DNA of 64,000 nt from Verrucomicrobiales bacterium (GTDB lineage Bacteria > Verrucomicrobiota > Verrucomicrobiia > Limisphaerales > J093), in the NCBI GenBank assembly GCA_037445715.1, contig JBBIJZ010000001.1:34364-98363 (forward strand), in the 5' to 3' direction. The notes beneath the pieces are model-generated. The model saw only the letters and a program-made list of their open reading frames with translations. It did not search any database and was not told where the DNA came from. Made by a program: the position numbers and the translations under genes. Position 1 is the stretch's first letter, and the number at the start of each line of letters is the position of its first letter. Of this stretch, positions 1 to 64,000 are shown piece by piece.

Positions 1-1
1 C

Positions 2-2035
2 CAACTTGGCACCGCCGTGCCCTACACCCTCAACCCGGCCTCCTACCCGTCCGGCCTCAACGCCCTCTTCCACCAGCAGCCCGACGGCACCTTCCGCGAC
101 GTGGCCGCCGAGCTGGGCGTGCACAACCCCGAAGGCCGCAGCCTGGGCGCGCTCTGGCATGACTTCGATCAGGACGGCTGGCTGGACCTCTACGTGGCCA
201 ACGACGTTTCCGACAACGTCTTTTACCGCAACACCGGCGGCCGCTTCGAGGACCTGAGCCACCCCGCGCTCATCGCCGATTACCGCAGCGCCATGGGCCT
301 GGCCGTGGGCGATTTCGACCGCGACGGGGACGACGACCTGTTCATCTCCCACTGGGTGGCCCAGGAAAACGCCTTCTACGAAAACCTCCTCGTGCATCGT
401 CGCCGCCCCGCCGCCGTGCCCCACCCGGCCCGCCCGCCGACCCCGACAAACACTCCGCCCGTTCCCCCCGCCGCCACGACGGCCCCGACCTCCCCACCCG
501 TGCGCCGCAGCCCGGTGCTCTTCATTGACATCGCCGACCAGAAAGGCCTGGGCCAGATCGCCCTGCCCTACGTGGGCTGGGGCAGCGAATTCGCCGACCT
601 GGACCACGACGGCTGGCCCGACCTGCTGGTGGCCAACGGCAGCACCCTCGAAGCCGAAGGTCCCCTGCCGAAAAAACTCCAGCCCCAGGAGCTGTTCCTC
701 TTCTGGAATCGCCACGGCGAATTCTTCTACAACCTCGCGCCGCTCAACCCGGCCCTGACCGAAAAACACGTCAGCCGCGGCCTGGCCTGCGCCGACTTCG
801 ATCTGGACGGCGACCTGGACTTTGCCGTGGCCGACCTCTCCGAGGGCGTGCGGCTGTTTCGCAACGACCTGGCCGCCGGCCACTGGCTCAAGCTGCGCCT
901 GCGCTCGAAGAACGCTGCCGGCACGGCCTGCGGCTTCGGCGACGGCTCCACCGCCATCGCCTGGATCAACGGCGTGCCCCTGCGCCGCAGCGTCACCGGC
1001 GTGAGCTACCTTTCGCAAAGCAGCCACACCCTCCACTGGGGCCTGGGCGCCGCGCCCCGCGTGGACCGGCTCGAGGTCCGCTGGCACGCCGGGGGCACCA
1101 ACATCTTCGAGGGCGTGGAAGCCAACGCCACCTACGAAGCGGTGGAAGGGGAGCCGACCCTCCGCCGCCTGCCCGCCACCTCCGGGATGCTCCCCTCCGA
1201 CCTGCCCGCCGCCGGGCCCCCCACGACCGGGGTGCAGGCCTCCGGCCAGCCGTCCGACGCTTCTGCGTCGGGTGTGGTGCAGGCCTCCGGCCTGCCCGGT
1301 TCTGCCACCCCACCTTCAGCACCTGAATCCGATGCCGACGCCCGGCAGCGCCTGCTCCAATTCTGGCAAACCCACCGCGCGGCGATGGACGCAATGAAGA
1401 TCGAGCAGGACCGACCCAGGGCCATTCGCTTGTTCCGCGAGGCCATTGCGCTCAACCCCCGGCACGAAGACGCCCGCTACTACCTGGGCCAGTGCCTGGC
1501 CGCCGAGGGTGAGGTGGACGCGGCCCTGGCCGCCTTCGAAGCCCTGCAACAGCTCAACCCCCAGAGCCACCGCGCCTGGCAGCAATGGGGCGTGATCCGC
1601 GCCCTCCACGCCCGCCACGACGCCGACCTCGACGCCGCCGAGCGCGCCCTGGAACGCGCCCACGCCCTCAACCCGGAGGAAACCGGCGCCCTGCTGGTCC
1701 TGGGCGAGGTGGCGCTGCTGCGCGGCAACCTTCCGCTCGCCGAAGAACGTCTGCGCGCCGCCACCCACACCAACCCCCGGGCTGTTGGCGGCTTGTTTCT
1801 CCTCGGCTATCTGGCCTGGAAGCGCGGCGACACGGCCGCGGCCCGCCAATATCTGGAAAAGGCCCGCGCCGCCCTCGGGCCGGACTGGCAACCCAAGGGC
1901 GCCACCAGCGAGGGCGACGTCCAACGCCAGCAACACACCGAACCCTCGCCCCTGGCGACGTGCTGGGCGGACTGGGACGGCCGGCCCGACCCGGGCACCG
2001 CCTTTGCCGCGCTCGAGGCGCGGCTGCGCCGCTGA
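2..2035 (+). CDS. CRTAC1-family secreted protein (FG-GAP/VCBS repeats, ASPIC/UnbV domain, C-terminal TPR repeats); 5' end cut by the window edge
   Basis: Repeated 'DFDxDGxxDL(Y/F)' FG-GAP motifs (DFDQDGWLDLYVAN, DFDRDGDDDLFISH, DLDHDGWPDLLVAN, DFDLDGDLDFAVAD). UnbV/ASPIC-like block (WLKLRLRS...GVSYLSQSSHTLHWGLG...VRW). TPR-like C-terminus (ALNPRHEDARYYLGQCL...). The frame stays open to position 2, so the true start is upstream. Confidence 0.75.
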   Translation, partial: QLGTAVPYTLNPASYPSGLNALFHQQPDGTFRDVAAELGVHNPEGRSLGALWHDFDQDGWLDLYVANDVSDNVFYRNTGGRFEDLSHPALIADYRSAMGLAVGDFDRDGDDDLFISHWVAQENAFYENLLVHRRRPAAVPHPARPPTPTNTPPVPPAATTAPTSPPVRRSPVLFIDIADQKGLGQIALPYVGWGSEFADLDHDGWPDLLVANGSTLEAEGPLPKKLQPQELFLFWNRHGEFFYNLAPLNPALTEKHVSRGLACADFDLDGDLDFAVADLSEGVRLFRNDLAAGHWLKLRLRSKNAAGTACGFGDGSTAIAWINGVPLRRSVTGVSYLSQSSHTLHWGLGAAPRVDRLEVRWHAGGTNIFEGVEANATYEAVEGEPTLRRLPATSGMLPSDLPAAGPPTTGVQASGQPSDASASGVVQASGLPGSATPPSAPESDADARQRLLQFWQTHRAAMDAMKIEQDRPRAIRLFREAIALNPRHEDARYYLGQCLAAEGEVDAALAAFEALQQLNPQSHRAWQQWGVIRALHARHDADLDAAERALERAHALNPEETGALLVLGEVALLRGNLPLAEERLRAATHTNPRAVGGLFLLGYLAWKRGDTAAARQYLEKARAALGPDWQPKGATSEGDVQRQQHTEPSPLATCWADWDGRPDPGTAFAALEARLRR

Positions 2036-2040
2036 ACGGA

Positions 2041-2072
2041 CCCGGCGGGACGGGCAGTTGCCCGTTCCACCC
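2041..2072 (+). repeat. 5' module of a dispersed hairpin-rich intergenic element (cccggcggGAcGGGCAgtTGCCCgttccaccc)
   Basis: A near-identical module recurs in inverse orientation at 63886-63918. It contains the GGGCA..TGCCC hairpin. Confidence 0.7.
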
Positions 2073-2320
2073 AGGGCCGGGTGGGCCGTAGTGGCGAACT
2101 TCCCGGTCTGCTGAGTTGCGGGTTTCCCTACCCGCAGAGATTCCGCCTTCCCCGTGCCCGCCGGCTGGAAGCCGGCGCTACGGCAGGCTGGAAAGCCTGC
2201 GCTACAGGGCCGGGTGGGCCGTAGTGGCGAACTTCCCGGTCTGCTGAGTTGCGGGTTTCCCTACCCGCAGAGATTCCGCCTTCCCCGTGCCCGCCGGCTG
2301 GAAGCCGGCGCTACGGCAGG
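2073..2320. repeat. Tandem direct duplication of a 115-bp unit (2073-2187 and 2206-2320) separated by an 18-bp spacer
   Basis: The two units read identically by eye. Each carries small stem-loops: GCGGGT-ttccct-ACCCGC and GCCGGC-tggaa-GCCGGC. The junction forms GCAGGC-tggaaa-GCCTGC. The repeat lies between convergent genes. Confidence 0.9.
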
Positions 2321-2397
2321 CGGGCGCCGGCCTGCCGGCGCTGTGGCGGTGACGCACGGCACCGCGGGTCTCCAGGTCGGCCCGGCGGCGGGTTGCG

Positions 2398-4755
2398 CTA
2401 CGGCCGGTGCGGCGTTTCTCTCGCACCGCCGCGGCCTCCGCCCAGCAGCAGGCGCAGGCTGTTGAGGACCACCACCACGGTGCTGCCTTCGTGGCCCAGC
2501 ACGCCCAGCGTCAGCGGAATGGCGCCGAACAGCGCCGCCCCCACCAGCACCACCACCGTGCCCAGGGAGAGGACCAGGTTTTGCCAGATCACCCGGCGGG
2601 CGCGCTGGCTGAGGTGGTAGGCGGCCAGGAAGTTTTCCAGCCGGTCGTGCATGAGCACGATCTCGGCCTGCTCGAGCGCCGCGTCCGAGCTGCGCGCGCC
2701 CATCGCCACGCCCACGTGGGCCATCGCCAGGCTGGGGGCGTCGTTGACGCCGTCGCCGATCATGGCCACGCGCCGGCCTTGCAGGGTCAACGCGCGGATG
2801 GCCGCCACCTTGTCCTCGGGGCGGAGTCCGGCGCGCACGTCGTCCAGGCCCAGGGCGGTCTTCAGCGCGGCGGCGGGGCCGGGGCGGTCGCCGGTGAGCA
2901 CCAAGGTTTGAAGGCCCAGTTGGCGCAGCGTGGTCACCAGCTCGCGGGCCTCGGGCCGGAGGTCGTCGCGGAACAAGAGCCGGCCGCGCAGTTCGCCGGC
3001 CGCCAGCCACACCTCGGAATGGGCGGCGTCGGCGGCCGCGGGCACGACCTCCGGCAGCGCGCCGAAGGCGGCCTCGATCCATTCCCGGCGGCCCAGGGCC
3101 ACCGGTTGCCCCCGCCAGCGGGCGCGGATGCCCAGGCCGGCGGCGGACTCGAACTGGTCCAGTTCGACCGGCTCCAACCCCTGTTGTTTGCCGTATCGGG
3201 TCACGGCCCGGGCCAGCGGATGGGTGGAAAGCCGTTCGAGCGAGCAGGCCAGGCGGGCCACCTCGGCCTCGCGACCGGGCGGGAAGCTCTCGATGCGCTC
3301 GATTTGCAGGTCGCCGGTGGTGAGCGTGCCGGTCTTGTCCATGGCCACCACGTCCACTTCGGCCAGTTTTTCCACCGCCGCCCCGCCGCGGAAGAGCACG
3401 CCGCGGCGCGCGCCGCGGGCAATGGCGGCGAGGATGGCCGAGGGGATGGAGAGCACCAGGGCGCAGGGCGAGGCGACCACCAGCAGGGTCATGGCGTGGT
3501 AAAACGCCGTGTGCGCCGGGTTGGGCGCGCGGAAGGCCGGGTACCCGGCCACCAGCCACCACAGCAGAAACATCCCCGCCGTCAGGCCCAGCACCGCGTA
3601 GGTGTAGCCGGAGCCGAACCGGTCGGTGAACCGTTGCGAGGGGGCCTTCAGGTGTTGCGCCTCGCGGATGAGCCGGATGATTTTTTGCAGCGCGCTCTCC
3701 CGGGCCGGGCGCAGGACCACCGCCTCGACCGCCCCCCACAGGTTCAACGTGCCGGCCAGCACGGGGTCGCCCACCGCCTTTTCCACCGGCACCGACTCGC
3801 CGGTCAGGGTGGATTCGTCCGCCGCGGTCGCGCCCTTGACCACTTCGGCATCCACCGGAAAAAGCGTGCCGGGTCGGACCAGAATGCGCTGGCCGGGGCG
3901 CAGTTGGTCCACCGGTGTTTCGACTTCCCGGCCGGCCTGGTCCAGCACCGTGGCCACCTTGGGCGCGGTGCGGAACAGGGCCTTGATCTCGCGCTGGGTG
4001 CGGCCCAGCGCGTAATGCTCGAGCGCGCCGGACAGGGCGAAGAGGAACAGCAGGATCGCGCCCTCGTCCCACTTGCCGATGCTGGCGCTGCCCGCCGCGA
4101 CGGCCAGCATCAGGAAATGCACGTCCAGCACGCGGTGGCGCAGCCGTTCCCAGACCTCGACCGCCGCATACCAACCGCCGGCGAGGTAGGCGGCCAGGTG
4201 CGCGGCCAGTGCGTAGGGGCTTTCGCCCAGCGCCCAGGCCGCGAGCGCCAACGCCCCGCACAGGCCGGCCGCCAGCAGTTGCCATTTCCATTCGTTGAGG
4301 GCGCGCTCGTCCTCGGGCAGCTCCACCTCCCGGGGTACCACCCGCGGCAGGGCAAAGGTGCGCCAGCGCCAGAAACGCGGGGCGGTGGGGCAACTGACCC
4401 GCGCGATGGTGGTCCGCGGGCCTTCCTGGTGAATGACCAGCCGGGCGCGCACCCCCGGGTCCAGCACGGTTTCGCACGACGTGCAGTCCGGCGCACCGGC
4501 GAGCAACTGGCAGTGGCCCCCGCCCGATGCGGCGGGCTGGCAGGCGGCCTGGAGGGTGTCGTGGAGGCGGCGTTCCAGCGCGGCGGTGTCCACCCGGCCC
4601 AGCGTGGCCAGGGACACCGTGTGGTCATCCCGTCGGAGGGTCACCGCTTCGAGGGCCGGTTCCTCGGCAAAGGCCACCGCCACGCTGCGCACCAGGCAGG
4701 GCCCGGCGCCGGGCGAGGCGGGCGGGGTGGGCGAGGTGGACGCAGCGTTCATCAA
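2398..4755 (-). CDS. Heavy-metal translocating P1B-type ATPase (SPC / HEGST signature, possibly P1B-4-like Co/Zn/Cd specificity)
   Basis: DKTGTLT phosphorylation motif, GDGVNDAP hinge, TGES actuator motif (TLTGESVPV), transmembrane 'SPCALV' and 'HEGSTVVVVLNSLRLL'. The N-terminal ~150 aa carries HCQLLAGAPDCTSCE. Confidence 0.9.
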   Translation of the reverse strand: MMNAASTSPTPPASPGAGPCLVRSVAVAFAEEPALEAVTLRRDDHTVSLATLGRVDTAALERRLHDTLQAACQPAASGGGHCQLLAGAPDCTSCETVLDPGVRARLVIHQEGPRTTIARVSCPTAPRFWRWRTFALPRVVPREVELPEDERALNEWKWQLLAAGLCGALALAAWALGESPYALAAHLAAYLAGGWYAAVEVWERLRHRVLDVHFLMLAVAAGSASIGKWDEGAILLFLFALSGALEHYALGRTQREIKALFRTAPKVATVLDQAGREVETPVDQLRPGQRILVRPGTLFPVDAEVVKGATAADESTLTGESVPVEKAVGDPVLAGTLNLWGAVEAVVLRPARESALQKIIRLIREAQHLKAPSQRFTDRFGSGYTYAVLGLTAGMFLLWWLVAGYPAFRAPNPAHTAFYHAMTLLVVASPCALVLSIPSAILAAIARGARRGVLFRGGAAVEKLAEVDVVAMDKTGTLTTGDLQIERIESFPPGREAEVARLACSLERLSTHPLARAVTRYGKQQGLEPVELDQFESAAGLGIRARWRGQPVALGRREWIEAAFGALPEVVPAAADAAHSEVWLAAGELRGRLLFRDDLRPEARELVTTLRQLGLQTLVLTGDRPGPAAALKTALGLDDVRAGLRPEDKVAAIRALTLQGRRVAMIGDGVNDAPSLAMAHVGVAMGARSSDAALEQAEIVLMHDRLENFLAAYHLSQRARRVIWQNLVLSLGTVVVLVGAALFGAIPLTLGVLGHEGSTVVVVLNSLRLLLGGGRGGARETPHRP

Positions 4756-4857
4756 TCAGGCGCGCGGCCTGCACCGGAATCTGGGCCAATTCCGCCGGGC
4801 TGACAAGCCGCGAGCGCCCGGCTCGCCAAGCCCCCCGCGCCCGGGCATAGTCCCGCC

Positions 4858-5424
4858 GTGGCCCTGCCGGACCTCATTCTGGCCTCCGCCTCGCCCCGAC
4901 GTCAGGAACTCCTGCGCCAGTGCGGCGTGCGCTTCGAGGTCGTGCCCGCCGAGGTGCCCGAACGGGACGACGAGGCGCTGACCGCGCGTGAGCTGGCCCA
5001 GCTCAACGCCCATCGCAAGGCCCGTGCCGTGGCCAAGCGCTACCCGGACCGCCTGGTGCTCGGGGCCGACACCGTGGTGGCCTGCGGTCCGCGGTTCTAC
5101 GGCAAGCCCGCGGACCGGGCCGAGGCGCTGCGCATGTTGAGCGAGCTCCAGGGCCGCACCCATGAGGTGGTGACCGGCGTGTGTCTGTTGCATCTGCGCG
5201 CGCACCGCGAGTGCCTTTTTGCCGAATCCACCGCGGTGACCTTCCGGCCGTTGAGCGAGGCACAACTCCGCGACTACCTGACCCGCATCCACCCGCTCGA
5301 CAAGGCCGGCGCCTACGCCATCCAGGAGCATGGCGAGCTGCTCGTGGCCGAAATCGTGGGGTCCTTCTCGAACGTCGTGGGGCTGCCGGTGGAACGGCTC
5401 CTCGCCGTGCTGCGGGACTGGTAG
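4858..5424 (+). CDS. maf: Maf-family nucleoside triphosphate pyrophosphatase (septum formation protein Maf)
   Basis: N-terminus LILASASPRRQELLRQCGVRFEVV, later GADTVV and GAYAIQE. GTG start. Confidence 0.9.
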   Translation: MALPDLILASASPRRQELLRQCGVRFEVVPAEVPERDDEALTARELAQLNAHRKARAVAKRYPDRLVLGADTVVACGPRFYGKPADRAEALRMLSELQGRTHEVVTGVCLLHLRAHRECLFAESTAVTFRPLSEAQLRDYLTRIHPLDKAGAYAIQEHGELLVAEIVGSFSNVVGLPVERLLAVLRDW

Positions 5425-5528
5425 GCCGCCGGGCGGTCCGGCCACGCCGATTCGCGGCGCGAACACGGCCGGGCGTTCCGCAGGCAAGGCTTGAAATCCG
5501 GCCCCGGCAGCCGATAGAGGTGATCTCC

Positions 5529-6965
5529 ATGAGCACCGGTGAACGCGCGGGACGCCAGCCGCGGCGGGGCAGCCAGCGCCGCTCCCGGGCGGTGGTCAAG
5601 GCCGCGGGCCGGAGCGGACGGCTTTGGTGTGTGCTGACTTTGTCGGTCTTGCCCCTCCTGTCCGTGGCGCTCGGCGCTTCCGTGTTGGAGCTGGCCGCCC
5701 GCGGCGTCGTCGAGCACCGGCAGGGCGAGGCGGAACTGGTGTTTCGCCACCCCGATGGCCGACCCGCCGCGGGAGCGCGGGTGGAGGTGCGTCAGACCGG
5801 GCACGAGTTTCGGTTCGGCAACGTGTTTCGGCCCCGGCATTACACGAACGCGCTGTACCGGGCGCGCTTCCAGGAGCTGTTCAACTTCGTCTCGCTGCTC
5901 GAGTTCAACTGGGGCCAGTACGAGCCGGAAGAGGGCCGGCCGCGTCTGGCGGAGCGGCTGGACTTCATCAACGGCTGGTGTCGCGAGTCGGGCCTGACCC
6001 GCTTTTACGGCCACATGCTGGTGTGGACCCCGCAACGCCGCGACCGGTCCGGCTCGCTCCTGCCCGAGTGGCTGTTCCAATACCCGCCGCCCGGGCGCGA
6101 TGACAAGCTGCGCCAGCGCATCGAGCGCGAAGTGCGGGATTACCGCACGGTGGACCTGGTCTGGGACGTGGTCAACGAGGCCATCCACTGCCGTCGCTGG
6201 GGGGCGTGGGACAAGGACGGATGGGGGGACGAGCCCATCCCGGAGGTCGTGCCCTACGTGAGCCAGGCCCTGGCCTGGGCGCACGCGGCCAATCCAAAGG
6301 CCCGCTTGTTGATCAACGATTACCGGGTCATTCCCCGCGGGCGGTACCGGGACCGTTACGTGGACCTGATCCGCCGGCTCCGGGAGGGCGGTGCGCCGCT
6401 CCACGCCGTGGGTATCCAGGCGCATGAGCCCGACCGAGGGGCTTACTGGTTTTCACCGGAGGAAATCTGGGAGGCCTGCGAGGTCTTCGGTACCCGCACC
6501 GGTCTGCCGATCTACTTCACCGAGTTCTGGTACACCTCCGATCCCGCCCGCCGGATCACCGGCACCTACCGCCAGGGGAATTGGGATCCGGAACGGCAGG
6601 CCGAGGCCATTGAGGAATTTTACCGGGTCGCCTTCGGCCACCCGGCGGTCGAGGCCATCATCTATTTCGGTCTGACCGACGCCGACCCGCCGGCGTTTCC
6701 CCGGGTGTGCCTGCTGGACGAACATTACCGGCCCAAGCCGGCCTGGGTGCGGCTGCGACGGCTGCTGCACGAGGAATGGAACACGCACCTGACGACCGCG
6801 GCCTCTGCCGAGGGGCGCGTGCGGTTCAGGGGCTTCTACGGCCGCTACGAGGTCCGCGTGGCGGACAACACGCGACAGTGGCGGTTCACCTTCACCCTGG
6901 GCCGCGGCCGACCGGCCCGTCAGGAATTCATCCTCGACCCCACGCCGGCCCCCACCGGGCCTTGA
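5529..6965 (+). CDS. Glycoside hydrolase family 10-like protein (putative endo-beta-1,4-xylanase) with N-terminal signal/anchor
   Basis: Motifs FRFGN, WDVVNEA (acid/base Glu), GIQAHE, YFTEFW (nucleophile Glu). The start was moved to ATG 5529 (MSTGERAG...hydrophobic LWCVLTLSVLPLLSVALG) because the track ORF start at 5181 overlaps maf. Confidence 0.6.
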   Translation: MSTGERAGRQPRRGSQRRSRAVVKAAGRSGRLWCVLTLSVLPLLSVALGASVLELAARGVVEHRQGEAELVFRHPDGRPAAGARVEVRQTGHEFRFGNVFRPRHYTNALYRARFQELFNFVSLLEFNWGQYEPEEGRPRLAERLDFINGWCRESGLTRFYGHMLVWTPQRRDRSGSLLPEWLFQYPPPGRDDKLRQRIEREVRDYRTVDLVWDVVNEAIHCRRWGAWDKDGWGDEPIPEVVPYVSQALAWAHAANPKARLLINDYRVIPRGRYRDRYVDLIRRLREGGAPLHAVGIQAHEPDRGAYWFSPEEIWEACEVFGTRTGLPIYFTEFWYTSDPARRITGTYRQGNWDPERQAEAIEEFYRVAFGHPAVEAIIYFGLTDADPPAFPRVCLLDEHYRPKPAWVRLRRLLHEEWNTHLTTAASAEGRVRFRGFYGRYEVRVADNTRQWRFTFTLGRGRPARQEFILDPTPAPTGP

Positions 6966-7103
6966 TCTGAGAACGCCGGCCGGGACCGCGCTGCGGCGCG
7001 GCCGCCGGGAGGACCAGGCACGGCACTGGGGCAGCGGCGCCCGACCGGGGGTGCTTTTCCTGCATTTCCCAAGCGGCCGGTGTCGGTGTATCAAGACCCC
7101 ACC

Positions 7104-8573
7104 ATGAAACGCTTGCTCCACCTCGGCCGGGTGCTTCCGGCCGCGCTGGTCCTGGCCGGGTCTTGCCTCCAGCCGGCGGTCGCCGCGCCGCCGCCCAACA
7201 TTGTCTTCATTCTCGCCGACGATCTGGGCATCAACGACCTGGCCGGCTACGGCCGGCGCGACCATCACACGCCGCACCTGGACCGGCTGGCGGCGGCCGG
7301 CACGCGCTTCACCTCGGCCTACTGCGCGCTGCCCATCTGCTCGCCCTCGCGCGCGGCCATCCTGACCGGCCGCCAGCCGGCGCGGTTGCACCTGACCACC
7401 TACCTGCCCGGCCGGCCGGATTGCGCCTCCCAGAAGCTGCGCCATCCGGTCATCCGCCAGGAACTGCCCCTGGAGGAAAAGACCCTCGCCGAACACCTCA
7501 AGGCCGCCGGTTACGCCACCGCCTGCATCGGCAAATGGCACCTGGGCGGCCAGGGCTTCGGCCCGCGCGAGCAGGGCTTTGACTTCTATCACGCCGGCCA
7601 GGCCGTCACCCCACCGTCGGAGACCGAGGGCGGCAAAGGCGAATACGACCTGACCGCGCAGGCGGAGAAATTCATCGAGGCCCACCGCGATCGCCCGTTT
7701 TTCCTCTACCTGGCCCACAACTCGCCCCACATCCCTTACTCCGCCCGGACCGATCTGGTGGCCAGGAACCGCGACGCCTTCGAGCCGGTGTACGCGGCCC
7801 TCATCGAGACCCTGGACGACACCGTCGGCCGGTTGCTGGCGCGACTCGACGCGCTGGGGCTGCGCACCAACACGCTGGTCATCTTCACCTCGGACAACGG
7901 CGGCCTGCACGTGCCCGAAGGACCGCACCCCGCCATCACCCACAACACCCCCTTCCGCGCCGGCAAGGGGTTCCTCTACGAAGGCGGCCTGCGCGTGCCG
8001 CTCATTGTCCGCTGGCCCGGCCGCGTGCCGGCGGGCCGGGTGGTGGACGCCCCGGTGGTGAACACCGACTGGCTGCCCACCCTGCTCGAGCTGGCCGGCC
8101 GGCCCGTGCCGGCGGACCTCGATGGCGTGAGCCTGGCCGCGCTGCTCACCGGCCGCGGCCCGGCACCCCGCCGGCCGCTGTTCTGGCACTTCCCCCACTA
8201 CACCAACCAGGGCGGCCGGCCCGGCGGCGCGGTGCGCGAGGGCGATTGGAAGCTCATCGAACACTACGAAGACGGTCGGGTCGAACTGTTCAACCTCGCG
8301 CAAGACCTTGGCGAAACGAACAACCTGGCCGCGCGCGAACCGGACCGGGTCCACGAACTGCGCACCCGCCTGGCGGCCTGGCGCGAAGCAATGGGCGCGC
8401 AGACCAACACGCCCAATCCGGGCTTCGACCCCGCGCGGCACCGGCCACTGTATGTGGACCTGGACGTGTCGCGCTACGATCCACGCACCGCCAGGGCCGA
8501 CGAGCGGGCGCGGGTCTTGGAATGGCGCCGGCGGATGAACGCCGCCGTGGCCCGCCCGCCCGTGGGGCGATGA
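7104..8573 (+). CDS. Arylsulfatase-A-family sulfatase (formylglycine-dependent), secreted
   Basis: NIVFILADDLG, the CSPSRAAILTG (C-x-P-x-R) formylglycine motif, GKWHLG, and signal peptide MKRLLHLGRVLPAALVLAGSCLQPAVA. Confidence 0.9.
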   Translation: MKRLLHLGRVLPAALVLAGSCLQPAVAAPPPNIVFILADDLGINDLAGYGRRDHHTPHLDRLAAAGTRFTSAYCALPICSPSRAAILTGRQPARLHLTTYLPGRPDCASQKLRHPVIRQELPLEEKTLAEHLKAAGYATACIGKWHLGGQGFGPREQGFDFYHAGQAVTPPSETEGGKGEYDLTAQAEKFIEAHRDRPFFLYLAHNSPHIPYSARTDLVARNRDAFEPVYAALIETLDDTVGRLLARLDALGLRTNTLVIFTSDNGGLHVPEGPHPAITHNTPFRAGKGFLYEGGLRVPLIVRWPGRVPAGRVVDAPVVNTDWLPTLLELAGRPVPADLDGVSLAALLTGRGPAPRRPLFWHFPHYTNQGGRPGGAVREGDWKLIEHYEDGRVELFNLAQDLGETNNLAAREPDRVHELRTRLAAWREAMGAQTNTPNPGFDPARHRPLYVDLDVSRYDPRTARADERARVLEWRRRMNAAVARPPVGR

Positions 8574-8669
8574 GCAGGGAGCAAGGCCCCGTGCCGGGCC
8601 GGTGGCGCCGGTTTCGCGGTTGACGAGTTGCCGCCCCCCCCGCAACGTCACACCCTTTAATTGCGGGCG

Positions 8670-10832
8670 ATGAAGACACTTCTGTTCGTTTGCACCGGCA
8701 ACATTTGTCGCAGCCCCATGGCCGAGGGCCTGCTGCGCCATTTGACCCGTGAGCGCGGGGGGTACCAGGCCTTTTCGGCCGGCGTGGGCGCGGTCGAGGG
8801 CCAGGCCCCCAGCCCGGAAGCCGTCCGGGCGATGGCCGAGCTGGGCATTGACATCTCCGGCCAGCGCAGCCGGATGCTGACGCGCGAACTGGTTGCGCGG
8901 GCCGACTACATCTTCGCCATGACCCGCGGACACCTGGACACCATCCTGTTGCTCTACCCGGAAGCGGCGGAGAAAACCTTCCTGCTGCGCGAATTCGACA
9001 ACACCCTCGAGGAGTTCGAGAAAGACATCCCCGACCCCATTGGCGCGGGGATCGAGGCGTACCGCGAGTGCCGGGACAAACTGGAGCAGGGCATCGTGGC
9101 CCTGTTGCGGCACCTGGAGCAGACCGAGGCGCTCGCCACGCCGGCCCGGCCCCGCCCGCCCCGCCTGGTGCTGGGCGCGGACCACGCCGGATTCGCGCTC
9201 AAAGAGGCCGTCAAGGCGCACCTGACCGAACGCGGTTACGCGGTGGAAGACCTGGGCACGCACTCGACCGAATCCACGGATTACCCGGATTATGCCCGGG
9301 CCGTGGCGCGACGCGTGGCCGACGGCGAGGCGGATTTCGGCGTGTTGATCTGCTCGACGGGCATCGGGATGAGCATCGCCGCCAACAAGGTGCCCGGCGT
9401 GCGCGCGGCGCTGGTCTTCAACGAAGAGGGCGCCGCCCTGAGCCGCAGCCACAACGACGCGAACGTCCTGGCCCTGGGCGCCAGGTTCACCCCGCCCGAG
9501 GCGGCCGGCCCGATTCTGGACCGGTTTCTGAACACCGAGTTCGAGGGCGGCCGTCACGCCCGCCGCGTGAGCAAGCTCGAAGCGGACGCCGCGGCCTCGC
9601 CCCGCCTGGCCCGGGTGGACCCGGCCGTGGCCGCGGCCATCGAGCGCGAGCGCCGGCGCCAGCAGGAACACATCGAGTTGATCGCCTCGGAGAATTTCAC
9701 CAGCCCCGCCGTCATGGAGGCCCAGGGCAGCGTGCTCACCAACAAGTACGCCGAGGGTTACCCCCGCCGCCGCTGGTACGGCGGCTGCGAGCACGTGGAC
9801 GAGACCGAGCAACTGGCCCTGGACCGCGCCAAGCAGCTCTTCGGCGCCGAGCACGCCAACGTGCAACCCCACTCGGGCTCGAGCGCCAACATGGCCGTGT
9901 ACTTCGCCTTTCTCAAACCCGGCGACAAGCTGCTGACGATGGACCTCTGCCACGGCGGCCATCTCACCCACGGCCACCGCGCCAATTTCTCCGGCCGTTT
10001 CTTCGAGGTCGTCCATTACGGCGTGCGCCGCGACGACGAGCGGATTGACTACGACCAGCTTGCCGAACTGGCCCGCACCCACCGGCCGAAGATGATCACG
10101 GTGGGCGCCAGCGCCTACCCGCGCGTCATTGACTTCGAGCGCCTGGGCCGGATTGCCCGCGAGGTGGACGCGCTGCTGCTGGCGGACATCGCCCACATCG
10201 CCGGCCTGGTGGCCGCGGGCCTGCACCCCAGTCCGGTGCCGCACGCGGACTTCGTCACCACCACCACGCACAAGACCCTGCGCGGGCCGCGAGGCGGGTT
10301 GATCCTGTGCCGCGCGCAGTACGCCAGGGAGATTGACGCCCAGGTCTTCCCCGGCATCCAGGGCGGGCCGCTCGAGCACGTCATCGCCGCCAAGGCGGTA
10401 TGTTTCCAGGAGGCGCTCCAACCGGCCTTCCGCGAGTACCAGGCGCAGATCCTGGCCAACGCGCGGGCGCTGGCCGCCGGCCTGGCGCGCAACGGCTATC
10501 GGCTGGTCAGCGGCGGCACCGACAACCACCTCCTGCTGGTGGACGTGGGCGCGCGCGGGCTCACCGGCAAGGATTGCCAGGCCGCACTCGACGCCGCCGG
10601 CATCACGGTGAACAAAAACACCATCCCCTTCGAGACCCGCTCGCCCTTCCAGGCCAGCGGCATCCGCCTGGGCACCCCGGCCGTCACCACCCGCGGCATG
10701 AAGGAGCCGGAAATGGCGGCCATCGCCGACATGATCAGCGAGGTGCTCCTGGACCTGCAAAACCCCGAGCTGGCCCGCCAGGTCCGCCGCCGCGTGCTCG
10801 AGCTGACCGCGCGCTTCCCGCTGCCGTACTGA
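8670..10832 (+). CDS. glyA: Tri-domain fusion: LMW protein-tyrosine/arginine phosphatase + ribose-5-phosphate isomerase B + serine hydroxymethyltransferase
   Basis: One open frame with no stop. It contains [13 protein letters not shown] (LMW-PTP P-loop, ~8670-9120), [11 protein letters not shown]...[13 protein letters not shown] (RpiB, ~9162-9581), and [30 protein letters not shown]...[14 protein letters not shown] (SHMT PLP-Lys region, ~9606-10832). An in-frame TAA lies at 8658-8660. Confidence 0.85.
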
Positions 10833-11060
10833 CGGCGGGCTTGCGACGCCCCCAACGCCGCACGCGGCCGTACGTCCAAGGGGGGACGTGCGCTTGCCAA
10901 GGTTTTGCCAGAACGGCGCGCTGAGTTCGGCCGGCTTGCCGTCGCCGGGGCCGGAGCAGATGACCGGCGGGGAAACTGCCGACCGCGGCCGCCACGGGCA
11001 CGAGGGGCTGTGCTACCCGCACGGCTTGTCGCACGCGGGGTGGCCGGGTACGGTCGGCCC

Positions 11061-12014
11061 ATGCAAGCACTCACCCGACGCACCTTTTTGGGGCATTCCC
11101 TGGTCGGACTGGCCGCCGCGGGCGTCGCGCCGCGGGTCCTGGCCGTCGGTCGCAAAAGCCCCGCCCGTCATCCCATTTACCTGGGCGGTCCGGTGTTTGA
11201 CGCGCCCGACGACCCCGAGGCGCTGGCGCGGGCCCATCGCGCCCTGGGATACGCGGCGGCGTATTGCCCGAACGTGCCGTTGACCGACACCGCCCGGCTG
11301 CGCGCCGTGCGCGAGGCCTTCGCGCGGCACGGGGTGGTGCTGGCCGAGGTGGGGCGGTGGGTGAACCTGCTCGAGGCCGACCCGGCCAAACGCGCGGCCA
11401 ACCTGCGCACCGTCACGGAAGGCCTGGCGCTGGCCGAGGAAGTCGGCGCCCGCTGCTGCGTGGACATCGCCGGCTCCTTCAACGAGCAGGTCTGGTACGG
11501 CCCGCATCCGGACAACCTGTCCCGGCGCTTCTACGACGCCGTGGTCGAAAACGCCCGCAAGATCATTGACGCGGTCAAACCCCGTCGCGCGAAGTTCGCC
11601 TACGAAATGATGGGCTGGGCCTTGCCGGACAGCCCCGACGCCTGCCTGAAGTTGATCCGGGCCGTGGACCGCCCCGCCTTCGCGGTGCACCTGGACCCGT
11701 GCAACCTGATCAACTCCCCGAGCCGCTTCTACCAAAACACCGCGCTGATCGAGGAGTGCTTCGACAAGCTGGGCCGCTGGATCGTGAGCTGCCACGCCAA
11801 GGACCTGGCCTGGCAGGTCGAGATGAACGTGCACTTCCGCGAGGTCATCCCCGGCCTCGGCCAACTGGACTACGCGACCTACCTGCGCCGTCTGGCCGCG
11901 CTGCCCCAGCAGCCCCCGCTCATGCTCGAACACCTGGCCAACGCCGCCGAGTACCGTCAGGCCGCCGCGCACATCCGCCGGGTGGGCGAAGCGGCGGGCC
12001 TGCGCTTCGCATGA
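11061..12014 (+). CDS. Sugar phosphate isomerase/epimerase (xylose-isomerase-like TIM barrel) with Tat-type signal
   Basis: MQALTRRTFLGHSLVGLAAAGVAPRVLA twin-arginine leader. TIM-barrel family features (AEVGRW, CVDIAGSF, MLEHL). Confidence 0.7.
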   Translation: MQALTRRTFLGHSLVGLAAAGVAPRVLAVGRKSPARHPIYLGGPVFDAPDDPEALARAHRALGYAAAYCPNVPLTDTARLRAVREAFARHGVVLAEVGRWVNLLEADPAKRAANLRTVTEGLALAEEVGARCCVDIAGSFNEQVWYGPHPDNLSRRFYDAVVENARKIIDAVKPRRAKFAYEMMGWALPDSPDACLKLIRAVDRPAFAVHLDPCNLINSPSRFYQNTALIEECFDKLGRWIVSCHAKDLAWQVEMNVHFREVIPGLGQLDYATYLRRLAALPQQPPLMLEHLANAAEYRQAAAHIRRVGEAAGLRFA

Positions 12015-13135
12015 GCGCGGCGACGGCCAGGCTCCCCGAGCCGGACCTGCCGGACCCGCTGCGCCCGGCCTCGCCCACCGAGGTCTGGTGGCGCGGGCGG
12101 CGCTGGGTTTACTTTGGCGGTTGCGATTACTACCGGCTGTCCCATCACCTCCACGTCCGGGCGGCGGCGGCCGCAACCCTGGCACGGGAAGGTCTGGGCG
12201 TGGCGGCCTCGCGACTGACCACCGGCAACCACCCGCTGTACGAGGAACTCGAGGCCTGGCTGGCGAAGTTTCTGCGCCTGCCCCGGGCCCTGGTGGTGGA
12301 TTCCGGTTACGCCGCCAACCTGGTGGTGGCCCAGGCCCTGGCGGGCGAGGCCACGCACGCCTGGCTCGACGCCCGCGCCCACCCCAGCGTGCGCGACGCC
12401 GCGGCGCTGCTGGGCTGCCGTGTGGCCGCCTTCAACCACCGCGACCCGGACGACTTGCGTCGTCGCCTCGCCCGGCTGCCGCGGAGTGCCCGGCCGGTGG
12501 TCTGGACCGATGGCGTGTTTGCCCACGATGGCTCGGTGGCGCCGCTGGGCGAGTACCTCGAGGCCCTGCCTGCGCGCGGCCGGCTGGTGGTGGATGATGC
12601 CCACGGCCTGGGCGTGCTCGGTCCAAAGGGCCGCGGCAGCCTCGAAGCCTGCGGCGTGGCGGACCGCCGGGTGATTCTGACCGGTACCTTGAGCAAGGCC
12701 CTGGGCGGCTTTGGCGGCGTGGTGGCGGCTGAGGCGCCCTTCCTCGCGCGCGTGGTGGCGCGCAGCCGGGCCTTTGCCGGGAGTACCCCGCCGCCGTTGC
12801 CGGCCGTTGCGGCGGCGCTGGCGGCGGGGCGGATGATTGCCGCGGACGCGGCGTTGCGCGCCCGGCTGCGCGCCAAGGCGGTTCGGGTGCGGGCGGCGGC
12901 GCGCGCGGCCGGATGGGAGGCTCCGGAACCGGACACCCCCATCCTGGCCGTGGTACCACGCCACCCGGCCGAGACCGCGCGCTGGCGACGGCGGCTGTTG
13001 GCGCGGGGGATTTATCCGACGTTGATTCAGTACCCGGGCGGGCCGCCGGGCGGGTATTTCCGGTTCGCCATTTCCAGCGAGCACCGGCCGGAGGAGCTGG
13101 CGCGGTTGATCGAGGTCTTGCGAGCCGGGACGTGA
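12011..13135 (+). CDS. Alpha-oxoamine synthase family PLP enzyme (BioF/Kbl-like 8-amino-7-oxononanoate synthase family)
   Basis: GVAASRLTTGNHPLYEELE, DSGYAANL, DDAHGLGVLG, TLSKALGGFGG (PLP lysine). The ATG overlaps the upstream stop (ATGA at 12011-12014). Confidence 0.75.
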   Translation: MSAATARLPEPDLPDPLRPASPTEVWWRGRRWVYFGGCDYYRLSHHLHVRAAAAATLAREGLGVAASRLTTGNHPLYEELEAWLAKFLRLPRALVVDSGYAANLVVAQALAGEATHAWLDARAHPSVRDAAALLGCRVAAFNHRDPDDLRRRLARLPRSARPVVWTDGVFAHDGSVAPLGEYLEALPARGRLVVDDAHGLGVLGPKGRGSLEACGVADRRVILTGTLSKALGGFGGVVAAEAPFLARVVARSRAFAGSTPPPLPAVAAALAAGRMIAADAALRARLRAKAVRVRAAARAAGWEAPEPDTPILAVVPRHPAETARWRRRLLARGIYPTLIQYPGGPPGGYFRFAISSEHRPEELARLIEVLRAGT

Positions 13136-13175
13136 GGCCGCCGGCGAGCGCCGTGTCGCGCCGGTTCGCGCGCGC

Positions 13176-15986
13176 TCACCAGCGCAGGCGAAAGAAGCGG
13201 TGCGCCTCCGCGGAGCGCGGCAGTTCGATGGCGTAGGCGGGCTGCTCGGGTTGCCACGCCTCGACGGTCGTCCAGTCGCGCAGGTCGTAGGAAGCTTCCA
13301 GCACTTGCGCCAGTCCGGGCGGCGAGGCGATGTGCAGCCGCACCGCGCCGGCGGCGGATTCGGCGCGGACGAAGCGCGGTCCGGGCTCCAGCGCCACCAC
13401 GGCCACGCCTTCCGCCGGCAGTTCCAGGCGCCAGCCGTCGCCCGCTTCCGGCAGGCGCCGGCCCGTGATCAGTTCCGTGGCCGCCGCCGGGGGCCGTGCC
13501 AGTCCGGTCCCGGACTCGACCCGCAGCACGCCGCTCTGGGCGGTCGTGGCGGTGTTCAACGCGGTCAGGTACACCGCGCCGTCGGCGCCGGGGCCGAACC
13601 GCTCCAGCCACAATGCCGGGTTGTCGCCGCGCGCGCCGGTGACCGGCTGCCAGCCGGCTTCAGCCACCCGCCGGATGAGCGGGATGTACTTTTGGAACAG
13701 CGGCCGGTCCCGGTTGTACCAGGCGGGGTTGCGCCAGTACGGGTTCTCGGCGGCGTTGTGGCTGAACATCGAGGGGAACATGCCGTAAAACAGACTGCGC
13801 TGGAAATAGCGCTCGACCAGGTTGGTGGTGAACCGGTCGTAGTCGGTGTTCATCAGCAGCAGGTACGGCTTGGCGCCGGCCAGGGTCCGCCAGAGGGCCA
13901 TCTGGGCGTGCGACGCCGGGCGGTATTCGCCGCCGGGCAACCAGTCGGTTTCGGTGCCCAGCACATCCAGCCAGCCGCACAGGAAGCCGTAGCGATAGGG
14001 CACGCCGTTGGCGAAGACCAGCCCGCCGAGCCGGTGCACGTCCTCGCTGATCCAGCGGGTGAACTCGTAAATCGCCAGCCCCTTGAACAGCGCCGGGCGG
14101 CGGGTGTCCGGGGCGAAGCTCAGCGGCACGGTGGTGAACCGGAAATGCTCGCGGCGGAAGTTCAGGTCGGCGGTGACGTAGCCCTCGAGCGAGTCGAGGT
14201 ACTCGCCGTCGAGGCGGGCGGTGAGGTTCGAGCCGTAGAGGCGGGCTTTCACGGCGTCGTTCCAGTGGAGGGTGGCGGCGTTGGGCGAGGCGGGCAGGGC
14301 GGGGTTGGGGTTGAGGCTCCAGACCGCGCCGTTGGCCCAGGGTTCGTTGCGGAAGAGCAGGGCCGGTTGACCGTCAGCGTCGTGCATGGCGGCGTCGCGG
14401 CTCACCCGGGCCATGTCGCGATGGAAGCCGGCCGGGCCTTCGGCGTAGGTGTCGCGCACGCGCAGGGCCTCGGCCAGCGTGCGCGGCAGTTCGGGCGCCA
14501 TGGGCATCCACCAGGTCATCGGTTCGGTGTAGCGGAAGCTGAGGATGTCGTGGGCGTCGTCCCAGGCCACGGCGTTGTCGCCTTCCTTGAAGCGGAAGCC
14601 GAAGTCCTCCCAGCCCTGCACGGTGCTGATGTCGGTGAAGGGCATCCAGAGGCCCTGGCGGCGGGCGCGCACCGCGAAGCGCTCGGGCCAGATTTCCGCG
14701 AATTTCCGGAAGGCCGCGCGAAAGCCCCAGGCCGGCGCGAAGCGGTACAGCACCAGCCCGAAGTCGGCACTGTTGGGAAACTGCTCACTCTCGGGCACCA
14801 GCCCCAGATCGAAGGCCGCGCAGAATTGCCGCGTGCCGGCGTGGTAGAACCACCGGAACTGGGCCGGCCGATCGTAGTCCCAGCCCAGCGCCAGCCCCGC
14901 GTCCGCGCCGTGCACCGCCGCGACCGGGTAGGTGGACATCGTGCCGGTGGTGCCGGCGCCGACGGCCTGGGCGGCGAGAAACTCGCCGTTGCCGCTGATG
15001 GGGCGGCTGCGCCGGATGTCATCGCCCCAGCTCCAGCCGGTCGCATCCAAGGGCAGGGCAAAGACCAGCAGGAGGGCGCGGTCGCCCCCGCGGCGGTTGG
15101 TCAGGCGGCCGCGCAAACGCAGGTGGTCCGCCCGGGCCTCGACGCGCAAATCCAGCGCCAGGCCCAGTTCGGCGCATTCGCCGTTCTCGAAGGCAAACGC
15201 ATCCGAGTCCGCCGTCACATCGCGGGCAAAGAAACCGCCATGGGCCGGTCCGGCCAGTTCGCGGCCATCCAGTTGCAGGGACACCACGCGCGCGCCGGCC
15301 AGGCCCAGCCGCAGCCCATCGGCCGTGGCAAAACTGGCCGTGGCCGCGGGCGGCGGATTGGTCGGCAGCACCGGAAGCATCGGCGTGCCCTGGAACAGGA
15401 CGGCCGGGCCGTCGGCGGTGACTTCCGTGACCGAGACGTCGTCGAACCACACCGAGCCCGCGTGTCCCCGCAACAGGCAGTGCAGGGTCAGGCTGCGGAC
15501 CGGTTTCTCCGGGAGGATGATCACCTCGCGCGCTTGCCAGTCGTGGGTGCCGGTCGCGAAGTTCGCCGTTTGCCCCCACAACGGCGTGCCGTCGTCGTAG
15601 ATGAGGTCGGCGTACAGCGAGTAGCCGCTGTCGGCGCTGCCCGAGACGCCCTCGGCCCGGCTCCAGCCGCGCACGATCAGCGGGGCGACGGTCTTGCGAT
15701 TGAGGGTCAGCGTCTGGCTGGCGCCGCGCCAGCCGCTGGTGTCCGGCGCCGAGCAGCGGAGGGCGTTCGAGCCCTGGCGGCCTTCACCGGCGGCCGCCTG
15801 GTAGCCCTGGGGCGCGGCGGACCAATACAGGAAACTGCCGCCGCTGCGTTGCTCGAATTCGCCATTGCGGAGCAGGGTGGTTCCGGGGCCGCTGCTGACC
15901 ACCCGCAGCACCGGCGCGGCCGCCACGAGCGCGCTCGCCAGCCCGCCCACCAGCGCCCGGCCCGGCCACCATGCGAACCGTTTCAT
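13176..15986 (-). CDS. Large secreted protein of unknown function (N-terminal CBM-like beta-sandwich, central uncharacterised region, C-terminal 'RFFRLRW' module)
   Basis: 937-aa ORF with signal peptide (MKRFAWWPGRALVGGLASALVAAAP). The N-terminal NGEFEQ...YW...GSNALRC block resembles CBM4/9-type modules. I recognise no catalytic motif. Confidence 0.6.
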   Translation of the reverse strand: MKRFAWWPGRALVGGLASALVAAAPVLRVVSSGPGTTLLRNGEFEQRSGGSFLYWSAAPQGYQAAAGEGRQGSNALRCSAPDTSGWRGASQTLTLNRKTVAPLIVRGWSRAEGVSGSADSGYSLYADLIYDDGTPLWGQTANFATGTHDWQAREVIILPEKPVRSLTLHCLLRGHAGSVWFDDVSVTEVTADGPAVLFQGTPMLPVLPTNPPPAATASFATADGLRLGLAGARVVSLQLDGRELAGPAHGGFFARDVTADSDAFAFENGECAELGLALDLRVEARADHLRLRGRLTNRRGGDRALLLVFALPLDATGWSWGDDIRRSRPISGNGEFLAAQAVGAGTTGTMSTYPVAAVHGADAGLALGWDYDRPAQFRWFYHAGTRQFCAAFDLGLVPESEQFPNSADFGLVLYRFAPAWGFRAAFRKFAEIWPERFAVRARRQGLWMPFTDISTVQGWEDFGFRFKEGDNAVAWDDAHDILSFRYTEPMTWWMPMAPELPRTLAEALRVRDTYAEGPAGFHRDMARVSRDAAMHDADGQPALLFRNEPWANGAVWSLNPNPALPASPNAATLHWNDAVKARLYGSNLTARLDGEYLDSLEGYVTADLNFRREHFRFTTVPLSFAPDTRRPALFKGLAIYEFTRWISEDVHRLGGLVFANGVPYRYGFLCGWLDVLGTETDWLPGGEYRPASHAQMALWRTLAGAKPYLLLMNTDYDRFTTNLVERYFQRSLFYGMFPSMFSHNAAENPYWRNPAWYNRDRPLFQKYIPLIRRVAEAGWQPVTGARGDNPALWLERFGPGADGAVYLTALNTATTAQSGVLRVESGTGLARPPAAATELITGRRLPEAGDGWRLELPAEGVAVVALEPGPRFVRAESAAGAVRLHIASPPGLAQVLEASYDLRDWTTVEAWQPEQPAYAIELPRSAEAHRFFRLRW

Positions 15987-16084
15987 GACTCGGCCCCAAC
16001 ATCGGCGAAACCCCCGCGCCAGCCAAGCCCGGAACCGGACCCGGCGGCGCAAGGCCGTACTTCCGCTTCCCAGGTCGGGGGCCT

Positions 16085-17137
16085 ATGCTGCCGACCCGGA
16101 TGAACCATGTGCTGAGTCGTTTCCCCGTGGCCCGGCCCCGGCGGTTGCGGCAATCGCCCGCCTTGCGGCGGCTGGTGGCTGAAACGCGGCTGAGTGCGGA
16201 GCAGTTGGTGTTGCCGTTGTTTGTTCGGCCGGGCCGCAAGTTGCGTCGGCCGGTGGCCGCCATGCCCGGGGTGTGCCAGCTCTCGCCGGATGAGTTGCTG
16301 GTCGAGGCCCGGCAGGCGTATGCGGCCGGGGTGCCGGCAGTGTTGTTGTTTGGCATCCCGGACCGCAAGGATGCACGGGCCTCCGGCGCGTATGCCGCCG
16401 ATGGCATCGTGCAGCAGGCCGTGCGGCTGCTCAAACGCGAGCTGCCCGGGTTGCTGGTCATCACCGACGTGTGTCTTTGCGAGTACATGAGCCACGGCCA
16501 TTGCGGCATCGTGAAGCCGGTCCGCGGCGGCGGGGCGCGCATCTTGAACGACCCGACGCTGACGTTGCTGGCCCGCACGGCCGTCAGCCACGCCGAGGCC
16601 GGCGCCGACCTGGTGGCGCCCAGCGACATGATGGACGGCCGCGTGGCGGCCATCCGCGCGGCCCTGGACCGGGCGGGGTTTACCGAGACGCCCATCATGG
16701 CCTACGCGGCCAAGTACGCCTCCGCCTTTTACGGGCCATTCCGCGAAGCGGCGGAATCGGCGCCGCGGTTCGGCGACCGCCGCAGTTACCAAATGGCGCC
16801 GCCGAACGCGGCCGAGGCGATGCGCGAGGTGGCCCTGGACCTGGCCGAGGGCGCGGACATCGTGATGGTCAAGCCCGCCCTGGCTTACCTGGACATCGTG
16901 TACCGGGTGAAGGCGGAGTTCGGCTATCCGACGGCCGCCTACGCGGTCAGCGGTGAATACTCGATGATCAAGGCGGCCGCCGCCCATGGCTGGCTGGACG
17001 AACGGGCGGTGACGTTGGAAACCCTGCTGGCGCTGCGGCGGGCGGGGGCGGACATTCTGATCACCTACGCCGCGGTGGACGTGGCGCGGTGGTTGCGGGA
17101 GGAGGCGGAAGGGCGGCTCAGTTCTGCACGTTCATGA
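16085..17137 (+). CDS. hemB: Porphobilinogen synthase (delta-aminolevulinate dehydratase), Zn-type
   Basis: RPRRLRQSPALRRLVAETRLSAEQLVLPLFV, Cys-rich Zn site DVCLCEYMSHGHCG, active-site regions VAPSDMMDGRV and MVKPALAYLD. Confidence 0.95.
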   Translation: MLPTRMNHVLSRFPVARPRRLRQSPALRRLVAETRLSAEQLVLPLFVRPGRKLRRPVAAMPGVCQLSPDELLVEARQAYAAGVPAVLLFGIPDRKDARASGAYAADGIVQQAVRLLKRELPGLLVITDVCLCEYMSHGHCGIVKPVRGGGARILNDPTLTLLARTAVSHAEAGADLVAPSDMMDGRVAAIRAALDRAGFTETPIMAYAAKYASAFYGPFREAAESAPRFGDRRSYQMAPPNAAEAMREVALDLAEGADIVMVKPALAYLDIVYRVKAEFGYPTAAYAVSGEYSMIKAAAAHGWLDERAVTLETLLALRRAGADILITYAAVDVARWLREEAEGRLSSARS

Positions 17138-17630
17138 TCGAGTACACGATCAGCACGATGATGATCAGGCCCAGCGCCAGTCCGCCGTAGAGGAAGAGCT
17201 TGTTGAGCTTGTCGCTTTTCCGGGCAAAGGCGGTGGCCACCACCGGCTTGCCGGCCTTGTCCAGTTCGCCCAGCTTCACCCCGCCGATGGGCATCGTTTG
17301 CTGGGCCGGTTTGCGCGCGCCGGGCGCTCCGGCGGGGGGCTGGCGACCGTCCTCCAGGCGCAATTCGACCTTGCCCAAGCGCAGAATCTGCCCGGGCTTG
17401 AGCGGGGCCTCGGTGATGGGTTGGTCGTTGATGTAGGTGCCGTTGGTCGAGTTGAGGTCTTTGACGATGACCTCGCCGCCCCGCAGGATAATTTCGCAGT
17501 GGTGACTGGAGACCGAGGGCTCGGCAATTTGAAAGTTGTTGTCTTCCAGGCGCCCCACCGTGGTCCGCTCACTTTTCAACTCGTGGGCGGTACCGGCAAA
17601 CCCTTCAGTCAGGACAACAAGCTTGGCCAT
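17118..17630 (-). CDS. FHA-domain protein with C-terminal transmembrane anchor
   Basis: FHA core TVGRLEDNNFQIAEPSVSSHHCEI...STNGTYINDQPI. C-terminal hydrophobic LFLYGGLALGLIIIVLIVYSI. Start taken at MAKLVVL (ATG 17630). Confidence 0.8.
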   Translation of the reverse strand: MAKLVVLTEGFAGTAHELKSERTTVGRLEDNNFQIAEPSVSSHHCEIILRGGEVIVKDLNSTNGTYINDQPITEAPLKPGQILRLGKVELRLEDGRQPPAGAPGARKPAQQTMPIGGVKLGELDKAGKPVVATAFARKSDKLNKLFLYGGLALGLIIIVLIVYSIMNVQN

Positions 17631-18060
17631 GGAAGGCAGGTAACTCCGCGCGATTATTCGGCGGGGGAGGACCAAGTCAAACCGTTTCTGGCCGCGCGAA
17701 AATTATTCGGGCAGTTCGGCTGCAACAGTGTTCCACCGGGATAACCGAAAGCCGAGCGACGCCGCCTGGAAAGTCAAAGTCCGAAACGAAATGCCCACCG
17801 GAACGGTCCGGGGAGCAAACGGCAACGGCGCTTTGCTGCCCGGATGGAGCAAGATCAACCACGGGCGGAGTGTTTGCGCCACGGACCAACGCATCGTCAC
17901 CCCGACAGGCGGGTGAATATCTCTGGGGCCGGCGGCCCGGCATGTCAGGCGCGGGCAAGTCTTCCGGGGTTTGTTTTCCGGGGTCGGAAAAAACGAGGGG
18001 TACCCTGGGGCCGACGAGAAATTGTTGGCGCAACGGGGGTCGGATTTGGAATAAAGCGAC

Positions 18061-18089
18061 TTGACAAAGAGGGGGAAGGCTTGGAGATT
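18061..18089 (+). promoter_or_regulatory. Candidate sigma70-type promoter for cysI (TTGACA, 17 nt, GAGATT)
   Basis: Perfect -35 hexamer at 18061-18066. Weak -10 at 18084-18089 (A2 and T6 conserved), ~25 nt upstream of ATG 18115. Confidence 0.3.
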
Positions 18090-18114
18090 CCTTCAAATCT
18101 TGCGCGACATTGTC

Positions 18115-19800
18115 ATGATTGAGCAAAAACGGCCGGAGCGAACCCGAAACGAGGTCCTCAAAGAAACCGTCCCCACGTTGGCGGGAACCATTGCCGCGAC
18201 GCTGGCCGACACCACCACGGACCATTTCACCCACGACGACTACGAGTTCCTCAAGTTCCACGGCGTTTACCAGCAGGACGACCGCGACCTGCGCAAGACG
18301 CAGAAGACGTGGATCATGATGGTGCGCAGCCGCATCCCGGGCGGGCTGATGACGGCGGCGCAGTGGCGGGTGTTTGACGAGCTGTCGAGCCATTATGGCA
18401 ACAACACGCTCCGCATTACCACCCGCCAGACCATCCAGTTCCACGGCGTGCTCAAGGCCAACCTGCGCGCGGTGGTCAAGGGCATCAACGACGCGCTGCT
18501 TTCGACGCTGGCGGCCTGCGGCGACGTGAACCGCAACGTGGTTTGCTCGCCCACGCCGGCCCAGACCCGGGCGCACGCCGCGGTCCAGGAGGATTGCCGG
18601 CGGGTCGCGCAGGCCCTGGCGCCGCGCACGCCCGCCTACCATGCCATCTGGATTGACGGGGTGCAGTTGAACCTCGAGGACGAGGCGAACAAGAACTTTA
18701 CCGACCCGCTCTATGGCCGGAGCTATCTGCCCCGGAAGTTCAAGACCGCCTTTGCCATTCCGCCGGTCAACGACGTGGACCTCTTCACCAACGACCAAGG
18801 CTACATCGCCATCCTCGAAGCCGACCAGCTCGTGGGCTACAACCTGGCGGTGGGCGGCGGCATGGGCCGCAGCCACGGTAACGAGGCCACCTATCCGCGC
18901 CTGGCTGATGTGATCGGTTTTTTGCCGCGCGAACGGCTGCTCGACGCGGCCAAGGCGGTGCTCACGATTCACCGCGATTTCGGCGACCGGACCGACCGCA
19001 AACACGCCCGGCTCAAATACGTCGTGGCCGAGCGCGGGGTGGCCTGGGTGCGGGCGGAATTCGAGCGGCGCGCCGGGTTCACGCTCGAGCCGCCGCGGCC
19101 GTTCCAGTTCACCTCCACGGGCGACCTCTACGGCTGGCATCAGGCGGTGGACGGCTCGTGGTTCTTGACGCTTTACGTCGAGACCGGCCGGGTCAAGGAC
19201 GTGGAAGGCCGCCGACTCAAGACCGCGTTGCGCGAGCTGGCGGAAAAGTTCCCCGCGCTGGAATTCCGGCTGACGCCCAATCAAAACGTGATCCTGGCCG
19301 CCGCGGCCGAGGCGGACCAACCGGCCATCACCGCGCTGCTGGCCGCGCACGGGGTCCAGACCGAGAACCAGACCAGCGTGCTGCGCGCGGCCGCGATGGC
19401 CTGCCCGGCCCTGCCCACGTGCGGCCTGGCCCTGGCCGAGTCGGAGCGGATGTTCCCGGGCCTGTTGGACCGGCTGGAAGCGCTCTGCGCCGAGGTCGGG
19501 CTGGACGGCGAGGAAATCATCATCCGCTCGACCGGTTGCCCGAACGGCTGCGCCCGGCCCTACATGGCGGAACTGGCCTTCGTCGGCAAGGCGCCGGGCC
19601 GTTACCAAATCTGGGTCGGCGGCAACGTCGCCGGGACCCGGCTCAACCGCGTCTGGAAAGACACCGTGAAGGAAAGCGACCTCGAGGCCGAACTGCGGCC
19701 GGTGCTCGCCCGCTACGCGCGGGAACGCCAGCACGGCGAGCGTTTCGGCGATTGGGCCGTGCGCGTGCTCTGGCCGGAGATGGAAGCCGTGCCGGCCTGA
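18115..19800 (+). CDS. cysI: Assimilatory sulfite reductase hemoprotein (CysI/Sir family, siroheme-[4Fe-4S])
   Basis: FLKFHGVYQQDDRD, RITTRQTIQFHGV, cluster cysteines ACPALPTCGLALAESER and STGCPNGCARPYMAE. Confidence 0.9.
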   Translation: MIEQKRPERTRNEVLKETVPTLAGTIAATLADTTTDHFTHDDYEFLKFHGVYQQDDRDLRKTQKTWIMMVRSRIPGGLMTAAQWRVFDELSSHYGNNTLRITTRQTIQFHGVLKANLRAVVKGINDALLSTLAACGDVNRNVVCSPTPAQTRAHAAVQEDCRRVAQALAPRTPAYHAIWIDGVQLNLEDEANKNFTDPLYGRSYLPRKFKTAFAIPPVNDVDLFTNDQGYIAILEADQLVGYNLAVGGGMGRSHGNEATYPRLADVIGFLPRERLLDAAKAVLTIHRDFGDRTDRKHARLKYVVAERGVAWVRAEFERRAGFTLEPPRPFQFTSTGDLYGWHQAVDGSWFLTLYVETGRVKDVEGRRLKTALRELAEKFPALEFRLTPNQNVILAAAAEADQPAITALLAAHGVQTENQTSVLRAAAMACPALPTCGLALAESERMFPGLLDRLEALCAEVGLDGEEIIIRSTGCPNGCARPYMAELAFVGKAPGRYQIWVGGNVAGTRLNRVWKDTVKESDLEAELRPVLARYARERQHGERFGDWAVRVLWPEMEAVPA

Positions 19801-19838
19801 GCGAACGGGCGTGACGCAGCGGGGGGGATTCAAGGTCT

Positions 19839-20513
19839 TTGCTTCCCATGACTGCCGAAGAAATTGCCGCGGCGAACGCGGCGTTGCGCGACCGGACGCC
19901 CCTGGAAATTGTGCAATGGGCGCTCGGGCTGGCGGAAGGCCGCGCGATGGTGTCCACGAATTTCCGGCCCTACGAGGCGGTGTTGTTGCATCTGGTCACC
20001 CGGGTGCAGCCGGGCCTGCCGGTGCTCTGGGCCGATCACGGTTACAACCGCCCGGCGACCTACCGGCACGCTGAGCAGTTGAGGCAACGGCTGCACCTGA
20101 ACCTGAAGGTGTATGTGCCCCGCATGACCGCCGCGCATTACGATGCGCTGTACGGCGGACCGCCGGCGCCGACGCCCGAAAACGAGGAGCAAATCAAGAG
20201 GTTCAGCGCGCTGATGAAGCTCGAACCCTTTCAGCGTGGGATGCGCGAGCTGGCCCCGAAGGTCTGGTTCACCGCCCTGCGTCGCGTGCAGAATCCGCAC
20301 CGCGCCGGCCTGGACATCATCGTGCGGGACGAGAACTTCGGGACGCTCAAGGTCAATCCGGTTTTTTACTGGAGCGACGCCCAGATGGAGGCGTATCTGA
20401 CCGAGCACGACCTGCCCAACGAGTGGGACTATTTCGACCCGGCCAAGGCCGACGAGAAACGCGAGTGCGGGTTGCACGTGGCCTGGGGCGCGGCGGCTGT
20501 GGCCGAAAAATAA
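19839..20513 (+). CDS. cysH: Phosphoadenosine phosphosulfate (PAPS) reductase-type CysH
   Basis: Co-linear with the E. coli CysH pattern as recalled (LNLKVY, WFTALRR.Q, C-terminal ECGLH). Lacks the CC...CxxC Fe-S motif of APS reductases. Confidence 0.85.
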   Translation: MLPMTAEEIAAANAALRDRTPLEIVQWALGLAEGRAMVSTNFRPYEAVLLHLVTRVQPGLPVLWADHGYNRPATYRHAEQLRQRLHLNLKVYVPRMTAAHYDALYGGPPAPTPENEEQIKRFSALMKLEPFQRGMRELAPKVWFTALRRVQNPHRAGLDIIVRDENFGTLKVNPVFYWSDAQMEAYLTEHDLPNEWDYFDPAKADEKRECGLHVAWGAAAVAEK

Positions 20514-20543
20514 TCCGTGTTGGCCCGCGCGCTGAGTCCGGCA

Positions 20544-21458
20544 ATGGCTACACCGATGACCTCGTATCATCTGGATCACCTTCAGTACCTCGAGAGCGAA
20601 GCCATCCACGTCATGCGTGAGGTGGCGGCGGAGTTCGAGCGTCCGGCGATTTTGTTCTCCGGCGGCAAGGACTCGATCTGCCTGTTGCGCCTGGCGGAAA
20701 AGGCATTTCGGCCCGCGGAAATCCCGATGCCGCTGCTGAACATAGACACCGGCCACCACTTCCCCGAGTTGAACGAGTTCCGCGACCGCCGCGCCGCCGA
20801 GCTCGGTGCCCGCCTCATCGTCCGCAAGGTCGAGGAGGCCATCGCCCGCGGCATTGCCGTGCCCACTCCCGGAGAGGTCAGCCGCAACCGGCTCCAAATC
20901 CCCACCCTGCTGGCTGCCATCGAGGAGTTCCGCTTCGACGCCTGCATTGGCGGGGCGCGGCGCGACGAGGAAAAGGCCCGCGCCAAGGAGCGTTTCTTCA
21001 GCTTCCGCGACGCCTTCGGCCAGTGGGACCCCAAGAACCAGCGCCCGGAGCTTTGGAACCTGTACAACGCCCGCGTCAACCCCGGCGAGCACATGCGGGT
21101 CTTCCCGCTCTCGAACTGGACCGAAATGGACGTCTGGGAATACATCAAGCGCGAGCGGCTGGAGGTGCCCAGCATCTACTTCAGCCACCGGCGCCGCTGC
21201 GTCCGGCGCAACGGCCAGTGGCTGCCGGTCACCGACCTGCTCCCGCCCCGGCCCGGCGAGGAGGTGCGCGAACTGGTCGTGCGCGTCCGCACCATCGGCG
21301 ACATCATCAGCACCGGCCTGGTCGAGAGCCGGGCCGACAGCGTGGACGACATCATCGCCGAAATCGCCGCCGCCCGGGTGACCGAGCGCGGTTCCCGGGC
21401 CGACGACAAGACCAGCGAGGCCGCGATGGAGGACCGTAAGAAGGCCGGGTACTTCTGA
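20544..21458 (+). CDS. cysD: Sulfate adenylyltransferase subunit 2
   Basis: LESEAIHVMREVAAEFERPAILFSGGKDSICLLRLA (PP-loop SGGKDS), FPLSNWTEMDVWEYI, C-terminal KKAGYF. Confidence 0.95.
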   Translation: MATPMTSYHLDHLQYLESEAIHVMREVAAEFERPAILFSGGKDSICLLRLAEKAFRPAEIPMPLLNIDTGHHFPELNEFRDRRAAELGARLIVRKVEEAIARGIAVPTPGEVSRNRLQIPTLLAAIEEFRFDACIGGARRDEEKARAKERFFSFRDAFGQWDPKNQRPELWNLYNARVNPGEHMRVFPLSNWTEMDVWEYIKRERLEVPSIYFSHRRRCVRRNGQWLPVTDLLPPRPGEEVRELVVRVRTIGDIISTGLVESRADSVDDIIAEIAAARVTERGSRADDKTSEAAMEDRKKAGYF

Positions 21459-21515
21459 GCCGTCGCGTTTTACCTTGCCGAGCTGCCGGCAACATCCGAT
21501 GATCACAACCAACCC

Positions 21516-22970
21516 ATGAAACCCGCCTCCAAACGCCTCGGATGCATCGCCGCCGTCTGGTTCCTCGGGGCGCCGCTGCATGCCAACGCCGTGCTCGAGT
21601 GGAACGCGCTCATGATGCAGGCCATCCGCGCCAGCAACACCGCGCCCACCCTCTCGACCCGTAACCTGGCCATTCTGCACCTGGCTTTCTACGACGCCGT
21701 CAATGCCCTCCACGGCGGTTTCCAGCCCTACCGGCTTCAGCCCGCGCCCCCCGCCGGGGCTTCCGACCTCGCAGCCGTGGCGGCCGCCGGCCGGGAAATC
21801 ATGCACGTGCTCTACCCCTCCTTTGATGCCCGCACCGAGGAGTTGTACGCCCTCCAGGCGCGGGCGTTTCCGCCCGGCCCCGCCGCCGAGGACGGTATCA
21901 CCGTGGGGCTGACCGCCGCCCGCGGGCTCCTCGCCGAGCGCAGCGCCGACGGCTCGAACACCCAGGTGCCCTACATCCCCAGCAGCGAGCCCGGGCAATG
22001 GCGCCGGACCCCGCCGTTCTTCCGCCCGCCGCTGGACCCGCACTGGCGGTACGTGAAGCTGTTTGCCCTCCCCGAGCTCGACCCCTTCGTGCCGCCGCCC
22101 CCGCCGGCGCTCGACAGCGAGGAGTACGCCCGCGATTTCAACGAGGTCAAACTCCTGGGCGCCCGCAACAGCCCCATCCGCACCGAGGAGCAGAGCCTCA
22201 TCGCCGTGTTCTGGTCGGACTTCAGCTACACGGCCATGCCGCCCGGGCACTGGCACGAAATCGCCGCCACCATTGCGGCACAGGCGCAACTGGGCCTGCC
22301 GGAAACGACCCGCCTGTTCGCGCTGCTGAGCCTGGCCCAGGCCGACGCCGCCATCGTCTGCTGGGAGGCCAAGTACCGCTACAACTTCTGGCGCCCGGTC
22401 ACCGCCATCCAGCGGGCCGACGAGGACGGCAACCCACTGACCGAGCCTGACCCCGCTTGGGACCACTACCTGGTCGCGCCCAACTTTCCCGAATACACCA
22501 GTGGCCACAGCACCTTCAGCAAGGCCAGCGCCGAGGTGTTGACCTGGTTTTTCGGTACCGACGCCATCACCTTCACCGCGATCTCGGACTCGGTGCCCGG
22601 CGTCACGCGCACCTACCACAGCCTGGCCGCCTGCGCGGACGAAGTGGGCATGAGCCGCATCTACGGCGGCATCCATTTCCAGTCGGCCAACCGTGAGGGC
22701 AAGCTCAGCGGCGCCCGGGTCGCCCGGCATGTCGTGGCCAATTACCTCCTGCCGGACGCCGCGCTGCCGCTGGTGCACATTGAACAACATTCCCCCGCCG
22801 GCACCCGCCTCCGCCTTCACGGTCACCTGGGCCGGACCTGTGTGCTGGAAGCTTCCACGGACATGCGGACCTGGTCGCCGCTCGCCACCAATGTGGTCGT
22901 CGCCGGCGGCTGCCGCGTCGAGGACCTCGCCGGCGGCCCGCACCGCTTTTACCGCGTCGTTGAATACTGA
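21516..22970 (+). CDS. Secreted PAP2-superfamily enzyme (vanadium-haloperoxidase / acid-phosphatase-like) with C-terminal 'RFYRV' beta-sandwich module
   Basis: Signal peptide MKPASKRLGCIAAVWFLGAPLHANA. The tripartite PAP2 motif is present: KYRYNFWRP, PEYTSGHS, SRIYGGIHFQSAN. Confidence 0.8.
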   Translation: MKPASKRLGCIAAVWFLGAPLHANAVLEWNALMMQAIRASNTAPTLSTRNLAILHLAFYDAVNALHGGFQPYRLQPAPPAGASDLAAVAAAGREIMHVLYPSFDARTEELYALQARAFPPGPAAEDGITVGLTAARGLLAERSADGSNTQVPYIPSSEPGQWRRTPPFFRPPLDPHWRYVKLFALPELDPFVPPPPPALDSEEYARDFNEVKLLGARNSPIRTEEQSLIAVFWSDFSYTAMPPGHWHEIAATIAAQAQLGLPETTRLFALLSLAQADAAIVCWEAKYRYNFWRPVTAIQRADEDGNPLTEPDPAWDHYLVAPNFPEYTSGHSTFSKASAEVLTWFFGTDAITFTAISDSVPGVTRTYHSLAACADEVGMSRIYGGIHFQSANREGKLSGARVARHVVANYLLPDAALPLVHIEQHSPAGTRLRLHGHLGRTCVLEASTDMRTWSPLATNVVVAGGCRVEDLAGGPHRFYRVVEY

Positions 22971-22975
22971 CCCCC

Positions 22976-24295
22976 ATGACGGCTGCTCCCCCGGTCGAAC
23001 TGCTCCGCTTCAACACCTGCGGCTCGGTGGACGACGGCAAGTCCACGCTCATCGGTCGCCTGCTGTATGACTCGAAGGCGCTGATGGAGGACCAACTGGA
23101 GGCGCTCGAACGCTCGGCGGACATCACCGGCGGCGGGCAGGTCAACCTGGCCAACCTCACCGACGGCCTGCGCGCCGAGCGCGAACAGGGCATCACCATT
23201 GACGTGGCGTACCGGTACTTCGCCACGCCGCGTCGCCGGTTCATCATCGCCGACACCCCCGGCCATGTGCAGTACACGCGCAACATGGCCACGGGGGCCT
23301 CGACCGCCAACCTCTCCGTGGTGCTGGTGGATGCGCGCAAGGGCGTGGTCGAGCAAAGCCGCCGGCACACGTTCATCGCCGCGTTGCTGGGCATCCCGCA
23401 CCTGGTCGTGGCGGTGAACAAGATGGATCTGGTGGACTGGTGCGAGGCGCGTTTCCTGGAAATTCGCTGCCAGTTCGAGGCCTTCCTCCCCCGGCTGGAT
23501 GTGTTGCAGGACGTGAAGTTCATCCCGATCAGCGCCCTGCATGGCGACAACGTGGTCGAGCCTTCCCGCCACACTCCCTGGTACGAGGGACCCACCCTCT
23601 TGGGGCACCTGGAGAGTGTGCACATCGCCAGCGACTATAACCTCGCCCAGTTCCGCTTCCCGGTGCAGTGGGTCAACCGGCCCGACCGGCCGCACGACCC
23701 CGCCCTGCACGACTTCCGCGGGTACAGCGGGCAGATCGCCGGCGGCATCGTCCGGGCGGGGCAGAGGGTGATCCTGCTGCCCGCCGGCCTGCGGACCACG
23801 GTGGCGGAAATCTGGACCTTCGACGGCGTTTTGAGCGAGGCGTTTTGTCCCCAAAGCGTCACCCTGCGACTGGCCGACCCGGTGGATTGCAGCCGCGGCG
23901 ACATGATTGTGGGCACGGAAAATCTGCCGGGGTGCAGCGCGGAACTGGAGGCGCGCGTGGTCTGGATGCACCCGCGGCCGTTGACGGCCGGGCGCAAGTT
24001 TTACTTCAAGCATACCACGGCCAACTGCCGGGCGGTGGTTACTGCGCTCGAAAACCGGATCAGCCTGGACACGCTCGAGCCGGAGCCCGAGCCGCCGGCC
24101 CAACTGGGCTTGAACGACATCGGCCGCATCCGGTTGCGCACCTCCCGGCCGCTGGTCTTCGACAGCTACCGCGTCAACCGGCTCACCGGCTCGTTTATCC
24201 TCATCGAGGAGGGCACCAATCACACCGTGGGGGCAGGGATGCTGGAGCCGCCGCGGGAGGTGTGGAAACCCGAGTTCGAGGACTTCGTCATCTGA
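22976..24295 (+). CDS. cysN: Sulfate adenylyltransferase subunit 1 (GTPase), without a fused APS-kinase domain
   Basis: LRFNTCGSVDDGKSTLIGRLL (G1), DTPGH, NKMDLV. The 439-aa length leaves no room for a CysC domain. Confidence 0.95.
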   Translation: MTAAPPVELLRFNTCGSVDDGKSTLIGRLLYDSKALMEDQLEALERSADITGGGQVNLANLTDGLRAEREQGITIDVAYRYFATPRRRFIIADTPGHVQYTRNMATGASTANLSVVLVDARKGVVEQSRRHTFIAALLGIPHLVVAVNKMDLVDWCEARFLEIRCQFEAFLPRLDVLQDVKFIPISALHGDNVVEPSRHTPWYEGPTLLGHLESVHIASDYNLAQFRFPVQWVNRPDRPHDPALHDFRGYSGQIAGGIVRAGQRVILLPAGLRTTVAEIWTFDGVLSEAFCPQSVTLRLADPVDCSRGDMIVGTENLPGCSAELEARVVWMHPRPLTAGRKFYFKHTTANCRAVVTALENRISLDTLEPEPEPPAQLGLNDIGRIRLRTSRPLVFDSYRVNRLTGSFILIEEGTNHTVGAGMLEPPREVWKPEFEDFVI

Positions 24296-24398
24296 CCCCG
24301 GGGTACCGCAGGCGCGGGCCCGCCGTACTGGGCGGGAATTGTTGGGGCGAGGTACCCCTGCCGGTGGCGCGATGTGGCGGGAGTGCCCGGCCGACTGC

Positions 24399-24752
24399 TC
24401 AGGCGCGGAGAATCTTTGCCATCGGCCGGCCCTTGGCCAGCTCGTCCACCAGCTTGTCCAGGTAACGGATTTCCCGCATCAGCGGGTCGGCCACTTCTTC
24501 GACCCGCACTCCGCACACCACCCCCTTGATCAGGGCGCGGGCGGAGTTGGGTTTGGGGGCCTCCTTGAAGAACGTTTCGCAGTCTTTCTGCGCCTTCAAC
24601 TGTGCCTCCAACTGCGCCGGGCTGTACCCGGTCAGCCAGCAGATGATGGCATCCACCTCCGCCTTGGTGCGCCCCTTTCGTTCCGCCTTCGCGACGTAGT
24701 GGGGATACACGCTCGCAAAACTGGTCGTAAAAATGCGGTGTTTGGTGGTCAC
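24399..24752 (-). CDS. DUF2200-family small protein
   Basis: [43 protein letters not shown] matches my recollection of the DUF2200 family pattern. Confidence 0.65.
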
Positions 24753-25001
24753 GGGACCAAGGTGCCTGGCAAGGGCAAGACCTGCATGAGTTGACCCCGG
24801 GCCGGAGCCGCTGACAAGGCGAGATTACCCTCGGCGTCTTTTTCCCGTGAGGCAACGGGGCCAACAACGGGTTGGGTGGCGGCAGGGCTTCCTTGCCTCC
24901 CGGGAAATAATGCTCGGCGTGCCCGGTACCGGCCCCGGACTTGCCTGAGCGGGGGAATCCCTTATCTTGGCGGCACTGTCGGCTGCGGCCGCAGACCTGT
25001 T

Positions 25002-27374
25002 GTGAACACGTTGAAATCTCCCCGTTCCCCGCACTGGCCGTGGCTCCGGCCCGGTGTCCCGACCTGGCTGGGGCTGAGCCTGCTGGTGTTCTTGCATGCG
25101 GATGTCGCGCCGCCGGAAACCCCGCCGGCCGAGGCCCCCGCGCCCAAGGTGGCCCAGTCCGAACCGGTCGGCGATCCCCTGCGGGACCTCATCACCTTCA
25201 CCACCAAGTACGACCAGGTGGTGCCGTTGCTGCCGGGGGCGTACGACGCGGACATCACCCGCCTGACCGTGCGCATCCTCGAGAACATGCACTACTCGCG
25301 CCATCCGCTGGACGCCGAGTACGCCGAGCGGTTCTTCAACCGTTACCTCGAGATGCTCGACCCGCAGCATTTTCACTTCACGCAGGAAGACCTCAAGGAA
25401 TTCGGGAAATACCGGGAGCGCCTGGCGGAACTGACCTTGCGCCAGGGGGACACCCGCCCGGCCAACGAAATCTTCGCCCGGTATCTGCAACGTGTGGACC
25501 AGCGCGCCACGTGGGTGGCCCAATTGTTGCAGGCCGGCGAGTTTGACTTCTCCGGGGACGACCGCTACACGCCCAACCGCAAGGACGCGCCCTGGCCGGA
25601 AAACCTCGAAGCCGCGCAGGCCCTGTGGCGGCAGCACCTGCGCCACGAATACCTGCTGGAGCTGCTCAACAAGCAGAAGTCCGAGGAAATCGTGAAAAAG
25701 CTGGCCCTGCGTTACAAGCGACTGCTCCGGGCGCTGGGCGAGTTTGACCGGGAAGACATCCTCCAGTTTTACCTCTCGGCCCTGGCCAACGCCTACGACC
25801 CGCACTCGGATTACATGGGCAAGGCCCAGCTCGACAATTTCGCCATCAGCATGCGGCTCTCGCTGTTCGGCATCGGCGCACTGCTGCGCTCCGAGGATGG
25901 CTACTGCACCATCGAAAGCCTCACCCCGGGCGGCCCGGCCGCCCGCAGCAAGAAGCTCAAACCCAAGGACCGCATCATCGCGGTGCAGCAGGCCGGTGGC
26001 GAACCGGTGGACGTGGTGGACATGAAGTTGTCCAAAGTGGTCGAGATGATCCGGGGCCCGAAAAACACCGAAGTGACCCTGACCATCATCCCCGCCGACG
26101 CCGCTGACTCGTCCGAGCGGCGCACCGTCACCCTCGTGCGCGACGAGATCAAGCTCGAAGACCAGGCGGCCAAGGCGCGCCTGTTCGAGATTCCCAACGG
26201 TGAGGGCACGCCCGTGCGGGTGGGGGTGATTGACCTGCCGTCCTTTTACGCCAGCTTTGAACTGGGCAAGACCGGGGAGAAAACCGAGCCGCGCAGTACC
26301 ACCGCGGACGTGTCCCGCCTGATTCGGAAGCTCGAGGCCGAAGGTATCGCGGGGCTCATCCTGGACCTGCGCCGCAACGGCGGGGGCTCCCTCGAAGAGG
26401 CCATCAAGTTGACGGGCCTGTTCATCCGCGAAGGCCCGGTCGTGCAGGTGCGCGACGCCAACGGCGAAATCAACGTTGAGCGGGACACCGATCCCGAAGT
26501 GGTGTACGACGGTCCGTTGGTGGTGATGACCAGCCGGTTCAGTGCCTCGGCCTCCGAGATTTTGGCGGCGGCCTTGCAGGACTACGACCGGGCCCTGGTG
26601 GTGGGGGACAAGTCCACCCACGGCAAGGGCACGGTGCAGACCATTTATGAACTGGGGCGCTTTACACGGCGTTTCCCGGAAAGCGTCAACCCCGGGGCCC
26701 TCAAGGTGACCATCCGCAAATTCTATCGGGCCAACGGGGCTTCGACCCAGCTCCGCGGGGTTACCCCCGATATCGTCTTACCGTCGGTCAACAACGAGAT
26801 GGACGTGGGCGAAGGGTCCCAGCCGTACGCGCTGGCCTGGGATTCGATCCGGGCTGCGAAGTTTGACCGGTTGGGGCGGGTAGAGCCGCATTTGCCCGAG
26901 CTCCGGCGTCGGGCCGAGTCCCGCGTGGCGACCGACCCGGATTGGGATTACATCCGCGAGGACATCCAAACCTATCTCAAGGCGCAGGCCGACAAGAGCA
27001 TTTCGCTCAATTTGGAAAAGCGCCTCAAGGAACGCGAGGAGGCGGAGGTCCGCAACAAGGCCCGCAAACGCGACCAGGCCGCACGTGCCAACGGCCAGGA
27101 GAAAATTTATGAAATCACCTTGAGCCTGGCGAGTCAGCCCGGACTGCCGCCGCCGTTGGGCAGCACCAACGCGCCGCCGGCGAGCGTCGAAACAGACCCC
27201 AAGGCTGTGGCGGCGGCTGTTACCGGCTCCGCCGAGGAGGCCGACGAGGAGGAGGCGTCGGACAAATTGGCCAACCACGACGTGGCACTGCGGGAAGCCA
27301 AGCGCATTCTGTTGGACCTGATCGAGTTATCCCGAGTCACTGCCCCGCAACCGCCCGTGGCAGCCACGCGGTAG
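25002..27374 (+). CDS. S41-family carboxy-terminal processing (tail-specific) protease with PDZ domain
   Basis: Tail-specific-protease N-domain (HYSRHPLD, FLEMLDPQHFHFTQED), a PDZ-like segment, catalytic region NGGGSLEEA...SASASEI...HGKGTVQ. The start is uncertain: GTG 25002 precedes the hydrophobic leader, and the track ORF opens at 24876. Confidence 0.85.
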   Translation: MNTLKSPRSPHWPWLRPGVPTWLGLSLLVFLHADVAPPETPPAEAPAPKVAQSEPVGDPLRDLITFTTKYDQVVPLLPGAYDADITRLTVRILENMHYSRHPLDAEYAERFFNRYLEMLDPQHFHFTQEDLKEFGKYRERLAELTLRQGDTRPANEIFARYLQRVDQRATWVAQLLQAGEFDFSGDDRYTPNRKDAPWPENLEAAQALWRQHLRHEYLLELLNKQKSEEIVKKLALRYKRLLRALGEFDREDILQFYLSALANAYDPHSDYMGKAQLDNFAISMRLSLFGIGALLRSEDGYCTIESLTPGGPAARSKKLKPKDRIIAVQQAGGEPVDVVDMKLSKVVEMIRGPKNTEVTLTIIPADAADSSERRTVTLVRDEIKLEDQAAKARLFEIPNGEGTPVRVGVIDLPSFYASFELGKTGEKTEPRSTTADVSRLIRKLEAEGIAGLILDLRRNGGGSLEEAIKLTGLFIREGPVVQVRDANGEINVERDTDPEVVYDGPLVVMTSRFSASASEILAAALQDYDRALVVGDKSTHGKGTVQTIYELGRFTRRFPESVNPGALKVTIRKFYRANGASTQLRGVTPDIVLPSVNNEMDVGEGSQPYALAWDSIRAAKFDRLGRVEPHLPELRRRAESRVATDPDWDYIREDIQTYLKAQADKSISLNLEKRLKEREEAEVRNKARKRDQAARANGQEKIYEITLSLASQPGLPPPLGSTNAPPASVETDPKAVAAAVTGSAEEADEEEASDKLANHDVALREAKRILLDLIELSRVTAPQPPVAATR

Positions 27375-27406
27375 ATTGAGTTGAGGCGTAGTCAGTGGAG
27401 TGGTTT

Positions 27407-28357
27407 TCACGGGGTTAGCCACCGCAACCCCACTTGAATCCAGCCGGGCATGGTCAGCAGCGAAAGGGCCGTGGTGACCACCACCACGCGCAGGGCGGTA
27501 ACCACGTCGCCGCCGTAATGTCGGGCCATCACGATCGGGAAAACCGCCGCCGGCATGGCGGCTTGCAGCACGACCACGCGCCGGAGCTCCGTGGAAAGCG
27601 GTAGCAACCAGCCCAACGCCAAGAACAACAGCGGCAACAGGCCAAGTCGCAACAGACTGGCAACGACCATGGTCTCGATTCCCTTTGTCCAGGGCAATGC
27701 TGGAAGATGGTCGGCCATGGTGGCGCCGATCAGCAGCATTCCCAGCGGGATGGCGCATTGTCCCAGCAAATGCGCCGCGTTTCGCGCAAACGCGGGGATC
27801 CACAGATCGGCGCCGAGGGCGTTGATCAGCACCGCTGTTACAATGGCCAGCACGGGTGGGCTGAGCAGCTTGCGCCATTGGCGACGCGGGTCCATGCCGG
27901 TCAACAGTGGCAGCCCGAACAACCACAACGCCAGTTCCACGCCCAGGTTGTGAACAAACAGCACGGCTACGGTGGCCTGGTCAAACAAGCTGACGGCCAG
28001 GGGAAGTGGGATGTAGCCGTAATTGTAAACGGCGACCGTGAAGGCAAAGGTTTTTCGGCCAACAGGATGGGCGGACGGTAGCCATTTTGCCGCCAACAAG
28101 CCCGCCACGACACCAAGCCCCACGGTTCCGAAGCCCACAACCGGAGCCCACACCACGTTACCCAGAGTGGCCACGGCGGGGTTGCCCAACAGGGAATCCA
28201 TCGCCAGGCAGGGGATCATAACGTTGATGGTCACGCGCAAGAGGCTGGTGTCGGCCTCCTCGGTCAGCCAGCCCAACCGGCGCAGCACGAATCCTGCACC
28301 GATTAGAACGAACACCGGGAGAACCGCCTGAAAAACAGTGACAAATTCATGCATCAA
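27407..28357 (-). CDS. AEC-family (auxin efflux carrier-type) membrane transporter
   Basis: ~10 hydrophobic segments. N-terminus VLPVFVLIGAGFVLRRLGWL...LLRVTINVMIPCL is typical of the family. Confidence 0.8.
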   Translation of the reverse strand: MMHEFVTVFQAVLPVFVLIGAGFVLRRLGWLTEEADTSLLRVTINVMIPCLAMDSLLGNPAVATLGNVVWAPVVGFGTVGLGVVAGLLAAKWLPSAHPVGRKTFAFTVAVYNYGYIPLPLAVSLFDQATVAVLFVHNLGVELALWLFGLPLLTGMDPRRQWRKLLSPPVLAIVTAVLINALGADLWIPAFARNAAHLLGQCAIPLGMLLIGATMADHLPALPWTKGIETMVVASLLRLGLLPLLFLALGWLLPLSTELRRVVVLQAAMPAAVFPIVMARHYGGDVVTALRVVVVTTALSLLTMPGWIQVGLRWLTP

Positions 28358-28829
28358 GACGCCAAAAGCCTAGACATTTTCAATCCCACGCCGAAAGCCA
28401 ATTTCAGGGCAAGGCAGGGGAGAAGCCAAGGTTTCAGTCGTCCTGATTTGTGCCAACCTGGACAAAACGAACCAATTGCTGCGCCATAGGTACGCCAGGA
28501 GGCACACTCGAGCCGTTAAAGCGACAGCGATTCTACGGGCATTTCGGCCGGATTCGGGACATTCCCGACGTCGGCACCGATATTGCTAGTTACCAAGGCA
28601 GAACCAGCGTCGGGTTTCTGCGACGGAAATCGGCTGAATCCCGCCGCTCCTGCGATCACCGCAGGCGCAAATGGTCCTCTGTGGCCTACTTTCGGCGGCC
28701 TTTGGGCTGCCGACCCACCTTGTCAACGTCGCCTGGCGGTCCCGGAAACGGGGCCGCCAGTTCTCCTTTGGGAAGCGGAGGTTCAATGCAGACTTGCGGC
28801 TCGAACTGACTGTGGTCAGGCTGACGGTC

Positions 28830-30311
28830 ATGCCTGTACCGGTCTTGACCGTGGCTCAAATGCGCGCTTGGGAAACGGCGTCCTGGCAGGCCGGCCGCAA
28901 AGAATCCGAGGTCATAGCACGGGTGGGCCAATTGCTGGCAGTCCGACTGTACGTGCTGACCGCCCCCGGCGATCGGATATTGGTGCTCGCGGGCCGGGGG
29001 CACAACGGCGATGACGCACGAGCTGCGGCAGGTCAGCTCCGGGAGCGAGGGGATCGCCAAATTGAGCTGATCGAGGTGACCGATCCCGAGGGCGCAATGA
29101 GTGTCCTGAATTCGGCCCTCTCCCGGCGGCCGGCCTGGGTGGTGGACGGATTGTTTGGGATTGGGCTAAATCGCCCGTTGAGTCCCGAATGGACCCGCTT
29201 GATCCAAGCTGTAAACGACTCCAAGCTGCAGGTTTTGGCGGTGGATGTCCCCTCGGGATTGAACGCCCAAACCGGCGAGACCTGGGGCGTGGCAGTGCAA
29301 GCCTGCCTGACTGTCTCTGTGGGAGCGCCCAAGGTCGGTTTGCTGCGGCCAGAGGCCTGGCCGTACACCGGGCGTGTGGCGGTTGAGCCGGAAATTGGCC
29401 TCATACCGGCACCGCAGGAAGCCGAACTTTGGTGGACGCTCCCCGAGGATTTCACGGACTTCCCACCACCAGCCCCGGTAGCCAGCCACAAGGGCGATCG
29501 TGGGCACCTTCTGATCTTCGCCGGGTCCCGAGGATACCACGGAGCGGCGGTGCTGGCCGCCCGGGCTGCCCAGCGTGCCCGGCCGGGCCTGATTGCGCTG
29601 GGCACGATGCCGGAAGTTTATGTACCGATCGCCAGCCAGTTGCAGGCGGTGATGGTGGACGATTGGCGTGCGGTCCTGACAAAAATGCCGCGGGCCACGG
29701 CCTGTTTGATTGGGCCGGGGCTGGCCTCGACCGATGTACCCGCGGATGTTCGGGAGATGGCAGTGAGGCTTTGGCGAACAGCCCCAATTCCCGTGATTGT
29801 GGATGCCAGTGCGCTTGACTGGTTGCCCTGCAGCTCCGAGGCGGTGCCGGCCCTGCGGGTGATTACCCCGCACTTGGGCGAAGCGGCGCGCATGCTGGGG
29901 TGTTCGGCGGATGAGGTTCAGCATGATCGTCCAGCCGCGCTTCGGGCACTGTCGAAAAGCCGCGGCGGATGCTGGGTGGTCTTAAAGGGTTTTCAAACCT
30001 TGGTCGGACAATGCCAGGGGGTGATTTGGCTCAACTCTTCGGGTGACGCAGCTTTGGCTCAAGGTGGGACCGGCGATATCTTGGCCGGATATTTGGCTGG
30101 TTTGTTGGCTCAACCCGAGTTGATTTCGCAGACAGCAACCACCATCCGGTACGCTGTTTGGCAACACGGGGCCGCATCAGACAATGCTAAAACTATTGGC
30201 CACCAATACGTTCCTGAAGAATTGCTGGCTTACCTGGCCGTCAAGAATCCGCGCCATGGGTTTAAACACTTCAGCGGATTCTTAACCCAAGGGGATCTAT
30301 CCAGCGCATAG
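28830..30311 (+). CDS. nnr: Bifunctional NAD(P)H-hydrate repair enzyme Nnr (epimerase + ADP-dependent dehydratase)
   Basis: N-terminal YjeF_N (LTVAQMRAWE..., GRGHNGDDARAAAG). C-terminal carbohydrate-kinase domain (HKGDRGHLLIFAGSRGYHGAAVLAARAA, GGTGDILAG). Confidence 0.9.
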   Translation: MPVPVLTVAQMRAWETASWQAGRKESEVIARVGQLLAVRLYVLTAPGDRILVLAGRGHNGDDARAAAGQLRERGDRQIELIEVTDPEGAMSVLNSALSRRPAWVVDGLFGIGLNRPLSPEWTRLIQAVNDSKLQVLAVDVPSGLNAQTGETWGVAVQACLTVSVGAPKVGLLRPEAWPYTGRVAVEPEIGLIPAPQEAELWWTLPEDFTDFPPPAPVASHKGDRGHLLIFAGSRGYHGAAVLAARAAQRARPGLIALGTMPEVYVPIASQLQAVMVDDWRAVLTKMPRATACLIGPGLASTDVPADVREMAVRLWRTAPIPVIVDASALDWLPCSSEAVPALRVITPHLGEAARMLGCSADEVQHDRPAALRALSKSRGGCWVVLKGFQTLVGQCQGVIWLNSSGDAALAQGGTGDILAGYLAGLLAQPELISQTATTIRYAVWQHGAASDNAKTIGHQYVPEELLAYLAVKNPRHGFKHFSGFLTQGDLSSA

Positions 30312-30392
30312 TTTTTAGGGTAAATTCACAAGGTCTTGATGTTCAGCTATAAAGAACGCAGGATTCCCGGTGAAAAACCTGCAAAAAAGGCA

Positions 30393-30421
30393 TTGACTTT
30401 CCGGGGCGGGCTTTCTAGTTT
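30393..30421 (+). promoter_or_regulatory. Candidate sigma70-type promoter (TTGACT, 17 nt, TAGTTT) with upstream A-tract
   Basis: -35 at 30393-30398 and -10 at 30416-30421. It is preceded by gaaaaacctgcaaaaaagg in an unusually AT-rich spacer. Confidence 0.4.
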
Positions 30422-30447
30422 GCGCGTCTTGTTATTGATCGGACATG

Positions 30448-30489
30448 CCGTACGCGACGGCAAGTGGGGCCGTGCGTACGGTTTGTTGT
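30448..30489 (+). terminator. Intrinsic-terminator-like hairpin (13-bp stem with one bulge) followed by TTTGTTGT
   Basis: CCGTACGC-g-ACGGC / GCCGT-GCGTACGG around a 7-nt loop, then a T-rich run. It lies 137 nt after the nnr stop and 34 nt before tRNA-Thr. Confidence 0.55.
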
Positions 30490-30522
30490 CCTTCAAAACA
30501 AGGCATTTGCGAGACAAACGAT

Positions 30523-30598
<76 letters not shown>

Positions 30599-30632
30599 CC
30601 GATTCAGCGTCACACAACAACCGAAAGCAAAA

Positions 30633-31823
30633 ATGGCTAAAGAGCAATTCCAACGGACCAAGCCGCACGTCAACATCGGCACCATCGGCCACATTGACCA
30701 CGGCAAATCCACCCTGACCGCGGCAATCGTGGCGACTCAGGCCCGCAAGGGGTTGGCGACGCCGATTTCTTACTCGGACATCACCAAGGGAGGTACGGTG
30801 CGCGACGAAACCAAGACGGTCACCATCGCCATCTCCCACGTCGAGTACCAAAGCGAAAAGCGGCACTACGCCCACGTGGACTGTCCCGGCCACGCCGACT
30901 ACATCAAGAACATGATTACGGGGGCGGCTCAGATGGACGGAGCCATCTTGGTGGTGGATGCCGCCGAAGGTCCCATGCCCCAGACCAAGGAACACGTGTT
31001 GCTGGCCCGCCAGGTCGGCGTACCGGCCATCGTGGTTTACCTCAACAAGGTGGACCTGGTGGACGACCCCGAACTGTTGGATCTGGTGGAAATGGAGTTG
31101 CGCGACCTTTTGACCAAGTACGAATTCCCCGGCGACAAGACCCCGATTATTCGGGGGAGCGCCAAGGCGGCCCTGGCGGGGGACCCGAAGGGCGAAGAGT
31201 CCATCCAAAAACTGCTCGAAGCGGTGGACGAATTCATCCCGCTGCCGGTGCGCGAGGTGGACAAGCCGTTCCTGATGAGCATCGAGGACGTGTTCAACAT
31301 CGAAGGCCGGGGCACGGTGGTCACCGGCCGTGTTGAACGCGGGGTCCTGGAGCGAATGTCCGAAGTGGAAATCGTCGGCTTGCGGGAAACCCGCAAGACC
31401 GTGGCCACGGACATCGAAATGTTCCGTAAGCTCCTGGACAAGGCCCAGGCCGGCGACAACGTCGGTGTGCTGCTGCGCGGCACCAAGAAGGATGAGGTGG
31501 AGCGGGGCATGGTGCTGGCCAAGCCGGGGACCATTACGCCCCATACCCACTTCAAGGCCGAGGTTTACGTGCTTTCCAAGGAAGAAGGTGGTCGGCACAC
31601 GCCGTTCTTCAGCAACTATCGGCCGCAGTTTTACTTCCGCACCACGGACGTGACCGGGACCATCACCCTCCCGCCGGGGGTGGAAATGGTGATGCCCGGC
31701 GACAACGTCTCGGTGGAGGTCAAGGTCATTGCCCCCATCGCCATGGAACGCGGGCAACGGTTTGCCATCCGCGAAGGTGGGCGGACGATTGGGGCCGGCC
31801 GGGTGACCGAGATTCTTGAATAA
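30633..31823 (+). CDS. tuf: Elongation factor Tu
   Basis: [24 protein letters not shown] and a full-length EF-Tu pattern. Confidence 0.98.
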
Positions 31824-31882
31824 CTCGGTTGCCAAAACGGCGAAATCAAATCAATATCATGGCGCACGGTTTTCAGGCAGTC

Positions 31883-31958
31883 AGGGCGGTAGCTCAATTG
31901 GCAGAGTAGCGGTCTCCAAAACCGTCGGTTGGGGGTTCGAGTCCCTCCCGCCCTGCCA
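31883..31958 (+). tRNA. tRNA-Trp (anticodon CCA), CCA encoded
   Basis: Acceptor AGGGCGG/CCGCCCT, anticodon loop CTCCAAA, T-loop TTCGAGT. It sits in the canonical tuf-tRNA-Trp-secE position. Confidence 0.9.
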
Positions 31959-31962
31959 GCTT

Positions 31963-32052
31963 GGAGGGGTGGCAGAGTGGTCGAATGCGGCGGTCTTGAA
32001 AACCGTTGTGGGCTTGCACCCACCGGGGGTTCGAATCCCTCCCCCTCCGCCA
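31963..32052 (+). tRNA. tRNA-Ser (anticodon UGA), long variable arm, CCA encoded
   Basis: Acceptor GGAGGGG/CCCCTCC, D-arm GCA-GAGTGGTCGAA-TGC, anticodon loop CTTGAAA, long variable arm TGTGGGCTTGCACCCACCG, T-loop TTCGAAT. Confidence 0.85.
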
Positions 32053-32059
32053 ACTGCAA

Positions 32060-32332
32060 ATGATTGTGCGAGAATACATTACATTGATCCTGTGGGTCTT
32101 GATCATTGGGGGCGCGTTTGCCTACCTTTGGCGCAAGGGCCACTTGATGCGCCTGGGCACTTACGTGGCCGAGACGCGGGAAGAGTTGCGCAAATGCACC
32201 TGGCCCTCGGTGGACGAGCTTAAAGGGTCCACCTTGGTGGTGATGATCACCATCGCGCTTTTGGCCGTGTTCACCATGGTCTCGGACTTCATCATCCTGA
32301 AGATTGTGCGGGGGATTCTGCCCAAACTTTGA
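32060..32332 (+). CDS. secE: Preprotein translocase subunit SecE
   Basis: Conserved position. ETREELRKCTWPSVDELKGSTLVVMITIALLAVF matches the SecE core plus a TM helix. The start was placed after the tRNA (ATG 32060). Confidence 0.85.
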   Translation: MIVREYITLILWVLIIGGAFAYLWRKGHLMRLGTYVAETREELRKCTWPSVDELKGSTLVVMITIALLAVFTMVSDFIILKIVRGILPKL

Positions 32333-32364
32333 GCCCGGACGGCGCGACGCCAACCCCCACCAAC

Positions 32365-32913
32365 ATGCGCAGCCAGTGGTTTGTCATCCATACGCTTTCC
32401 GGCCAGGAAATGAAGGTCAAGGAGAGCATCGAAAAGCGCCTCAAAGCCGAGGAAATGGGCGAATACATTCACGAGGTCCTGGTACCGATTGAGAAAGTGG
32501 CCGAAGTCCGGGGCGGCAAAAAGACCGTGACTTCGCGCAAACTGTATCCCGGCTACGTGTTCATCAACATGGTCCTTCTGGACGAAAATCAGCGCCTGAT
32601 TGAAAAACCCTGGTACTTCATCCGCGAAACCCCCGGCATAATCGGGTTCGTGGGCGGGGATCGCCCCACGCCGACCAGCCAGGAGGAAATTGACCACATC
32701 AAAGCCCAGATTTCGGAATCCGAAGAGTCCGAGCGTCCGAAGGTCAGCTTCGAGGTGGGTGAGACGGTCAAGATCAACGACGGACCGTTCCTCAATTTCA
32801 ACGGGGTCATCGAGGAAGTGGACCCCGAACGCGGCAAGGTCAAGGTCACCGTGAACATTTTCGGCCGGAGCACGCCCGTCGAGCTGGAGTATTGGCAGCT
32901 CGAAAAAGTTTGA
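32365..32913 (+). CDS. nusG: Transcription termination/antitermination factor NusG
   Basis: [23 protein letters not shown]-terminal [24 protein letters not shown]. An alternative TTG start lies at 32329. Confidence 0.95.
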
Positions 32914-32966
32914 ACCGCGCCCGGGGATTCTCCGCGCCGAGACACCAGCAACCGTCTCCACACAAC

Positions 32967-33392
32967 ATGGCAAAAAAAGCAGTCGGCCAGATCAAACTTC
33001 AGATTCCCGCCGGGCAGGCCAACCCCGCCCCCCCGGTGGGCCCGGCCCTGGGTCAACACGGCGTGAACATCATGGCCTTTTGCAAGGAGTTCAATGCCCG
33101 CACCAAGGACCAGGCCGGCATGATCGTCCCGGTGGTCATCACCGTGTACCAGGACAAGTCCTTCAGCTTCATCACCAAATCCCCGCCGGCCGCCGTCCTG
33201 TTGAAAAAAGCGGCCGGGATCGCCACCGGTTCCAAGACCCCGAACAAGGAAAAAGTGGGCAAGGTGACCCGTAAACAGATTCTCGACATCGTGAAGATCA
33301 AGCAAGCCGACCTCAATGCCACCAGCGAAGAAGCAGCGGTTCGGATCATTGCCGGTACCGCCCGCAGCATGGGCATTGAGGTGGTGAATTAA
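32967..33392 (+). CDS. rplK: 50S ribosomal protein L11
   Basis: [34 protein letters not shown]. Confidence 0.97.
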
Positions 33393-33437
33393 CCGCAACG
33401 CGGGAGAGCCGGTCGGCTCGTCAGCACCGCCACGCTT

Positions 33438-34142
33438 ATGCCTCGAAAACCCAGCAAACGTTACCGCAAGGCGCTCGGCATGTACGACGCCGCCAAGGTT
33501 TACCCGCTGCCGCAGGCGGTGGACCTGTTGGTCTCCTTCCCGCGCGCCCGCTTCAACGAAACCGTCGAACTGGCCTTCCGCCTGGGCGTGGACACCAAGC
33601 AGTCGGACCAAATGGTCCGCGGCACCGTGCCGCTCCCCCACGGCAGCGGCAAGGTCGTCCGTGTGGCCGTCTTCGCCAAACCCGGGGCGGCGGCGGATGC
33701 CGCCCGGGCCGCCGGAGCCGAGTTTGTCGGTTTTGAGGACCTGATCAAAAAGTGCCAGGAAGGTTGGGCCGACTTTGACGTGGCCATTGCCACACCCGAG
33801 GCCATGACCGAGGTGCGCAAACTGGGCAAGGTGCTCGGCCCGCGCGGTCTCATGCCCAACCCCAAGACGGGCACGGTGACCGACGACACCGCCAAGGCCG
33901 TGCGCGAAGTGAAGGCCGGGCGCGTCGAGTTCAAGATTGACAAGGCCGGCAACGTGCACGTGCCCATCGGCAAGTTGTCCTTTTCACCGCAGCAAATTGT
34001 GGAAAATGCGCAGGCCGTGATTGACGCCGTCGTGCGCGCCCGTCCGGCCAGCGTGCGCGGGACTTACCTGCGCTCGTGCGTGCTCACCAGCACCATGAAT
34101 CCGGGCATTCGCCTGGATGTGCGGACCCTCGGCCACGCTTAA
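33438..34142 (+). CDS. rplA: 50S ribosomal protein L1
   Basis: FNETVELAFRLGVDTKQSDQMVRGTVPLPHGSGK. Confidence 0.97.
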   Translation: MPRKPSKRYRKALGMYDAAKVYPLPQAVDLLVSFPRARFNETVELAFRLGVDTKQSDQMVRGTVPLPHGSGKVVRVAVFAKPGAAADAARAAGAEFVGFEDLIKKCQEGWADFDVAIATPEAMTEVRKLGKVLGPRGLMPNPKTGTVTDDTAKAVREVKAGRVEFKIDKAGNVHVPIGKLSFSPQQIVENAQAVIDAVVRARPASVRGTYLRSCVLTSTMNPGIRLDVRTLGHA

Positions 34143-34157
34143 ACCCCGGAGAATGCC

Positions 34158-34670
34158 ATGCGACCCGAGAAGCAATTCCTGACCCGCGAATACCTCGCCC
34201 GCCTCAACGCCTCGCCATTTTTCATCGTGGTGGAGTACAAGGGCCTGAACGTGGCCCAGTTTGGCGAACTGCGCCGGCGTTTGAGCAGGGCGGGGGCCGA
34301 AATCCACGTCGTCAAGAACACCATTTTCCGCATTGCCGCGCGCGAGGCGGGTTTGCCGGACCTCAACGGCCTGTTGGTGGGCCAGTTGGCGGTGGTCACC
34401 GGCCAGCGCGATGTCAGCGCCGCGGCCAAGGTGCTCAAGACCTTTCAGGCCGAATTCGACAAGCCCAAAATCCAATTTGGCGGAATGGGCAATCAACGGC
34501 TGGACCGGGAGACCATCCTGGCCCTGGCAGACCTGCCCTCGTTGGAAGTGCTCCGCGGGCGGCTGCTCGGTCTGTTGCAGGCGCCCGCCGCCCAACTGGT
34601 GCGCCTGCTCAACACCCCGGCCACGCAACTGGCCCGGGTGCTCCAGGCGCGCGTCGAGAAAGGCGCCTAG
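34158..34670 (+). CDS. rplJ: 50S ribosomal protein L10
   Basis: Position and L10 pattern (FFIVVEYKGLNVAQFGELRRRL...VVKNT). Confidence 0.93.
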   Translation: MRPEKQFLTREYLARLNASPFFIVVEYKGLNVAQFGELRRRLSRAGAEIHVVKNTIFRIAAREAGLPDLNGLLVGQLAVVTGQRDVSAAAKVLKTFQAEFDKPKIQFGGMGNQRLDRETILALADLPSLEVLRGRLLGLLQAPAAQLVRLLNTPATQLARVLQARVEKGA

Positions 34671-34808
34671 TCCCATGCGAATTTCGCCGCCGCATTTGGC
34701 GCGGGGGCGAGTACAACACGAACCCCAAAAAGTAAATCGTCGGGCCCGCGGGCAGCGGGCTGAAAGCCTTCGCGGCCGCGGAGGACGACGAGACTGAAAG
34801 GCAAGAAC

Positions 34809-35201
34809 ATGGCAGACATCGCAGCGTTGGTGGATCAGTTGAGCAAGCTCACGGTGCTGGAAACCGCCGAGCTGGTCAAAAAACTCGAAGAAACCTGGGG
34901 CGTCACCGCCGCCGCGCCGGTGGCCGTGGCCGCCGCCGCCCCCGCCGCGGGTGCCGCCGCGGCGACACCGGCCGAGGAAGCCAAGACCACGTTCGACGTG
35001 ATCCTGGCCTCTGCCCCGGCGGACAAGAAAATTGCCGTCATCAAGGCGGTACGCGAAATCAAGGCCGGCCTGGGTTTGGCCGAGGCCAAGAAACTGGTCG
35101 AAGAAGCGCCCAAGCCCGTGCTCGAGGGCGCCAGCAAACAGGACGCCGAGGCGGCCAAGAAGAAACTCGAGGACGCCGGCGCCAAGGTAGAAATCAAGTA
35201 A
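34809..35201 (+). CDS. rplL: 50S ribosomal protein L7/L12
   Basis: Ala-rich hinge, then [25 protein letters not shown]...[15 protein letters not shown]. Confidence 0.97.
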
Positions 35202-35411
35202 TCTCGTGGCGGGACCGGGGGACGGTCCGCCGGGCCGTTCCCCGGATGCCCACCTGCGGTTTTGCCCAACGACATCAAGACGCTGTTACACCACCACCGG
35301 TATGAACCCGGGCCGGGGTCACCCGCGGCGCCACCGCGGCGACGGGGTGGTTTTTGCATTTCTGGTCCCGCGCGGACCATCGGTTGAACCTGCGGTAATT
35401 TGACCAAGCCT

Positions 35412-38400
35412 ATGCCTGCGAAAGGAACAGAACGCATCAATTTCGGACGGATTCGCGAAGTGGTTCCTCCCCCGAACCTCATCGAAATCCAAAGCGACTC
35501 GTACCGGGAGTTCCTCCAGGCAGACGTGCCGCCGGCCAAGCGCCGTAACATCGGCCTGCAGGCCGTCTTCACCGAGGTCTTCCCGATCGAAAGCTACGAC
35601 GGCAAAACCCGGCTTGAGTTTGTCAGCTACGAAATCGGCGAGCCCAAGGTGGACTGGCTGGAATGTCTCCGCGAAGGGCTGACTTACGGCGCGCCCCTGC
35701 ACGTCAAGTTCCGCCTTCGAGAAGAAAACAGCTCCAAGGAAGAGGACGTGTTCATGGGCGAACTGCCCCTGATGACCCCCCAGGGCACCTTCGTCATCAA
35801 CGGCGCCGAGCGCGTCATTGTCAGCCAGTTGCACCGTTCCCCGGGCATTGCCTTCGAGGCCACCCAGCACGCCAATGGCAAGATGTTGCACTCGTTCCGG
35901 ATCATCCCGGACCGGGGCTCCTGGTACGAGGCCCAGTTTGACACCAACGACCTGCTTTACGTTTACCTCGACCGCAAAAAGCGGCGTCGCAAGTTTCTCA
36001 CCACCACATTTTTCCGGGCGCTGGCTTTCCTGGATGGCGAAGCCAAGGGCAAGGACATCGAAAAAACCCGGGGGCTGGATGAGGACATCATCAAGCTCTT
36101 CTACGAGGTCAAGGAAATCAGCCTCAAACAGGCCGAGAACCTCGAGAACCTCCCCAACCTGGTCCTGATCCAGGACGTGACCGACGCCGAGAAAAACCTC
36201 GTTGTGGCCCGGGCGTTCGAGCCGCTGTCCAGGACCGTGCTCAAGCAGATTGCCGAGACCGGTCTGACCAAAATCCGGGTGGTGGACACCTCCCTGGATG
36301 ACGGCCTGATCATCAAGTGCCTCAAGAAGGACCCCACCAAGAACGAGGACGACGCCCTCAAGGAAATTTACCGGCGCCTGCGGCCGGGCGACCCGCCCAC
36401 CACGGCCAACGCCCGGGCGTTGATCAAACGGCTGTTCTTCGATCCCAAGCGTTACGACCTGGGCCGGGTTGGTCGCTACAAGATCAACCAAAAGCTCGCG
36501 AAAATGGGGCTCAGTGACAAGGAGGAGTCCCGGGTGCTGACCAAGCGCGACCTGGTGGCCGCCAGCAAATACCTCATCCAGCTCAAACGCGGCGAGGGCT
36601 CGGTGGACGACATTGACCACCTGGGGAGCCGCCGGGTCCGCACGGTGGGCGAACTGCTCGCCAACCAGTGCCGCGTGGGGCTGGCCCGCACCGAACGCCT
36701 GGTCAAGGAGCGCATGACCCTCTTCGACCAGAGCGTGGACACGATGACGCCGCAAAAGCTCATCAATCCCAAGGCACTCTCGGCGGTGGTGCGCGATTTC
36801 TTCGGGCGCAGCCAGCTCAGCCAGTTCATGGACCAGATCAATCCCCTGGCCGAGCTGACCCACAAGCGCCGCCTCTCGGCGCTGGGGCCGGGCGGGTTGT
36901 CGCGCGACCGGGCCGGCTTCGAGGTCCGGGACGTGCATCCCTCGCACTACGGCCGCATCTGCCCGATTGAAACGCCGGAAGGACCGAACATCGGCCTGAT
37001 TGCGTCGCTGGCCACTTTTGCCCGTGTCAATGACTTCGGGTTTATCGAGGCCCCCTACCGCAAGGTGGTCAAAGGGCGCGTCACCAACGAAATCGAGTAC
37101 CTGACCGCGGATCGTGAGGAGCAGTTCGTCATTGCGCAGGCCAACGCGCCCCTGGACGAAAAGGGCCACTTCCTCACCGAGAAGGTGACCTGTCGCCACA
37201 AAGGCGACTTCCTGGATGTTGACCCCGAGCGGGTGGACTACATGGATGTCTCGCCCAAGCAGTTGGTCTCGGTGGCCGCCGGCCTGATTCCGTTCCTCGA
37301 GCACGACGACGCCAACCGGGCCTTGATGGGCTCGAACATGCAGCGGCAGGCCGTGCCCCTGTTGCAGACCGAGCCGCCCCTGGTCGCGGCCGGCCTGGAA
37401 GAACGGGTGGCGCGGGACTCCCGTGCCGTGGTCGTGGCCGAGGAATCCGGGAAGGTGGCCTCGGTGACGGCCAACCAGATCATCATCACCCCGGACGGCA
37501 AGCTGCCCGAGGGCAAAAAGAAGATCAAAACCGATCCCGCCGCCGGCGTCCACGTGTACTCCTTGCGCAAATTCATGCGCTCGAACGCGGCCACGTGCAT
37601 CAATCAGCGCGCCATTGTCCGCAAGGGGGACACGGTCAAGAAGGGACAGGTCATTGCCGACGGCCCGTGCACCCACCACGGCGAGCTGGCCCTGGGGCGC
37701 AACGTGCTCGTGGCCTTCATGCCCTGGAACGGCTACAACTTCGAGGACGCCATCATGATCAGCGAGCGCATCGTCAAAGATGACGTCTTCACCTCCATTC
37801 ACATCGAGGAGTTCGAGGTCAGCGCCCGCGACACCAAGCTCGGTCCCGAGGAAATCACCCGCGACATTCCCAACCTGGGCGAAGAAGCGCTCAAAAATCT
37901 CGGCCTTGACGGCGTCATCCGGGTGGGGGCCGAGGTCAAACCCGGTGACATCCTGGTGGGCAAGATCACGCCCAAGTCCGAAACCGAGTTGGCGCCGGAA
38001 GAGCGGCTCTTGCGGGCGATCTTTGGCGAGAAAGCCGCGGACGTGAAGGACACCTCGCTCAAGGTGCCCTCGGGCACCTACGGGATTGTCATGGACGTCA
38101 AAATCTCCTCGAAGAAGGACACCGAGCGCGAAAAAGAGAAAAGCGCCGCCAGCAGCGATGCCCGCAAGCATGCCAAGCAGGTCGAGGAGGAATACAAGAA
38201 GAAGCACGAAGAGCTCCGGGACCAGTTGACCGAGGCCCTCTCCAACATCCTGCTCGGCGAGAAAATCCCCCTCGATGTGGTCAACAGCGAAAGCGGCGAA
38301 ATCATCATCCCGGCGAACCGCAAGATCACCAAGACCCTCCTGCGCAAGCTGGCGCAGGTCTACGACAAGATCGAAATTGATCCCTCCCCCATTCGGAACA

Positions 38401-39335
38401 AAATCAACGAAATCATTGCCGGCTTCAAAAAGAAGTTCGACGACCTCCAGATGCAGCACGACGAAGAGATGGAGCGCGTCGAGTCGGGCGAGGAGACCGA
38501 TACCGGGGTCATCAAGTCCGTCAAGGTTTACATTGCCTCCAAGCGCAAGCTCTCGGTGGGCGATAAAATGGCCGGGCGCCACGGCAACAAGGGCGTGGTG
38601 GCCAAGATCGTGCCCGAGGAGGACATGCCCTTCCTTGCGGACGGAACGCCGGTGGACATTGTGCTCAATCCCCTGGGCGTGCCCTCGCGCATGAACGTGG
38701 GGCAGGTGCTCGAGACCCACCTCGGCTGGGCCGCGCAAATCCTGGGGCTCAAGTTCTGCACCCCGGTCTTTGACGGCATCAAGGAAAAGGACATCCGCCA
38801 GTACCTCCGCCAGGCGGCCGAGCACCAGAAAAGCCACGGGCAGATGCCGCTGGTCGGTGAAAACGGCAAAACCGTCCTCTACGACGGCCGCACGGGCGAG
38901 CCGTTCGATCAAGAGGTGGTGGTCGGTTACATCTACATGATGAAGCTCGGGCATTTGGTGGCGGACAAGATTCATGCCCGCGCCGTGGGGCCGTACTCGC
39001 TGGTCACCCAGCAACCCTTGGGCGGCAAGGCCCAGTACGGCGGCCAGCGCTTCGGCGAAATGGAGGTCTGGGCCATGGAAGCCTACGGGGCCGCTTACAC
39101 GCTCCAGGAACTGCTCACCGTCAAGTCCGACGACGTCCAGGGCCGCACCCGCATTTACGAGAGCATTGTCAAGGGCGACAACGCCCTCGAAGCCGGCATT
39201 CCCGAATCCTTCAACGTCCTGGTCAAGGAAATGCAATCCCTCGGACTGGACGTGAAAGTGGGTTACGCGCACCCGACCGAACAAGCGGCCACGACGCCCA
39301 CCAGCGCGGCCAGTCAACTGGGCCTTTTGGGCTAA
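35412..39335 (+). CDS. rpoB: DNA-directed RNA polymerase subunit beta
   Basis: Full-length RpoB pattern ([51 protein letters not shown]). An alternative TTG start lies at 35400. Confidence 0.98.
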
Positions 39336-39372
39336 TCCTCCACCGCCAATTTCAGTCTCCGGTCATAATCCC

Positions 39373-43590
<4,218 letters not shown>

Positions 43591-43747
43591 CGGCCTGTCG
43601 GGCTGGATCACGGCGGGTTTTGGGTGTCCCGCGCACGAGCGCCGGTAAACCGAGAGCACCGGGGCCGACCCACGGCACTTTCCCGGCCCGGGAGATTGGA
43701 GCTTGGGAAATCCGCCGAAGCGTTCCTTGGCCGACTCCGACGGAAAA

Positions 43748-44099
43748 TGGTGGAGGCGAGGGGAGTCGAACCCCTGTCCCTGAAACGAGCCCCAGCCGCG
43801 CCTACATGCTTAGCCGGAAGTTGTTCTCGGCGGCGGAAACGCCTTCCGGCCTGCTGTTCCGCCACCCAGCCAGCATGGGGTTGGTCGGGCGATTGCGCGC
43901 TGACTCCGCAACCGCCTCTGCCTGCTGTGGCGTTCCTCCGGCCTAGCAGGCGTCCGCCGGGGAACGTCGCGGTACTTTAGGCCGCGAGAGCCAACTCTTC
44001 GTTAGCCGTTTGGTTTGATGCGATGTTTTACGAGGCCCACGCATCGTCCTCGGCATGCCGCGTCTGGCAGACGTCCCAGGTCGAAACCAGTACGCCCCC
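43748..44099 (-). ncRNA. ssrA: tmRNA (SsrA), one-piece; tag reading frame GCU AAC GAA GAG UUG GCU CUC GCG GCC UAA = (A)ANEELALAA at 43977-44006
   Basis: Minus-strand 5' end GGGGGCGUACUGGUUUCGAC. The 3' end GGACAGGGGUUCGACUCCCCUCGCCUCCACCA is a tRNA-Ala-like T-arm and acceptor with a G3:U pair. The ALAA-ending tag ORF lies ~90 nt from the 5' end. Confidence 0.92.
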
Positions 44100-44111
44100 A
44101 ATGCTGCCGCT

Positions 44112-44139
44112 ACTTTACGGCAAATGGTCGTGCCGTCAA
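44112..44139 (-). promoter_or_regulatory. Candidate promoter for ssrA (TTGACG, 16 nt, TAAAGT)
   Basis: On the minus strand, -35 is at 44139-44134 and -10 at 44117-44112. The -10 ends 12 nt upstream of the mature tmRNA 5' end. Confidence 0.5.
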
Positions 44140-44511
44140 CTGCGCCCCGCCCGCTGGACCGGCCGGCGAACCGGCCCCGGCGGCGCGCCGTCGTACGGAA
44201 AACGCACTCGGCTTGCCGGCACCAGCGCGAAATGACCGCACACGCACCAAGCCCTCGGGCGCCGGCAGAATGGTTGCGGGACTTCATCCGGAACGGTGTC
44301 GGCAACCTCCACATGAGCCCTCACCACCCGCTTGCCCACTTCCACCCCTGCGCGGACTGAGCCCCCCGGCAACCGTGACCGTGGAACTTGGACTGAGGGC
44401 GCGGTCAGCAAGGGGCGGTGGCTACCACCACCCCGAGGTTCCCCAATCAGGGTCGCCCTTAACCCGCGACAAATTGCCGCCGGCGCGGCGGGCCGGGGAG
44501 GCTTGGCGAAC

Positions 44512-44538
44512 AAAAAACCGGCCGCGCATCGCGACCGG
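44512..44538 (-). terminator. Rho-independent terminator of the PEP-CTERM gene
   Basis: Minus strand CCGGUCGCG-aug-CGCGGCCGG (9-bp stem, one G-U pair) followed by UUUUUU, 33 nt downstream of the stop. Confidence 0.75.
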
Positions 44539-44570
44539 TTTGGGCGAGAAACCAAGAATCAGGCCGGACC

Positions 44571-45665
44571 TCAGCGGCGGCGCAGCCAGAGGGCCAGTCC
44601 GCCCAGAGCCAGCAGGGCCAGCGGCGCCGGCTCGGGGATGACCTGGAAGGCCATGATGCCGTTGTTCGGGCTGACCACAAACAGCAGCGAGCCGTCGGGC
44701 GAGAAGTCCAGGTTGCCCACGCCGTTGGCATTGGCGTTTTGGGTGGGGAGGGCCGAGAAGTCAATCGGGTTCACCGAACCGCCGTCCACAAATTGGGTGA
44801 CGTCGTACAGATTGACCCGCTGCTCGCCGGCCGAGGTGCGGAACGTCAGGCTGGCGAACAGTTTGCTGCCGTGGTGATACGCGTTGGGGCCCGGGGTGCC
44901 CGCACCGCTCACCAAGGTGTAGGATTCCCGCAGACTGCCCGTGCCCGCGAAGGGGTCGTAGGCGATGTAGCGGAGGGTGTTGTTTTGGTCGGCGTAGATC
45001 GTGAACTCCGAGCCGAAGGACAACCCCAGCCGCATGTCGCCATCCCCGATGCCCGAGATGGGAATCCCTTTGACGTCGCCGGGGTCAAAGGTCGCCCCAT
45101 CGTCGAAGGAAGGGATGTGGGCCAGGATGTTGTCCATGTTGGCGGTAGTGCCACCAGCCCCCGCGATAATCTCGAGCATGGCGCTGGAGCTGCGGACCCG
45201 GAAGGAGTCGCCGAAGCGGTAGGTGCCCCCGGCCGGATCACCCTCGTAAACCTTCACCGGCGTGGCCCCTTCGGAAGCCCACTGGTACACCTTGAAGGGA
45301 CTGGTGCTGGAACTGGTCGTCAGGTTGGCGGCGTAGATTTGGCCGTTTTCGGCCACGTCAATCATGTTCAGCGGAAACGTCCCGCCCGAGACACCGGTCA
45401 CATCCATCGTGCCCACATAACTGCCTGTGGCGCCGTCCAGAACGATGATTTTGGTGCTCTCGTTGCGGCTGACCACCAGCACGTGGCCGGTGAAGGGGTT
45501 ATAGGCCAGCCCGCGCTCGGTGTTCGAGTTGGCGCCGCCCAGGGTCACGCCCGGTGCCAGTGTGGTGCCCGGGGCGAGGCTCCACAACGGTTCCAGCGCC
45601 GGTTGCGCCCAGCCCGCCGCGCCAACGCCCAAAATCACCAGGGGAACGAGTTGTTTTGGATTCAT
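44571..45665 (-). CDS. Secreted PEP-CTERM sorting-domain protein (beta-propeller-like body)
   Basis: Signal peptide MNPKQLVPLVILGVGAAGWAQP. C-terminus VIPEPAPLALLALGGLALWLRRR is a PEP motif, TM helix and Arg cluster. Confidence 0.85.
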   Translation of the reverse strand: MNPKQLVPLVILGVGAAGWAQPALEPLWSLAPGTTLAPGVTLGGANSNTERGLAYNPFTGHVLVVSRNESTKIIVLDGATGSYVGTMDVTGVSGGTFPLNMIDVAENGQIYAANLTTSSSTSPFKVYQWASEGATPVKVYEGDPAGGTYRFGDSFRVRSSSAMLEIIAGAGGTTANMDNILAHIPSFDDGATFDPGDVKGIPISGIGDGDMRLGLSFGSEFTIYADQNNTLRYIAYDPFAGTGSLRESYTLVSGAGTPGPNAYHHGSKLFASLTFRTSAGEQRVNLYDVTQFVDGGSVNPIDFSALPTQNANANGVGNLDFSPDGSLLFVVSPNNGIMAFQVIPEPAPLALLALGGLALWLRRR

Positions 45666-45721
45666 AAGACGCTGTCTAGCTAGCCAAACATCTGCCGGGC
45701 GTCAACCCTTCTTTTTCGACT

Positions 45722-46633
45722 TCAGACCCCGAAGACCCGGCGGACAAAGTCGCGGCTGCGCCGGTGGTTTTCGACCACGCTGCGGGTGATTCGGGTGCCG
45801 GCTTCCAGGGCCAGCTCCACGGCGTACACCGGCGCCAAACGGTGTTCGCGGGCATAGCGGGAGATGGCGGTGTAGTCCACATCGCCGGTGTCCAGATCTT
45901 CCCACCACACCCCGTCACGGCTCTGGCGCAAGTGCCAGGACACCACGCGGGAACCATAGGTCCGCAGGGCCTCCAGGGGCGGCAGGCCGCCGCGGTCCAT
46001 CCAGTGGGTGTCAATGTTGAAGCCCACCAGTTCCGGCGGGCTGTGCTGGAAGTTGTAGTGGAATTCGCGCGCCTGGTTGGCCAGTTCGGGGGTGTGGTGA
46101 TGGAGGCCCAGTTTGAGGCCCAGCGCTTGCAGTCCCCGGCCCAGTTCGATCAACGCCGCCACCTGGCGTTGCAACTCGGCCTCGGTTTTCTCGCGTCCGA
46201 TGGGGTCCGGGTTGCAGTTGATGACCTGGAAACCGGCCTCGCGGCAGGCGCGGGCCGCGGTCAACAGGCGTTGGACCACCTCGCCGGCCTGCTCGTCGTG
46301 CAGGCGTGCGCCGGTGTAGAGGGTCACCGGGCGCAGGCCCCGGGCGCGGAGCCGTTCGGCAAACCGCAGGTTGGCTTCCGGGTTGGCCACGTCCAGGAAA
46401 CCTTCCGCGAAATCGTATCCCGCGTCCCGCAGGGCGGAGAAAACCTCGTCGAGGTGGTCGTTCAGATTTTTGCCTTCGCGCTGGTAATACTGGCCCCAGC
46501 CGTAAAGCTGCGAGCCCACCCGGGGTTGGGCGGCGGCCTCGGCAGCGGCCCCGGCCGTCTGGACGGCCCGGGTGCCGGCGGCGGTCAGGCCGGCGGCCAG
46601 GGTGCGGAGAAAATCGCGTCGCGTGGTGTGCAT
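45722..46633 (-). CDS. Sugar phosphate isomerase/epimerase (xylose-isomerase-like TIM barrel) with Tat-type signal
   Basis: MHTTRRDFLRTLAAGLTAAGTRAVQTAGA. TIM-barrel family features (VINCNPDP, LGLHHH, FNIDTHW). Confidence 0.7.
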   Translation of the reverse strand: MHTTRRDFLRTLAAGLTAAGTRAVQTAGAAAEAAAQPRVGSQLYGWGQYYQREGKNLNDHLDEVFSALRDAGYDFAEGFLDVANPEANLRFAERLRARGLRPVTLYTGARLHDEQAGEVVQRLLTAARACREAGFQVINCNPDPIGREKTEAELQRQVAALIELGRGLQALGLKLGLHHHTPELANQAREFHYNFQHSPPELVGFNIDTHWMDRGGLPPLEALRTYGSRVVSWHLRQSRDGVWWEDLDTGDVDYTAISRYAREHRLAPVYAVELALEAGTRITRSVVENHRRSRDFVRRVFGV

Positions 46634-46761
46634 GGCCGGTTTCTACACGGAGGATGCGGTGCCGGCAACGGCGCACGCCGGGGCGGCGTCCCCGGCGGCG
46701 CGGACAGCCGGGGAAAACAGTTGTCAACCGGCGGGCGGTTCGTAGCCTTGCACCGGAGCGC

Positions 46762-47448
46762 ATGAAGACCTTTGCCGAACTGGGGTTTCCCGGGCGCCTG
46801 ATTGCCGTCGAGGGGATTGACGGCTCGGGCAAGAGCACCCAGGTCCATTTGTTACGGCGCTGGCTGGAGGACCTGGGCCTGAAGGTCTTTTTGAGCGCGT
46901 GGAACTCCTCGGAGCTGGTCAAGAGCGCGACCACCCGGGGCAAAAAGGCCCACCTGCTGACGCCCACCACCTTCAGCCTGATCCACGCCACGGATTTTGC
47001 CGACCGCTACGAGCGCCAGCTCCTGCCCCTGCTGCGCGCGGGCTATCTGGTGTTGTGCGACCGGTACGTCTTCACCGCCTTTGCGCGCGACGTGGTCCGC
47101 GGCTGCCCGCCGGCCTGGGTGCGCGGGCTGTACAGCTTCGCGGCGATGCCGGACCTGGTGTTTTTCTTCAAGGCCCACCTGGAGATGTCCCTCCAGCGCA
47201 TCCTCAGCGGCCGGGAGGAGTTGAAGTACTTCGAGGCCGGGATGGACCTGCGGCTGGCCACGGATCCGCAGGAGAGTTACCGCATTTTCCAGGGCCGCCT
47301 GCTCGAACAGTACCTGGCGATGTCGGCCGAGTTCCGGTTTTACGAGGTGGACGCCAACCAACCGGTCGAGGCCAGTCAGCGCGTGGTGCGGCACATCGTG
47401 GCCGACCGCATCCCCTTCGAGCAATTCCGGGCCTCCGCCCGCGTTTGA
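46762..47448 (+). CDS. Thymidylate-kinase-like P-loop kinase (paralog 1)
   Basis: IAVEGIDGSGKSTQ P-loop, LVLCDRYVFTAFARD (DRY motif region). GGAG lies 8 nt before the ATG. Confidence 0.75.
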   Translation: MKTFAELGFPGRLIAVEGIDGSGKSTQVHLLRRWLEDLGLKVFLSAWNSSELVKSATTRGKKAHLLTPTTFSLIHATDFADRYERQLLPLLRAGYLVLCDRYVFTAFARDVVRGCPPAWVRGLYSFAAMPDLVFFFKAHLEMSLQRILSGREELKYFEAGMDLRLATDPQESYRIFQGRLLEQYLAMSAEFRFYEVDANQPVEASQRVVRHIVADRIPFEQFRASARV

Positions 47449-47453
47449 CCGCC

Positions 47454-48239
47454 ATGACCCGTCGCCCTGTTCCGCGTCGCAGCCCCGGAGCCCCGCCCGC
47501 CCCCGCCCCCCGGTCCGGACTGCCGGGGCTGCAGGTGCGGGTGCCGGTGCCGCATCCGAAGCGCTTTTACGGTCACGGCATTCCCGGGGTGGACCCGGCC
47601 ACGTTGACCGGGCGGCTGATCGTGGTGGAAGGGGCGGACGGCTCGGGCCGCTCGACCCAGATCGCCCGGCTGGTGCAGTGGCTGGAAAGCCAGGGCCACC
47701 CGACCGTCGAGGTGGGGCTCAAGCGCTCGACTCTCGTGGCCGAAGAACTCGAGCGCGCCCAGGAGGGCAACATCCTCAGCCACACCACGCTGAGCCTTTT
47801 TTACGCCACCGACTTCGCCGACCAGCTCGAAAACGTCATGCTGCCGGCGTTGCGCTCCGGGTTCATGGTCCTGGCCGACCGCTACATCTACACCCTCATG
47901 GCGCGGGACCTGGTGCGCGGTTCGGACGAGGCCTGGCTGCGCAACCTCTACGGCATCGCCCTGGTACCGGACGCGGTCTTTTACCTCCAGGTGCCCCCCG
48001 AGGAGCTGGTCCAGCGCACCTTCGCCAAGAGCCACGCCCTGGACTACTGGGAAAGCGGCATGGACCTGGGCCTGGCCCGCGACATGTTTGACAGCTTCAT
48101 CCTCTACCAGCGGCGGATGGCCGAGACCTTCCAGCGGCTGCAAAAGATTTACGACTTCACCATCGTGGACGGCACCCGCTCGATCGAGGCCATCAACGCC
48201 GACCTGCGCCAGCAAATCGAACGGCTCCTGGCCGAGTAA
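47454..48239 (+). CDS. Thymidylate-kinase-like P-loop kinase (paralog 2) with Pro/Arg-rich N-terminal extension
   Basis: IVVEGADGSGRSTQ P-loop, MVLADRYIYTLMARD. It starts 5 nt after the paralog-1 stop. Confidence 0.75.
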   Translation: MTRRPVPRRSPGAPPAPAPRSGLPGLQVRVPVPHPKRFYGHGIPGVDPATLTGRLIVVEGADGSGRSTQIARLVQWLESQGHPTVEVGLKRSTLVAEELERAQEGNILSHTTLSLFYATDFADQLENVMLPALRSGFMVLADRYIYTLMARDLVRGSDEAWLRNLYGIALVPDAVFYLQVPPEELVQRTFAKSHALDYWESGMDLGLARDMFDSFILYQRRMAETFQRLQKIYDFTIVDGTRSIEAINADLRQQIERLLAE

Positions 48240-48258
48240 CCCCGACAGCACCCCCCAC

Positions 48259-49245
48259 ATGGCGGACTCCTCCAAAGAACGCGACTACGTGATGGGCGTG
48301 GACCTGGGCGGCACCAAAATCCTCGCCGGGGTCTTCGACGACAAACTCGACTGCCTGGGCCGCGCCAAGAAAAGCACCAAGGCCCAGCGCGGACCCGAGG
48401 CCGTCGTCGAACGGATCGCCGCCACCGTGCTCGAGGCCATTGACGAGTGCGACCTCCAGCCCAAGCAAATCCGCGGCCTGGGCATCGGTGCTCCCGGGGC
48501 CTGCGACCCCGAGCCCGGTACCGTGATCTTCGCGCCGAACCTGGCCTGGAAAAACTTTCCCCTCAAAAAGGAGCTCGAAAAACGCCTGCCCTTCCCGGTC
48601 TTCGTGGAGAACGACTGCAACATCCAGACCCTGGGCGTGTACGAGAAGGAGCTCAAGGCCCGGCCCCGCCACATGGTGGGCATCTTCCTGGGCACGGGCA
48701 TCGGCGCCGGCATCATCCTGGACGGCAAACTCTACCGCGGCTTCAACCGCACCGCCGGCGAGATCGGCCACATGGTCCTCGAGGTGGGCGGCCCCAAATG
48801 CGGCTGCGGCAACAAGGGCTGTTTCGAGGCCCTGGCCAGCCGCACCGCCATCTTCAAACGCCTCGAAGCCGCGCTCAAGGACGGCCAGAAAACCGTCCTC
48901 ACCGAGATGCTCGGCCCGGACCTCGAGGACCTGCGCAGCGGCGACCTCCGCAAGGCCATCAAGCGCCGCGACAAGCTCGTCGAGCGCATCGTCGAGGAGG
49001 CCGCCGAGTACACCGGCATCGCCGTGGCCAACATCATCAACCTGCTCAACCCCGAGGTCGTCGTCCTCGGCGGCGGCGTCATGGACGCCCTCGAGGACGA
49101 GATGCTCGCCATCATCATCGAGACCGCCCACGACTACGCCATGAACGGCACCGCCGAGGGCATCGAAATCCTCGCCAGCCGTCTCGGCGATGAGGCGGGC
49201 ATCACCGGCGGCGCCGTCCTCGCCCGGCGCGAGACCAAAAAGTAA
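48259..49245 (+). CDS. ROK-family sugar kinase (glucokinase-like)
   Basis: GVDLGGTKILAGV, ENDCNI, Zn motif GHMVLEVGGPKCGCGNKGCFE. Confidence 0.85.
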   Translation: MADSSKERDYVMGVDLGGTKILAGVFDDKLDCLGRAKKSTKAQRGPEAVVERIAATVLEAIDECDLQPKQIRGLGIGAPGACDPEPGTVIFAPNLAWKNFPLKKELEKRLPFPVFVENDCNIQTLGVYEKELKARPRHMVGIFLGTGIGAGIILDGKLYRGFNRTAGEIGHMVLEVGGPKCGCGNKGCFEALASRTAIFKRLEAALKDGQKTVLTEMLGPDLEDLRSGDLRKAIKRRDKLVERIVEEAAEYTGIAVANIINLLNPEVVVLGGGVMDALEDEMLAIIIETAHDYAMNGTAEGIEILASRLGDEAGITGGAVLARRETKK

Positions 49246-49248
49246 GCC

Positions 49249-50238
49249 GTGGCGCCGCCCGACCCCTTTCCGGCGACCGCGCCGGCGCCGGTCCGCCGCG
49301 CGGTCGTGGACCTCGGCACCAACTCGGTCAAACTCCTGGTCGGTGACGTGGCCGCCGGCCAAGTTACGCCCGTGTTCGAGGCCAGCCGCCAGACCCGTCT
49401 GGGCCGTGAGTTTTACCCCCACCGTGTTCTCCAACCCGGACCCGTGGCCGAGACCGCCGCCGTCGTGGCGGACTTCCACCGGCAGGCACGCGAACTCGGC
49501 GCGACGGCGATGCGCGTGGTCGCCACCAGCGCCGCCCGCGAAGCGGTCAATGCCGAAGACCTCCGCCAGGCCGTGCGCGCTGCCGCCGGCCTCGGAATTG
49601 AAGTCCTCAGCGGCGAACAGGAGGCCCGCTGGGGCTTCACCGGCGTGACCACCGATCCCGGTCTGGCGCTCCAGCCCATCCTGCTGCTGGACGTCGGCGG
49701 GGGCAGCACCGAGTTCTCCCTGGGCCGCCGCGGCGACCTGCGCTTCCAGCAGAGCCTCGCGCAGGGCGCGGTGCGTCTCTTGAGCGAACTGGCTCCCGCC
49801 GATCCGCCCGCGGCCGCAGACCTTGCTCGCGGCCAACGCCGCGTGCGCGAGCAGTTGGAAGCGGACCTGGCGCCGGCCTTGCGCCCGCGGCTGGCGGAGT
49901 TTGCGGGAGACACCGTCTGGCTGGTGGGCACCGGTGGCACGGCCACCATCCTGGCGATGATGGCGCAGGGGTTGACCGGCTTCGTGCGCGAGCGGGTGGA
50001 CGGCTTTCAGCTCGCCCGTTGCGCGGTGGCCGAATGGCTCGAACGGCTGTGGTCCCTGCCGCTGGCCCGGCGGCGGCAAATTCCCGGTCTGCCGCCCGAG
50101 CGCGCGGATGTGATTCTGACCGGCGTGCTGATTTACGACACGGTCATGGCGACGTTTGGTTTTGAAATGTTGCGCGTGACCACGCGCAGCCTGCGGTACG
50201 CCGCGTTGACGGACTGGCCGGGGGCCGCCACGGCTTGA
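49249..50238 (+). CDS. ppx: Ppx/GppA-family phosphatase (exopolyphosphatase / pppGpp phosphohydrolase)
   Basis: AVVDLGTNSVKLLVGDV, ATSAAREAVN, LLLDVGGGSTEF. The GTG start is 3 nt after the ROK stop. Confidence 0.85.
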   Translation: MAPPDPFPATAPAPVRRAVVDLGTNSVKLLVGDVAAGQVTPVFEASRQTRLGREFYPHRVLQPGPVAETAAVVADFHRQARELGATAMRVVATSAAREAVNAEDLRQAVRAAAGLGIEVLSGEQEARWGFTGVTTDPGLALQPILLLDVGGGSTEFSLGRRGDLRFQQSLAQGAVRLLSELAPADPPAAADLARGQRRVREQLEADLAPALRPRLAEFAGDTVWLVGTGGTATILAMMAQGLTGFVRERVDGFQLARCAVAEWLERLWSLPLARRRQIPGLPPERADVILTGVLIYDTVMATFGFEMLRVTTRSLRYAALTDWPGAATA

Positions 50239-50288
50239 GTCGGCGCGGCCGGCGCGGTGTCGCCGCGGAACCGCGGCGCCGCTTCTGC

Positions 50289-51005
50289 TCAATGCAGCCG
50301 CGCGTCGTGCCACCACGCGACGCGGCCGTCCAGGTAGAGCCGGTTGCGCCCGCGCGGGTGCGGGGCCCGGCCGGCGAGGGCTTCCTCGACGCCCGGTGCC
50401 GTGGCGGGGAAGTACACATCCGTGACGAACTCGACTTCCGCCGGGCTGCTGACCGCGCCCACCATCGGGTTGTTGGCCGCCGCCAGGTCGCTGACGGCTT
50501 GCGCGCGCGATTTGGCCCAGAAGTTGTCCGGCGGTACCGGATCGTCGGCCCGGTCGAAGCGCCACATCCAATAGCTCACACGCCCGGCGTTGGTTTCGGG
50601 GCCGGCGGCCTGCCAGACGGCGGTGACGCCGGCCCAGAAAGGGCGTCGCGTGGCGGGGCATTGCCAGACCTCGACCGACGGCAGTTCCGGGCGGAGCACC
50701 GCCGCGGCCCAACCGGCGCGGGGGTCCGAGCGCGGCCAGGTGGTCCAGGGCTTGTAGCCGCCGGGCAGGCTGGTCTTGAGGTCGCGGCGGTCGGGGAAGC
50801 GGTCGGCGTGGTCGCCCAGGTACAGCTCCCAGGCCAGACCCTGCTGGTGGAGGAGGTTGCGGCAGGCAGTGGCGACGGCGTGCTGGCGGGCTCGGCCCAA
50901 GGCGGGCAGCAACAGCCCGGCCAGCAGGGCGATGACCGCCAGGACCACCAGCAGCTCGACCAGCGTGAAGGCCCGGCTTGAAGATGCCAGGTGCCGTGGG
51001 CTCAT
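50289..51005 (-). CDS. Prepilin-type N-terminal methylation-domain protein with C-terminal H-X9-DG motif (DUF1559-like pseudopilin)
   Basis: AFTLVELLVVLAVIALLAGLLLPAL N-terminus. C-terminal HPRGRNRLYLDG is exactly H-X9-DG. Confidence 0.85.
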   Translation of the reverse strand: MSPRHLASSSRAFTLVELLVVLAVIALLAGLLLPALGRARQHAVATACRNLLHQQGLAWELYLGDHADRFPDRRDLKTSLPGGYKPWTTWPRSDPRAGWAAAVLRPELPSVEVWQCPATRRPFWAGVTAVWQAAGPETNAGRVSYWMWRFDRADDPVPPDNFWAKSRAQAVSDLAAANNPMVGAVSSPAEVEFVTDVYFPATAPGVEEALAGRAPHPRGRNRLYLDGRVAWWHDARLH

Positions 51006-51013
51006 TGTCGGGC

Positions 51014-51238
51014 ATGAATGTGGAATTAATCCGAAGTCACCTGCAAGGCGGCTTCAAGCCGTTCCGGTTGTTCCACGCGGATGGCCGTACGTTCGACGTG
51101 CCCCATCCGGAATTCATCCTGGTCACTCGCTGCAGCGTGGTGGTGGCCAACGCGCGCGGGTTCGTGGACATCCTGGACCCCCTGCACATCGTCTCGATCG
51201 CGGAACTGGAATTGCCCGAGGAACGGGCCCAGAGCTAG
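51014..51238 (+). CDS. Small conserved hypothetical protein (74 aa), tandem paralog A
   Basis: High amino-acid similarity by eye to the next ORF. Nucleotide differences are mostly at third codon positions (for example ccc cat ccg gaa ttc atc ctg gtc vs ccg cac ccg gaa ttt gtc ctg gtt). Confidence 0.7.
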   Translation: MNVELIRSHLQGGFKPFRLFHADGRTFDVPHPEFILVTRCSVVVANARGFVDILDPLHIVSIAELELPEERAQS

Positions 51239-51295
51239 CGTGGCGGCACCCGAAGCCGGCTTGACGATGCTGCGCGCGGTGCGTCTTTTAAGGGC

Positions 51296-51514
51296 GTGAA
51301 TCTGGAAGAAATCCGCAGACGACTGCAGCGTGATTTCAGACCGTTCACCTTGCACCTTTCCGACGGACGCAAGTACGACGTGCCGCACCCGGAATTTGTC
51401 CTGGTTACCCGACGCAGCGTGGCGGTGGCCGATGCACAGGGGTTCATAGATGTGCTCGACCCGCTGCATATCGTCTCGGTGAAGGACCTGGCGCCCCGCA
51501 AGAGCCGCCGTTGA
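51296..51514 (+). CDS. Small conserved hypothetical protein (72 aa), tandem paralog B
   Basis: Shares MN(V/L)E..IR..LQ..F(K/R)PF.L...DGR..DVPHPEF(I/V)LVTR.SV.VA.A.GF(V/I)D(I/V)LDPLHIVS with paralog A. GTG start. Confidence 0.7.
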   Translation: MNLEEIRRRLQRDFRPFTLHLSDGRKYDVPHPEFVLVTRRSVAVADAQGFIDVLDPLHIVSVKDLAPRKSRR

Positions 51515-51515
51515 C

Positions 51516-53738
51516 CTACCGCGGCAGAGCAAAGGCCACGTAGGCGTCCCCGGATTTCGTGCCCATCTTCCCCCCGCCGCAGGCGATGACCACGTACTGC
51601 CGGCCGCCGACCTCGTACGTGGCCGGCGTGGCATAACCGCCCGCCGGCAGTTTGGTCTGCCAGAGCAACCGCCCGGAGCGTTTGTCGAAGGCGCGGAACA
51701 TTTCGTCCTTGGTTGCCGCGATGAACACCAGTCCCCCGGCGGTCACGATGGGGCCGCCGTAGTTCTCGGCCCCGGTTGGGGGAATGCCGCGGGCGGTCAA
51801 CTCGGGAAACTCGCCCAGCGTCACCCGCCAGCGGTATTCGCCGGTGTTGAGGTCAATCGCGTTCAGCGTGCCCCAGGGCGGCTTGACCGCAGGGTAGCCC
51901 TGCGGGTCCAGCCAGCGGTTGTAGCCGGTCATGGTGTACGGGATCACGCCCAGAGCGTCGCCCTCGGGCGTTTCGCCGGGAGTCGTGGCGCCGGAGGCGA
52001 CGGCCTCGTTGCGCGGCTCGGCCGGCGCGTCCGGGTTGAGCAGGTAATCCGTGACCGCGGCCTTTTGCCGGGCGGACAGGAAGGCGAAGGAAGGCATGAC
52101 GCCCTTGCCGGTTTCCAGCAGCGTGATGATGTCCTGGGGTTTGAGTTTGCGGCCGATGTCCACCAGGGTGGGCACGTTTTGGGCGGCGTTGCCCGCGCGA
52201 TCCGGGCCGTGGCAGACGGCGCAAATCTGGGTGTACAACGCGCGGCCGCTGGCCGGCACGCCGGGGGTTTCCTGGCCGGTTTCGACCATGTTCAGCACCC
52301 AGGGCATTTCGTTGGCGTTGACGTACAACACCCCTTCCGGGTCCACCGCCGCGCCGCCCCACTCGGCCCCGCCGTCGAAACCGGGGAAGATGATGGTGCC
52401 CTCCTTGCTGGGCGGGGTGAACGGCGCGTGCGGGCGCAGGCGCACAAACCGGTCCAGCACCGCGCGGTGCGCCTCCGGCGTCAGGTCGGTGATCTCGTCA
52501 TAGGTGAAAAGCTGGCGGGCGAAGGGCGCGGGCTTGAGCGGGAAGGGCTGCGTGGGCCAGGCCGATTCGCCCTGCAGGTCGCTGGGCGGCACCGGCCGTT
52601 CCTCGATGGGAAAGAGCGGTTCGCCGGTCACGCGGTCGAACACGAAGACGTGACCGGACTTGGTCACCTGGGCCACGGCGTCCACCCGCCGGCCGCGGTG
52701 GCGCACGGTGAGCAGGTTGGGCGGCGCGGGCAGGTCGCGGTCCCAGAGGTCGTGGTGGACGAATTGAAAATGCCACAGGCGCCGGCCGGTGCGGGCGTCC
52801 AGCGCGAGCAGGCAGTTGGCAAAGAGGTTTGCGCCCAGCCGATTGCCGCCCCAGAAGTCAAAGGCCGCCGAGCCGGTGGGCACGTACACGATGCCGCGCT
52901 CGCGGTCCACCGCCATGCCGGCCCAGCAATTGGCGCCGCCGATGTACTTCCAGGCGTCCGGCGGCCAGGTTTCGTGGCCGGGTTCGCCGGGGTGGGGGAT
53001 GGTGTGGAACCGCCAGACCAGCGCGCCGGTGCGGATGTCGTAGGCGCGGAGGTGTCCCGGTGCGGCCGGGGCCGGGCCTTCGCCCACGCGCACGGGCAGA
53101 AACAGCAGGTTCTCGAAGACCGCCCCCGGCGTGTTGGCCAGCACGGTCAGGCGGCTGACGTCCCGGCCCAGGCCTTCCTTGATGTCCACGCGGCCGCCCT
53201 GGCCGAACGATTCGATGAGCCGGCCGGTGCGGGCGTCCAGCGCGTAGAGGTAATGGTCGGCCGTGAAGAGCACGCGCCGGTCCTCGCCGGCCTGCCAGTA
53301 CACCACGCCGCGGTTGACGCCCAGGCTGCTGTTGGCGGCGCCGGCGGCAAAGGGATCGAAGCGCCAGAGTTCCCGGCCGGTGGCGGCGTCCAGGGCAAGG
53401 AGCTTCAACTGCGGCGAGGTTCCGTACAGCACGCCGTCCACGATCAAGGGGTTGCACTGGATTTGGGACAGGTTGTTGGTGCGGGCGTCGCCGCTGCGGT
53501 AAATCCAGGCCACTTCGAGGCGGTGGACGTTGCGGCGGTTGATCTGGCGCAGCATCGAGCACTGCGAGCTGGCGGCGTCGCCCAGGTAGGTGTCCCAGTT
53601 GCGCCCGGCGCCGCCGTGGACCGGGAGCAGGGCCAGCAGGGGCAGGAACTTGAAGCCGCGAATCCAGTCCCGCCCGCCGGGGCCGCCCGGACCGGAGAGC
53701 CCGGCGCCGCCCGGGAGAGTGAAGATTTTGCGTTGCAC
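51516..53738 (-). CDS. PQQ-dependent dehydrogenase beta-propeller with an embedded c-type cytochrome domain
   Basis: Repeated propeller W-motifs (GRELWRF, GALVWRF, GRRLWHF, GRLLWQTKL). CAVCH heme-binding site at 52209-52223. Propeller-like sequence resumes after the cytochrome segment. Confidence 0.8.
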   Translation of the reverse strand: MQRKIFTLPGGAGLSGPGGPGGRDWIRGFKFLPLLALLPVHGGAGRNWDTYLGDAASSQCSMLRQINRRNVHRLEVAWIYRSGDARTNNLSQIQCNPLIVDGVLYGTSPQLKLLALDAATGRELWRFDPFAAGAANSSLGVNRGVVYWQAGEDRRVLFTADHYLYALDARTGRLIESFGQGGRVDIKEGLGRDVSRLTVLANTPGAVFENLLFLPVRVGEGPAPAAPGHLRAYDIRTGALVWRFHTIPHPGEPGHETWPPDAWKYIGGANCWAGMAVDRERGIVYVPTGSAAFDFWGGNRLGANLFANCLLALDARTGRRLWHFQFVHHDLWDRDLPAPPNLLTVRHRGRRVDAVAQVTKSGHVFVFDRVTGEPLFPIEERPVPPSDLQGESAWPTQPFPLKPAPFARQLFTYDEITDLTPEAHRAVLDRFVRLRPHAPFTPPSKEGTIIFPGFDGGAEWGGAAVDPEGVLYVNANEMPWVLNMVETGQETPGVPASGRALYTQICAVCHGPDRAGNAAQNVPTLVDIGRKLKPQDIITLLETGKGVMPSFAFLSARQKAAVTDYLLNPDAPAEPRNEAVASGATTPGETPEGDALGVIPYTMTGYNRWLDPQGYPAVKPPWGTLNAIDLNTGEYRWRVTLGEFPELTARGIPPTGAENYGGPIVTAGGLVFIAATKDEMFRAFDKRSGRLLWQTKLPAGGYATPATYEVGGRQYVVIACGGGKMGTKSGDAYVAFALPR

Positions 53739-53822
53739 GCGCGGGAGTGTAGTGGTCGCGACGTCGCGCGCGAGCCGGTAAATGTCGGGCAGTCGGTCGC
53801 CGTCCCGGGAGGCCGGCCGGCA

Positions 53823-54443
53823 TCAGTACCAGCCGGGCGGTGCGCCGGCGGCGGCGGGGGAAGGGCGGGCATGTGGGCTGATCCAGACCAGCGTGCCCAC
53901 CGGCACCTGGTCGAAAAGCGGCATCAGCCCGGCCGCTGCCAGGTGGATGCACCCGCGCGAGGCCGGTCGGCCCAGGGTGGGCTCGTCGTCCAGTCCGTGG
54001 ATGTAGATGTAGCGGCGGAAGGTGTCCACGGGGCCGCCCTGGTTGAAGCCGGGTTCCAGCCCGCGCAGCCAGAGGATGCGATGGGCGATGGGGGCGGGGC
54101 GGGTGCCGGCCCAGGTCAAGCCCACGGGAACGCGGGAGCGGAAGACCGTGCCCACCGGCCAGCCGGCGCCGATTTTGGCGGCGACCTGGTGCAGGCCCAG
54201 CGGGGTGCGGTTCGACCCCTGGACCTGGCCCAGCCCGAAACGGGAAGTGGACGCGCGGAAGCGGCGGTGAAGACGGTGTTCACGCCCGGCCGGGTCCCGG
54301 GCGGTCCACCATTCCAGGCACTGGCGGTCCGTCCAGACCAGCAGCACGTGTCGGGTGAGGCGCACGCCCAGGCGGCGGCAACGCCCGAGCATCTCGCCGG
54401 GCAGGGCAGGGCAGGGGGGCGGCCGGCCGGGCACGGCGTTCAC
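53823..54443 (-). CDS. L,D-transpeptidase (YkuD/ErfK) family protein
   Basis: IYIHGLDDEPTLGRPASRGCIHL catalytic His/Cys region. The GTG start overlaps the argA stop (GTGA). Confidence 0.75.
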   Translation of the reverse strand: MNAVPGRPPPCPALPGEMLGRCRRLGVRLTRHVLLVWTDRQCLEWWTARDPAGREHRLHRRFRASTSRFGLGQVQGSNRTPLGLHQVAAKIGAGWPVGTVFRSRVPVGLTWAGTRPAPIAHRILWLRGLEPGFNQGGPVDTFRRYIYIHGLDDEPTLGRPASRGCIHLAAAGLMPLFDQVPVGTLVWISPHARPSPAAAGAPPGWY

Positions 54444-55720
54444 TGGAGTTTCTTGACCAGAATCTTCGAGCGGCGCCCGGTTTGCTCGTACTTTTCGCGC
54501 CGGGCCGGCGGGAGGTCCTCCGGGCTGCCCTCGCTGAAGCCGCCCTTGGACTGGAAGTAGGTGAAGGCCTGGGTGGAGAGGGCGAGCAGTTCTTTGAGGC
54601 CGAGCTCGCGCGCCCGGTTTTCGGCGAACTGAAGCAGCTTGCGGCCGATGCCCTGGTTTTCGTGCGAGGGCTTGACGTAGAGGCAGGCCACCTCGCCCTT
54701 GCCGTGCTCGGGGTAGGGATGCAGGGCCACACAGCCGACGGGGTTCCGGTCTATCTCGTACAGGAAGTAGTCGGCCAGGTTTTTCTCGATGCTGGCGCGG
54801 CTGCGACGGACCAGTTCCTCGCTTTGCACCGAGGGCTGGATGAGCTTGAGCAGTTCAGGGATGTCCTTTTTGAGGGCGCGGCGGATTTGCCGGTATTCGT
54901 TGGCGTACACGAGCGTGCCGACACCTTCGTTGGAAAAGACCTCCGTCAGCAATGCCTCGTCCACACGACCATTGATGACGTGCACGCGCGGGATGCCGGC
55001 CTTGCAGGCCGCGGCGGCGTGCTGGGCCTTGGAGAGGCAGGCGGGGCTGAACTCGTCCCGGTGTGCCTCGAGCGCCCGCTCCAGGTCGCTGGCCAGGATC
55101 TGCCGCACCAGCCGGCCCTGGCGGACCAGGCCGTCGTAGGGGGTGACGAACAGGATTTTGATGGCCTGCAAGGCGACGGCCAACGCCACGGCCACGGCGT
55201 CGGAGTTGACGCGGTAGGTGCGGCCTTCCCCATCGAAGCCCAGCGGCGGCACCACGGGGAGGATGTCGTCCTGGAGCAGGGCCTGGAGCAGGCCCACGTC
55301 CACCCGCTCCACTTTGCCGGTGAAGAGATGGTCCACGCCCTGGAGGATGCCCAGGGGATGGGCGACGACGGCGTTGGGGCAGGCGGCCCGCAGGTCCTGG
55401 GTGGCCAGGCCCTCGAGGATTTCGTGGGTCAGGCGGTTGGCCGCCTCGAGGGCCAGTTGCAGCGTGGCGGCGTCGGTGATGCCGGCGCCGTCCAGATCGG
55501 AGGGGGTGAGGCCGCGGGCTTCGGCCAGGCGCCGGATTTGGGCGGCGGCGCCGTGCACCAGCACCACGCGAATGTTGAGCGAGCGCAACACCGCCACGTC
55601 CATGAGGATGTTGGCGAAGTTCTCGTCGGTTACGATCGCGCCGTCCACGCTGATGACAAACGTCCGCTCGCGGAAGCGCGGGATATATTGCAGGATGCCC
55701 CGCAGGTCGGTCGGTTTCAC
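54440..55720 (-). CDS. argA: Amino-acid N-acetyltransferase (N-acetylglutamate synthase; AAK + GNAT domains)
   Basis: N-terminal amino-acid-kinase fold (FVISVDGAIV..., VLVHGAAAQI). C-terminal GNAT (YVKPSHENQGIGRKLLQFAE). Confidence 0.85.
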   Translation of the reverse strand: MKPTDLRGILQYIPRFRERTFVISVDGAIVTDENFANILMDVAVLRSLNIRVVLVHGAAAQIRRLAEARGLTPSDLDGAGITDAATLQLALEAANRLTHEILEGLATQDLRAACPNAVVAHPLGILQGVDHLFTGKVERVDVGLLQALLQDDILPVVPPLGFDGEGRTYRVNSDAVAVALAVALQAIKILFVTPYDGLVRQGRLVRQILASDLERALEAHRDEFSPACLSKAQHAAAACKAGIPRVHVINGRVDEALLTEVFSNEGVGTLVYANEYRQIRRALKKDIPELLKLIQPSVQSEELVRRSRASIEKNLADYFLYEIDRNPVGCVALHPYPEHGKGEVACLYVKPSHENQGIGRKLLQFAENRARELGLKELLALSTQAFTYFQSKGGFSEGSPEDLPPARREKYEQTGRRSKILVKKLQ

Positions 55721-55979
55721 GTCAGGCCTTCACCCGGTGACTGCACGGCATTGAGCCGAAATCCGGCCGCGGCCGGCAATGTTTTTCTGTGTCGGCAGAC
55801 CGGCGCGGTTGCCCCGCCCAAGCCCCTCTGCGGAGCGTCTGCAATTTTTTCTGCAAAAAACCGTTCAATGGCCTTGCCAAGTATTGCCTTGATGCTACCC
55901 ATAAACAGTCAGCGCGACGGCCCCGACCTGATTACAACGGGCGTAAGGCTTGTGGTCGCCCGCGCGGCGCCACAATCCA

Positions 55980-58900
55980 ATGACCAGCAAGCAAGTCCTC
56001 GTTGGGGTCGTGGTCACCCTCCTGGGGGTGGCCTATTGGGCCCGGTCGCAGGCCCCCACCTTGTCGGTGCAACCCGAGCCCGGGCGGCAGGTGCGCCTGG
56101 CCTGGCCGCAGGCGGCGGGGGATTTTCTCCTCGAGGAAAGCCGCACGCTGGGACCGGGCGCGGTCTGGGAACCCACGGGCCTCAGCCCGGTGCCGGAAGG
56201 GGACGAACTGGCGGTGCGGGTCGAGGCGGCCAGCGGCGCGCGGTTCTACCGCCTGCGCTTCGTGGGCGTGGCGCCGCTGACGGTCATTTCCAACACCTCC
56301 CCGCCCAACGGCGCGCACGGCGTCTCCGTCAACCGCGACACCTTCATCGAGTTTACCGCGCCCCTGGCCGCGAACACGCTGCTCTCCTCGAATCGTTTCT
56401 TTGCCGAGTTCGGCGGCCGGCGTCTGCTCTCCCGCCTGGAGCTGTCCTCCGACCGCCGGCGCGCGTCGCTCTTCTACCTGGAAAACCTGCCGGCCGGCGC
56501 GCGCATCCGGGTCACCTTCGACGGCAGCGGCCTGAACGACGCCTTCGGACGCGGCGTGGACGTGGATGGCGACGGCCAACCCGGCGGCGGTACCAACTTT
56601 TTCTTCGACACCTTCAGCGCCACGCCCCTGCCCAACACCGCGGTGATCGGCCGGGTGTTCGCCTCGGACCCCGAGCCGGGCGGCCGGCCGGGCGAGTTTT
56701 TCAACCGCCCCCTCCAGGGCGTGACCATCACCGTGGACGGCGCCGAGGAGACCCTGCGGACCACCACCGACGCCAACGGCTTCTTCAAGCTCCAGCCCGC
56801 GCCGGTGGGGCGGTTTTTCGTGCATGTCGACGGCCGCACCGCCGTCGGCAGCCAGTGGCCGAACGGGGATTACTACCCCTTTGTGGGCAAGGCCTGGGAG
56901 GCGGTGGCCGGCCGCGAGGACAACCTGGCCGCCGGCACCGGCGAAATCTTCCTGCCGCTCATCCGCGGCGGCAGCCTCCAGCCGGTCAGCACCACCCAGG
57001 ACACCCCGGTCAGCTTTCCGCCCGAGGTGGTCCAGCAAAACCCGGTCCTGAGCGGCGTCGCCCTGACCGTCCCGGCCAACGCCCTTTTTGACGACGCCGG
57101 CAACCGCGGCGGGCGGGTGGGCATCGCCCCCGTGCCGCCGGACCGGCTGCCCGAGCCGCTGCCACCGGGCCTGGCGTTGCCGCTGGTCATCACCATCCAG
57201 ACCGACGGGCCCATGAACTTCGACCGGCCCGCGCCCATCCGCTTCCCCAACCTGCCCGACCCGCGCACCGGCAAGAAACTGCCGCCCGGCGCCAAGAGCG
57301 CCCTCTGGAGCTTCAACCACGACACCGGCCGGTGGGAACTGGGCGGCCCCATGACCGTGACCGCCGACGGCAACTTTGTGGAAACCGACCCCGGCGTGGG
57401 CGTGCGCCAGCCCGGCTGGCACGGGACCTTCCCCGGCTCGGATGGCGGTTGCGACAACCTCATCGGCGGCGGCGATGGCGATGGCGACGGTGACGGCGAC
57501 GGTGATGGTGATGGTGATGGTGATGGTGACGGGGATGGCGACGGCGATGGCGACGGCGATGGCGATGGCGACGGGGACGAAGACCCGTGCAAAGACGCCG
57601 GCCCGCCTTGCGGTCCGAATGCTGCCGGTCCGGTGGATCAAAGCGACTGGCCGATTACCAACGACGATACCGACCCCAGCGGTAACTACACCCGGCATCG
57701 CGGCTTTGAAGTGCAGGGCGGCATTTGCTACGACGCCGCCACCCGGACCTGGCGGTACCGCGTGAACCGCCTGGTCTGGCGCGGGGCCATCAACACCAGC
57801 CTCAACAGCGGTTTCCCCAGCACCGAACCGGTCATCGGCGTCAACGTCACCTCCAACAACTACTGCGCGATCATCGAAGAAATGGCCGGCTACCTGGGCC
57901 GCGGCCGCGGTTCCTGGCATCTGCGCGCCGCCAGTCTGGCCCACGAAGTCCACCACCGCGACGTGGACTGGCCGGGCATTTTGAATCCGCTCTGGCAGAA
58001 CATCGAGGCGGCCATCGAGGCGGAATCGGTGCCGTGCGAGCGCGCCCCCGCCGAGGCCGAGCTGATCCTCAGCAACCGGGTCGCCCAGCACCAGGCCACG
58101 CTGCACACCCAGTTCGTTCAGGGCGTCTCTGCCTTCAACGTCGGCCACGATGGCGCCCGCAACGACGGTGCCTACCAGGCCGGCCAGGCGGTGTTGAATG
58201 TCCGCATCAACGAGATTCGCAATCACGCCACCAACCAGGGTTGGGCACCCTGTCCGCCGTTTTTCCTGGTCCGTCAGAATGTGGCCCTGGCCGATCACGG
58301 CGCGCCGCACCTGGTTGCCCTCGAGGTCAACGCCGCCTCCCTCACCCTCGGTCCCGGCCAGTCGCTTCAACTCCAGGTCATCGGCCGTTACGACGACGGC
58401 TCGGAGGTGGACCTGACCGCCGCGCCGCAGACCGTTTACGAGAGCAGCTCCCCCGCGGTGGCCACGGTCAACGCCGCCGGCCAGGTGACCGGCGTGGCGT
58501 CCGGCCAGGTCGAGATCACCGTCAGGCACGCCCCCGGGCCCGACCGCCACCCCATCTTCGGTGCCATTTCGCTCCTGGTGCCGCCCGATTACGACCGCGA
58601 CGGTGACGGCATGCACGATGACTGGGAACGCCAGCACGGCCTCAATCCCAACGACCCGCGCGACGCCATGCAGGACGCCGACGGCGACGGCCTGCGCAAC
58701 ATCAAGGAATTCGAGTTCGACACGGACCCGCGCCAGCAGGACACCGATGGCGACGGCCGCTCGGACTTCAAGGAGACCCTGGACGGCACCGACCCGCTCA
58801 CGCCGGACACGCGCACCCGCCCCGCCTCGCTCGGCCTGCACTACTTCGTGCTGATGAATCTGGAGACCGGCCTCATCGAGCAACGCGGGGTCACCGGCCG

Positions 58901-61460
58901 CAACGGCGAAGGCCACGAAAGCCTCATCATGGCCCCCAACACCCGCTATCGGCAGTGGGTGTTCCACCCGGCCACCGGTCGCATCGGCACCGCCGACTGG
59001 ATCAGCGCCGACACCGGCCGCCGCTTCCTGCTCCCCGCCGTCATCCTCCGCCGCGACCGCTCGCCCGACCGCGACGGTGACGGCCTGCGCGACACCGCCG
59101 AAATGATCCTCGGCACCAACGCGGACAAGGCGGACACCGACGGCGACGGCGTGGCCGACGGCGCGGAAATCCGCAACGGTACCAGCCCGCTGGACGGCCT
59201 GCCCGCCGCCACCGGCGTGCTGGCCGCCGCCGACACCCCCGGCAATGCCGTGGACGTGGTGGCCCGCAACAATTACGTGGTGCTGGCCGATGCCCAGGCC
59301 GGCGTGGCCTTCTTCGACATCCGCAGCGGCTTCACCCCCACCCTGATCGCCCAGGTGGACACCCCGGGCCTGGCCCGCGCGGTGGCCGTGCTGGGCTCGC
59401 CCACCAGCCGGGATGTCCTTCGCGCGGCGGTCGCCGACGGCCCGGCCGGCCTGACGGTGGTGGACCTCGAGTTGCCGGCCAACGGCCGCATCACCCAGCA
59501 GGTGAACCTGGGCGGCGAGGCCCTGGCGGTCACCCTGCGCGGCGGCGTCGCCTACGTGGGCTTGGACAACGGCTGGCTGGTCGTGGTGGACACCTACACC
59601 GGCACGGTGCTGGAACGCGTCCGGGTCAACGAACGCATCAACGACCTCGGCGCGCGGGGCGATTACCTCTTCGTGGTCACCCAAAGCCGTCTGCTGGTCT
59701 ACTCGGTGTGGGCCCTGGCGGAAAACCCGGTTGGCAGCCTGAATCTGAGCTTCTTCCCCGAGGGTATCACCCAGCGCCGCCGGTTGTTCCTGGGCAACCC
59801 CTTCGCCCTGATCACCAGTTACCCGGGCTACGACGTGGTGGACTTCAGCGACCCCGCGAACCTCGTCCGGCGCGGCCGCGCCACCGACGGCACGGTCAAC
59901 TCCTTCAAGCAAATCGTGGACAACGGCTCCGGCCTGGGCATCGCCGCGGTGGGCGTCAACCCCCGCAACGACGGCACCCACCACGTCTCGCTCTACGACG
60001 TCTCGAACCCGGACGTGACCACGCGTTTCCGTGCCACTTTCCCGACCCCGGGCATCGCCCACGCCGTCTCGCTCTTCAACGGCCTGGCCTACGTGGCCGA
60101 CGGCGAGGCCGGGCTGCAGGTGGTCAACTACCTGGCCTACGATGCCGGCAACCAGCCGCCCACCATCAGCCTCTCCGCCGATTTCCCGCTCGACCCCGCC
60201 CAGGCCGAGGAAGGCAAGCTGGTCGAGGTGCTCGCCACCGTGTCCGACGACGTCCAGGTGGCCCGCGTCGAGTTTTACGTGGACGACAGCCGGATCGGCA
60301 CCGACGGCAACTTCCCCTTCAGCCAGACCTTCGTGACACCGACCCGCACCGACGCGCGCACCTCCTTCCGGCTGCGTGCCCGCGCCTTTGACACCGGCGG
60401 GAATTTCACCTGGTCCACCGAGTACGAGGTCCAACTGGTGCCCGACGCCACCCCGCCGCGGGTGATCCGGCGCTTCCCGGCGGCCGGGGCCATCGTGGGC
60501 TCGACCGACACCGTCGCGGCCTACTTCAGCGAGGCCCTCCGCGAAAGCACCCTCGGCCCGGCCACCTTCCGCCTGCTCGCCGCCGGGGCCGACGCCGTGC
60601 TGGGCACGGCCGATGACACCATCCTGCCCGGCGGGGTGCTGGACTACCGCGACAGTCTCCAGGCGGCCTTCCTGACCTTCCCGGCGCCGCTGGAGCCGGG
60701 CCTGTACCAGGTCCAGGTGCTCCCGCCCATCGCCGACCTGGCCGGCAACCCCCTGGCCGCGCCCGTGGCCTGGAACTTCTGGATCCTCGGCCAGACCGAC
60801 TCCGACGGCGACGGCGTGCCGGACAACATCGAGGCCGCGCTCGGCCTGGACCCGAACAACCCGGACACCAACGGCAACGGCGTGCTCGACGGCCAGGAAG
60901 ACCCCGACCGCGACCGCCTGCCCACCGCCTGGGAACTGGTCTTTGGCCTGGACCCGCGCGTGGCAGATTCCGACGGCAACGGCATCAACGACGACCTTGA
61001 GGACAACGACAACGACGGCCTGCCCAACTTCCGCGAAGGGCAGACCGGCGGCAGCCCCCTCAATCCCGACTCCGATGCTGACGGCTGGGACGACAACGGC
61101 GAAGTGGCCGACGGCACCAACCCCGCCGACCCCGGTTCGACACCCCCGGTGCGGGTCAACTCCCTCGCGGCCAGTTTCCTCAATGCCCTGGCCCAGAGCG
61201 CGCCGGCGGGCACCCCGCTCCACGTGGCCAGCCTCAACGCCAGTTACCTGAACGCCCTGCCCAGCGCACCCCCGCCCGACACGCCGAAGGATGTGCTGTC
61301 GCTCCCGGTCAGCTACCTCAACAGCCTGCCGGCGACGGTGCCGACGGGTACGCCGCTCGACCTCCAATCCCTGCCGGCCAGCTACCTGAACACGTTCACC
61401 GCGCCCTACTCGGGGCCCGTGTTCGTGCCCTCGCCGGTGGTCAGTTACCTGAACCAATGA
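55980..61460 (+). CDS. Giant (~1826 aa) mosaic cell-surface/secreted protein: RFYRL module, SbsA-type Ig, CarboxypepD_reg-like, (DG)17 linker, HExxH segment, Big_2, thrombospondin-type-3 Ca-binding repeats, LVIVD-repeat propeller, Ig-like domains, C-terminal SYLN repeats
   Basis: N-terminal anchor MTSKQVLVGVVVTLLGVAYWA. Domain-diagnostic strings: GVTITVDGAEETLRTTTDANGFFKL, SLAHEVHHRD, SLTLGPGQSLQLQVIGRYDDGSEVDLT, DTDGDGRSD / DTDGDGVADG / DSDGDGVPD, AVDVVARNNYVVLADAQAGVAFFDI. Confidence 0.85.
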   Translation: MTSKQVLVGVVVTLLGVAYWARSQAPTLSVQPEPGRQVRLAWPQAAGDFLLEESRTLGPGAVWEPTGLSPVPEGDELAVRVEAASGARFYRLRFVGVAPLTVISNTSPPNGAHGVSVNRDTFIEFTAPLAANTLLSSNRFFAEFGGRRLLSRLELSSDRRRASLFYLENLPAGARIRVTFDGSGLNDAFGRGVDVDGDGQPGGGTNFFFDTFSATPLPNTAVIGRVFASDPEPGGRPGEFFNRPLQGVTITVDGAEETLRTTTDANGFFKLQPAPVGRFFVHVDGRTAVGSQWPNGDYYPFVGKAWEAVAGREDNLAAGTGEIFLPLIRGGSLQPVSTTQDTPVSFPPEVVQQNPVLSGVALTVPANALFDDAGNRGGRVGIAPVPPDRLPEPLPPGLALPLVITIQTDGPMNFDRPAPIRFPNLPDPRTGKKLPPGAKSALWSFNHDTGRWELGGPMTVTADGNFVETDPGVGVRQPGWHGTFPGSDGGCDNLIGGGDGDGDGDGDGDGDGDGDGDGDGDGDGDGDGDGDGDEDPCKDAGPPCGPNAAGPVDQSDWPITNDDTDPSGNYTRHRGFEVQGGICYDAATRTWRYRVNRLVWRGAINTSLNSGFPSTEPVIGVNVTSNNYCAIIEEMAGYLGRGRGSWHLRAASLAHEVHHRDVDWPGILNPLWQNIEAAIEAESVPCERAPAEAELILSNRVAQHQATLHTQFVQGVSAFNVGHDGARNDGAYQAGQAVLNVRINEIRNHATNQGWAPCPPFFLVRQNVALADHGAPHLVALEVNAASLTLGPGQSLQLQVIGRYDDGSEVDLTAAPQTVYESSSPAVATVNAAGQVTGVASGQVEITVRHAPGPDRHPIFGAISLLVPPDYDRDGDGMHDDWERQHGLNPNDPRDAMQDADGDGLRNIKEFEFDTDPRQQDTDGDGRSDFKETLDGTDPLTPDTRTRPASLGLHYFVLMNLETGLIEQRGVTGRNGEGHESLIMAPNTRYRQWVFHPATGRIGTADWISADTGRRFLLPAVILRRDRSPDRDGDGLRDTAEMILGTNADKADTDGDGVADGAEIRNGTSPLDGLPAATGVLAAADTPGNAVDVVARNNYVVLADAQAGVAFFDIRSGFTPTLIAQVDTPGLARAVAVLGSPTSRDVLRAAVADGPAGLTVVDLELPANGRITQQVNLGGEALAVTLRGGVAYVGLDNGWLVVVDTYTGTVLERVRVNERINDLGARGDYLFVVTQSRLLVYSVWALAENPVGSLNLSFFPEGITQRRRLFLGNPFALITSYPGYDVVDFSDPANLVRRGRATDGTVNSFKQIVDNGSGLGIAAVGVNPRNDGTHHVSLYDVSNPDVTTRFRATFPTPGIAHAVSLFNGLAYVADGEAGLQVVNYLAYDAGNQPPTISLSADFPLDPAQAEEGKLVEVLATVSDDVQVARVEFYVDDSRIGTDGNFPFSQTFVTPTRTDARTSFRLRARAFDTGGNFTWSTEYEVQLVPDATPPRVIRRFPAAGAIVGSTDTVAAYFSEALRESTLGPATFRLLAAGADAVLGTADDTILPGGVLDYRDSLQAAFLTFPAPLEPGLYQVQVLPPIADLAGNPLAAPVAWNFWILGQTDSDGDGVPDNIEAALGLDPNNPDTNGNGVLDGQEDPDRDRLPTAWELVFGLDPRVADSDGNGINDDLEDNDNDGLPNFREGQTGGSPLNPDSDADGWDDNGEVADGTNPADPGSTPPVRVNSLAASFLNALAQSAPAGTPLHVASLNASYLNALPSAPPPDTPKDVLSLPVSYLNSLPATVPTGTPLDLQSLPASYLNTFTAPYSGPVFVPSPVVSYLNQ
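57474..57584 (+). repeat. Imperfect hexanucleotide (GAY-GGN)17 tract encoding (DG)17-DED inside the giant gene
   Basis: Seventeen consecutive GAY GGN codon pairs were counted in frame from 57474, followed by GAC GAA GAC. Confidence 0.95.
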
Positions 61461-61498
61461 CTTCCCTTCTCCCCCCGCAGCAACAACACGATCCGCCC

Positions 61499-63559
61499 AT
61501 GAAAACCCAACGCAACTCGTACCTCCGCGCCGGCCTCCTCCTGGCGGCCGGCCTGTCCCTCCTGGCCACCCCGGCCCGGGCAGTGGACCCCGACCTGCCC
61601 TACGCCAGCGGCTCCACCGGGGCCGATGGCCCGCTGACCTTCCGCCAGGTGATCCCCGGCGGTCGCTCCTGGGGCAGCATGGCCTACGACGCGGCGCGCA
61701 ACCGCATCGTCCTCTTCGGCGGCCAGGTCAACGGCGTCAACCAGAACGACACCTGGCTGTTTGACGGCATCAACTGGACGCGGGTTTTCCCCGCCAACAG
61801 CCCGCAGCCGCGTTACGGTCACCGCATGGTCTATGACGCCGCCCGGCAGGAGGTCGTCCTGTTCGGCGGCCACCGCGGCGACACCCGGCTCAATGACACC
61901 TGGGTCTGGAACGGCACCGACTGGACCCAGAAGACCCCGGCCACCTCGCCCACCCCGCGCGAGTACCACGCCATGGCCTACGACGCCGCCCGGCAGGAGG
62001 TCGTCCTGCACGGCGGCAACTCCGCCGGGGCCGGCAACACCGAGACGTGGACCTGGAACGGCACCAACTGGACCCTCGAAGCGCCTGCCACCTCCCCGCC
62101 CGCCCACAACAACTCCGCCCTGGCCTACGACGCCGCTCGGCAGGAGGTCGTCCTGTTCGGCAATCAGGGCCAAACTTGGATCTGGAACGGCACCACCTGG
62201 ACCCAGCGCTCGCCCTTCGGCCCGCCCAGCGCGCGCAACCACCTCACCATGGACTACGACCCCGTCCGCCAGGAGGTGGTCCTGTTCAGCGGGAGCAACC
62301 AGTCCGACACCTGGACCTGGAACGGCACCGCTTGGACGCGGAAGACGCCCGCCAGCCAGATCGCCGGCCGCCAGGGACACATGATGGCCTGGCACAACGG
62401 CATCCAGCGCATGGTCGTGTTCGGCGGTGACATTCCCGGCGTGGACAACTGGTCGGCCGACACCGATTTCTGGAACGGCACGGACTGGGCCTTCCACAGC
62501 GGCAAGATTCAGACCTTTGACATGACCGGTCGCGCCAACGGCATCTGGAACTTCACCAGCATCAACGTTCCCAGCGGCATCACCGTGGTCTTCCGCAAGA
62601 ACACCGAGAACACCCCCGTCCGCTGGCTGGCCACCGAGGACGTGGTCATCAACGGCGCGGTGGACGTCAGCGGCGAGTTCGGCGCCAACAGCCTGCCGCC
62701 GGGCGTGCCCGCGCGCGGCGGCCCCGGGGGGTTCGACGGCGGCCGCGGCGGCATCCGCGTCTCCGCCTCGGGCAGCTTTGTGGGCGTGCCCGGCCTGGGG
62801 CCCGGCGGTGGTGCCCCGGGAACGGCCCAGCAGACCAGTCCCCAGAACCTGCGCGACGGCAAGAACGGTGAGTACAACGGTGTTTACGGCAACGCCTTCC
62901 TCCAGCCGCTGGTCGGCGGCTCGGGCGGTGGCGGCGGGGCGTCGAACAACGACACCGACGGCGGCAATGGCGGCGGCGGCGGCGGGGCGATCCTCATCGC
63001 CTCCTCGCGCGACATCACCCTCAACGGCGTCATCCGCGCCAACGGCGGCGAGCTTCAATGGAGCGGCGCCAGCCAGGGCGGTCGCGGCTCCGGCGGCGCC
63101 ATTCTCCTGCGCGCCGACCGGGTGTCCGGCCCCGGCACGCTCCAGGCCTACGGCGGCACCACTGGCAATCCCAACGGCCGCATTCGGGTCGAGGCCTACG
63201 TCCGGTCCCTCACCGGCGCGCAAACGCCCACGGCCGTCGTCGGCCTGCCCGCCGCCAGCGGCGAGCTCAACCAGGTCGGCACCCTCACCATCGTCAGCGT
63301 GGACGGCGTCAACGTCGTTCAGCCCCCCACCGGCAACCTCACCACGCCCGACGTGGTCTTCAGCGACGCCGGCCAGGTCAACGTGGTCATCAACGGGACC
63401 GGTATCCCGGACGGGACCCCCGTATCGTTGCGGGTCACCACCGCCACCGGGATCATCACCGCCGGGCCGGTCAACCTGGCCGGAGGCACGGTGACCATTC
63501 CGGTGACCGTGCCGGCGGGCGTGGGTACCTTGCAGGCCACCGCCCAGTTCACGCAGTAA
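61499..63559 (+). CDS. Secreted six-bladed Kelch-type beta-propeller protein with a C-terminal Gly-rich parallel-beta-helix-like region
   Basis: Signal peptide MKTQRNSYLRAGLLLAAGLSLLATPARA. Six ~49-aa repeats (YDAAR.EVVLFGG...DTW.WNGT.WT). A later GGSGGGGGASNNDTDGGNGGGGGGAILI...GGRGSGGAILL region. An alternative ATG at 61457 overlaps the upstream stop (ATGA). Confidence 0.8.
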   Translation: MKTQRNSYLRAGLLLAAGLSLLATPARAVDPDLPYASGSTGADGPLTFRQVIPGGRSWGSMAYDAARNRIVLFGGQVNGVNQNDTWLFDGINWTRVFPANSPQPRYGHRMVYDAARQEVVLFGGHRGDTRLNDTWVWNGTDWTQKTPATSPTPREYHAMAYDAARQEVVLHGGNSAGAGNTETWTWNGTNWTLEAPATSPPAHNNSALAYDAARQEVVLFGNQGQTWIWNGTTWTQRSPFGPPSARNHLTMDYDPVRQEVVLFSGSNQSDTWTWNGTAWTRKTPASQIAGRQGHMMAWHNGIQRMVVFGGDIPGVDNWSADTDFWNGTDWAFHSGKIQTFDMTGRANGIWNFTSINVPSGITVVFRKNTENTPVRWLATEDVVINGAVDVSGEFGANSLPPGVPARGGPGGFDGGRGGIRVSASGSFVGVPGLGPGGGAPGTAQQTSPQNLRDGKNGEYNGVYGNAFLQPLVGGSGGGGGASNNDTDGGNGGGGGGAILIASSRDITLNGVIRANGGELQWSGASQGGRGSGGAILLRADRVSGPGTLQAYGGTTGNPNGRIRVEAYVRSLTGAQTPTAVVGLPAASGELNQVGTLTIVSVDGVNVVQPPTGNLTTPDVVFSDAGQVNVVINGTGIPDGTPVSLRVTTATGIITAGPVNLAGGTVTIPVTVPAGVGTLQATAQFTQ

Positions 63560-63592
63560 CTGCTGACCGATACTTTCGGAACCTCCAGTCAC

Positions 63593-63626
63593 GGCGGGAT
63601 GAACGAGTTCATCCCGCCGTTTGGCT
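63593..63626 (+). terminator. Rho-independent terminator-like hairpin after the Kelch gene
   Basis: GGCGGGATGAA-cgag-TTCATCCCGCC (11-bp stem) followed by GTTTGGCTTTC. Confidence 0.55.
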
Positions 63627-63854
63627 TTCGGGCGGGGCCCGGACATTTGACCCTGCCGCTCTTGGGCACACCCGTTGTCGCCCCACCGGATCAACCAATC
63701 CGGCCAGGGCGCCATGGCTGAAGTTTTCGTTGGACGCCGCTGCGCCGGTGCCGAGCGTTGCTCCCACAGCGCCGGCGAGCCGGCGCACTCCATACGCTTC
63801 GCGCGGCAGCGGGCGCACCACTGCGCGGCCTTTACCCGGTTCTGGCCGGCCGAC

Positions 63855-63918
63855 CTGGCCGGAGCGTCGGCTTCCAGCCGGCCCGGGGTGGAACGGGCAA
63901 CCTGCCCATTCCGCCGGG
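63855..63918 (-). repeat. Short-form copy of the dispersed hairpin element seen at 2041-2187, in inverse orientation
   Basis: The reverse complement reads cccggcggaatGGGCAggTTGCCCgttccaccccgggccggctggaagccgacgctccggccagg. This is co-linear with 2041-2079 joined directly to 2163-2187. Confidence 0.75.
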
Positions 63919-64000
63919 CGACCCGCCCGGCGGCATGGCGCAAGTAGGGCGCCGTTGTGTCGGCGCCGCCCGGCCGGGCGCGCCGCAGCGCGGCCCTACC

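Follow-up and report, generated by a model that had tools for sequence, protein, structure and literature searches.

A protein combining serine hydroxymethyltransferase (SHMT), low-molecular-weight (LMW) phosphatase and RpiB domains was reported as unusual in Methylacidiphilum infernorum (Minf_1669; Hou et al. 2008, Biol Direct 3:26; PMC2474590). The gene described here, which lies in a 64,000-nucleotide stretch of Verrucomicrobiales DNA (the window, analyzed at its full length), encodes the same three domains and was matched to Minf_1669 via the description in that paper. Both organisms belong to the phylum Verrucomicrobiota. However, M. infernorum V4 is an acidophilic methanotroph of another order, and the orthology of the two proteins as well as the domain order of Minf_1669 rest on the paper's wording.

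A first-pass annotation of the window had considered a three-way fusion of this kind not known to be described. That statement does not stand, since Minf_1669 was published in 2008 (PMC2474590) and hundreds of Verrucomicrobiota genomes carry the same architecture. The fusion is genuine but already known. As a discovery it matters little, having been remarked on in 2008 and being present in public genomes by the hundreds under incomplete names: databases call it either "ribose 5-phosphate isomerase B" or "glycine hydroxymethyltransferase," each of which gives one function of three. As a result of these single-function labels, glyA or rpiB can be mistakenly counted as absent when Verrucomicrobiota metabolism is reconstructed. 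A search of the literature, covering any organism, turned up the 2008 genome paper alone and found no biochemical study of the fusion, be it of the full-length product or of any of the three activities.

The three-domain reading frame

The gene and its parts, in the coordinates of the window, are as follows.

8670..10832, + strand: whole gene, the LMW-PTP–RpiB–SHMT open reading frame (720 aa, 78.5 kDa; start ATG 8670, stop TGA 10830-10832)
8670..9119, + strand: LMW phosphatase domain (residues 1-150; P-loop C8-T-G-N-I12-C-R14-S15; general acid D122-P123)
9120..9161, + strand: linker 1 (residues 151-164; pLDDT <50 at residues 154-161)
9162..9578, + strand: RpiB domain (residues 165-303; catalytic residues D171/H172, C228, T230, H261/N262, R295/H296 and R299)
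9579..9605, + strand: linker 2 (residues 304-312, EADAAASPR; pLDDT <50 at residues 305-311)
9606..10829, + strand: SHMT domain (residues 313-720; PLP lysine K535)

Both the list of open reading frames and the sequence itself confirmed the earlier reading of a single frame that runs from ATG 8670 to TGA 10832 after an in-frame TAA at 8658 (8658-8660). The listed frame opens at TTG 8661 (8661..10832, + strand, 723 aa), an alternative start codon for the three-domain frame. Alignment supports ATG 8670 as the true start, because the homologues open with MK(T)(I/L)LFVCTGN and the residues M1 and K2 are conserved at 90% or more. The surrounding DNA has a GC content of 67%, at which long open reading frames do occur by chance; the presence of three complete profile matches in one frame rules out such an origin here. 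GC3 is even across the three domains (0.87-0.93) and thus gives no compositional hint of a chimeric join. On the opposite strand, an open reading frame at 6453..10760 (1435 aa) was not accepted as a gene, since it lacks any Pfam match and overlaps two well-supported genes on the + strand.

That the frame contains three complete enzymes, as had been proposed, was borne out by full-length Pfam matches to LMWPc, LacAB_rpiB and SHMT in the same open reading frame. The motifs that had been quoted for the three enzymes are all present in its translation, and the linkers are as short as described (residues 151-164, and EADAAASPR(LAR) at residues 304-312/315). The LMWPc profile (PF01451) matched residues 5-146 over its positions 2-144 of 144 (E value of 2.6e-34; 119 bits versus a gathering score of 23.2). 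The domain has both the C-X5-R-(S/T) P-loop near its N terminus and the DP acid loop, and C8, N11, R14, S15, D122 and P123 are invariant in all 79 homologous sequences.

The LacAB_rpiB profile matched residues 167-303 over its positions 2-138 of 138 (E value of 9e-58; 194.6 bits). The NCBIfam rpiB equivalog TIGR01120 scored 182.4 bits against a cutoff of 138.65, covering positions 2-141 of 143, and the NCBIfam LacA, LacB and actinobacterial Rpi models all remained under their cutoffs on this domain. Its top matches in the PDB were the RpiB structures 3ph3, 3he8 and 1o1x. We take the RpiB active site, in Escherichia coli numbering, to comprise C66, Thr/Ser68, Asp9-His10, His99-Asn100, Arg133 and Arg137; the catalytic residues D171, H172, C228, T230, H261, N262, R295 and R299 of the fusion protein are kept in 77 to 79 of the 79 sequences.

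The SHMT profile (PF00464) matched residues 314-689 over its positions 2-399 of 399 (E value of 1e-163; 545 bits versus a cutoff of 27), and the NCBIfam model NF000586 covered positions 1-403 of 404 with 631 bits (cutoff, 335). The best match in the PDB was the SHMT structure 3pgy (E value of 9.5e-169). The active site presumably consists, in E. coli numbering, of the PLP lysine in T-T-T-H-K-T together with Tyr55, Glu57, Tyr65, His126, Asp200, His203, Arg235 and Arg363. In the fusion protein, K535 and the other active-site residues (Y360, E362, Y370, H431, D506, H509, T533, H534, R541 and R666) are invariant in 78 to 79 of the 79 sequences. No PDB chain among those listed spanned two or more of these domains.

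A consensus scan of positions 8300-11200 found no promoters or terminators, the consensus probably being unsuited to Verrucomicrobiota. ZTP, THF and glycine riboswitches were considered as well and rejected, an Rfam scan of the whole window having placed no riboswitch or leader near the gene. No further copy of rpiA, rpiB or glyA was found within the 64-kb window.

Conservation of the frame and its linkers

In a first homology search, each of the 120 best matches listed was 700-750 aa long, carried the same three Pfam domains and was 72-96% identical. Their source assemblies came from NCBI, JGI, ENA and Logan, and the 96% relative was present on eight contigs. A second search, in which a divergent member (47% identical) served as the query, extended the range to Lentisphaerae-labelled MAGs; the 120 matches listed were again three-domain proteins, bar two of 619 and 640 aa without the LMWPc domain. 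Among the matches listed in either search, none bore the name Methylacidiphilum. At least 573 three-domain stretches were confirmed in species-representative genomes, and the carriers include Limisphaerales, Pedosphaera, Chthoniobacterales, marine Verrucomicrobiota and Lentisphaerae-labelled MAGs. Thus, the architecture search across Verrucomicrobiota that the first-pass annotation had suggested found the fusion to be widespread; its novelty is gone, and the fusion stands. In Verrucomicrobiota, MAGs and genomes alike, the three-domain architecture is standard; it is not peculiar to the source genome.

Eighty loci were fetched, one of which was cut by a contig end. Seventy-seven of the remaining 79 informative species-level loci have one open frame through both junctions. 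The two others are L069, with a frameshift inside RpiB, and L064, with an in-frame TAA in linker 2, between RpiB and SHMT. Because of this stop codon in the MAG L064, a split RpiB / SHMT form may be tolerated.

The linkers themselves are highly variable. Across the 79 sequences, the mean pairwise identity is 0.11 in linker 1 (6-25 aa long) and 0.16 in linker 2 (5-34 aa long). Nevertheless, no stop was found among the 1266 codons of linker 1, where 27.5 were expected and where the other two frames contained 29 and 18. Linker 2 had a single stop in 784 codons (that of L064 alone) versus 20.2 expected, with 19 and 13 in the other two frames. With both linkers pooled, this amounts to 1 stop in 2050 codons as opposed to ~48 expected. 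The near absence of stops and the preserved frame, in the face of such variability, indicate that the linkers behave as translated sequence. An AlphaFold2 model of the monomer, made from the full chain as had been advised, shows three domains predicted with confidence, joined by disordered linkers and without any set packing between them (pTM 0.53), and so supports an arrangement of three modules on disordered linkers.

The frame is open, the domains are complete, their catalytic residues are conserved, and the fusion is itself conserved with linkers that are kept translatable. Judging from these sequence comparisons, the gene probably yields one translated-through chain of 720 aa, in which two flexible linkers join three enzymes, each folding independently and each catalytically competent, and would serve as the housekeeping rpiB/glyA gene of the lineage.

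The first-pass annotation had left the choice between such a trifunctional chain and internal starts at GTG codons. The comparative data favor the single chain. The GTG codons do exist in frame, at 9168 (codon 167) and 9567 (codon 300), with a further one at 9615 (codon 316), but the two that had been proposed as starts found no positive support, and neither is conserved as a start. The column of V167 is occupied by A, I, V, L or F in the homologues, V300 lies inside the conserved C-terminal helix of RpiB, and neither junction has a start codon that the family keeps in one place. Initiation at the domain boundaries of one message, which would give separate PTP, RpiB and SHMT alone or beside the full-length chain, is therefore unlikely. 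Shine-Dalgarno-like motifs occur at the two junctions in 9 and 5 of the 79 loci, a frequency equal to the background inside SHMT (11%). However, this motif precedes only 2 of the 79 true starts, so the lineage does not rely on it, and its lack at the junctions proves nothing about internal initiation. Some ten Chthoniobacterales sequences hold a Met in one column of linker 1 (MTSPQP...), possibly a vestigial or live rpiB start. Separate products, on the other hand, would neither keep the frame nor exclude stops over linkers as variable as these.

Predicted activities and the role of the fusion

What follows on enzymatic activity, on oligomeric state, on the substrate of the phosphatase and on any advantage of fusion is inferred. 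The phosphatase module is predicted to be active, because the C-X5-R-S P-loop and the DP acid are intact. Among solved structures, the N-terminal domain best matched the arginine phosphatase YwlE (4pic; 100 bits, E value of 1e-27). The fusion protein and YwlE (PDB 4pic, 4kk3, 1zgg) share the CTGNxCRSPMAE context of the P-loop and the DP(F/I)G acid loop, whereas they differ at position 5 of the P-loop, with Thr in YwlE and Ile12 in the fusion protein. A passage in PMC7772506, which cites Fuhrmann et al. 2013, describes this Thr (Thr11 of YwlE) as critical for phosphoarginine specificity. Among the 79 homologues, position 5 is Ile in 37, Val in 36, Thr in 4 and Leu in 2; by this residue, the protein at our locus falls outside the YwlE type. 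Since Ile or Val replaces the phosphoarginine-determining Thr, a phosphotyrosine-type or small aryl-phosphate specificity appears more likely. Thioredoxin-coupled arsenate reductase (ArsC) was rejected as an identity of the domain: the scores were 56-58 bits versus NCBIfam cutoffs of 174-215, and only the N-terminal ~90-100 residues were covered.

The active sites of RpiB and SHMT form at homodimer interfaces. For this reason, the fusion protein would be expected to be a homodimer or larger, its catalytic modules each paired with the same module of a second chain. The AlphaFold2 model, being that of a monomer, is silent on whether one assembly could accommodate both dimer interfaces. Fusion would fix the stoichiometry of the three enzymes at 1:1:1, and the supply of ribose-5-phosphate (for PRPP) could thereby be co-regulated with that of glycine and one-carbon units, from which purines and thymidylate are made. 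Since no intermediate is common to the enzymes, we do not expect channelling of substrates.

The phosphatase might act in cis, either by dephosphorylating the RpiB or SHMT module or by handling a small phospho-ligand of theirs (for example, a sugar phosphate or pyridoxal phosphate, the cofactor of SHMT), a role to which we give a low probability. Mammalian LMW-PTPs reportedly bind pyridoxal phosphate tightly. If the phosphatase did act in this way, the three-domain protein would amount to a self-regulating enzyme, peculiar to PVC bacteria, for the supply of nucleotide precursors, and the widespread pairing of PTP and rpiB genes in other bacteria would have a functional explanation. For experiments on the lasting link between LMW phosphatase and RpiB, the fusion is a convenient entry point.

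Alternatively, one of the modules, with the phosphatase as the best candidate, could be a catalytically dead scaffold or regulatory domain. This is very unlikely. The mean pairwise identity is indeed lower in PTP (58%) and RpiB (56%) than in SHMT (76%), the phosphatase has no known substrate, and one MAG, L037, is substituted at RpiB catalytic positions. However, pseudoenzymes normally lose their catalytic residues, whereas here the nucleophilic Cys, the Arg and Ser of the P-loop and the Asp of the DP motif show no exception in 79 sequences, and the Cys, His and Arg of RpiB and all active-site residues of SHMT are kept in 77-79.

We regard as slighter still the chance that the fusion is an adaptation to methylotrophy, coupling formaldehyde assimilation by the serine pathway to the pentose-phosphate pathway. 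To our knowledge, most fusion-carrying lineages are not methylotrophs. The fusion is spread through Limisphaerales, Pedosphaera, Chthoniobacterales, marine Verrucomicrobiota and Lentisphaerae-labelled MAGs, a breadth that argues against its being limited to C1-utilizing lineages, and RpiB and SHMT lack a common intermediate. The proposal was made by Hou et al. in 2008 for Minf_1669 (PMC2474590).

Finally, an assembly or sequencing artefact, in the form of a collapsed frameshift or a lost stop in the source contig, can be practically dismissed: single-base errors do occur in related MAGs (the frameshift of L069 and the nonsense codon of L064), but the same unbroken architecture recurs in hundreds of independent assemblies from various projects and assemblers, down to ~47% identity, composition is even along the gene, and a cultured isolate with a finished genome has also been reported to carry the architecture (PMC2474590).

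Gene neighborhood and origin

Among the matches listed are database orthologues from Verrucomicrobiota MAGs (for example, P0001 at 96% identity, P0019, P0050 and P0091), which are likewise ~720 aa long with the same three Pfam domains in frame. They also share its downstream neighbors, a xylose-isomerase-like TIM-barrel gene followed by a class I/II aminotransferase gene. The upstream neighbor differs, being Maf in the 96% relative and a sulfatase at the source locus.

The genes for the three enzymes are presumably clustered in Bacillus subtilis in the order ywlE–ywlF(rpiB)–ywlG–glyA. An ancient neighborhood of separate genes, as had been suggested, gains support for rpiB and glyA from the Vicinamibacterales (Acidobacteriota), in which a separate 150-aa rpiB lies ~80 nt upstream of glyA. 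The order is the same, both genes are on one strand, and the encoded SHMT shares 64% identity with its counterpart in the fusion; however, they are separate open reading frames, each with its own stop and start. An intermediate arrangement, RpiB–SHMT, is found in Kiritimatiellia (P0124, P0287) and Victivallales/Lentisphaerota (P0123, P0273). These proteins from sister PVC lineages have the two domains in the same order in one open reading frame (~560-577 aa, 55-56% identity) but are without the phosphatase domain, and no phosphatase gene lies directly upstream. In Puniceicoccales glyA stands alone, possibly after a secondary fission.

Because the Acidobacteriota keep the genes separate and adjacent while Kiritimatiellia and Victivallales carry RpiB–SHMT, loss of stop codons in an old rpiB–glyA neighborhood is the probable origin of the fusion. 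The full three-domain form would have come about by loss of the stop codons and spacers in an old PTP–rpiB–glyA neighborhood. In a bootstrapped neighbor-joining tree of the SHMT domain, a crude one, the core three-domain clade was recovered in 87 of 200 replicates and the tree did not resolve where the two-domain proteins fall; we therefore make no claim on single versus multiple origins of the fusion. Among PVC lineages, the fusion may be of use as a rare genomic character. Taken as a series, the separate rpiB→glyA genes, the RpiB–SHMT proteins and the PTP–RpiB–SHMT protein described here provide a clean example of operon neighbors welded into one protein.

Gene model and domain content

The first-pass annotation had placed three enzymes in one frame from ATG 8670 to TGA 10832. 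This was confirmed by three complete Pfam domains in that frame, and the motifs it had named, both linkers and the in-frame GTG codons at 9168 and 9567 were all found in the sequence or its translation. The ORF listing of the window gives the open frame as 8661 to 10832 on the + strand. Since homologues begin with MK(T)(I/L)LFVCTGN, with M1 and K2 conserved in at least 90%, ATG 8670 was taken as the start of a 720-aa, 78.5-kDa product.

Landmarks of the fusion gene (raw sequence), adjacent genes and Pfam domains (residues counted from ATG 8670)
7080-8573, + strand: sulfatase, upstream of the fusion gene
8658-8660, + strand: in-frame TAA
8661, + strand: possible TTG start
8670, + strand: ATG
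10830-10832, + strand: TGA
10905-12014, + strand: xylose-isomerase-like TIM-barrel protein, downstream of the fusion gene
11699/12010-13135, + strand: class I/II aminotransferase, downstream, after the TIM-barrel gene
Residues 5-146: LMWPc, profile positions 2-144 of 144, E 2.6e-34
Residues 167-303: LacAB_rpiB, profile positions 2-138 of 138, E 9e-58
Residues 314-689: SHMT, profile positions 2-399 of 399, E 1e-163

The middle domain passed the NCBIfam rpiB equivalog (182.4 bits versus a cut-off of 138.65) and the C-terminal domain the NCBIfam SHMT model (631 bits versus 335, profile positions 1-403 of 404). GC3 was even along the gene (0.87-0.93). The window DNA is 67% GC, and long ORFs occur in it by chance, such as a 1435-aa antisense ORF with no Pfam match; chance does not produce three full-length enzyme matches within one frame. 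That antisense ORF (6453-10760, - strand) lies opposite the sulfatase gene and the greater part of the fusion gene, and was rejected as a GC-rich shadow ORF.

The downstream TIM-barrel and aminotransferase pair is conserved in a 96%-identical relative, where the upstream gene is Maf rather than the sulfatase. For the aminotransferase, ATG 12010 is a more probable start than GTG 11699; it would overlap the stop of the gene before it by 4 nt (ATGA), which is also the arrangement in that relative. The window also contains a tmRNA gene (43748-44099, - strand, 150.7 bits) and three tRNA genes (30523-30595, 31883-31955 and 31963-32049, + strand).

Recurrence in other genomes

The fusion is not an artefact of the source assembly. 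Among about 5.8 billion proteins searched, all 120 best matches (from NCBI, JGI, ENA and Logan) were 700-750 aa long, with the same three Pfam domains and 72-96% identity. The 96%-identical relative occurred on 8 contigs; four of its loci derive from four different JGI samples. When one genome per species was scanned, at least 573 stretches were confirmed, and the best 80 lay in MAGs of Limisphaerales, Pedosphaera, Chthoniobacterales and other Verrucomicrobiia. A single tblastn segment spanned both junctions in 78 of these 80 loci.

Because one copy (L073) was merely truncated by a contig end, one (L069) carried a frameshift and one (L064) a stop codon, a fully open single frame was kept in 77 of 79 informative genomes. 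In L069, a Limisphaerales MAG (JBGAPN010000164.1, ~1475-1481), a one-base frameshift falls inside RpiB, right after GSDHAGF and away from a domain boundary, and the phosphatase and the RpiB N-terminus remain in one frame; the frameshift is likely an assembly error or a pseudogene. L064, a Verrucomicrobiales MAG (CBINJX010000058.1), carries a TAA in the reading frame of linker 2 (…RRVEKL*KLGRGISNHSL…; GAGAAACTGTAAAAACTTGGC), the sole stop between RpiB and SHMT among the 79; it may reflect a sequencing error, a recent fission or a site of read-through.

With P0122, a 47%-identical member of the family, as a second query, the matches listed were three-domain proteins, including Lentisphaerae-labelled MAGs, except for two shorter ones (619 and 640 aa) without LMWPc. 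Four copies of this Verrucomicrobiota-type fusion at 71-74% identity (L007, L019, L021 and L035) lie on contigs labelled Bifidobacteriaceae, Candidatus Acidoferrum and Akkermansia muciniphila, probably mis-binned or mis-named MAGs.

Linkers and internal initiation

Across the 79 sequences, the domains were 56-76% identical and the linkers only 11-16%. Linker 1 varied from 6 to 25 residues and linker 2 from 5 to 34, always keeping the frame.

Stop codons in the linkers (79 related, not fully independent sequences)
Linker 1 (residues 151-164): 0 in frame in 1266 codons; 27.5 expected from composition; 29 and 18 in the other two frames
Linker 2 (residues 304-312): 1 in frame in 784 codons; 20.2 expected from composition; 19 and 13 in the other two frames

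Because the linkers are so diverged yet nearly stop-free, these counts are strong sequence evidence that selection maintains them translatable, that is, that ribosomes would read through. The alternative raised earlier, that internal starts at the junctions yield separate products, was unsupported by the sequence and seems unlikely. The two GTG codons do exist, but neither is kept as a start: position 167 (GTG 9168) is A, I, V, L or F in homologues, and V300 (GTG 9567) lies within the conserved RpiB C-terminal helix RHxRRVxK. SD-like motifs preceded start-like junction codons in 9/79 and 5/79 sequences, not more commonly than inside SHMT (11%), a test of low power because the genuine start itself bears such a motif in only 2/79. 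In Chthoniobacterales (L059-L067, L071 and L077), one column of linker 1 holds a conserved Met (…P-MTSPQP…), which might be a vestigial or still-used start codon of a former rpiB.

An AlphaFold2 model of the full chain, as the first-pass annotation had proposed, gave three confident modules (mean pLDDT 78, pTM 0.53). pLDDT fell below 50 in the linkers (residues 154-161 and 305-311), and the model lacked confident interdomain packing.

Function, origin and known relatives

Residue roles were assigned from what is established for the E. coli enzymes and their numbering. Phosphatase C8, N11, R14, S15 and D122-P123 were present in 79/79 sequences; RpiB D171, H172, C228, T/S230, H261, N262, R295, H296 and R299 in 77-79/79; and the SHMT PLP lysine K535 with Y360, E362, Y370, H431, D506, H509, T533, H534, R541 and R666 in 78-79/79. 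The key residues of all three modules are thus present and essentially invariant. In one copy (L037, JAKQDQ010000028.1), ALGADQ replaces the conserved GADH and Q-RHERC replaces G-RHERR at the C-terminus of RpiB; these are substitutions at the catalytic H172 and R299 positions, and this module may be degenerate.

The closest solved structures to the phosphatase domain were YwlE arginine phosphatases (4pic, 100 bits). In YwlE, P-loop position 5 is a Thr that is critical for phosphoarginine preference; most LMW-PTPs have Ile there (PMC7772506). Because this position is Ile in the window protein, unlike YwlE, and Ile or Val in 73/79 homologues, we did not assign an arginine phosphatase. Arsenate reductase models scored below NCBIfam cut-offs, and phosphotyrosine-type specificity is the better guess. 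PDB 4egs_A bears the deposited name 'Ribose 5-phosphate isomerase RpiB', but its match is to the phosphatase domain (query residues 4-142; P-loop CTGNTCRSP), and the name looks like a carry-over from the PTP–rpiB neighbourhood.

The gene is a single open frame in which three complete, conserved catalytic modules are joined by flexible linkers kept as coding, and its product is probably a translated-through housekeeping trifunctional enzyme. RpiB and SHMT active sites are both built across homodimer interfaces, as is well established for the two families, so the fusion protein would be at least a homodimer. Through the fusion, ribose-5-phosphate supply and glycine/one-carbon supply would be matched in amount and regulated together; the two converge in purine and thymidylate synthesis. 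Substrate channelling is unlikely, since the enzymes share no intermediate; that the phosphatase acts in cis, in a regulatory or ligand-handling role, seems improbable.

Relatives were scored against 1.84 billion 50%-identity representatives. Few clusters had three domains (P0121, P0122 and the divergent P0163); several, named Kiritimatiellae and Victivallales, were two-domain RpiB–SHMT proteins of ~555-577 aa, confirmed by Pfam, and no phosphatase gene lay upstream at their loci. The nearest stand-alone SHMTs were from Puniceicoccales (65%), with neither rpiB nor PTP nearby, and Vicinamibacterales (64%), where rpiB is a gene of its own (150 aa) on the same strand, ~80 nt upstream, representing the unfused state. 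In Bacillus subtilis the neighbourhood is presumably ywlE–ywlF–glyA. In the simplest history, stop-codon loss would have merged an old rpiB–glyA pair, with a PTP gene added at its 5' end; one or several fusion events may both fit a crude bootstrapped NJ tree. Three divergent three-domain relatives (P0163, P0271 and P0272; 683-702 aa, 40% identical; ENA, JGI) had a normal RpiB part and an SHMT part of only 130 bits covering Pfam positions 1-353 of 399, and may be a paralogue with altered C-terminal function. Other metagenomic SHMT fusions were DHFR–thymidylate kinase–SHMT (P0140, 811 aa) and MeaB GTPase–SHMT (P0186, 728 aa).

The first-pass annotation is partly supported: the trifunctional fusion is real, but its suggestion that the architecture was undescribed fails, given widespread database copies and the description of Minf_1669 from Methylacidiphilum infernorum, with the same three domains (Hou et al. 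2008, PMC2474590). Beyond that paper, full-text searches turned up neither a mention of the fusion nor a biochemical study, and no chain among the PDB matches listed covers more than one of the three domains. Databases name the fusion only 'ribose 5-phosphate isomerase B' or only 'glycine hydroxymethyltransferase'. The architecture is therefore a known and common one, though uncharacterised and under-annotated. Minf_1669 is likened to the window protein by its published description, and the Kiritimatiellae and Victivallales proteins share the RpiB–SHMT portion of the window protein but not the phosphatase domain.

Follow-up and report, generated by a model that had tools for sequence, protein, structure and literature searches.

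Two adjacent plus-strand genes, gene 1 and gene 2, lie beside a divergent gene in the 64,000-nucleotide stretch of Verrucomicrobiales DNA analyzed here (the window). Their features are as follows:

55721-55979, no strand: divergent spacer of 259 bp between the putative argA (minus) and gene 1 (plus)
55980-61460 (stop included), plus: gene 1, predicted secreted mosaic protein, 1826 aa
55980-56054, plus: predicted Sec signal peptide of gene 1, residues 1-25 (...ARSQA/P), read from the sequence
56055-56264, plus: N-terminal ~70-aa domain, residues 26-95 (...RLAWPQ...FYRLRF)
56286-56552, plus: Big_5 Ig-like domain, copy 1, residues ~103-191 (Pfam PF13205, E 1.2e-6)
56637-57455, plus: CarboxypepD_reg/transthyretin-like domain and unnamed "mid-domain", residues 220-492
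57474-57578, plus: (DG)n low-complexity linker, (DG)17, residues 499-533
57597-58319, plus: Cys-rich domain with an H-E-x-x-H-R-D motif, residues 540-780
58323-58523, plus: Big_2 Ig-like domain, residues 782-848 (Pfam PF02368, E 2.7e-10)
58593-58775, plus: bacterial TSP3 calcium-binding repeats, block 1, three DxDxDG, residues 872-932
58812-59069, plus: unnamed conserved ~85-aa domain, residues 945-1030 (tblastn)
59067-59168, plus: TSP3 repeats, block 2, residues 1030-1063
59217-60164, plus: LVIVD-repeat region, presumed beta-propeller, residues 1080-1395 (Pfam PF08309, E 1.5e-9)
60180-60347, plus: Big_7 Ig domain, residues 1401-1456 (Pfam PF17957, E 2.2e-9)
60444-60779, plus: Big_5 Ig-like domain, copy 2, residues 1489-1600 (Pfam PF13205, E 2.6e-15)
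60798-61103, plus: TSP3 repeats, block 3, five DxDxDG, residues 1607-1708
61143-61457, plus: C-terminal tail of five 23-aa repeats, the last copy (...VVSYLNQ) at the C-terminus
61499-63559 (stop included), plus: gene 2, predicted secreted Kelch/glycine-rich/Ig protein, 686 aa
61499-61582, plus: predicted Sec signal peptide of gene 2, residues 1-28 (...TPARA/V), read from the sequence
61637-62536, plus: six-blade Kelch beta-propeller, residues 47-346 (Pfam, AF2, Foldseek)
62537-63268, plus: glycine-rich body, residues 347-590 (AF2)
63281-63556, plus: C-terminal Ig-like beta-sandwich, residues 595-686 (DSSP on both models)
63591-63620, plus: terminator-like hairpin 3' of gene 2, 13-pair stem with 8 G-C pairs, then a T-rich tail

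Gene 1 runs from ATG 55980 to TGA 61458-61460, as the original prediction had it, and its codon-position GC (0.70/0.50/0.90) is typical for the window at 70% GC; thus it reads as a real gene. The antisense minus-strand reading frames at 55932-61457 and 61445-63943 were rejected as shadows despite their length. The divergent gene (54440-55720, minus) carries AA_kinase and GNAT domains consistent with argA, in keeping with the divergence described earlier. Within the spacer a block at ~55866-55914 is kept in three related loci, while neither a sigma-70 consensus nor an Rfam match was found there.

Both starts previously proposed for gene 2 are present: ATG 61457, which overlaps the gene 1 stop codon (ATGA), and ATG 61499, 38 nt beyond it. 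Three lines of evidence favored 61499 and made 61457 unlikely: i) MKTQRN...LATPARA/VDPDLPY reads as a Sec signal peptide; ii) the database representative with 100% identity is 686 aa long; iii) the M-K start is common to 20/20 aligned orthologues, while the 14-residue extension is not. The hairpin at 63591-63620 is the sole strong terminator-like hairpin on the plus strand, and the search within both genes returned just 5-6-pair matches at chance level, which agrees with the earlier placing of a terminator after gene 2 only. From this layout (same strand, 38-nt spacing, a single strong hairpin placed after gene 2 and none of that strength inside the genes) we infer that the genes form one transcription unit.

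The two genes are inherited together. A tail-bearing gene immediately precedes gene 2, on the same strand, in 22 of the 22 Kelch-type loci whose upstream DNA is readable (the window, L001, L005, L007, L008, L009-L016, L018, L019, L021-L024, L026, L033 and L089), across which gene 2 identity is 45-88%; the original prediction that the genes belong together thus held at every one of these loci. Where gene coordinates were called (six loci), the intergenic gap is 19-54 nt. Flanking genes differ between loci, with argA in just four, and clustering of neighbours over 19 loci found no other recurring gene. No known secretion gene is present, as had been stated earlier. Genes 1 and 2 are a self-contained two-gene module conserved in Verrucomicrobia.

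Upstream partners measure between 207 and about 1,900 aa (207 in L089, 282 in L033, 574 in L007 and up to 1,696-1,862), yet the tail is kept in all; therefore the tail is the constant feature of gene 1 and the domain mosaic is dispensable. In particular, the 207-aa partner of L089 consists of signal peptide, 70-aa domain and five repeats. The repeat core, S-x-x-(V/A)-S-(Y/F)-L-N-A, occurs in 2-8 copies per partner and is much better conserved than the remainder of gene 1: N is found in 88/88 units, each of the two Ser in 83/88, and the 23-aa period in 52/70 intervals. No LRR or other repeat model and no Pfam family matched it. This 23-residue repeat is the hallmark of the module and is previously undescribed. 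The tail reaches the C-terminus, or ends a few residues short of it, in most loci; some carry extensions of 2-18 residues beyond it. The tail was never seen apart from a glycine-rich partner gene. Among 1.84 billion representatives, matches to the tail type were C-terminal and sat in proteins whose lengths span the range of the partners; a word-indexed search gave seven fragments and no more. Moreover the tail type co-varies with the presence or absence of the Kelch propeller in the partner: the SYLN tail was found in 0 of 60 Kelch-less loci, and L080 pairs a gene 1 orthologue bearing another 23-aa repeat (NVxVAQPxVSIVLPG) with a Kelch-less partner. The earlier reading had overlooked the tail, as well as the HExxHRD domain and the link to Rhs/YD cassettes.

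The earlier count of at least nine module types in gene 1 is fair, taking Pfam and direct reading of the sequence together: Pfam supports Big_5 (twice), Big_2, Big_7, TSP3 and LVIVD, with CarboxypepD_reg sub-threshold, while the ~70-aa domain, the (DG)17 linker, the Cys-rich HExxH domain, the mid-domain and the tandem repeat were read directly. Full-length orthologues occur in L001, L005 and L008 (46-64% identity) and L080 (49%); identity is 60-64% over residues 26-494 and 64-87% in the mid-domain (residues 330-495). Among the domains listed, residues 220-492 are the most conserved part, with PDB relatives for the CarboxypepD_reg portion only. The ~70-aa domain recurs in L001, L009-L011 and the minimal 207-aa partners P0122 and P0123, and many other proteins match the part of the profile that covers it. 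The ~85-aa domain has no Pfam match, and tblastn found it in 15 related loci, 14 of them distinct because L005 and L006 are one locus. The Big_7 domain matched a bacterial Ig domain in the PDB (9kvu), the three TSP3 blocks together hold 11 DxDxDG motifs, and the definition of LVIVD repeats comes from cell-surface proteins (PMC2447325).

The Cys-rich domain (HEVHH at residues 655-659, nt 57942-57956) is a candidate metallopeptidase. It is kept in eight loci at 38-89% identity, with the C, H, E, H, R and D invariant, and had no sequence match in Pfam, NCBIfam or PDB. Roughly half of the long orthologues (among them L001, L005 and L008) and the short partners do not have it; thus proteolysis is not the core function of the module.

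For gene 2, the six-blade Kelch propeller of the original prediction stands: six W-x-W/Kelch blades are present, Pfam Kelch families scored above their cutoffs, the AF2 model had a pLDDT of 88.9 (above 90 in the propeller), and the best PDB matches in Foldseek were six-bladed Kelch domains, namely LZTR1 (E 4e-15), the C-degron receptor KLHDC2, KLHL12 and Keap1. The propeller would suit binding, by analogy with these nearest solved structures, which are peptide or protein substrate receptors. The predicted order, propeller then glycine-rich region, did not survive: the propeller sits between a GSTGADGxL strand and an NGIWNFT motif of the glycine-rich body, and comparison with the Kelch-less L080 partner marks it as an insertion. 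The body (AF2 pLDDT 89.5, pTM 0.81) combines short three-strand rungs with a ~105-residue Gly-rich segment free of regular secondary structure. Its supposed likeness to a parallel beta-helix found no confirmation in fold comparison, with no PDB match at E <= 0.001 and viral matches only, at low TM; Pfam, NCBIfam and PHROG gave no match, and at least 3,238 homologues exist. Weak Foldseek matches of ~90-110 aligned columns were assumed to fall in the Ig-like end. As its conserved positions are nearly all Gly, the body looks like a structural rather than a catalytic element.

Kelch-less homologues of the body occur widely and adjoin giant Rhs/YD proteins: an RHS-repeat/TIG protein lies upstream in 27 loci, and a giant with a beta-propeller, CarboxypepD_reg, DUF6531 and 7-12 RHS repeats lies downstream in 23. 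Residues 220-492 of gene 1 align in one piece with the region that precedes the shell in these giants, just ahead of DUF6531 (E down to 2e-24), so that both this module and the glycine-rich body co-occur in Rhs/YD-repeat cassettes of other phyla. Since Kelch-less homologues adjoin giants sharing the gene 1 module, the partnership is old. In most Kelch-less cassettes the upstream protein ends in an IPT/TIG-like domain (...NTFTVxP) with no tandem-repeat tail; thus the tail is not universally needed by the glycine-rich family.

We propose, with about even confidence, that the products form a two-part, Sec-exported, co-expressed complex, with gene 2 docked on the gene 1 tail. Gene 1 would be a modular calcium-binding stalk of TSP3 and Ig-like domains that bears exchangeable "payload" domains and always ends in the 23-residue repeats; the payloads in the window would be the transthyretin-like and mid-domain module shared with Rhs proteins, the candidate HExxHRD metallopeptidase and the LVIVD propeller. 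Gene 2 would be the constant partner, its glycine-rich body and Ig-like domain docking on or capping the tail, and the inserted propeller may add a binding head that takes an external ligand or else clamps the SYLN-type tail specifically. Once assembled, the pair would act outside the cytoplasm, binding and possibly cleaving macromolecules. It may serve in adhesion, substrate capture or proteolysis; the surface location, polysaccharide or prey binding and S-layer role proposed earlier are likewise hypothetical. Both proteins have predicted Sec-type signal peptides only. As earlier stated, no PEP-CTERM, T9SS CTD or LPXTG model matched either protein (E <= 0.01), and no outer-membrane anchor, lipobox or other sorting signal was recognisable in them; therefore both could be periplasmic or released instead of surface-bound.

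The strongest alternative, though an unlikely one, is an Rhs-derived secreted effector system that acts on other cells rather than as an adhesin. Gene 1 would then descend from Sec-exported Rhs/YD polymorphic toxins, without a shell and using the HExxHRD domain as effector, and gene 2 would be a delivery or receptor-binding accessory carried by such cassettes. The Rhs neighbours of the Kelch-less homologues, the homology of residues 220-492 to the segment before DUF6531 and the invariance of the HExxHRD motif all fit, but RHS repeats and DUF6531 are absent from gene 1, no C-terminal toxin domain follows its tail, small immunity-like genes do not recur beside the pair, the putative effector is missing from several partners, and the locus lies among chromosomal housekeeping genes.

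Somewhat less probable again is a tail that acts as an autonomous anchoring or solenoid domain binding envelope or polysaccharide, with gene 2 co-expressed in the same surface layer but unbound. Solenoid repeats typically look like this, with a strict period (here 23 aa) and two strand-like segments in each unit. The period would also agree with a solenoid that folds by itself and has no need of a partner, which counts against docking; copy number varies from 2 to 8 with no change in gene 2, and most Kelch-less relatives have no such tails. Such independence is hard to square with a tail confined to neighbours of glycine-rich genes, its co-variation with the propeller and the failure of any repeat model to match it.

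An improbable reading makes gene 2 a periplasmic assembly, export or modification factor that recognises the tail transiently and stays outside the final structure. One-to-one pairing and tight linkage suit it, as do the (near-)terminal tail and the recognition of short peptide motifs and C-termini by Kelch propellers of eukaryotic receptors. The C-terminal extensions in some loci, however, argue against strict recognition of the end, and gene 2 has neither a membrane segment nor an ATPase; Gly, Trp and Pro make up most of its invariant columns, next to a few of Arg, Asp and Ser, and no conserved polar or catalytic residues stand out. That the genes are functionally unrelated neighbours is effectively refuted by complete synteny across varied contexts and deep divergence.

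Among known systems, the pair shares parts with the Sec-dependent polymorphic toxin cassettes of the Rhs/YD-repeat (teneurin-like) kind: they encode Kelch-less homologues of the glycine-rich/Ig body, their giants carry the CarboxypepD_reg and mid-domain module of gene 1, and their proteins are likewise large, Ig-rich and equipped with signal peptides. The pair differs in lacking RHS repeats, DUF6531 plug, shell, C-terminal toxin and immunity gene, in its reversed order (the large protein upstream of the glycine-rich gene) and in its extra Kelch propeller and SYLN tail. Eukaryotic Kelch receptors, whose propeller face binds short peptide motifs or C-terminal degrons, share the fold (TM 0.7-0.8 on target) at 14-23% sequence identity; however, gene 2 has no BTB/BACK, BC-box or ubiquitin-ligase context, and its propeller is inserted in a predicted secreted bacterial glycine-rich protein. 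Ig-like/TSP3 surface proteins such as Myxococcus CglD/MtsD resemble gene 1 in signal peptide, TSP3, Ig-like domains and beta-propeller; their weak NCBIfam matches, via TSP3, score far under the family cutoffs (51 vs 400 and 43 vs 800), and gene 1 has no VWA domain, lipobox or gliding-motility gene context.

Polyglycine-II/PPII-helix glycine-rich domains occur in the snow-flea antifreeze protein and the phage S16 gp38 adhesin. The gene 2 body may be similar: although it gave no significant structural or sequence match and also has beta rungs and an Ig-like end, it contains GGxGGxGG-type runs and a segment confidently modelled with neither alpha nor beta structure, and its weak viral matches are collagen-like or glycine-rich proteins. 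The cellulosomal cohesin-dockerin system offers a functional analogy only. Dockerin and cohesin Pfam models match neither protein, scaffoldin chains are matched by the CarboxypepD_reg-like part of gene 1 only, and the pair is one gene to one gene, as against many enzymes per scaffoldin. In both systems, on the other hand, a short, duplicated C-terminal module near calcium-binding DxDxDG-type repeats marks variable "cargo", and a constant partner binds, or here is proposed to bind, that module.

Long ORFs appear on both strands of the window, in keeping with its G+C of ~70%, and the plus strand was chosen by codon-position GC: the frame 55947-61460 has GC1/2/3 of 0.70/0.50/0.90, as do bona fide genes of the window. 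By this measure the antisense ORFs that mirror both genes were rejected as shadow frames of a high-GC genome rather than genes. The locus is laid out as follows:
54440-55720, divergent from gene 1, ORF with amino-acid kinase and GNAT domains
55980-61460, plus strand, gene 1 (ATG 55980, TGA 61458-61460), 1826 aa
55932-61457, minus strand, shadow ORF opposite gene 1, 1841 aa, inverted codon-position GC
61499-63559, plus strand, gene 2, 686-aa Kelch/glycine-rich protein
61445-63943, minus strand, shadow ORF opposite gene 2, 832 aa, inverted codon-position GC
63591-63620, plus strand, terminator-like hairpin, 13 pairs (eight G-C)

This layout agrees with the original prediction in the giant ORF, in the ATGA overlap at 61457 and the second ATG at 61499, in a terminator-like hairpin found only after gene 2 (the single strong one on the plus strand), and in a divergent neighbour, across a 259-bp spacer, whose domains are consistent with argA. 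The N-terminus of gene 1, MTSKQVLVGVVVTLLGVAYWARSQA, reads as a Sec signal peptide. For gene 2 the start at 61499 is supported over that at 61457, because: i) it yields a canonical signal peptide (MKTQRN...LATPARA/VDPDLPY); ii) the identical database representative is 686 aa long; iii) an M-K start is common to 20/20 aligned orthologues, which do not share the 14-residue extension. The gap between the two genes is therefore 38 nt. Neither an Rfam search nor a sigma-70 consensus scan of the locus returned a match. A block at ~55866-55914 upstream of gene 1 (caatggccttgccaagtattgccttgatgctacccataaacagtcagcg) is largely kept in three other loci (L009, L010 and L011); it also lacks a match in the sigma-70 scan and may be a promoter or operator.

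Two further ORFs of the window deserve mention. The 723-aa ORF at 8661-10832 (plus strand) carries low-molecular-weight phosphotyrosine phosphatase, RpiB and serine hydroxymethyltransferase domains: either three genes have fused, which would be unusual, or three genes share one reading frame with no stops between them. The codon GC of the 968-aa ORF at 13176-16082 (minus strand), 0.69/0.55/0.90, resembles that of genes; at E <= 1e-5 Pfam gave no match to it.

Exact look-ups placed neither window protein, nor the representative identical to gene 2, on a contig. Full-length gene 2 orthologues were found in Verrucomicrobia MAGs at 45-88% identity. Their neighbourhoods were retrieved via contig look-up (loci L001, L005, L007, L008 and L089) and via a scan of metagenome contigs with a glycine-free sub-alignment (L009-L088); a prior scan of genome contigs was swamped by poly-glycine patterns and gave only three distant loci. 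In all 22 loci with a Kelch-type gene 2 orthologue and readable upstream DNA, the directly upstream same-strand gene ended in the SYLN tail (tandem 23-aa repeats with the core S-x-x-V-S-Y/F-L-N-A), at a distance of 19-54 nt where gene coordinates had been called (six loci). Thus the two genes co-occur throughout, the reverse of the outcome (orthologues never co-occurring) that had been named as refuting their partnership. The tail was confined to the Kelch-type loci (22/22, versus 0/60 loci whose glycine-rich homologue lacks Kelch), and is the hallmark of a conserved gene pair module. The surroundings were not part of this module: argA adjoins the pair in only four loci, the flanks otherwise differ, and no third gene family recurs beside the pair. 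Literature searches found no description of the module, and every homologue is named only “hypothetical” or generically.

Repeat statistics were drawn from 88 units of 19 loci. The period was 23 residues in 52 of 70 intervals, with the consensus (V/I/L)-x-S-(P/A)-x-(V/A)-S-(Y/F)-L-N-A-(L/A)-P, in which the Asn was invariant and each of the two Ser was present in 83/88 units. Copy number ranged from two to eight (mode five), and the final unit was usually the end of the protein. Outside this context the tail was rare: a tail profile recovered only seven fragments in a word-indexed search of a 5.8-billion-protein database. When 1.84 billion representatives were searched exhaustively, the tail-type matches were C-termini of proteins of 181-1,867 aa (the 511 hits of that search are not a tail count, since its profile included N-terminal domain columns). 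The tail was rejected as an LRR, to which no model match pointed, and as a PEP-CTERM, T9SS or LPXTG sorting signal, to which no Pfam or NCBIfam match pointed; more generally, PEP-CTERM, T9SS CTD and LPXTG models matched neither protein (Pfam and NCBIfam, E <= 0.01), as the original prediction had anticipated. Elsewhere in the window, a DUF4623 protein (44571-45701, minus strand) has a marginal C-terminal PEP-CTERM match (20.1 bits against a Pfam cutoff of 20.7) and the protein at 50289-51053 (minus strand) carries a prepilin-type N-methylation motif, so other proteins of this genome may be handled by known sorting or pilin systems.

Outside the tail the architecture of the upstream protein was not conserved. 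Its length was 207 aa at L089 (a signal peptide, a 70-aa N-domain and five repeats, without TSP3), 282 aa at L033, 574 aa at L007 and 1,696-1,862 aa elsewhere. At L007 (1-1983 and 8235-12058) a homologue of the gene 1 mid-domain is encoded by another, Big_7-rich gene, ~6 kb upstream of the 574-aa tail partner, with several same-strand genes without Pfam hits in between; this arrangement suggests a split version of gene 1. In gene 1 itself the following modules were assigned, by Pfam or by reading the sequence:
Residues 26-95 (window 56055-56264), N-terminal domain of ~70 aa ending FYRLRF, by sequence
Residues ~103-191 and 1489-1600, two copies of Big_5, by Pfam
Residues 242-284, CarboxypepD_reg, sub-threshold, by Pfam
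Residues 330-495, unnamed mid-domain, by sequence
Residues 499-533, (DG)17 linker, by sequence
Residues 540-780 (window 57597-58319), Cys-rich domain, by sequence
Residues 782-848, Big_2, by Pfam
Residues 945-1030, domain of ~85 aa, by sequence
Residues 1080-1395, LVIVD repeats, by Pfam
Residues 1401-1456, Big_7, by Pfam
Residues 1722-1826, C-terminal tail, by sequence
Three blocks with 11 DxDxDG motifs in total, bacterial TSP3 calcium-binding repeats, by Pfam

The Pfam domains and sequence-read modules together make the earlier count of at least nine module types a fair one. LVIVD repeats were defined in cell-surface proteins (PMC2447325). The search of representatives matched the ~70-aa N-terminal domain (...WPQ...FYRLR), for which no Pfam model was found, to a large number of other proteins, where it often lies at the C-terminus; it appears to be a widespread small domain. 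No family model covers four modules of the pair, namely the tail repeat, the mid-domain and the Cys-rich domain of gene 1 and the glycine-rich body of gene 2.

The Cys-rich domain, which the first reading had missed, recurs in eight loci at 38-89% identity and is missing in about half of the long gene 1 orthologues. Across the eight sequences H-E-x-x-H-R-D, four Cys and further Glu and His residues are invariant, so that the HExxH motif of zincins is present in every copy; E137, E141 and H184, all invariant, are candidate third metal ligands. With no sequence relative in Pfam, NCBIfam or PDB, the domain is, judged from its motifs, a candidate zincin-like metallopeptidase and may represent an undescribed metallopeptidase family. 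For enzymology, it is thus flagged as a candidate new metallopeptidase domain.

The N-half of gene 2 matched Pfam Kelch models above cutoff (PF24681, 86.3 bits versus 50; PF13415, 63.6 versus 22; PF13418, 35 versus 21.6). The AF2 model, built from an alignment of 89 orthologues, had a pLDDT of 88.9 and a pTM of 0.82, and its propeller, with six WxW blades by sequence, comprised 24 strands at pLDDT > 90, forming a closed six-blade Kelch propeller. Foldseek against PDB placed six-bladed Kelch substrate receptors on top (LZTR1, E 4e-15), with the C-degron receptor KLHDC2, KLHL12 and Keap1 as further neighbours. Of the proposed order, a six-blade Kelch propeller followed by a glycine-rich region, the six blades stood and the simple succession did not: comparison with a Kelch-less relative shows that the propeller (residues 47-346) is inserted between the GSTGADGxL strand (residues 34-46) and the NGIWNFT motif (347 onwards), which lie 12 residues apart in that relative.

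Modelled alone from 49 sequences, stand-alone homologues included, the C-half (residues 330-686) reached a pLDDT of 89.5 and a pTM of 0.81. DSSP assigned to this model sets of three short strands arranged like rungs, a glycine-rich stretch of ~105 residues that lacks regular secondary structure, and an Ig-like sandwich at the end. The glycine-rich body has no model in Pfam, NCBIfam or PHROGs. Foldseek of the C-half against PDB returned nothing at E <= 0.001 (best E 0.05 over <= 111 columns); the weak hits, of ~90-110 columns and without reported aligned positions, presumably fall within the Ig-like end. A viral structure library gave only matches at TM < 0.4, to collagen-like or glycine-rich proteins, and a phage pectate-lyase scored E 0.19 and TM 0.11. 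The suggested resemblance to a parallel beta-helix thus found no structural match to a known beta-helix in PDB at that threshold; the label is plausible for the predicted model, since its repeated three-strand rungs leave room for a small solenoid. At the level of prediction, a confident model without a solved neighbour is established for the glycine-rich body. Its conserved positions are almost all Gly, which point to a structural rather than a catalytic role.

Homologues of the glycine-rich/Ig body number at least 3,238, mostly stand-alone secreted “hypothetical proteins” of ~390-560 aa. The few that carry a source name come from Nitrospirota, Methylomirabilota, Gemmatimonadales, Rhodothermales and Roseimicrobium, to which the genome scan adds Nitrospira, Aquabacterium and Variovorax. 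Structurally, it is thus a widespread fold without a solved structure. In other phyla (L028-L088 and L002-L004) the gene order was an RHS-repeat/TIG protein, the glycine-rich protein and a giant Rhs/YD protein, a three-gene cassette of which no description was found. The upstream same-strand gene, with RHS repeat and IPT/TIG domains, was present at 27 loci, and the downstream giant gene (1,900-2,900 aa, with beta-propeller, CarboxypepD_reg, DUF6531 and 7-12 RHS repeats) at 23 loci. Two examples are:
L047, 6848-18446, Kelch-less cassette
L078, 6875-15173, Kelch-less cassette

In a few of these cassettes the upstream protein carries a tail of tandem repeats (LPVSVYIQP at L078 and L081, with a 19-aa period; PVSVxM-type at L002, L074 and L076). 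L080 and L082 provide informative intermediates. Here the upstream gene encodes a gene 1 orthologue of full length (49% identity over residues 99-1726, HExxHRD domain included), whose tail consists of five to six NVxVAQPxVSIVLPG repeats of ~23 aa (ending ...PPVKVRLNQ at L082) and whose partner is Kelch-less. Thus the glycine-rich body occurs alongside repeat tails whether or not Kelch is present.

The best-supported reading is that the pair encodes a co-transcribed, Sec-exported two-part complex. Gene 1 would form a stalk stiffened by calcium, in which payload domains can be exchanged while the tail stays invariant, and gene 2 would be the constant partner that docks on or caps this tail. Since Kelch-less partners also come with tails, docking is more likely to involve the glycine-rich/Ig body that both partner types share. 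Nearest solved relatives of the Kelch propeller bind short peptide motifs, and the inserted propeller could act as a head that binds a ligand or as a SYLN-specific clamp. Docking, surface exposure and a role in adhesion, substrate capture or proteolysis are what we infer for the pair.

The main rival takes the pair as an Rhs-derived effector system, and the homology links fit it. Gene 1 residues 220-492 (CarboxypepD_reg-like region plus mid-domain) align as a single block with six giant Rhs proteins, with E-values between 2e-24 and 8e-7, an unchanged order of domains and motifs shared throughout, and the matching segment directly precedes DUF6531; only the CarboxypepD_reg part has PDB relatives. 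However, gene 1 has no RHS shell or plug (no PF05593 or PF20148 match) and no variable C-terminal toxin domain, its C-terminus being the repeat tail, and no third gene recurs next to the pair as an immunity gene would. It is also possible that the tail is a self-folding anchoring domain, or that gene 2 is a transient assembly factor.

If docking by a two-part complex is true, it would explain the assembly or presentation of a whole class of giant secreted proteins, covering those of Verrucomicrobia and, through the relatives that lack Kelch, the Sec-dependent Rhs toxins found in other phyla, for which we know of no delivery machinery; it would also provide an annotation rule, by which a pair is recognised from a gene with a 23-aa repeat tail and a glycine-rich gene right behind it. 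A broader proposal is tentative and, in our judgement, rather unlikely: tail repeats (SYLN, VSIVLPG and PVSVYIQP variants) plus the adjacent glycine-rich/Ig protein might constitute an unrecognised docking/assembly system spanning several phyla and serving giant proteins exported by Sec, among them Rhs/YD toxins from Nitrospirota and other phyla. The glycine-rich body would then be a fold without a solved relative, and in Verrucomicrobia the Rhs shell would have been lost and a Kelch head acquired.

The building principle, a large secreted protein and an accessory partner encoded in one operon, is a familiar one. Two-partner secretion (TpsA/TpsB) relies on an Omp85-type beta-barrel with POTRA, which is absent from gene 2, whose matches are Kelch and the unnamed glycine-rich/Ig body; gene 2 was thus rejected as a TpsB-type transporter. 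Gene 1 scored far below the NCBIfam cutoffs for Myxococcus CglD, MtsD and AgmC_N (51, 43 and 16.8 against 400, 800 and 275, respectively). Cohesin and dockerin have no Pfam match in either protein, so the resemblance to them is functional only. Rhs/YD polymorphic toxins differ from gene 1 in their RHS shell, plug and toxin, and have the pre-shell module in common with it.
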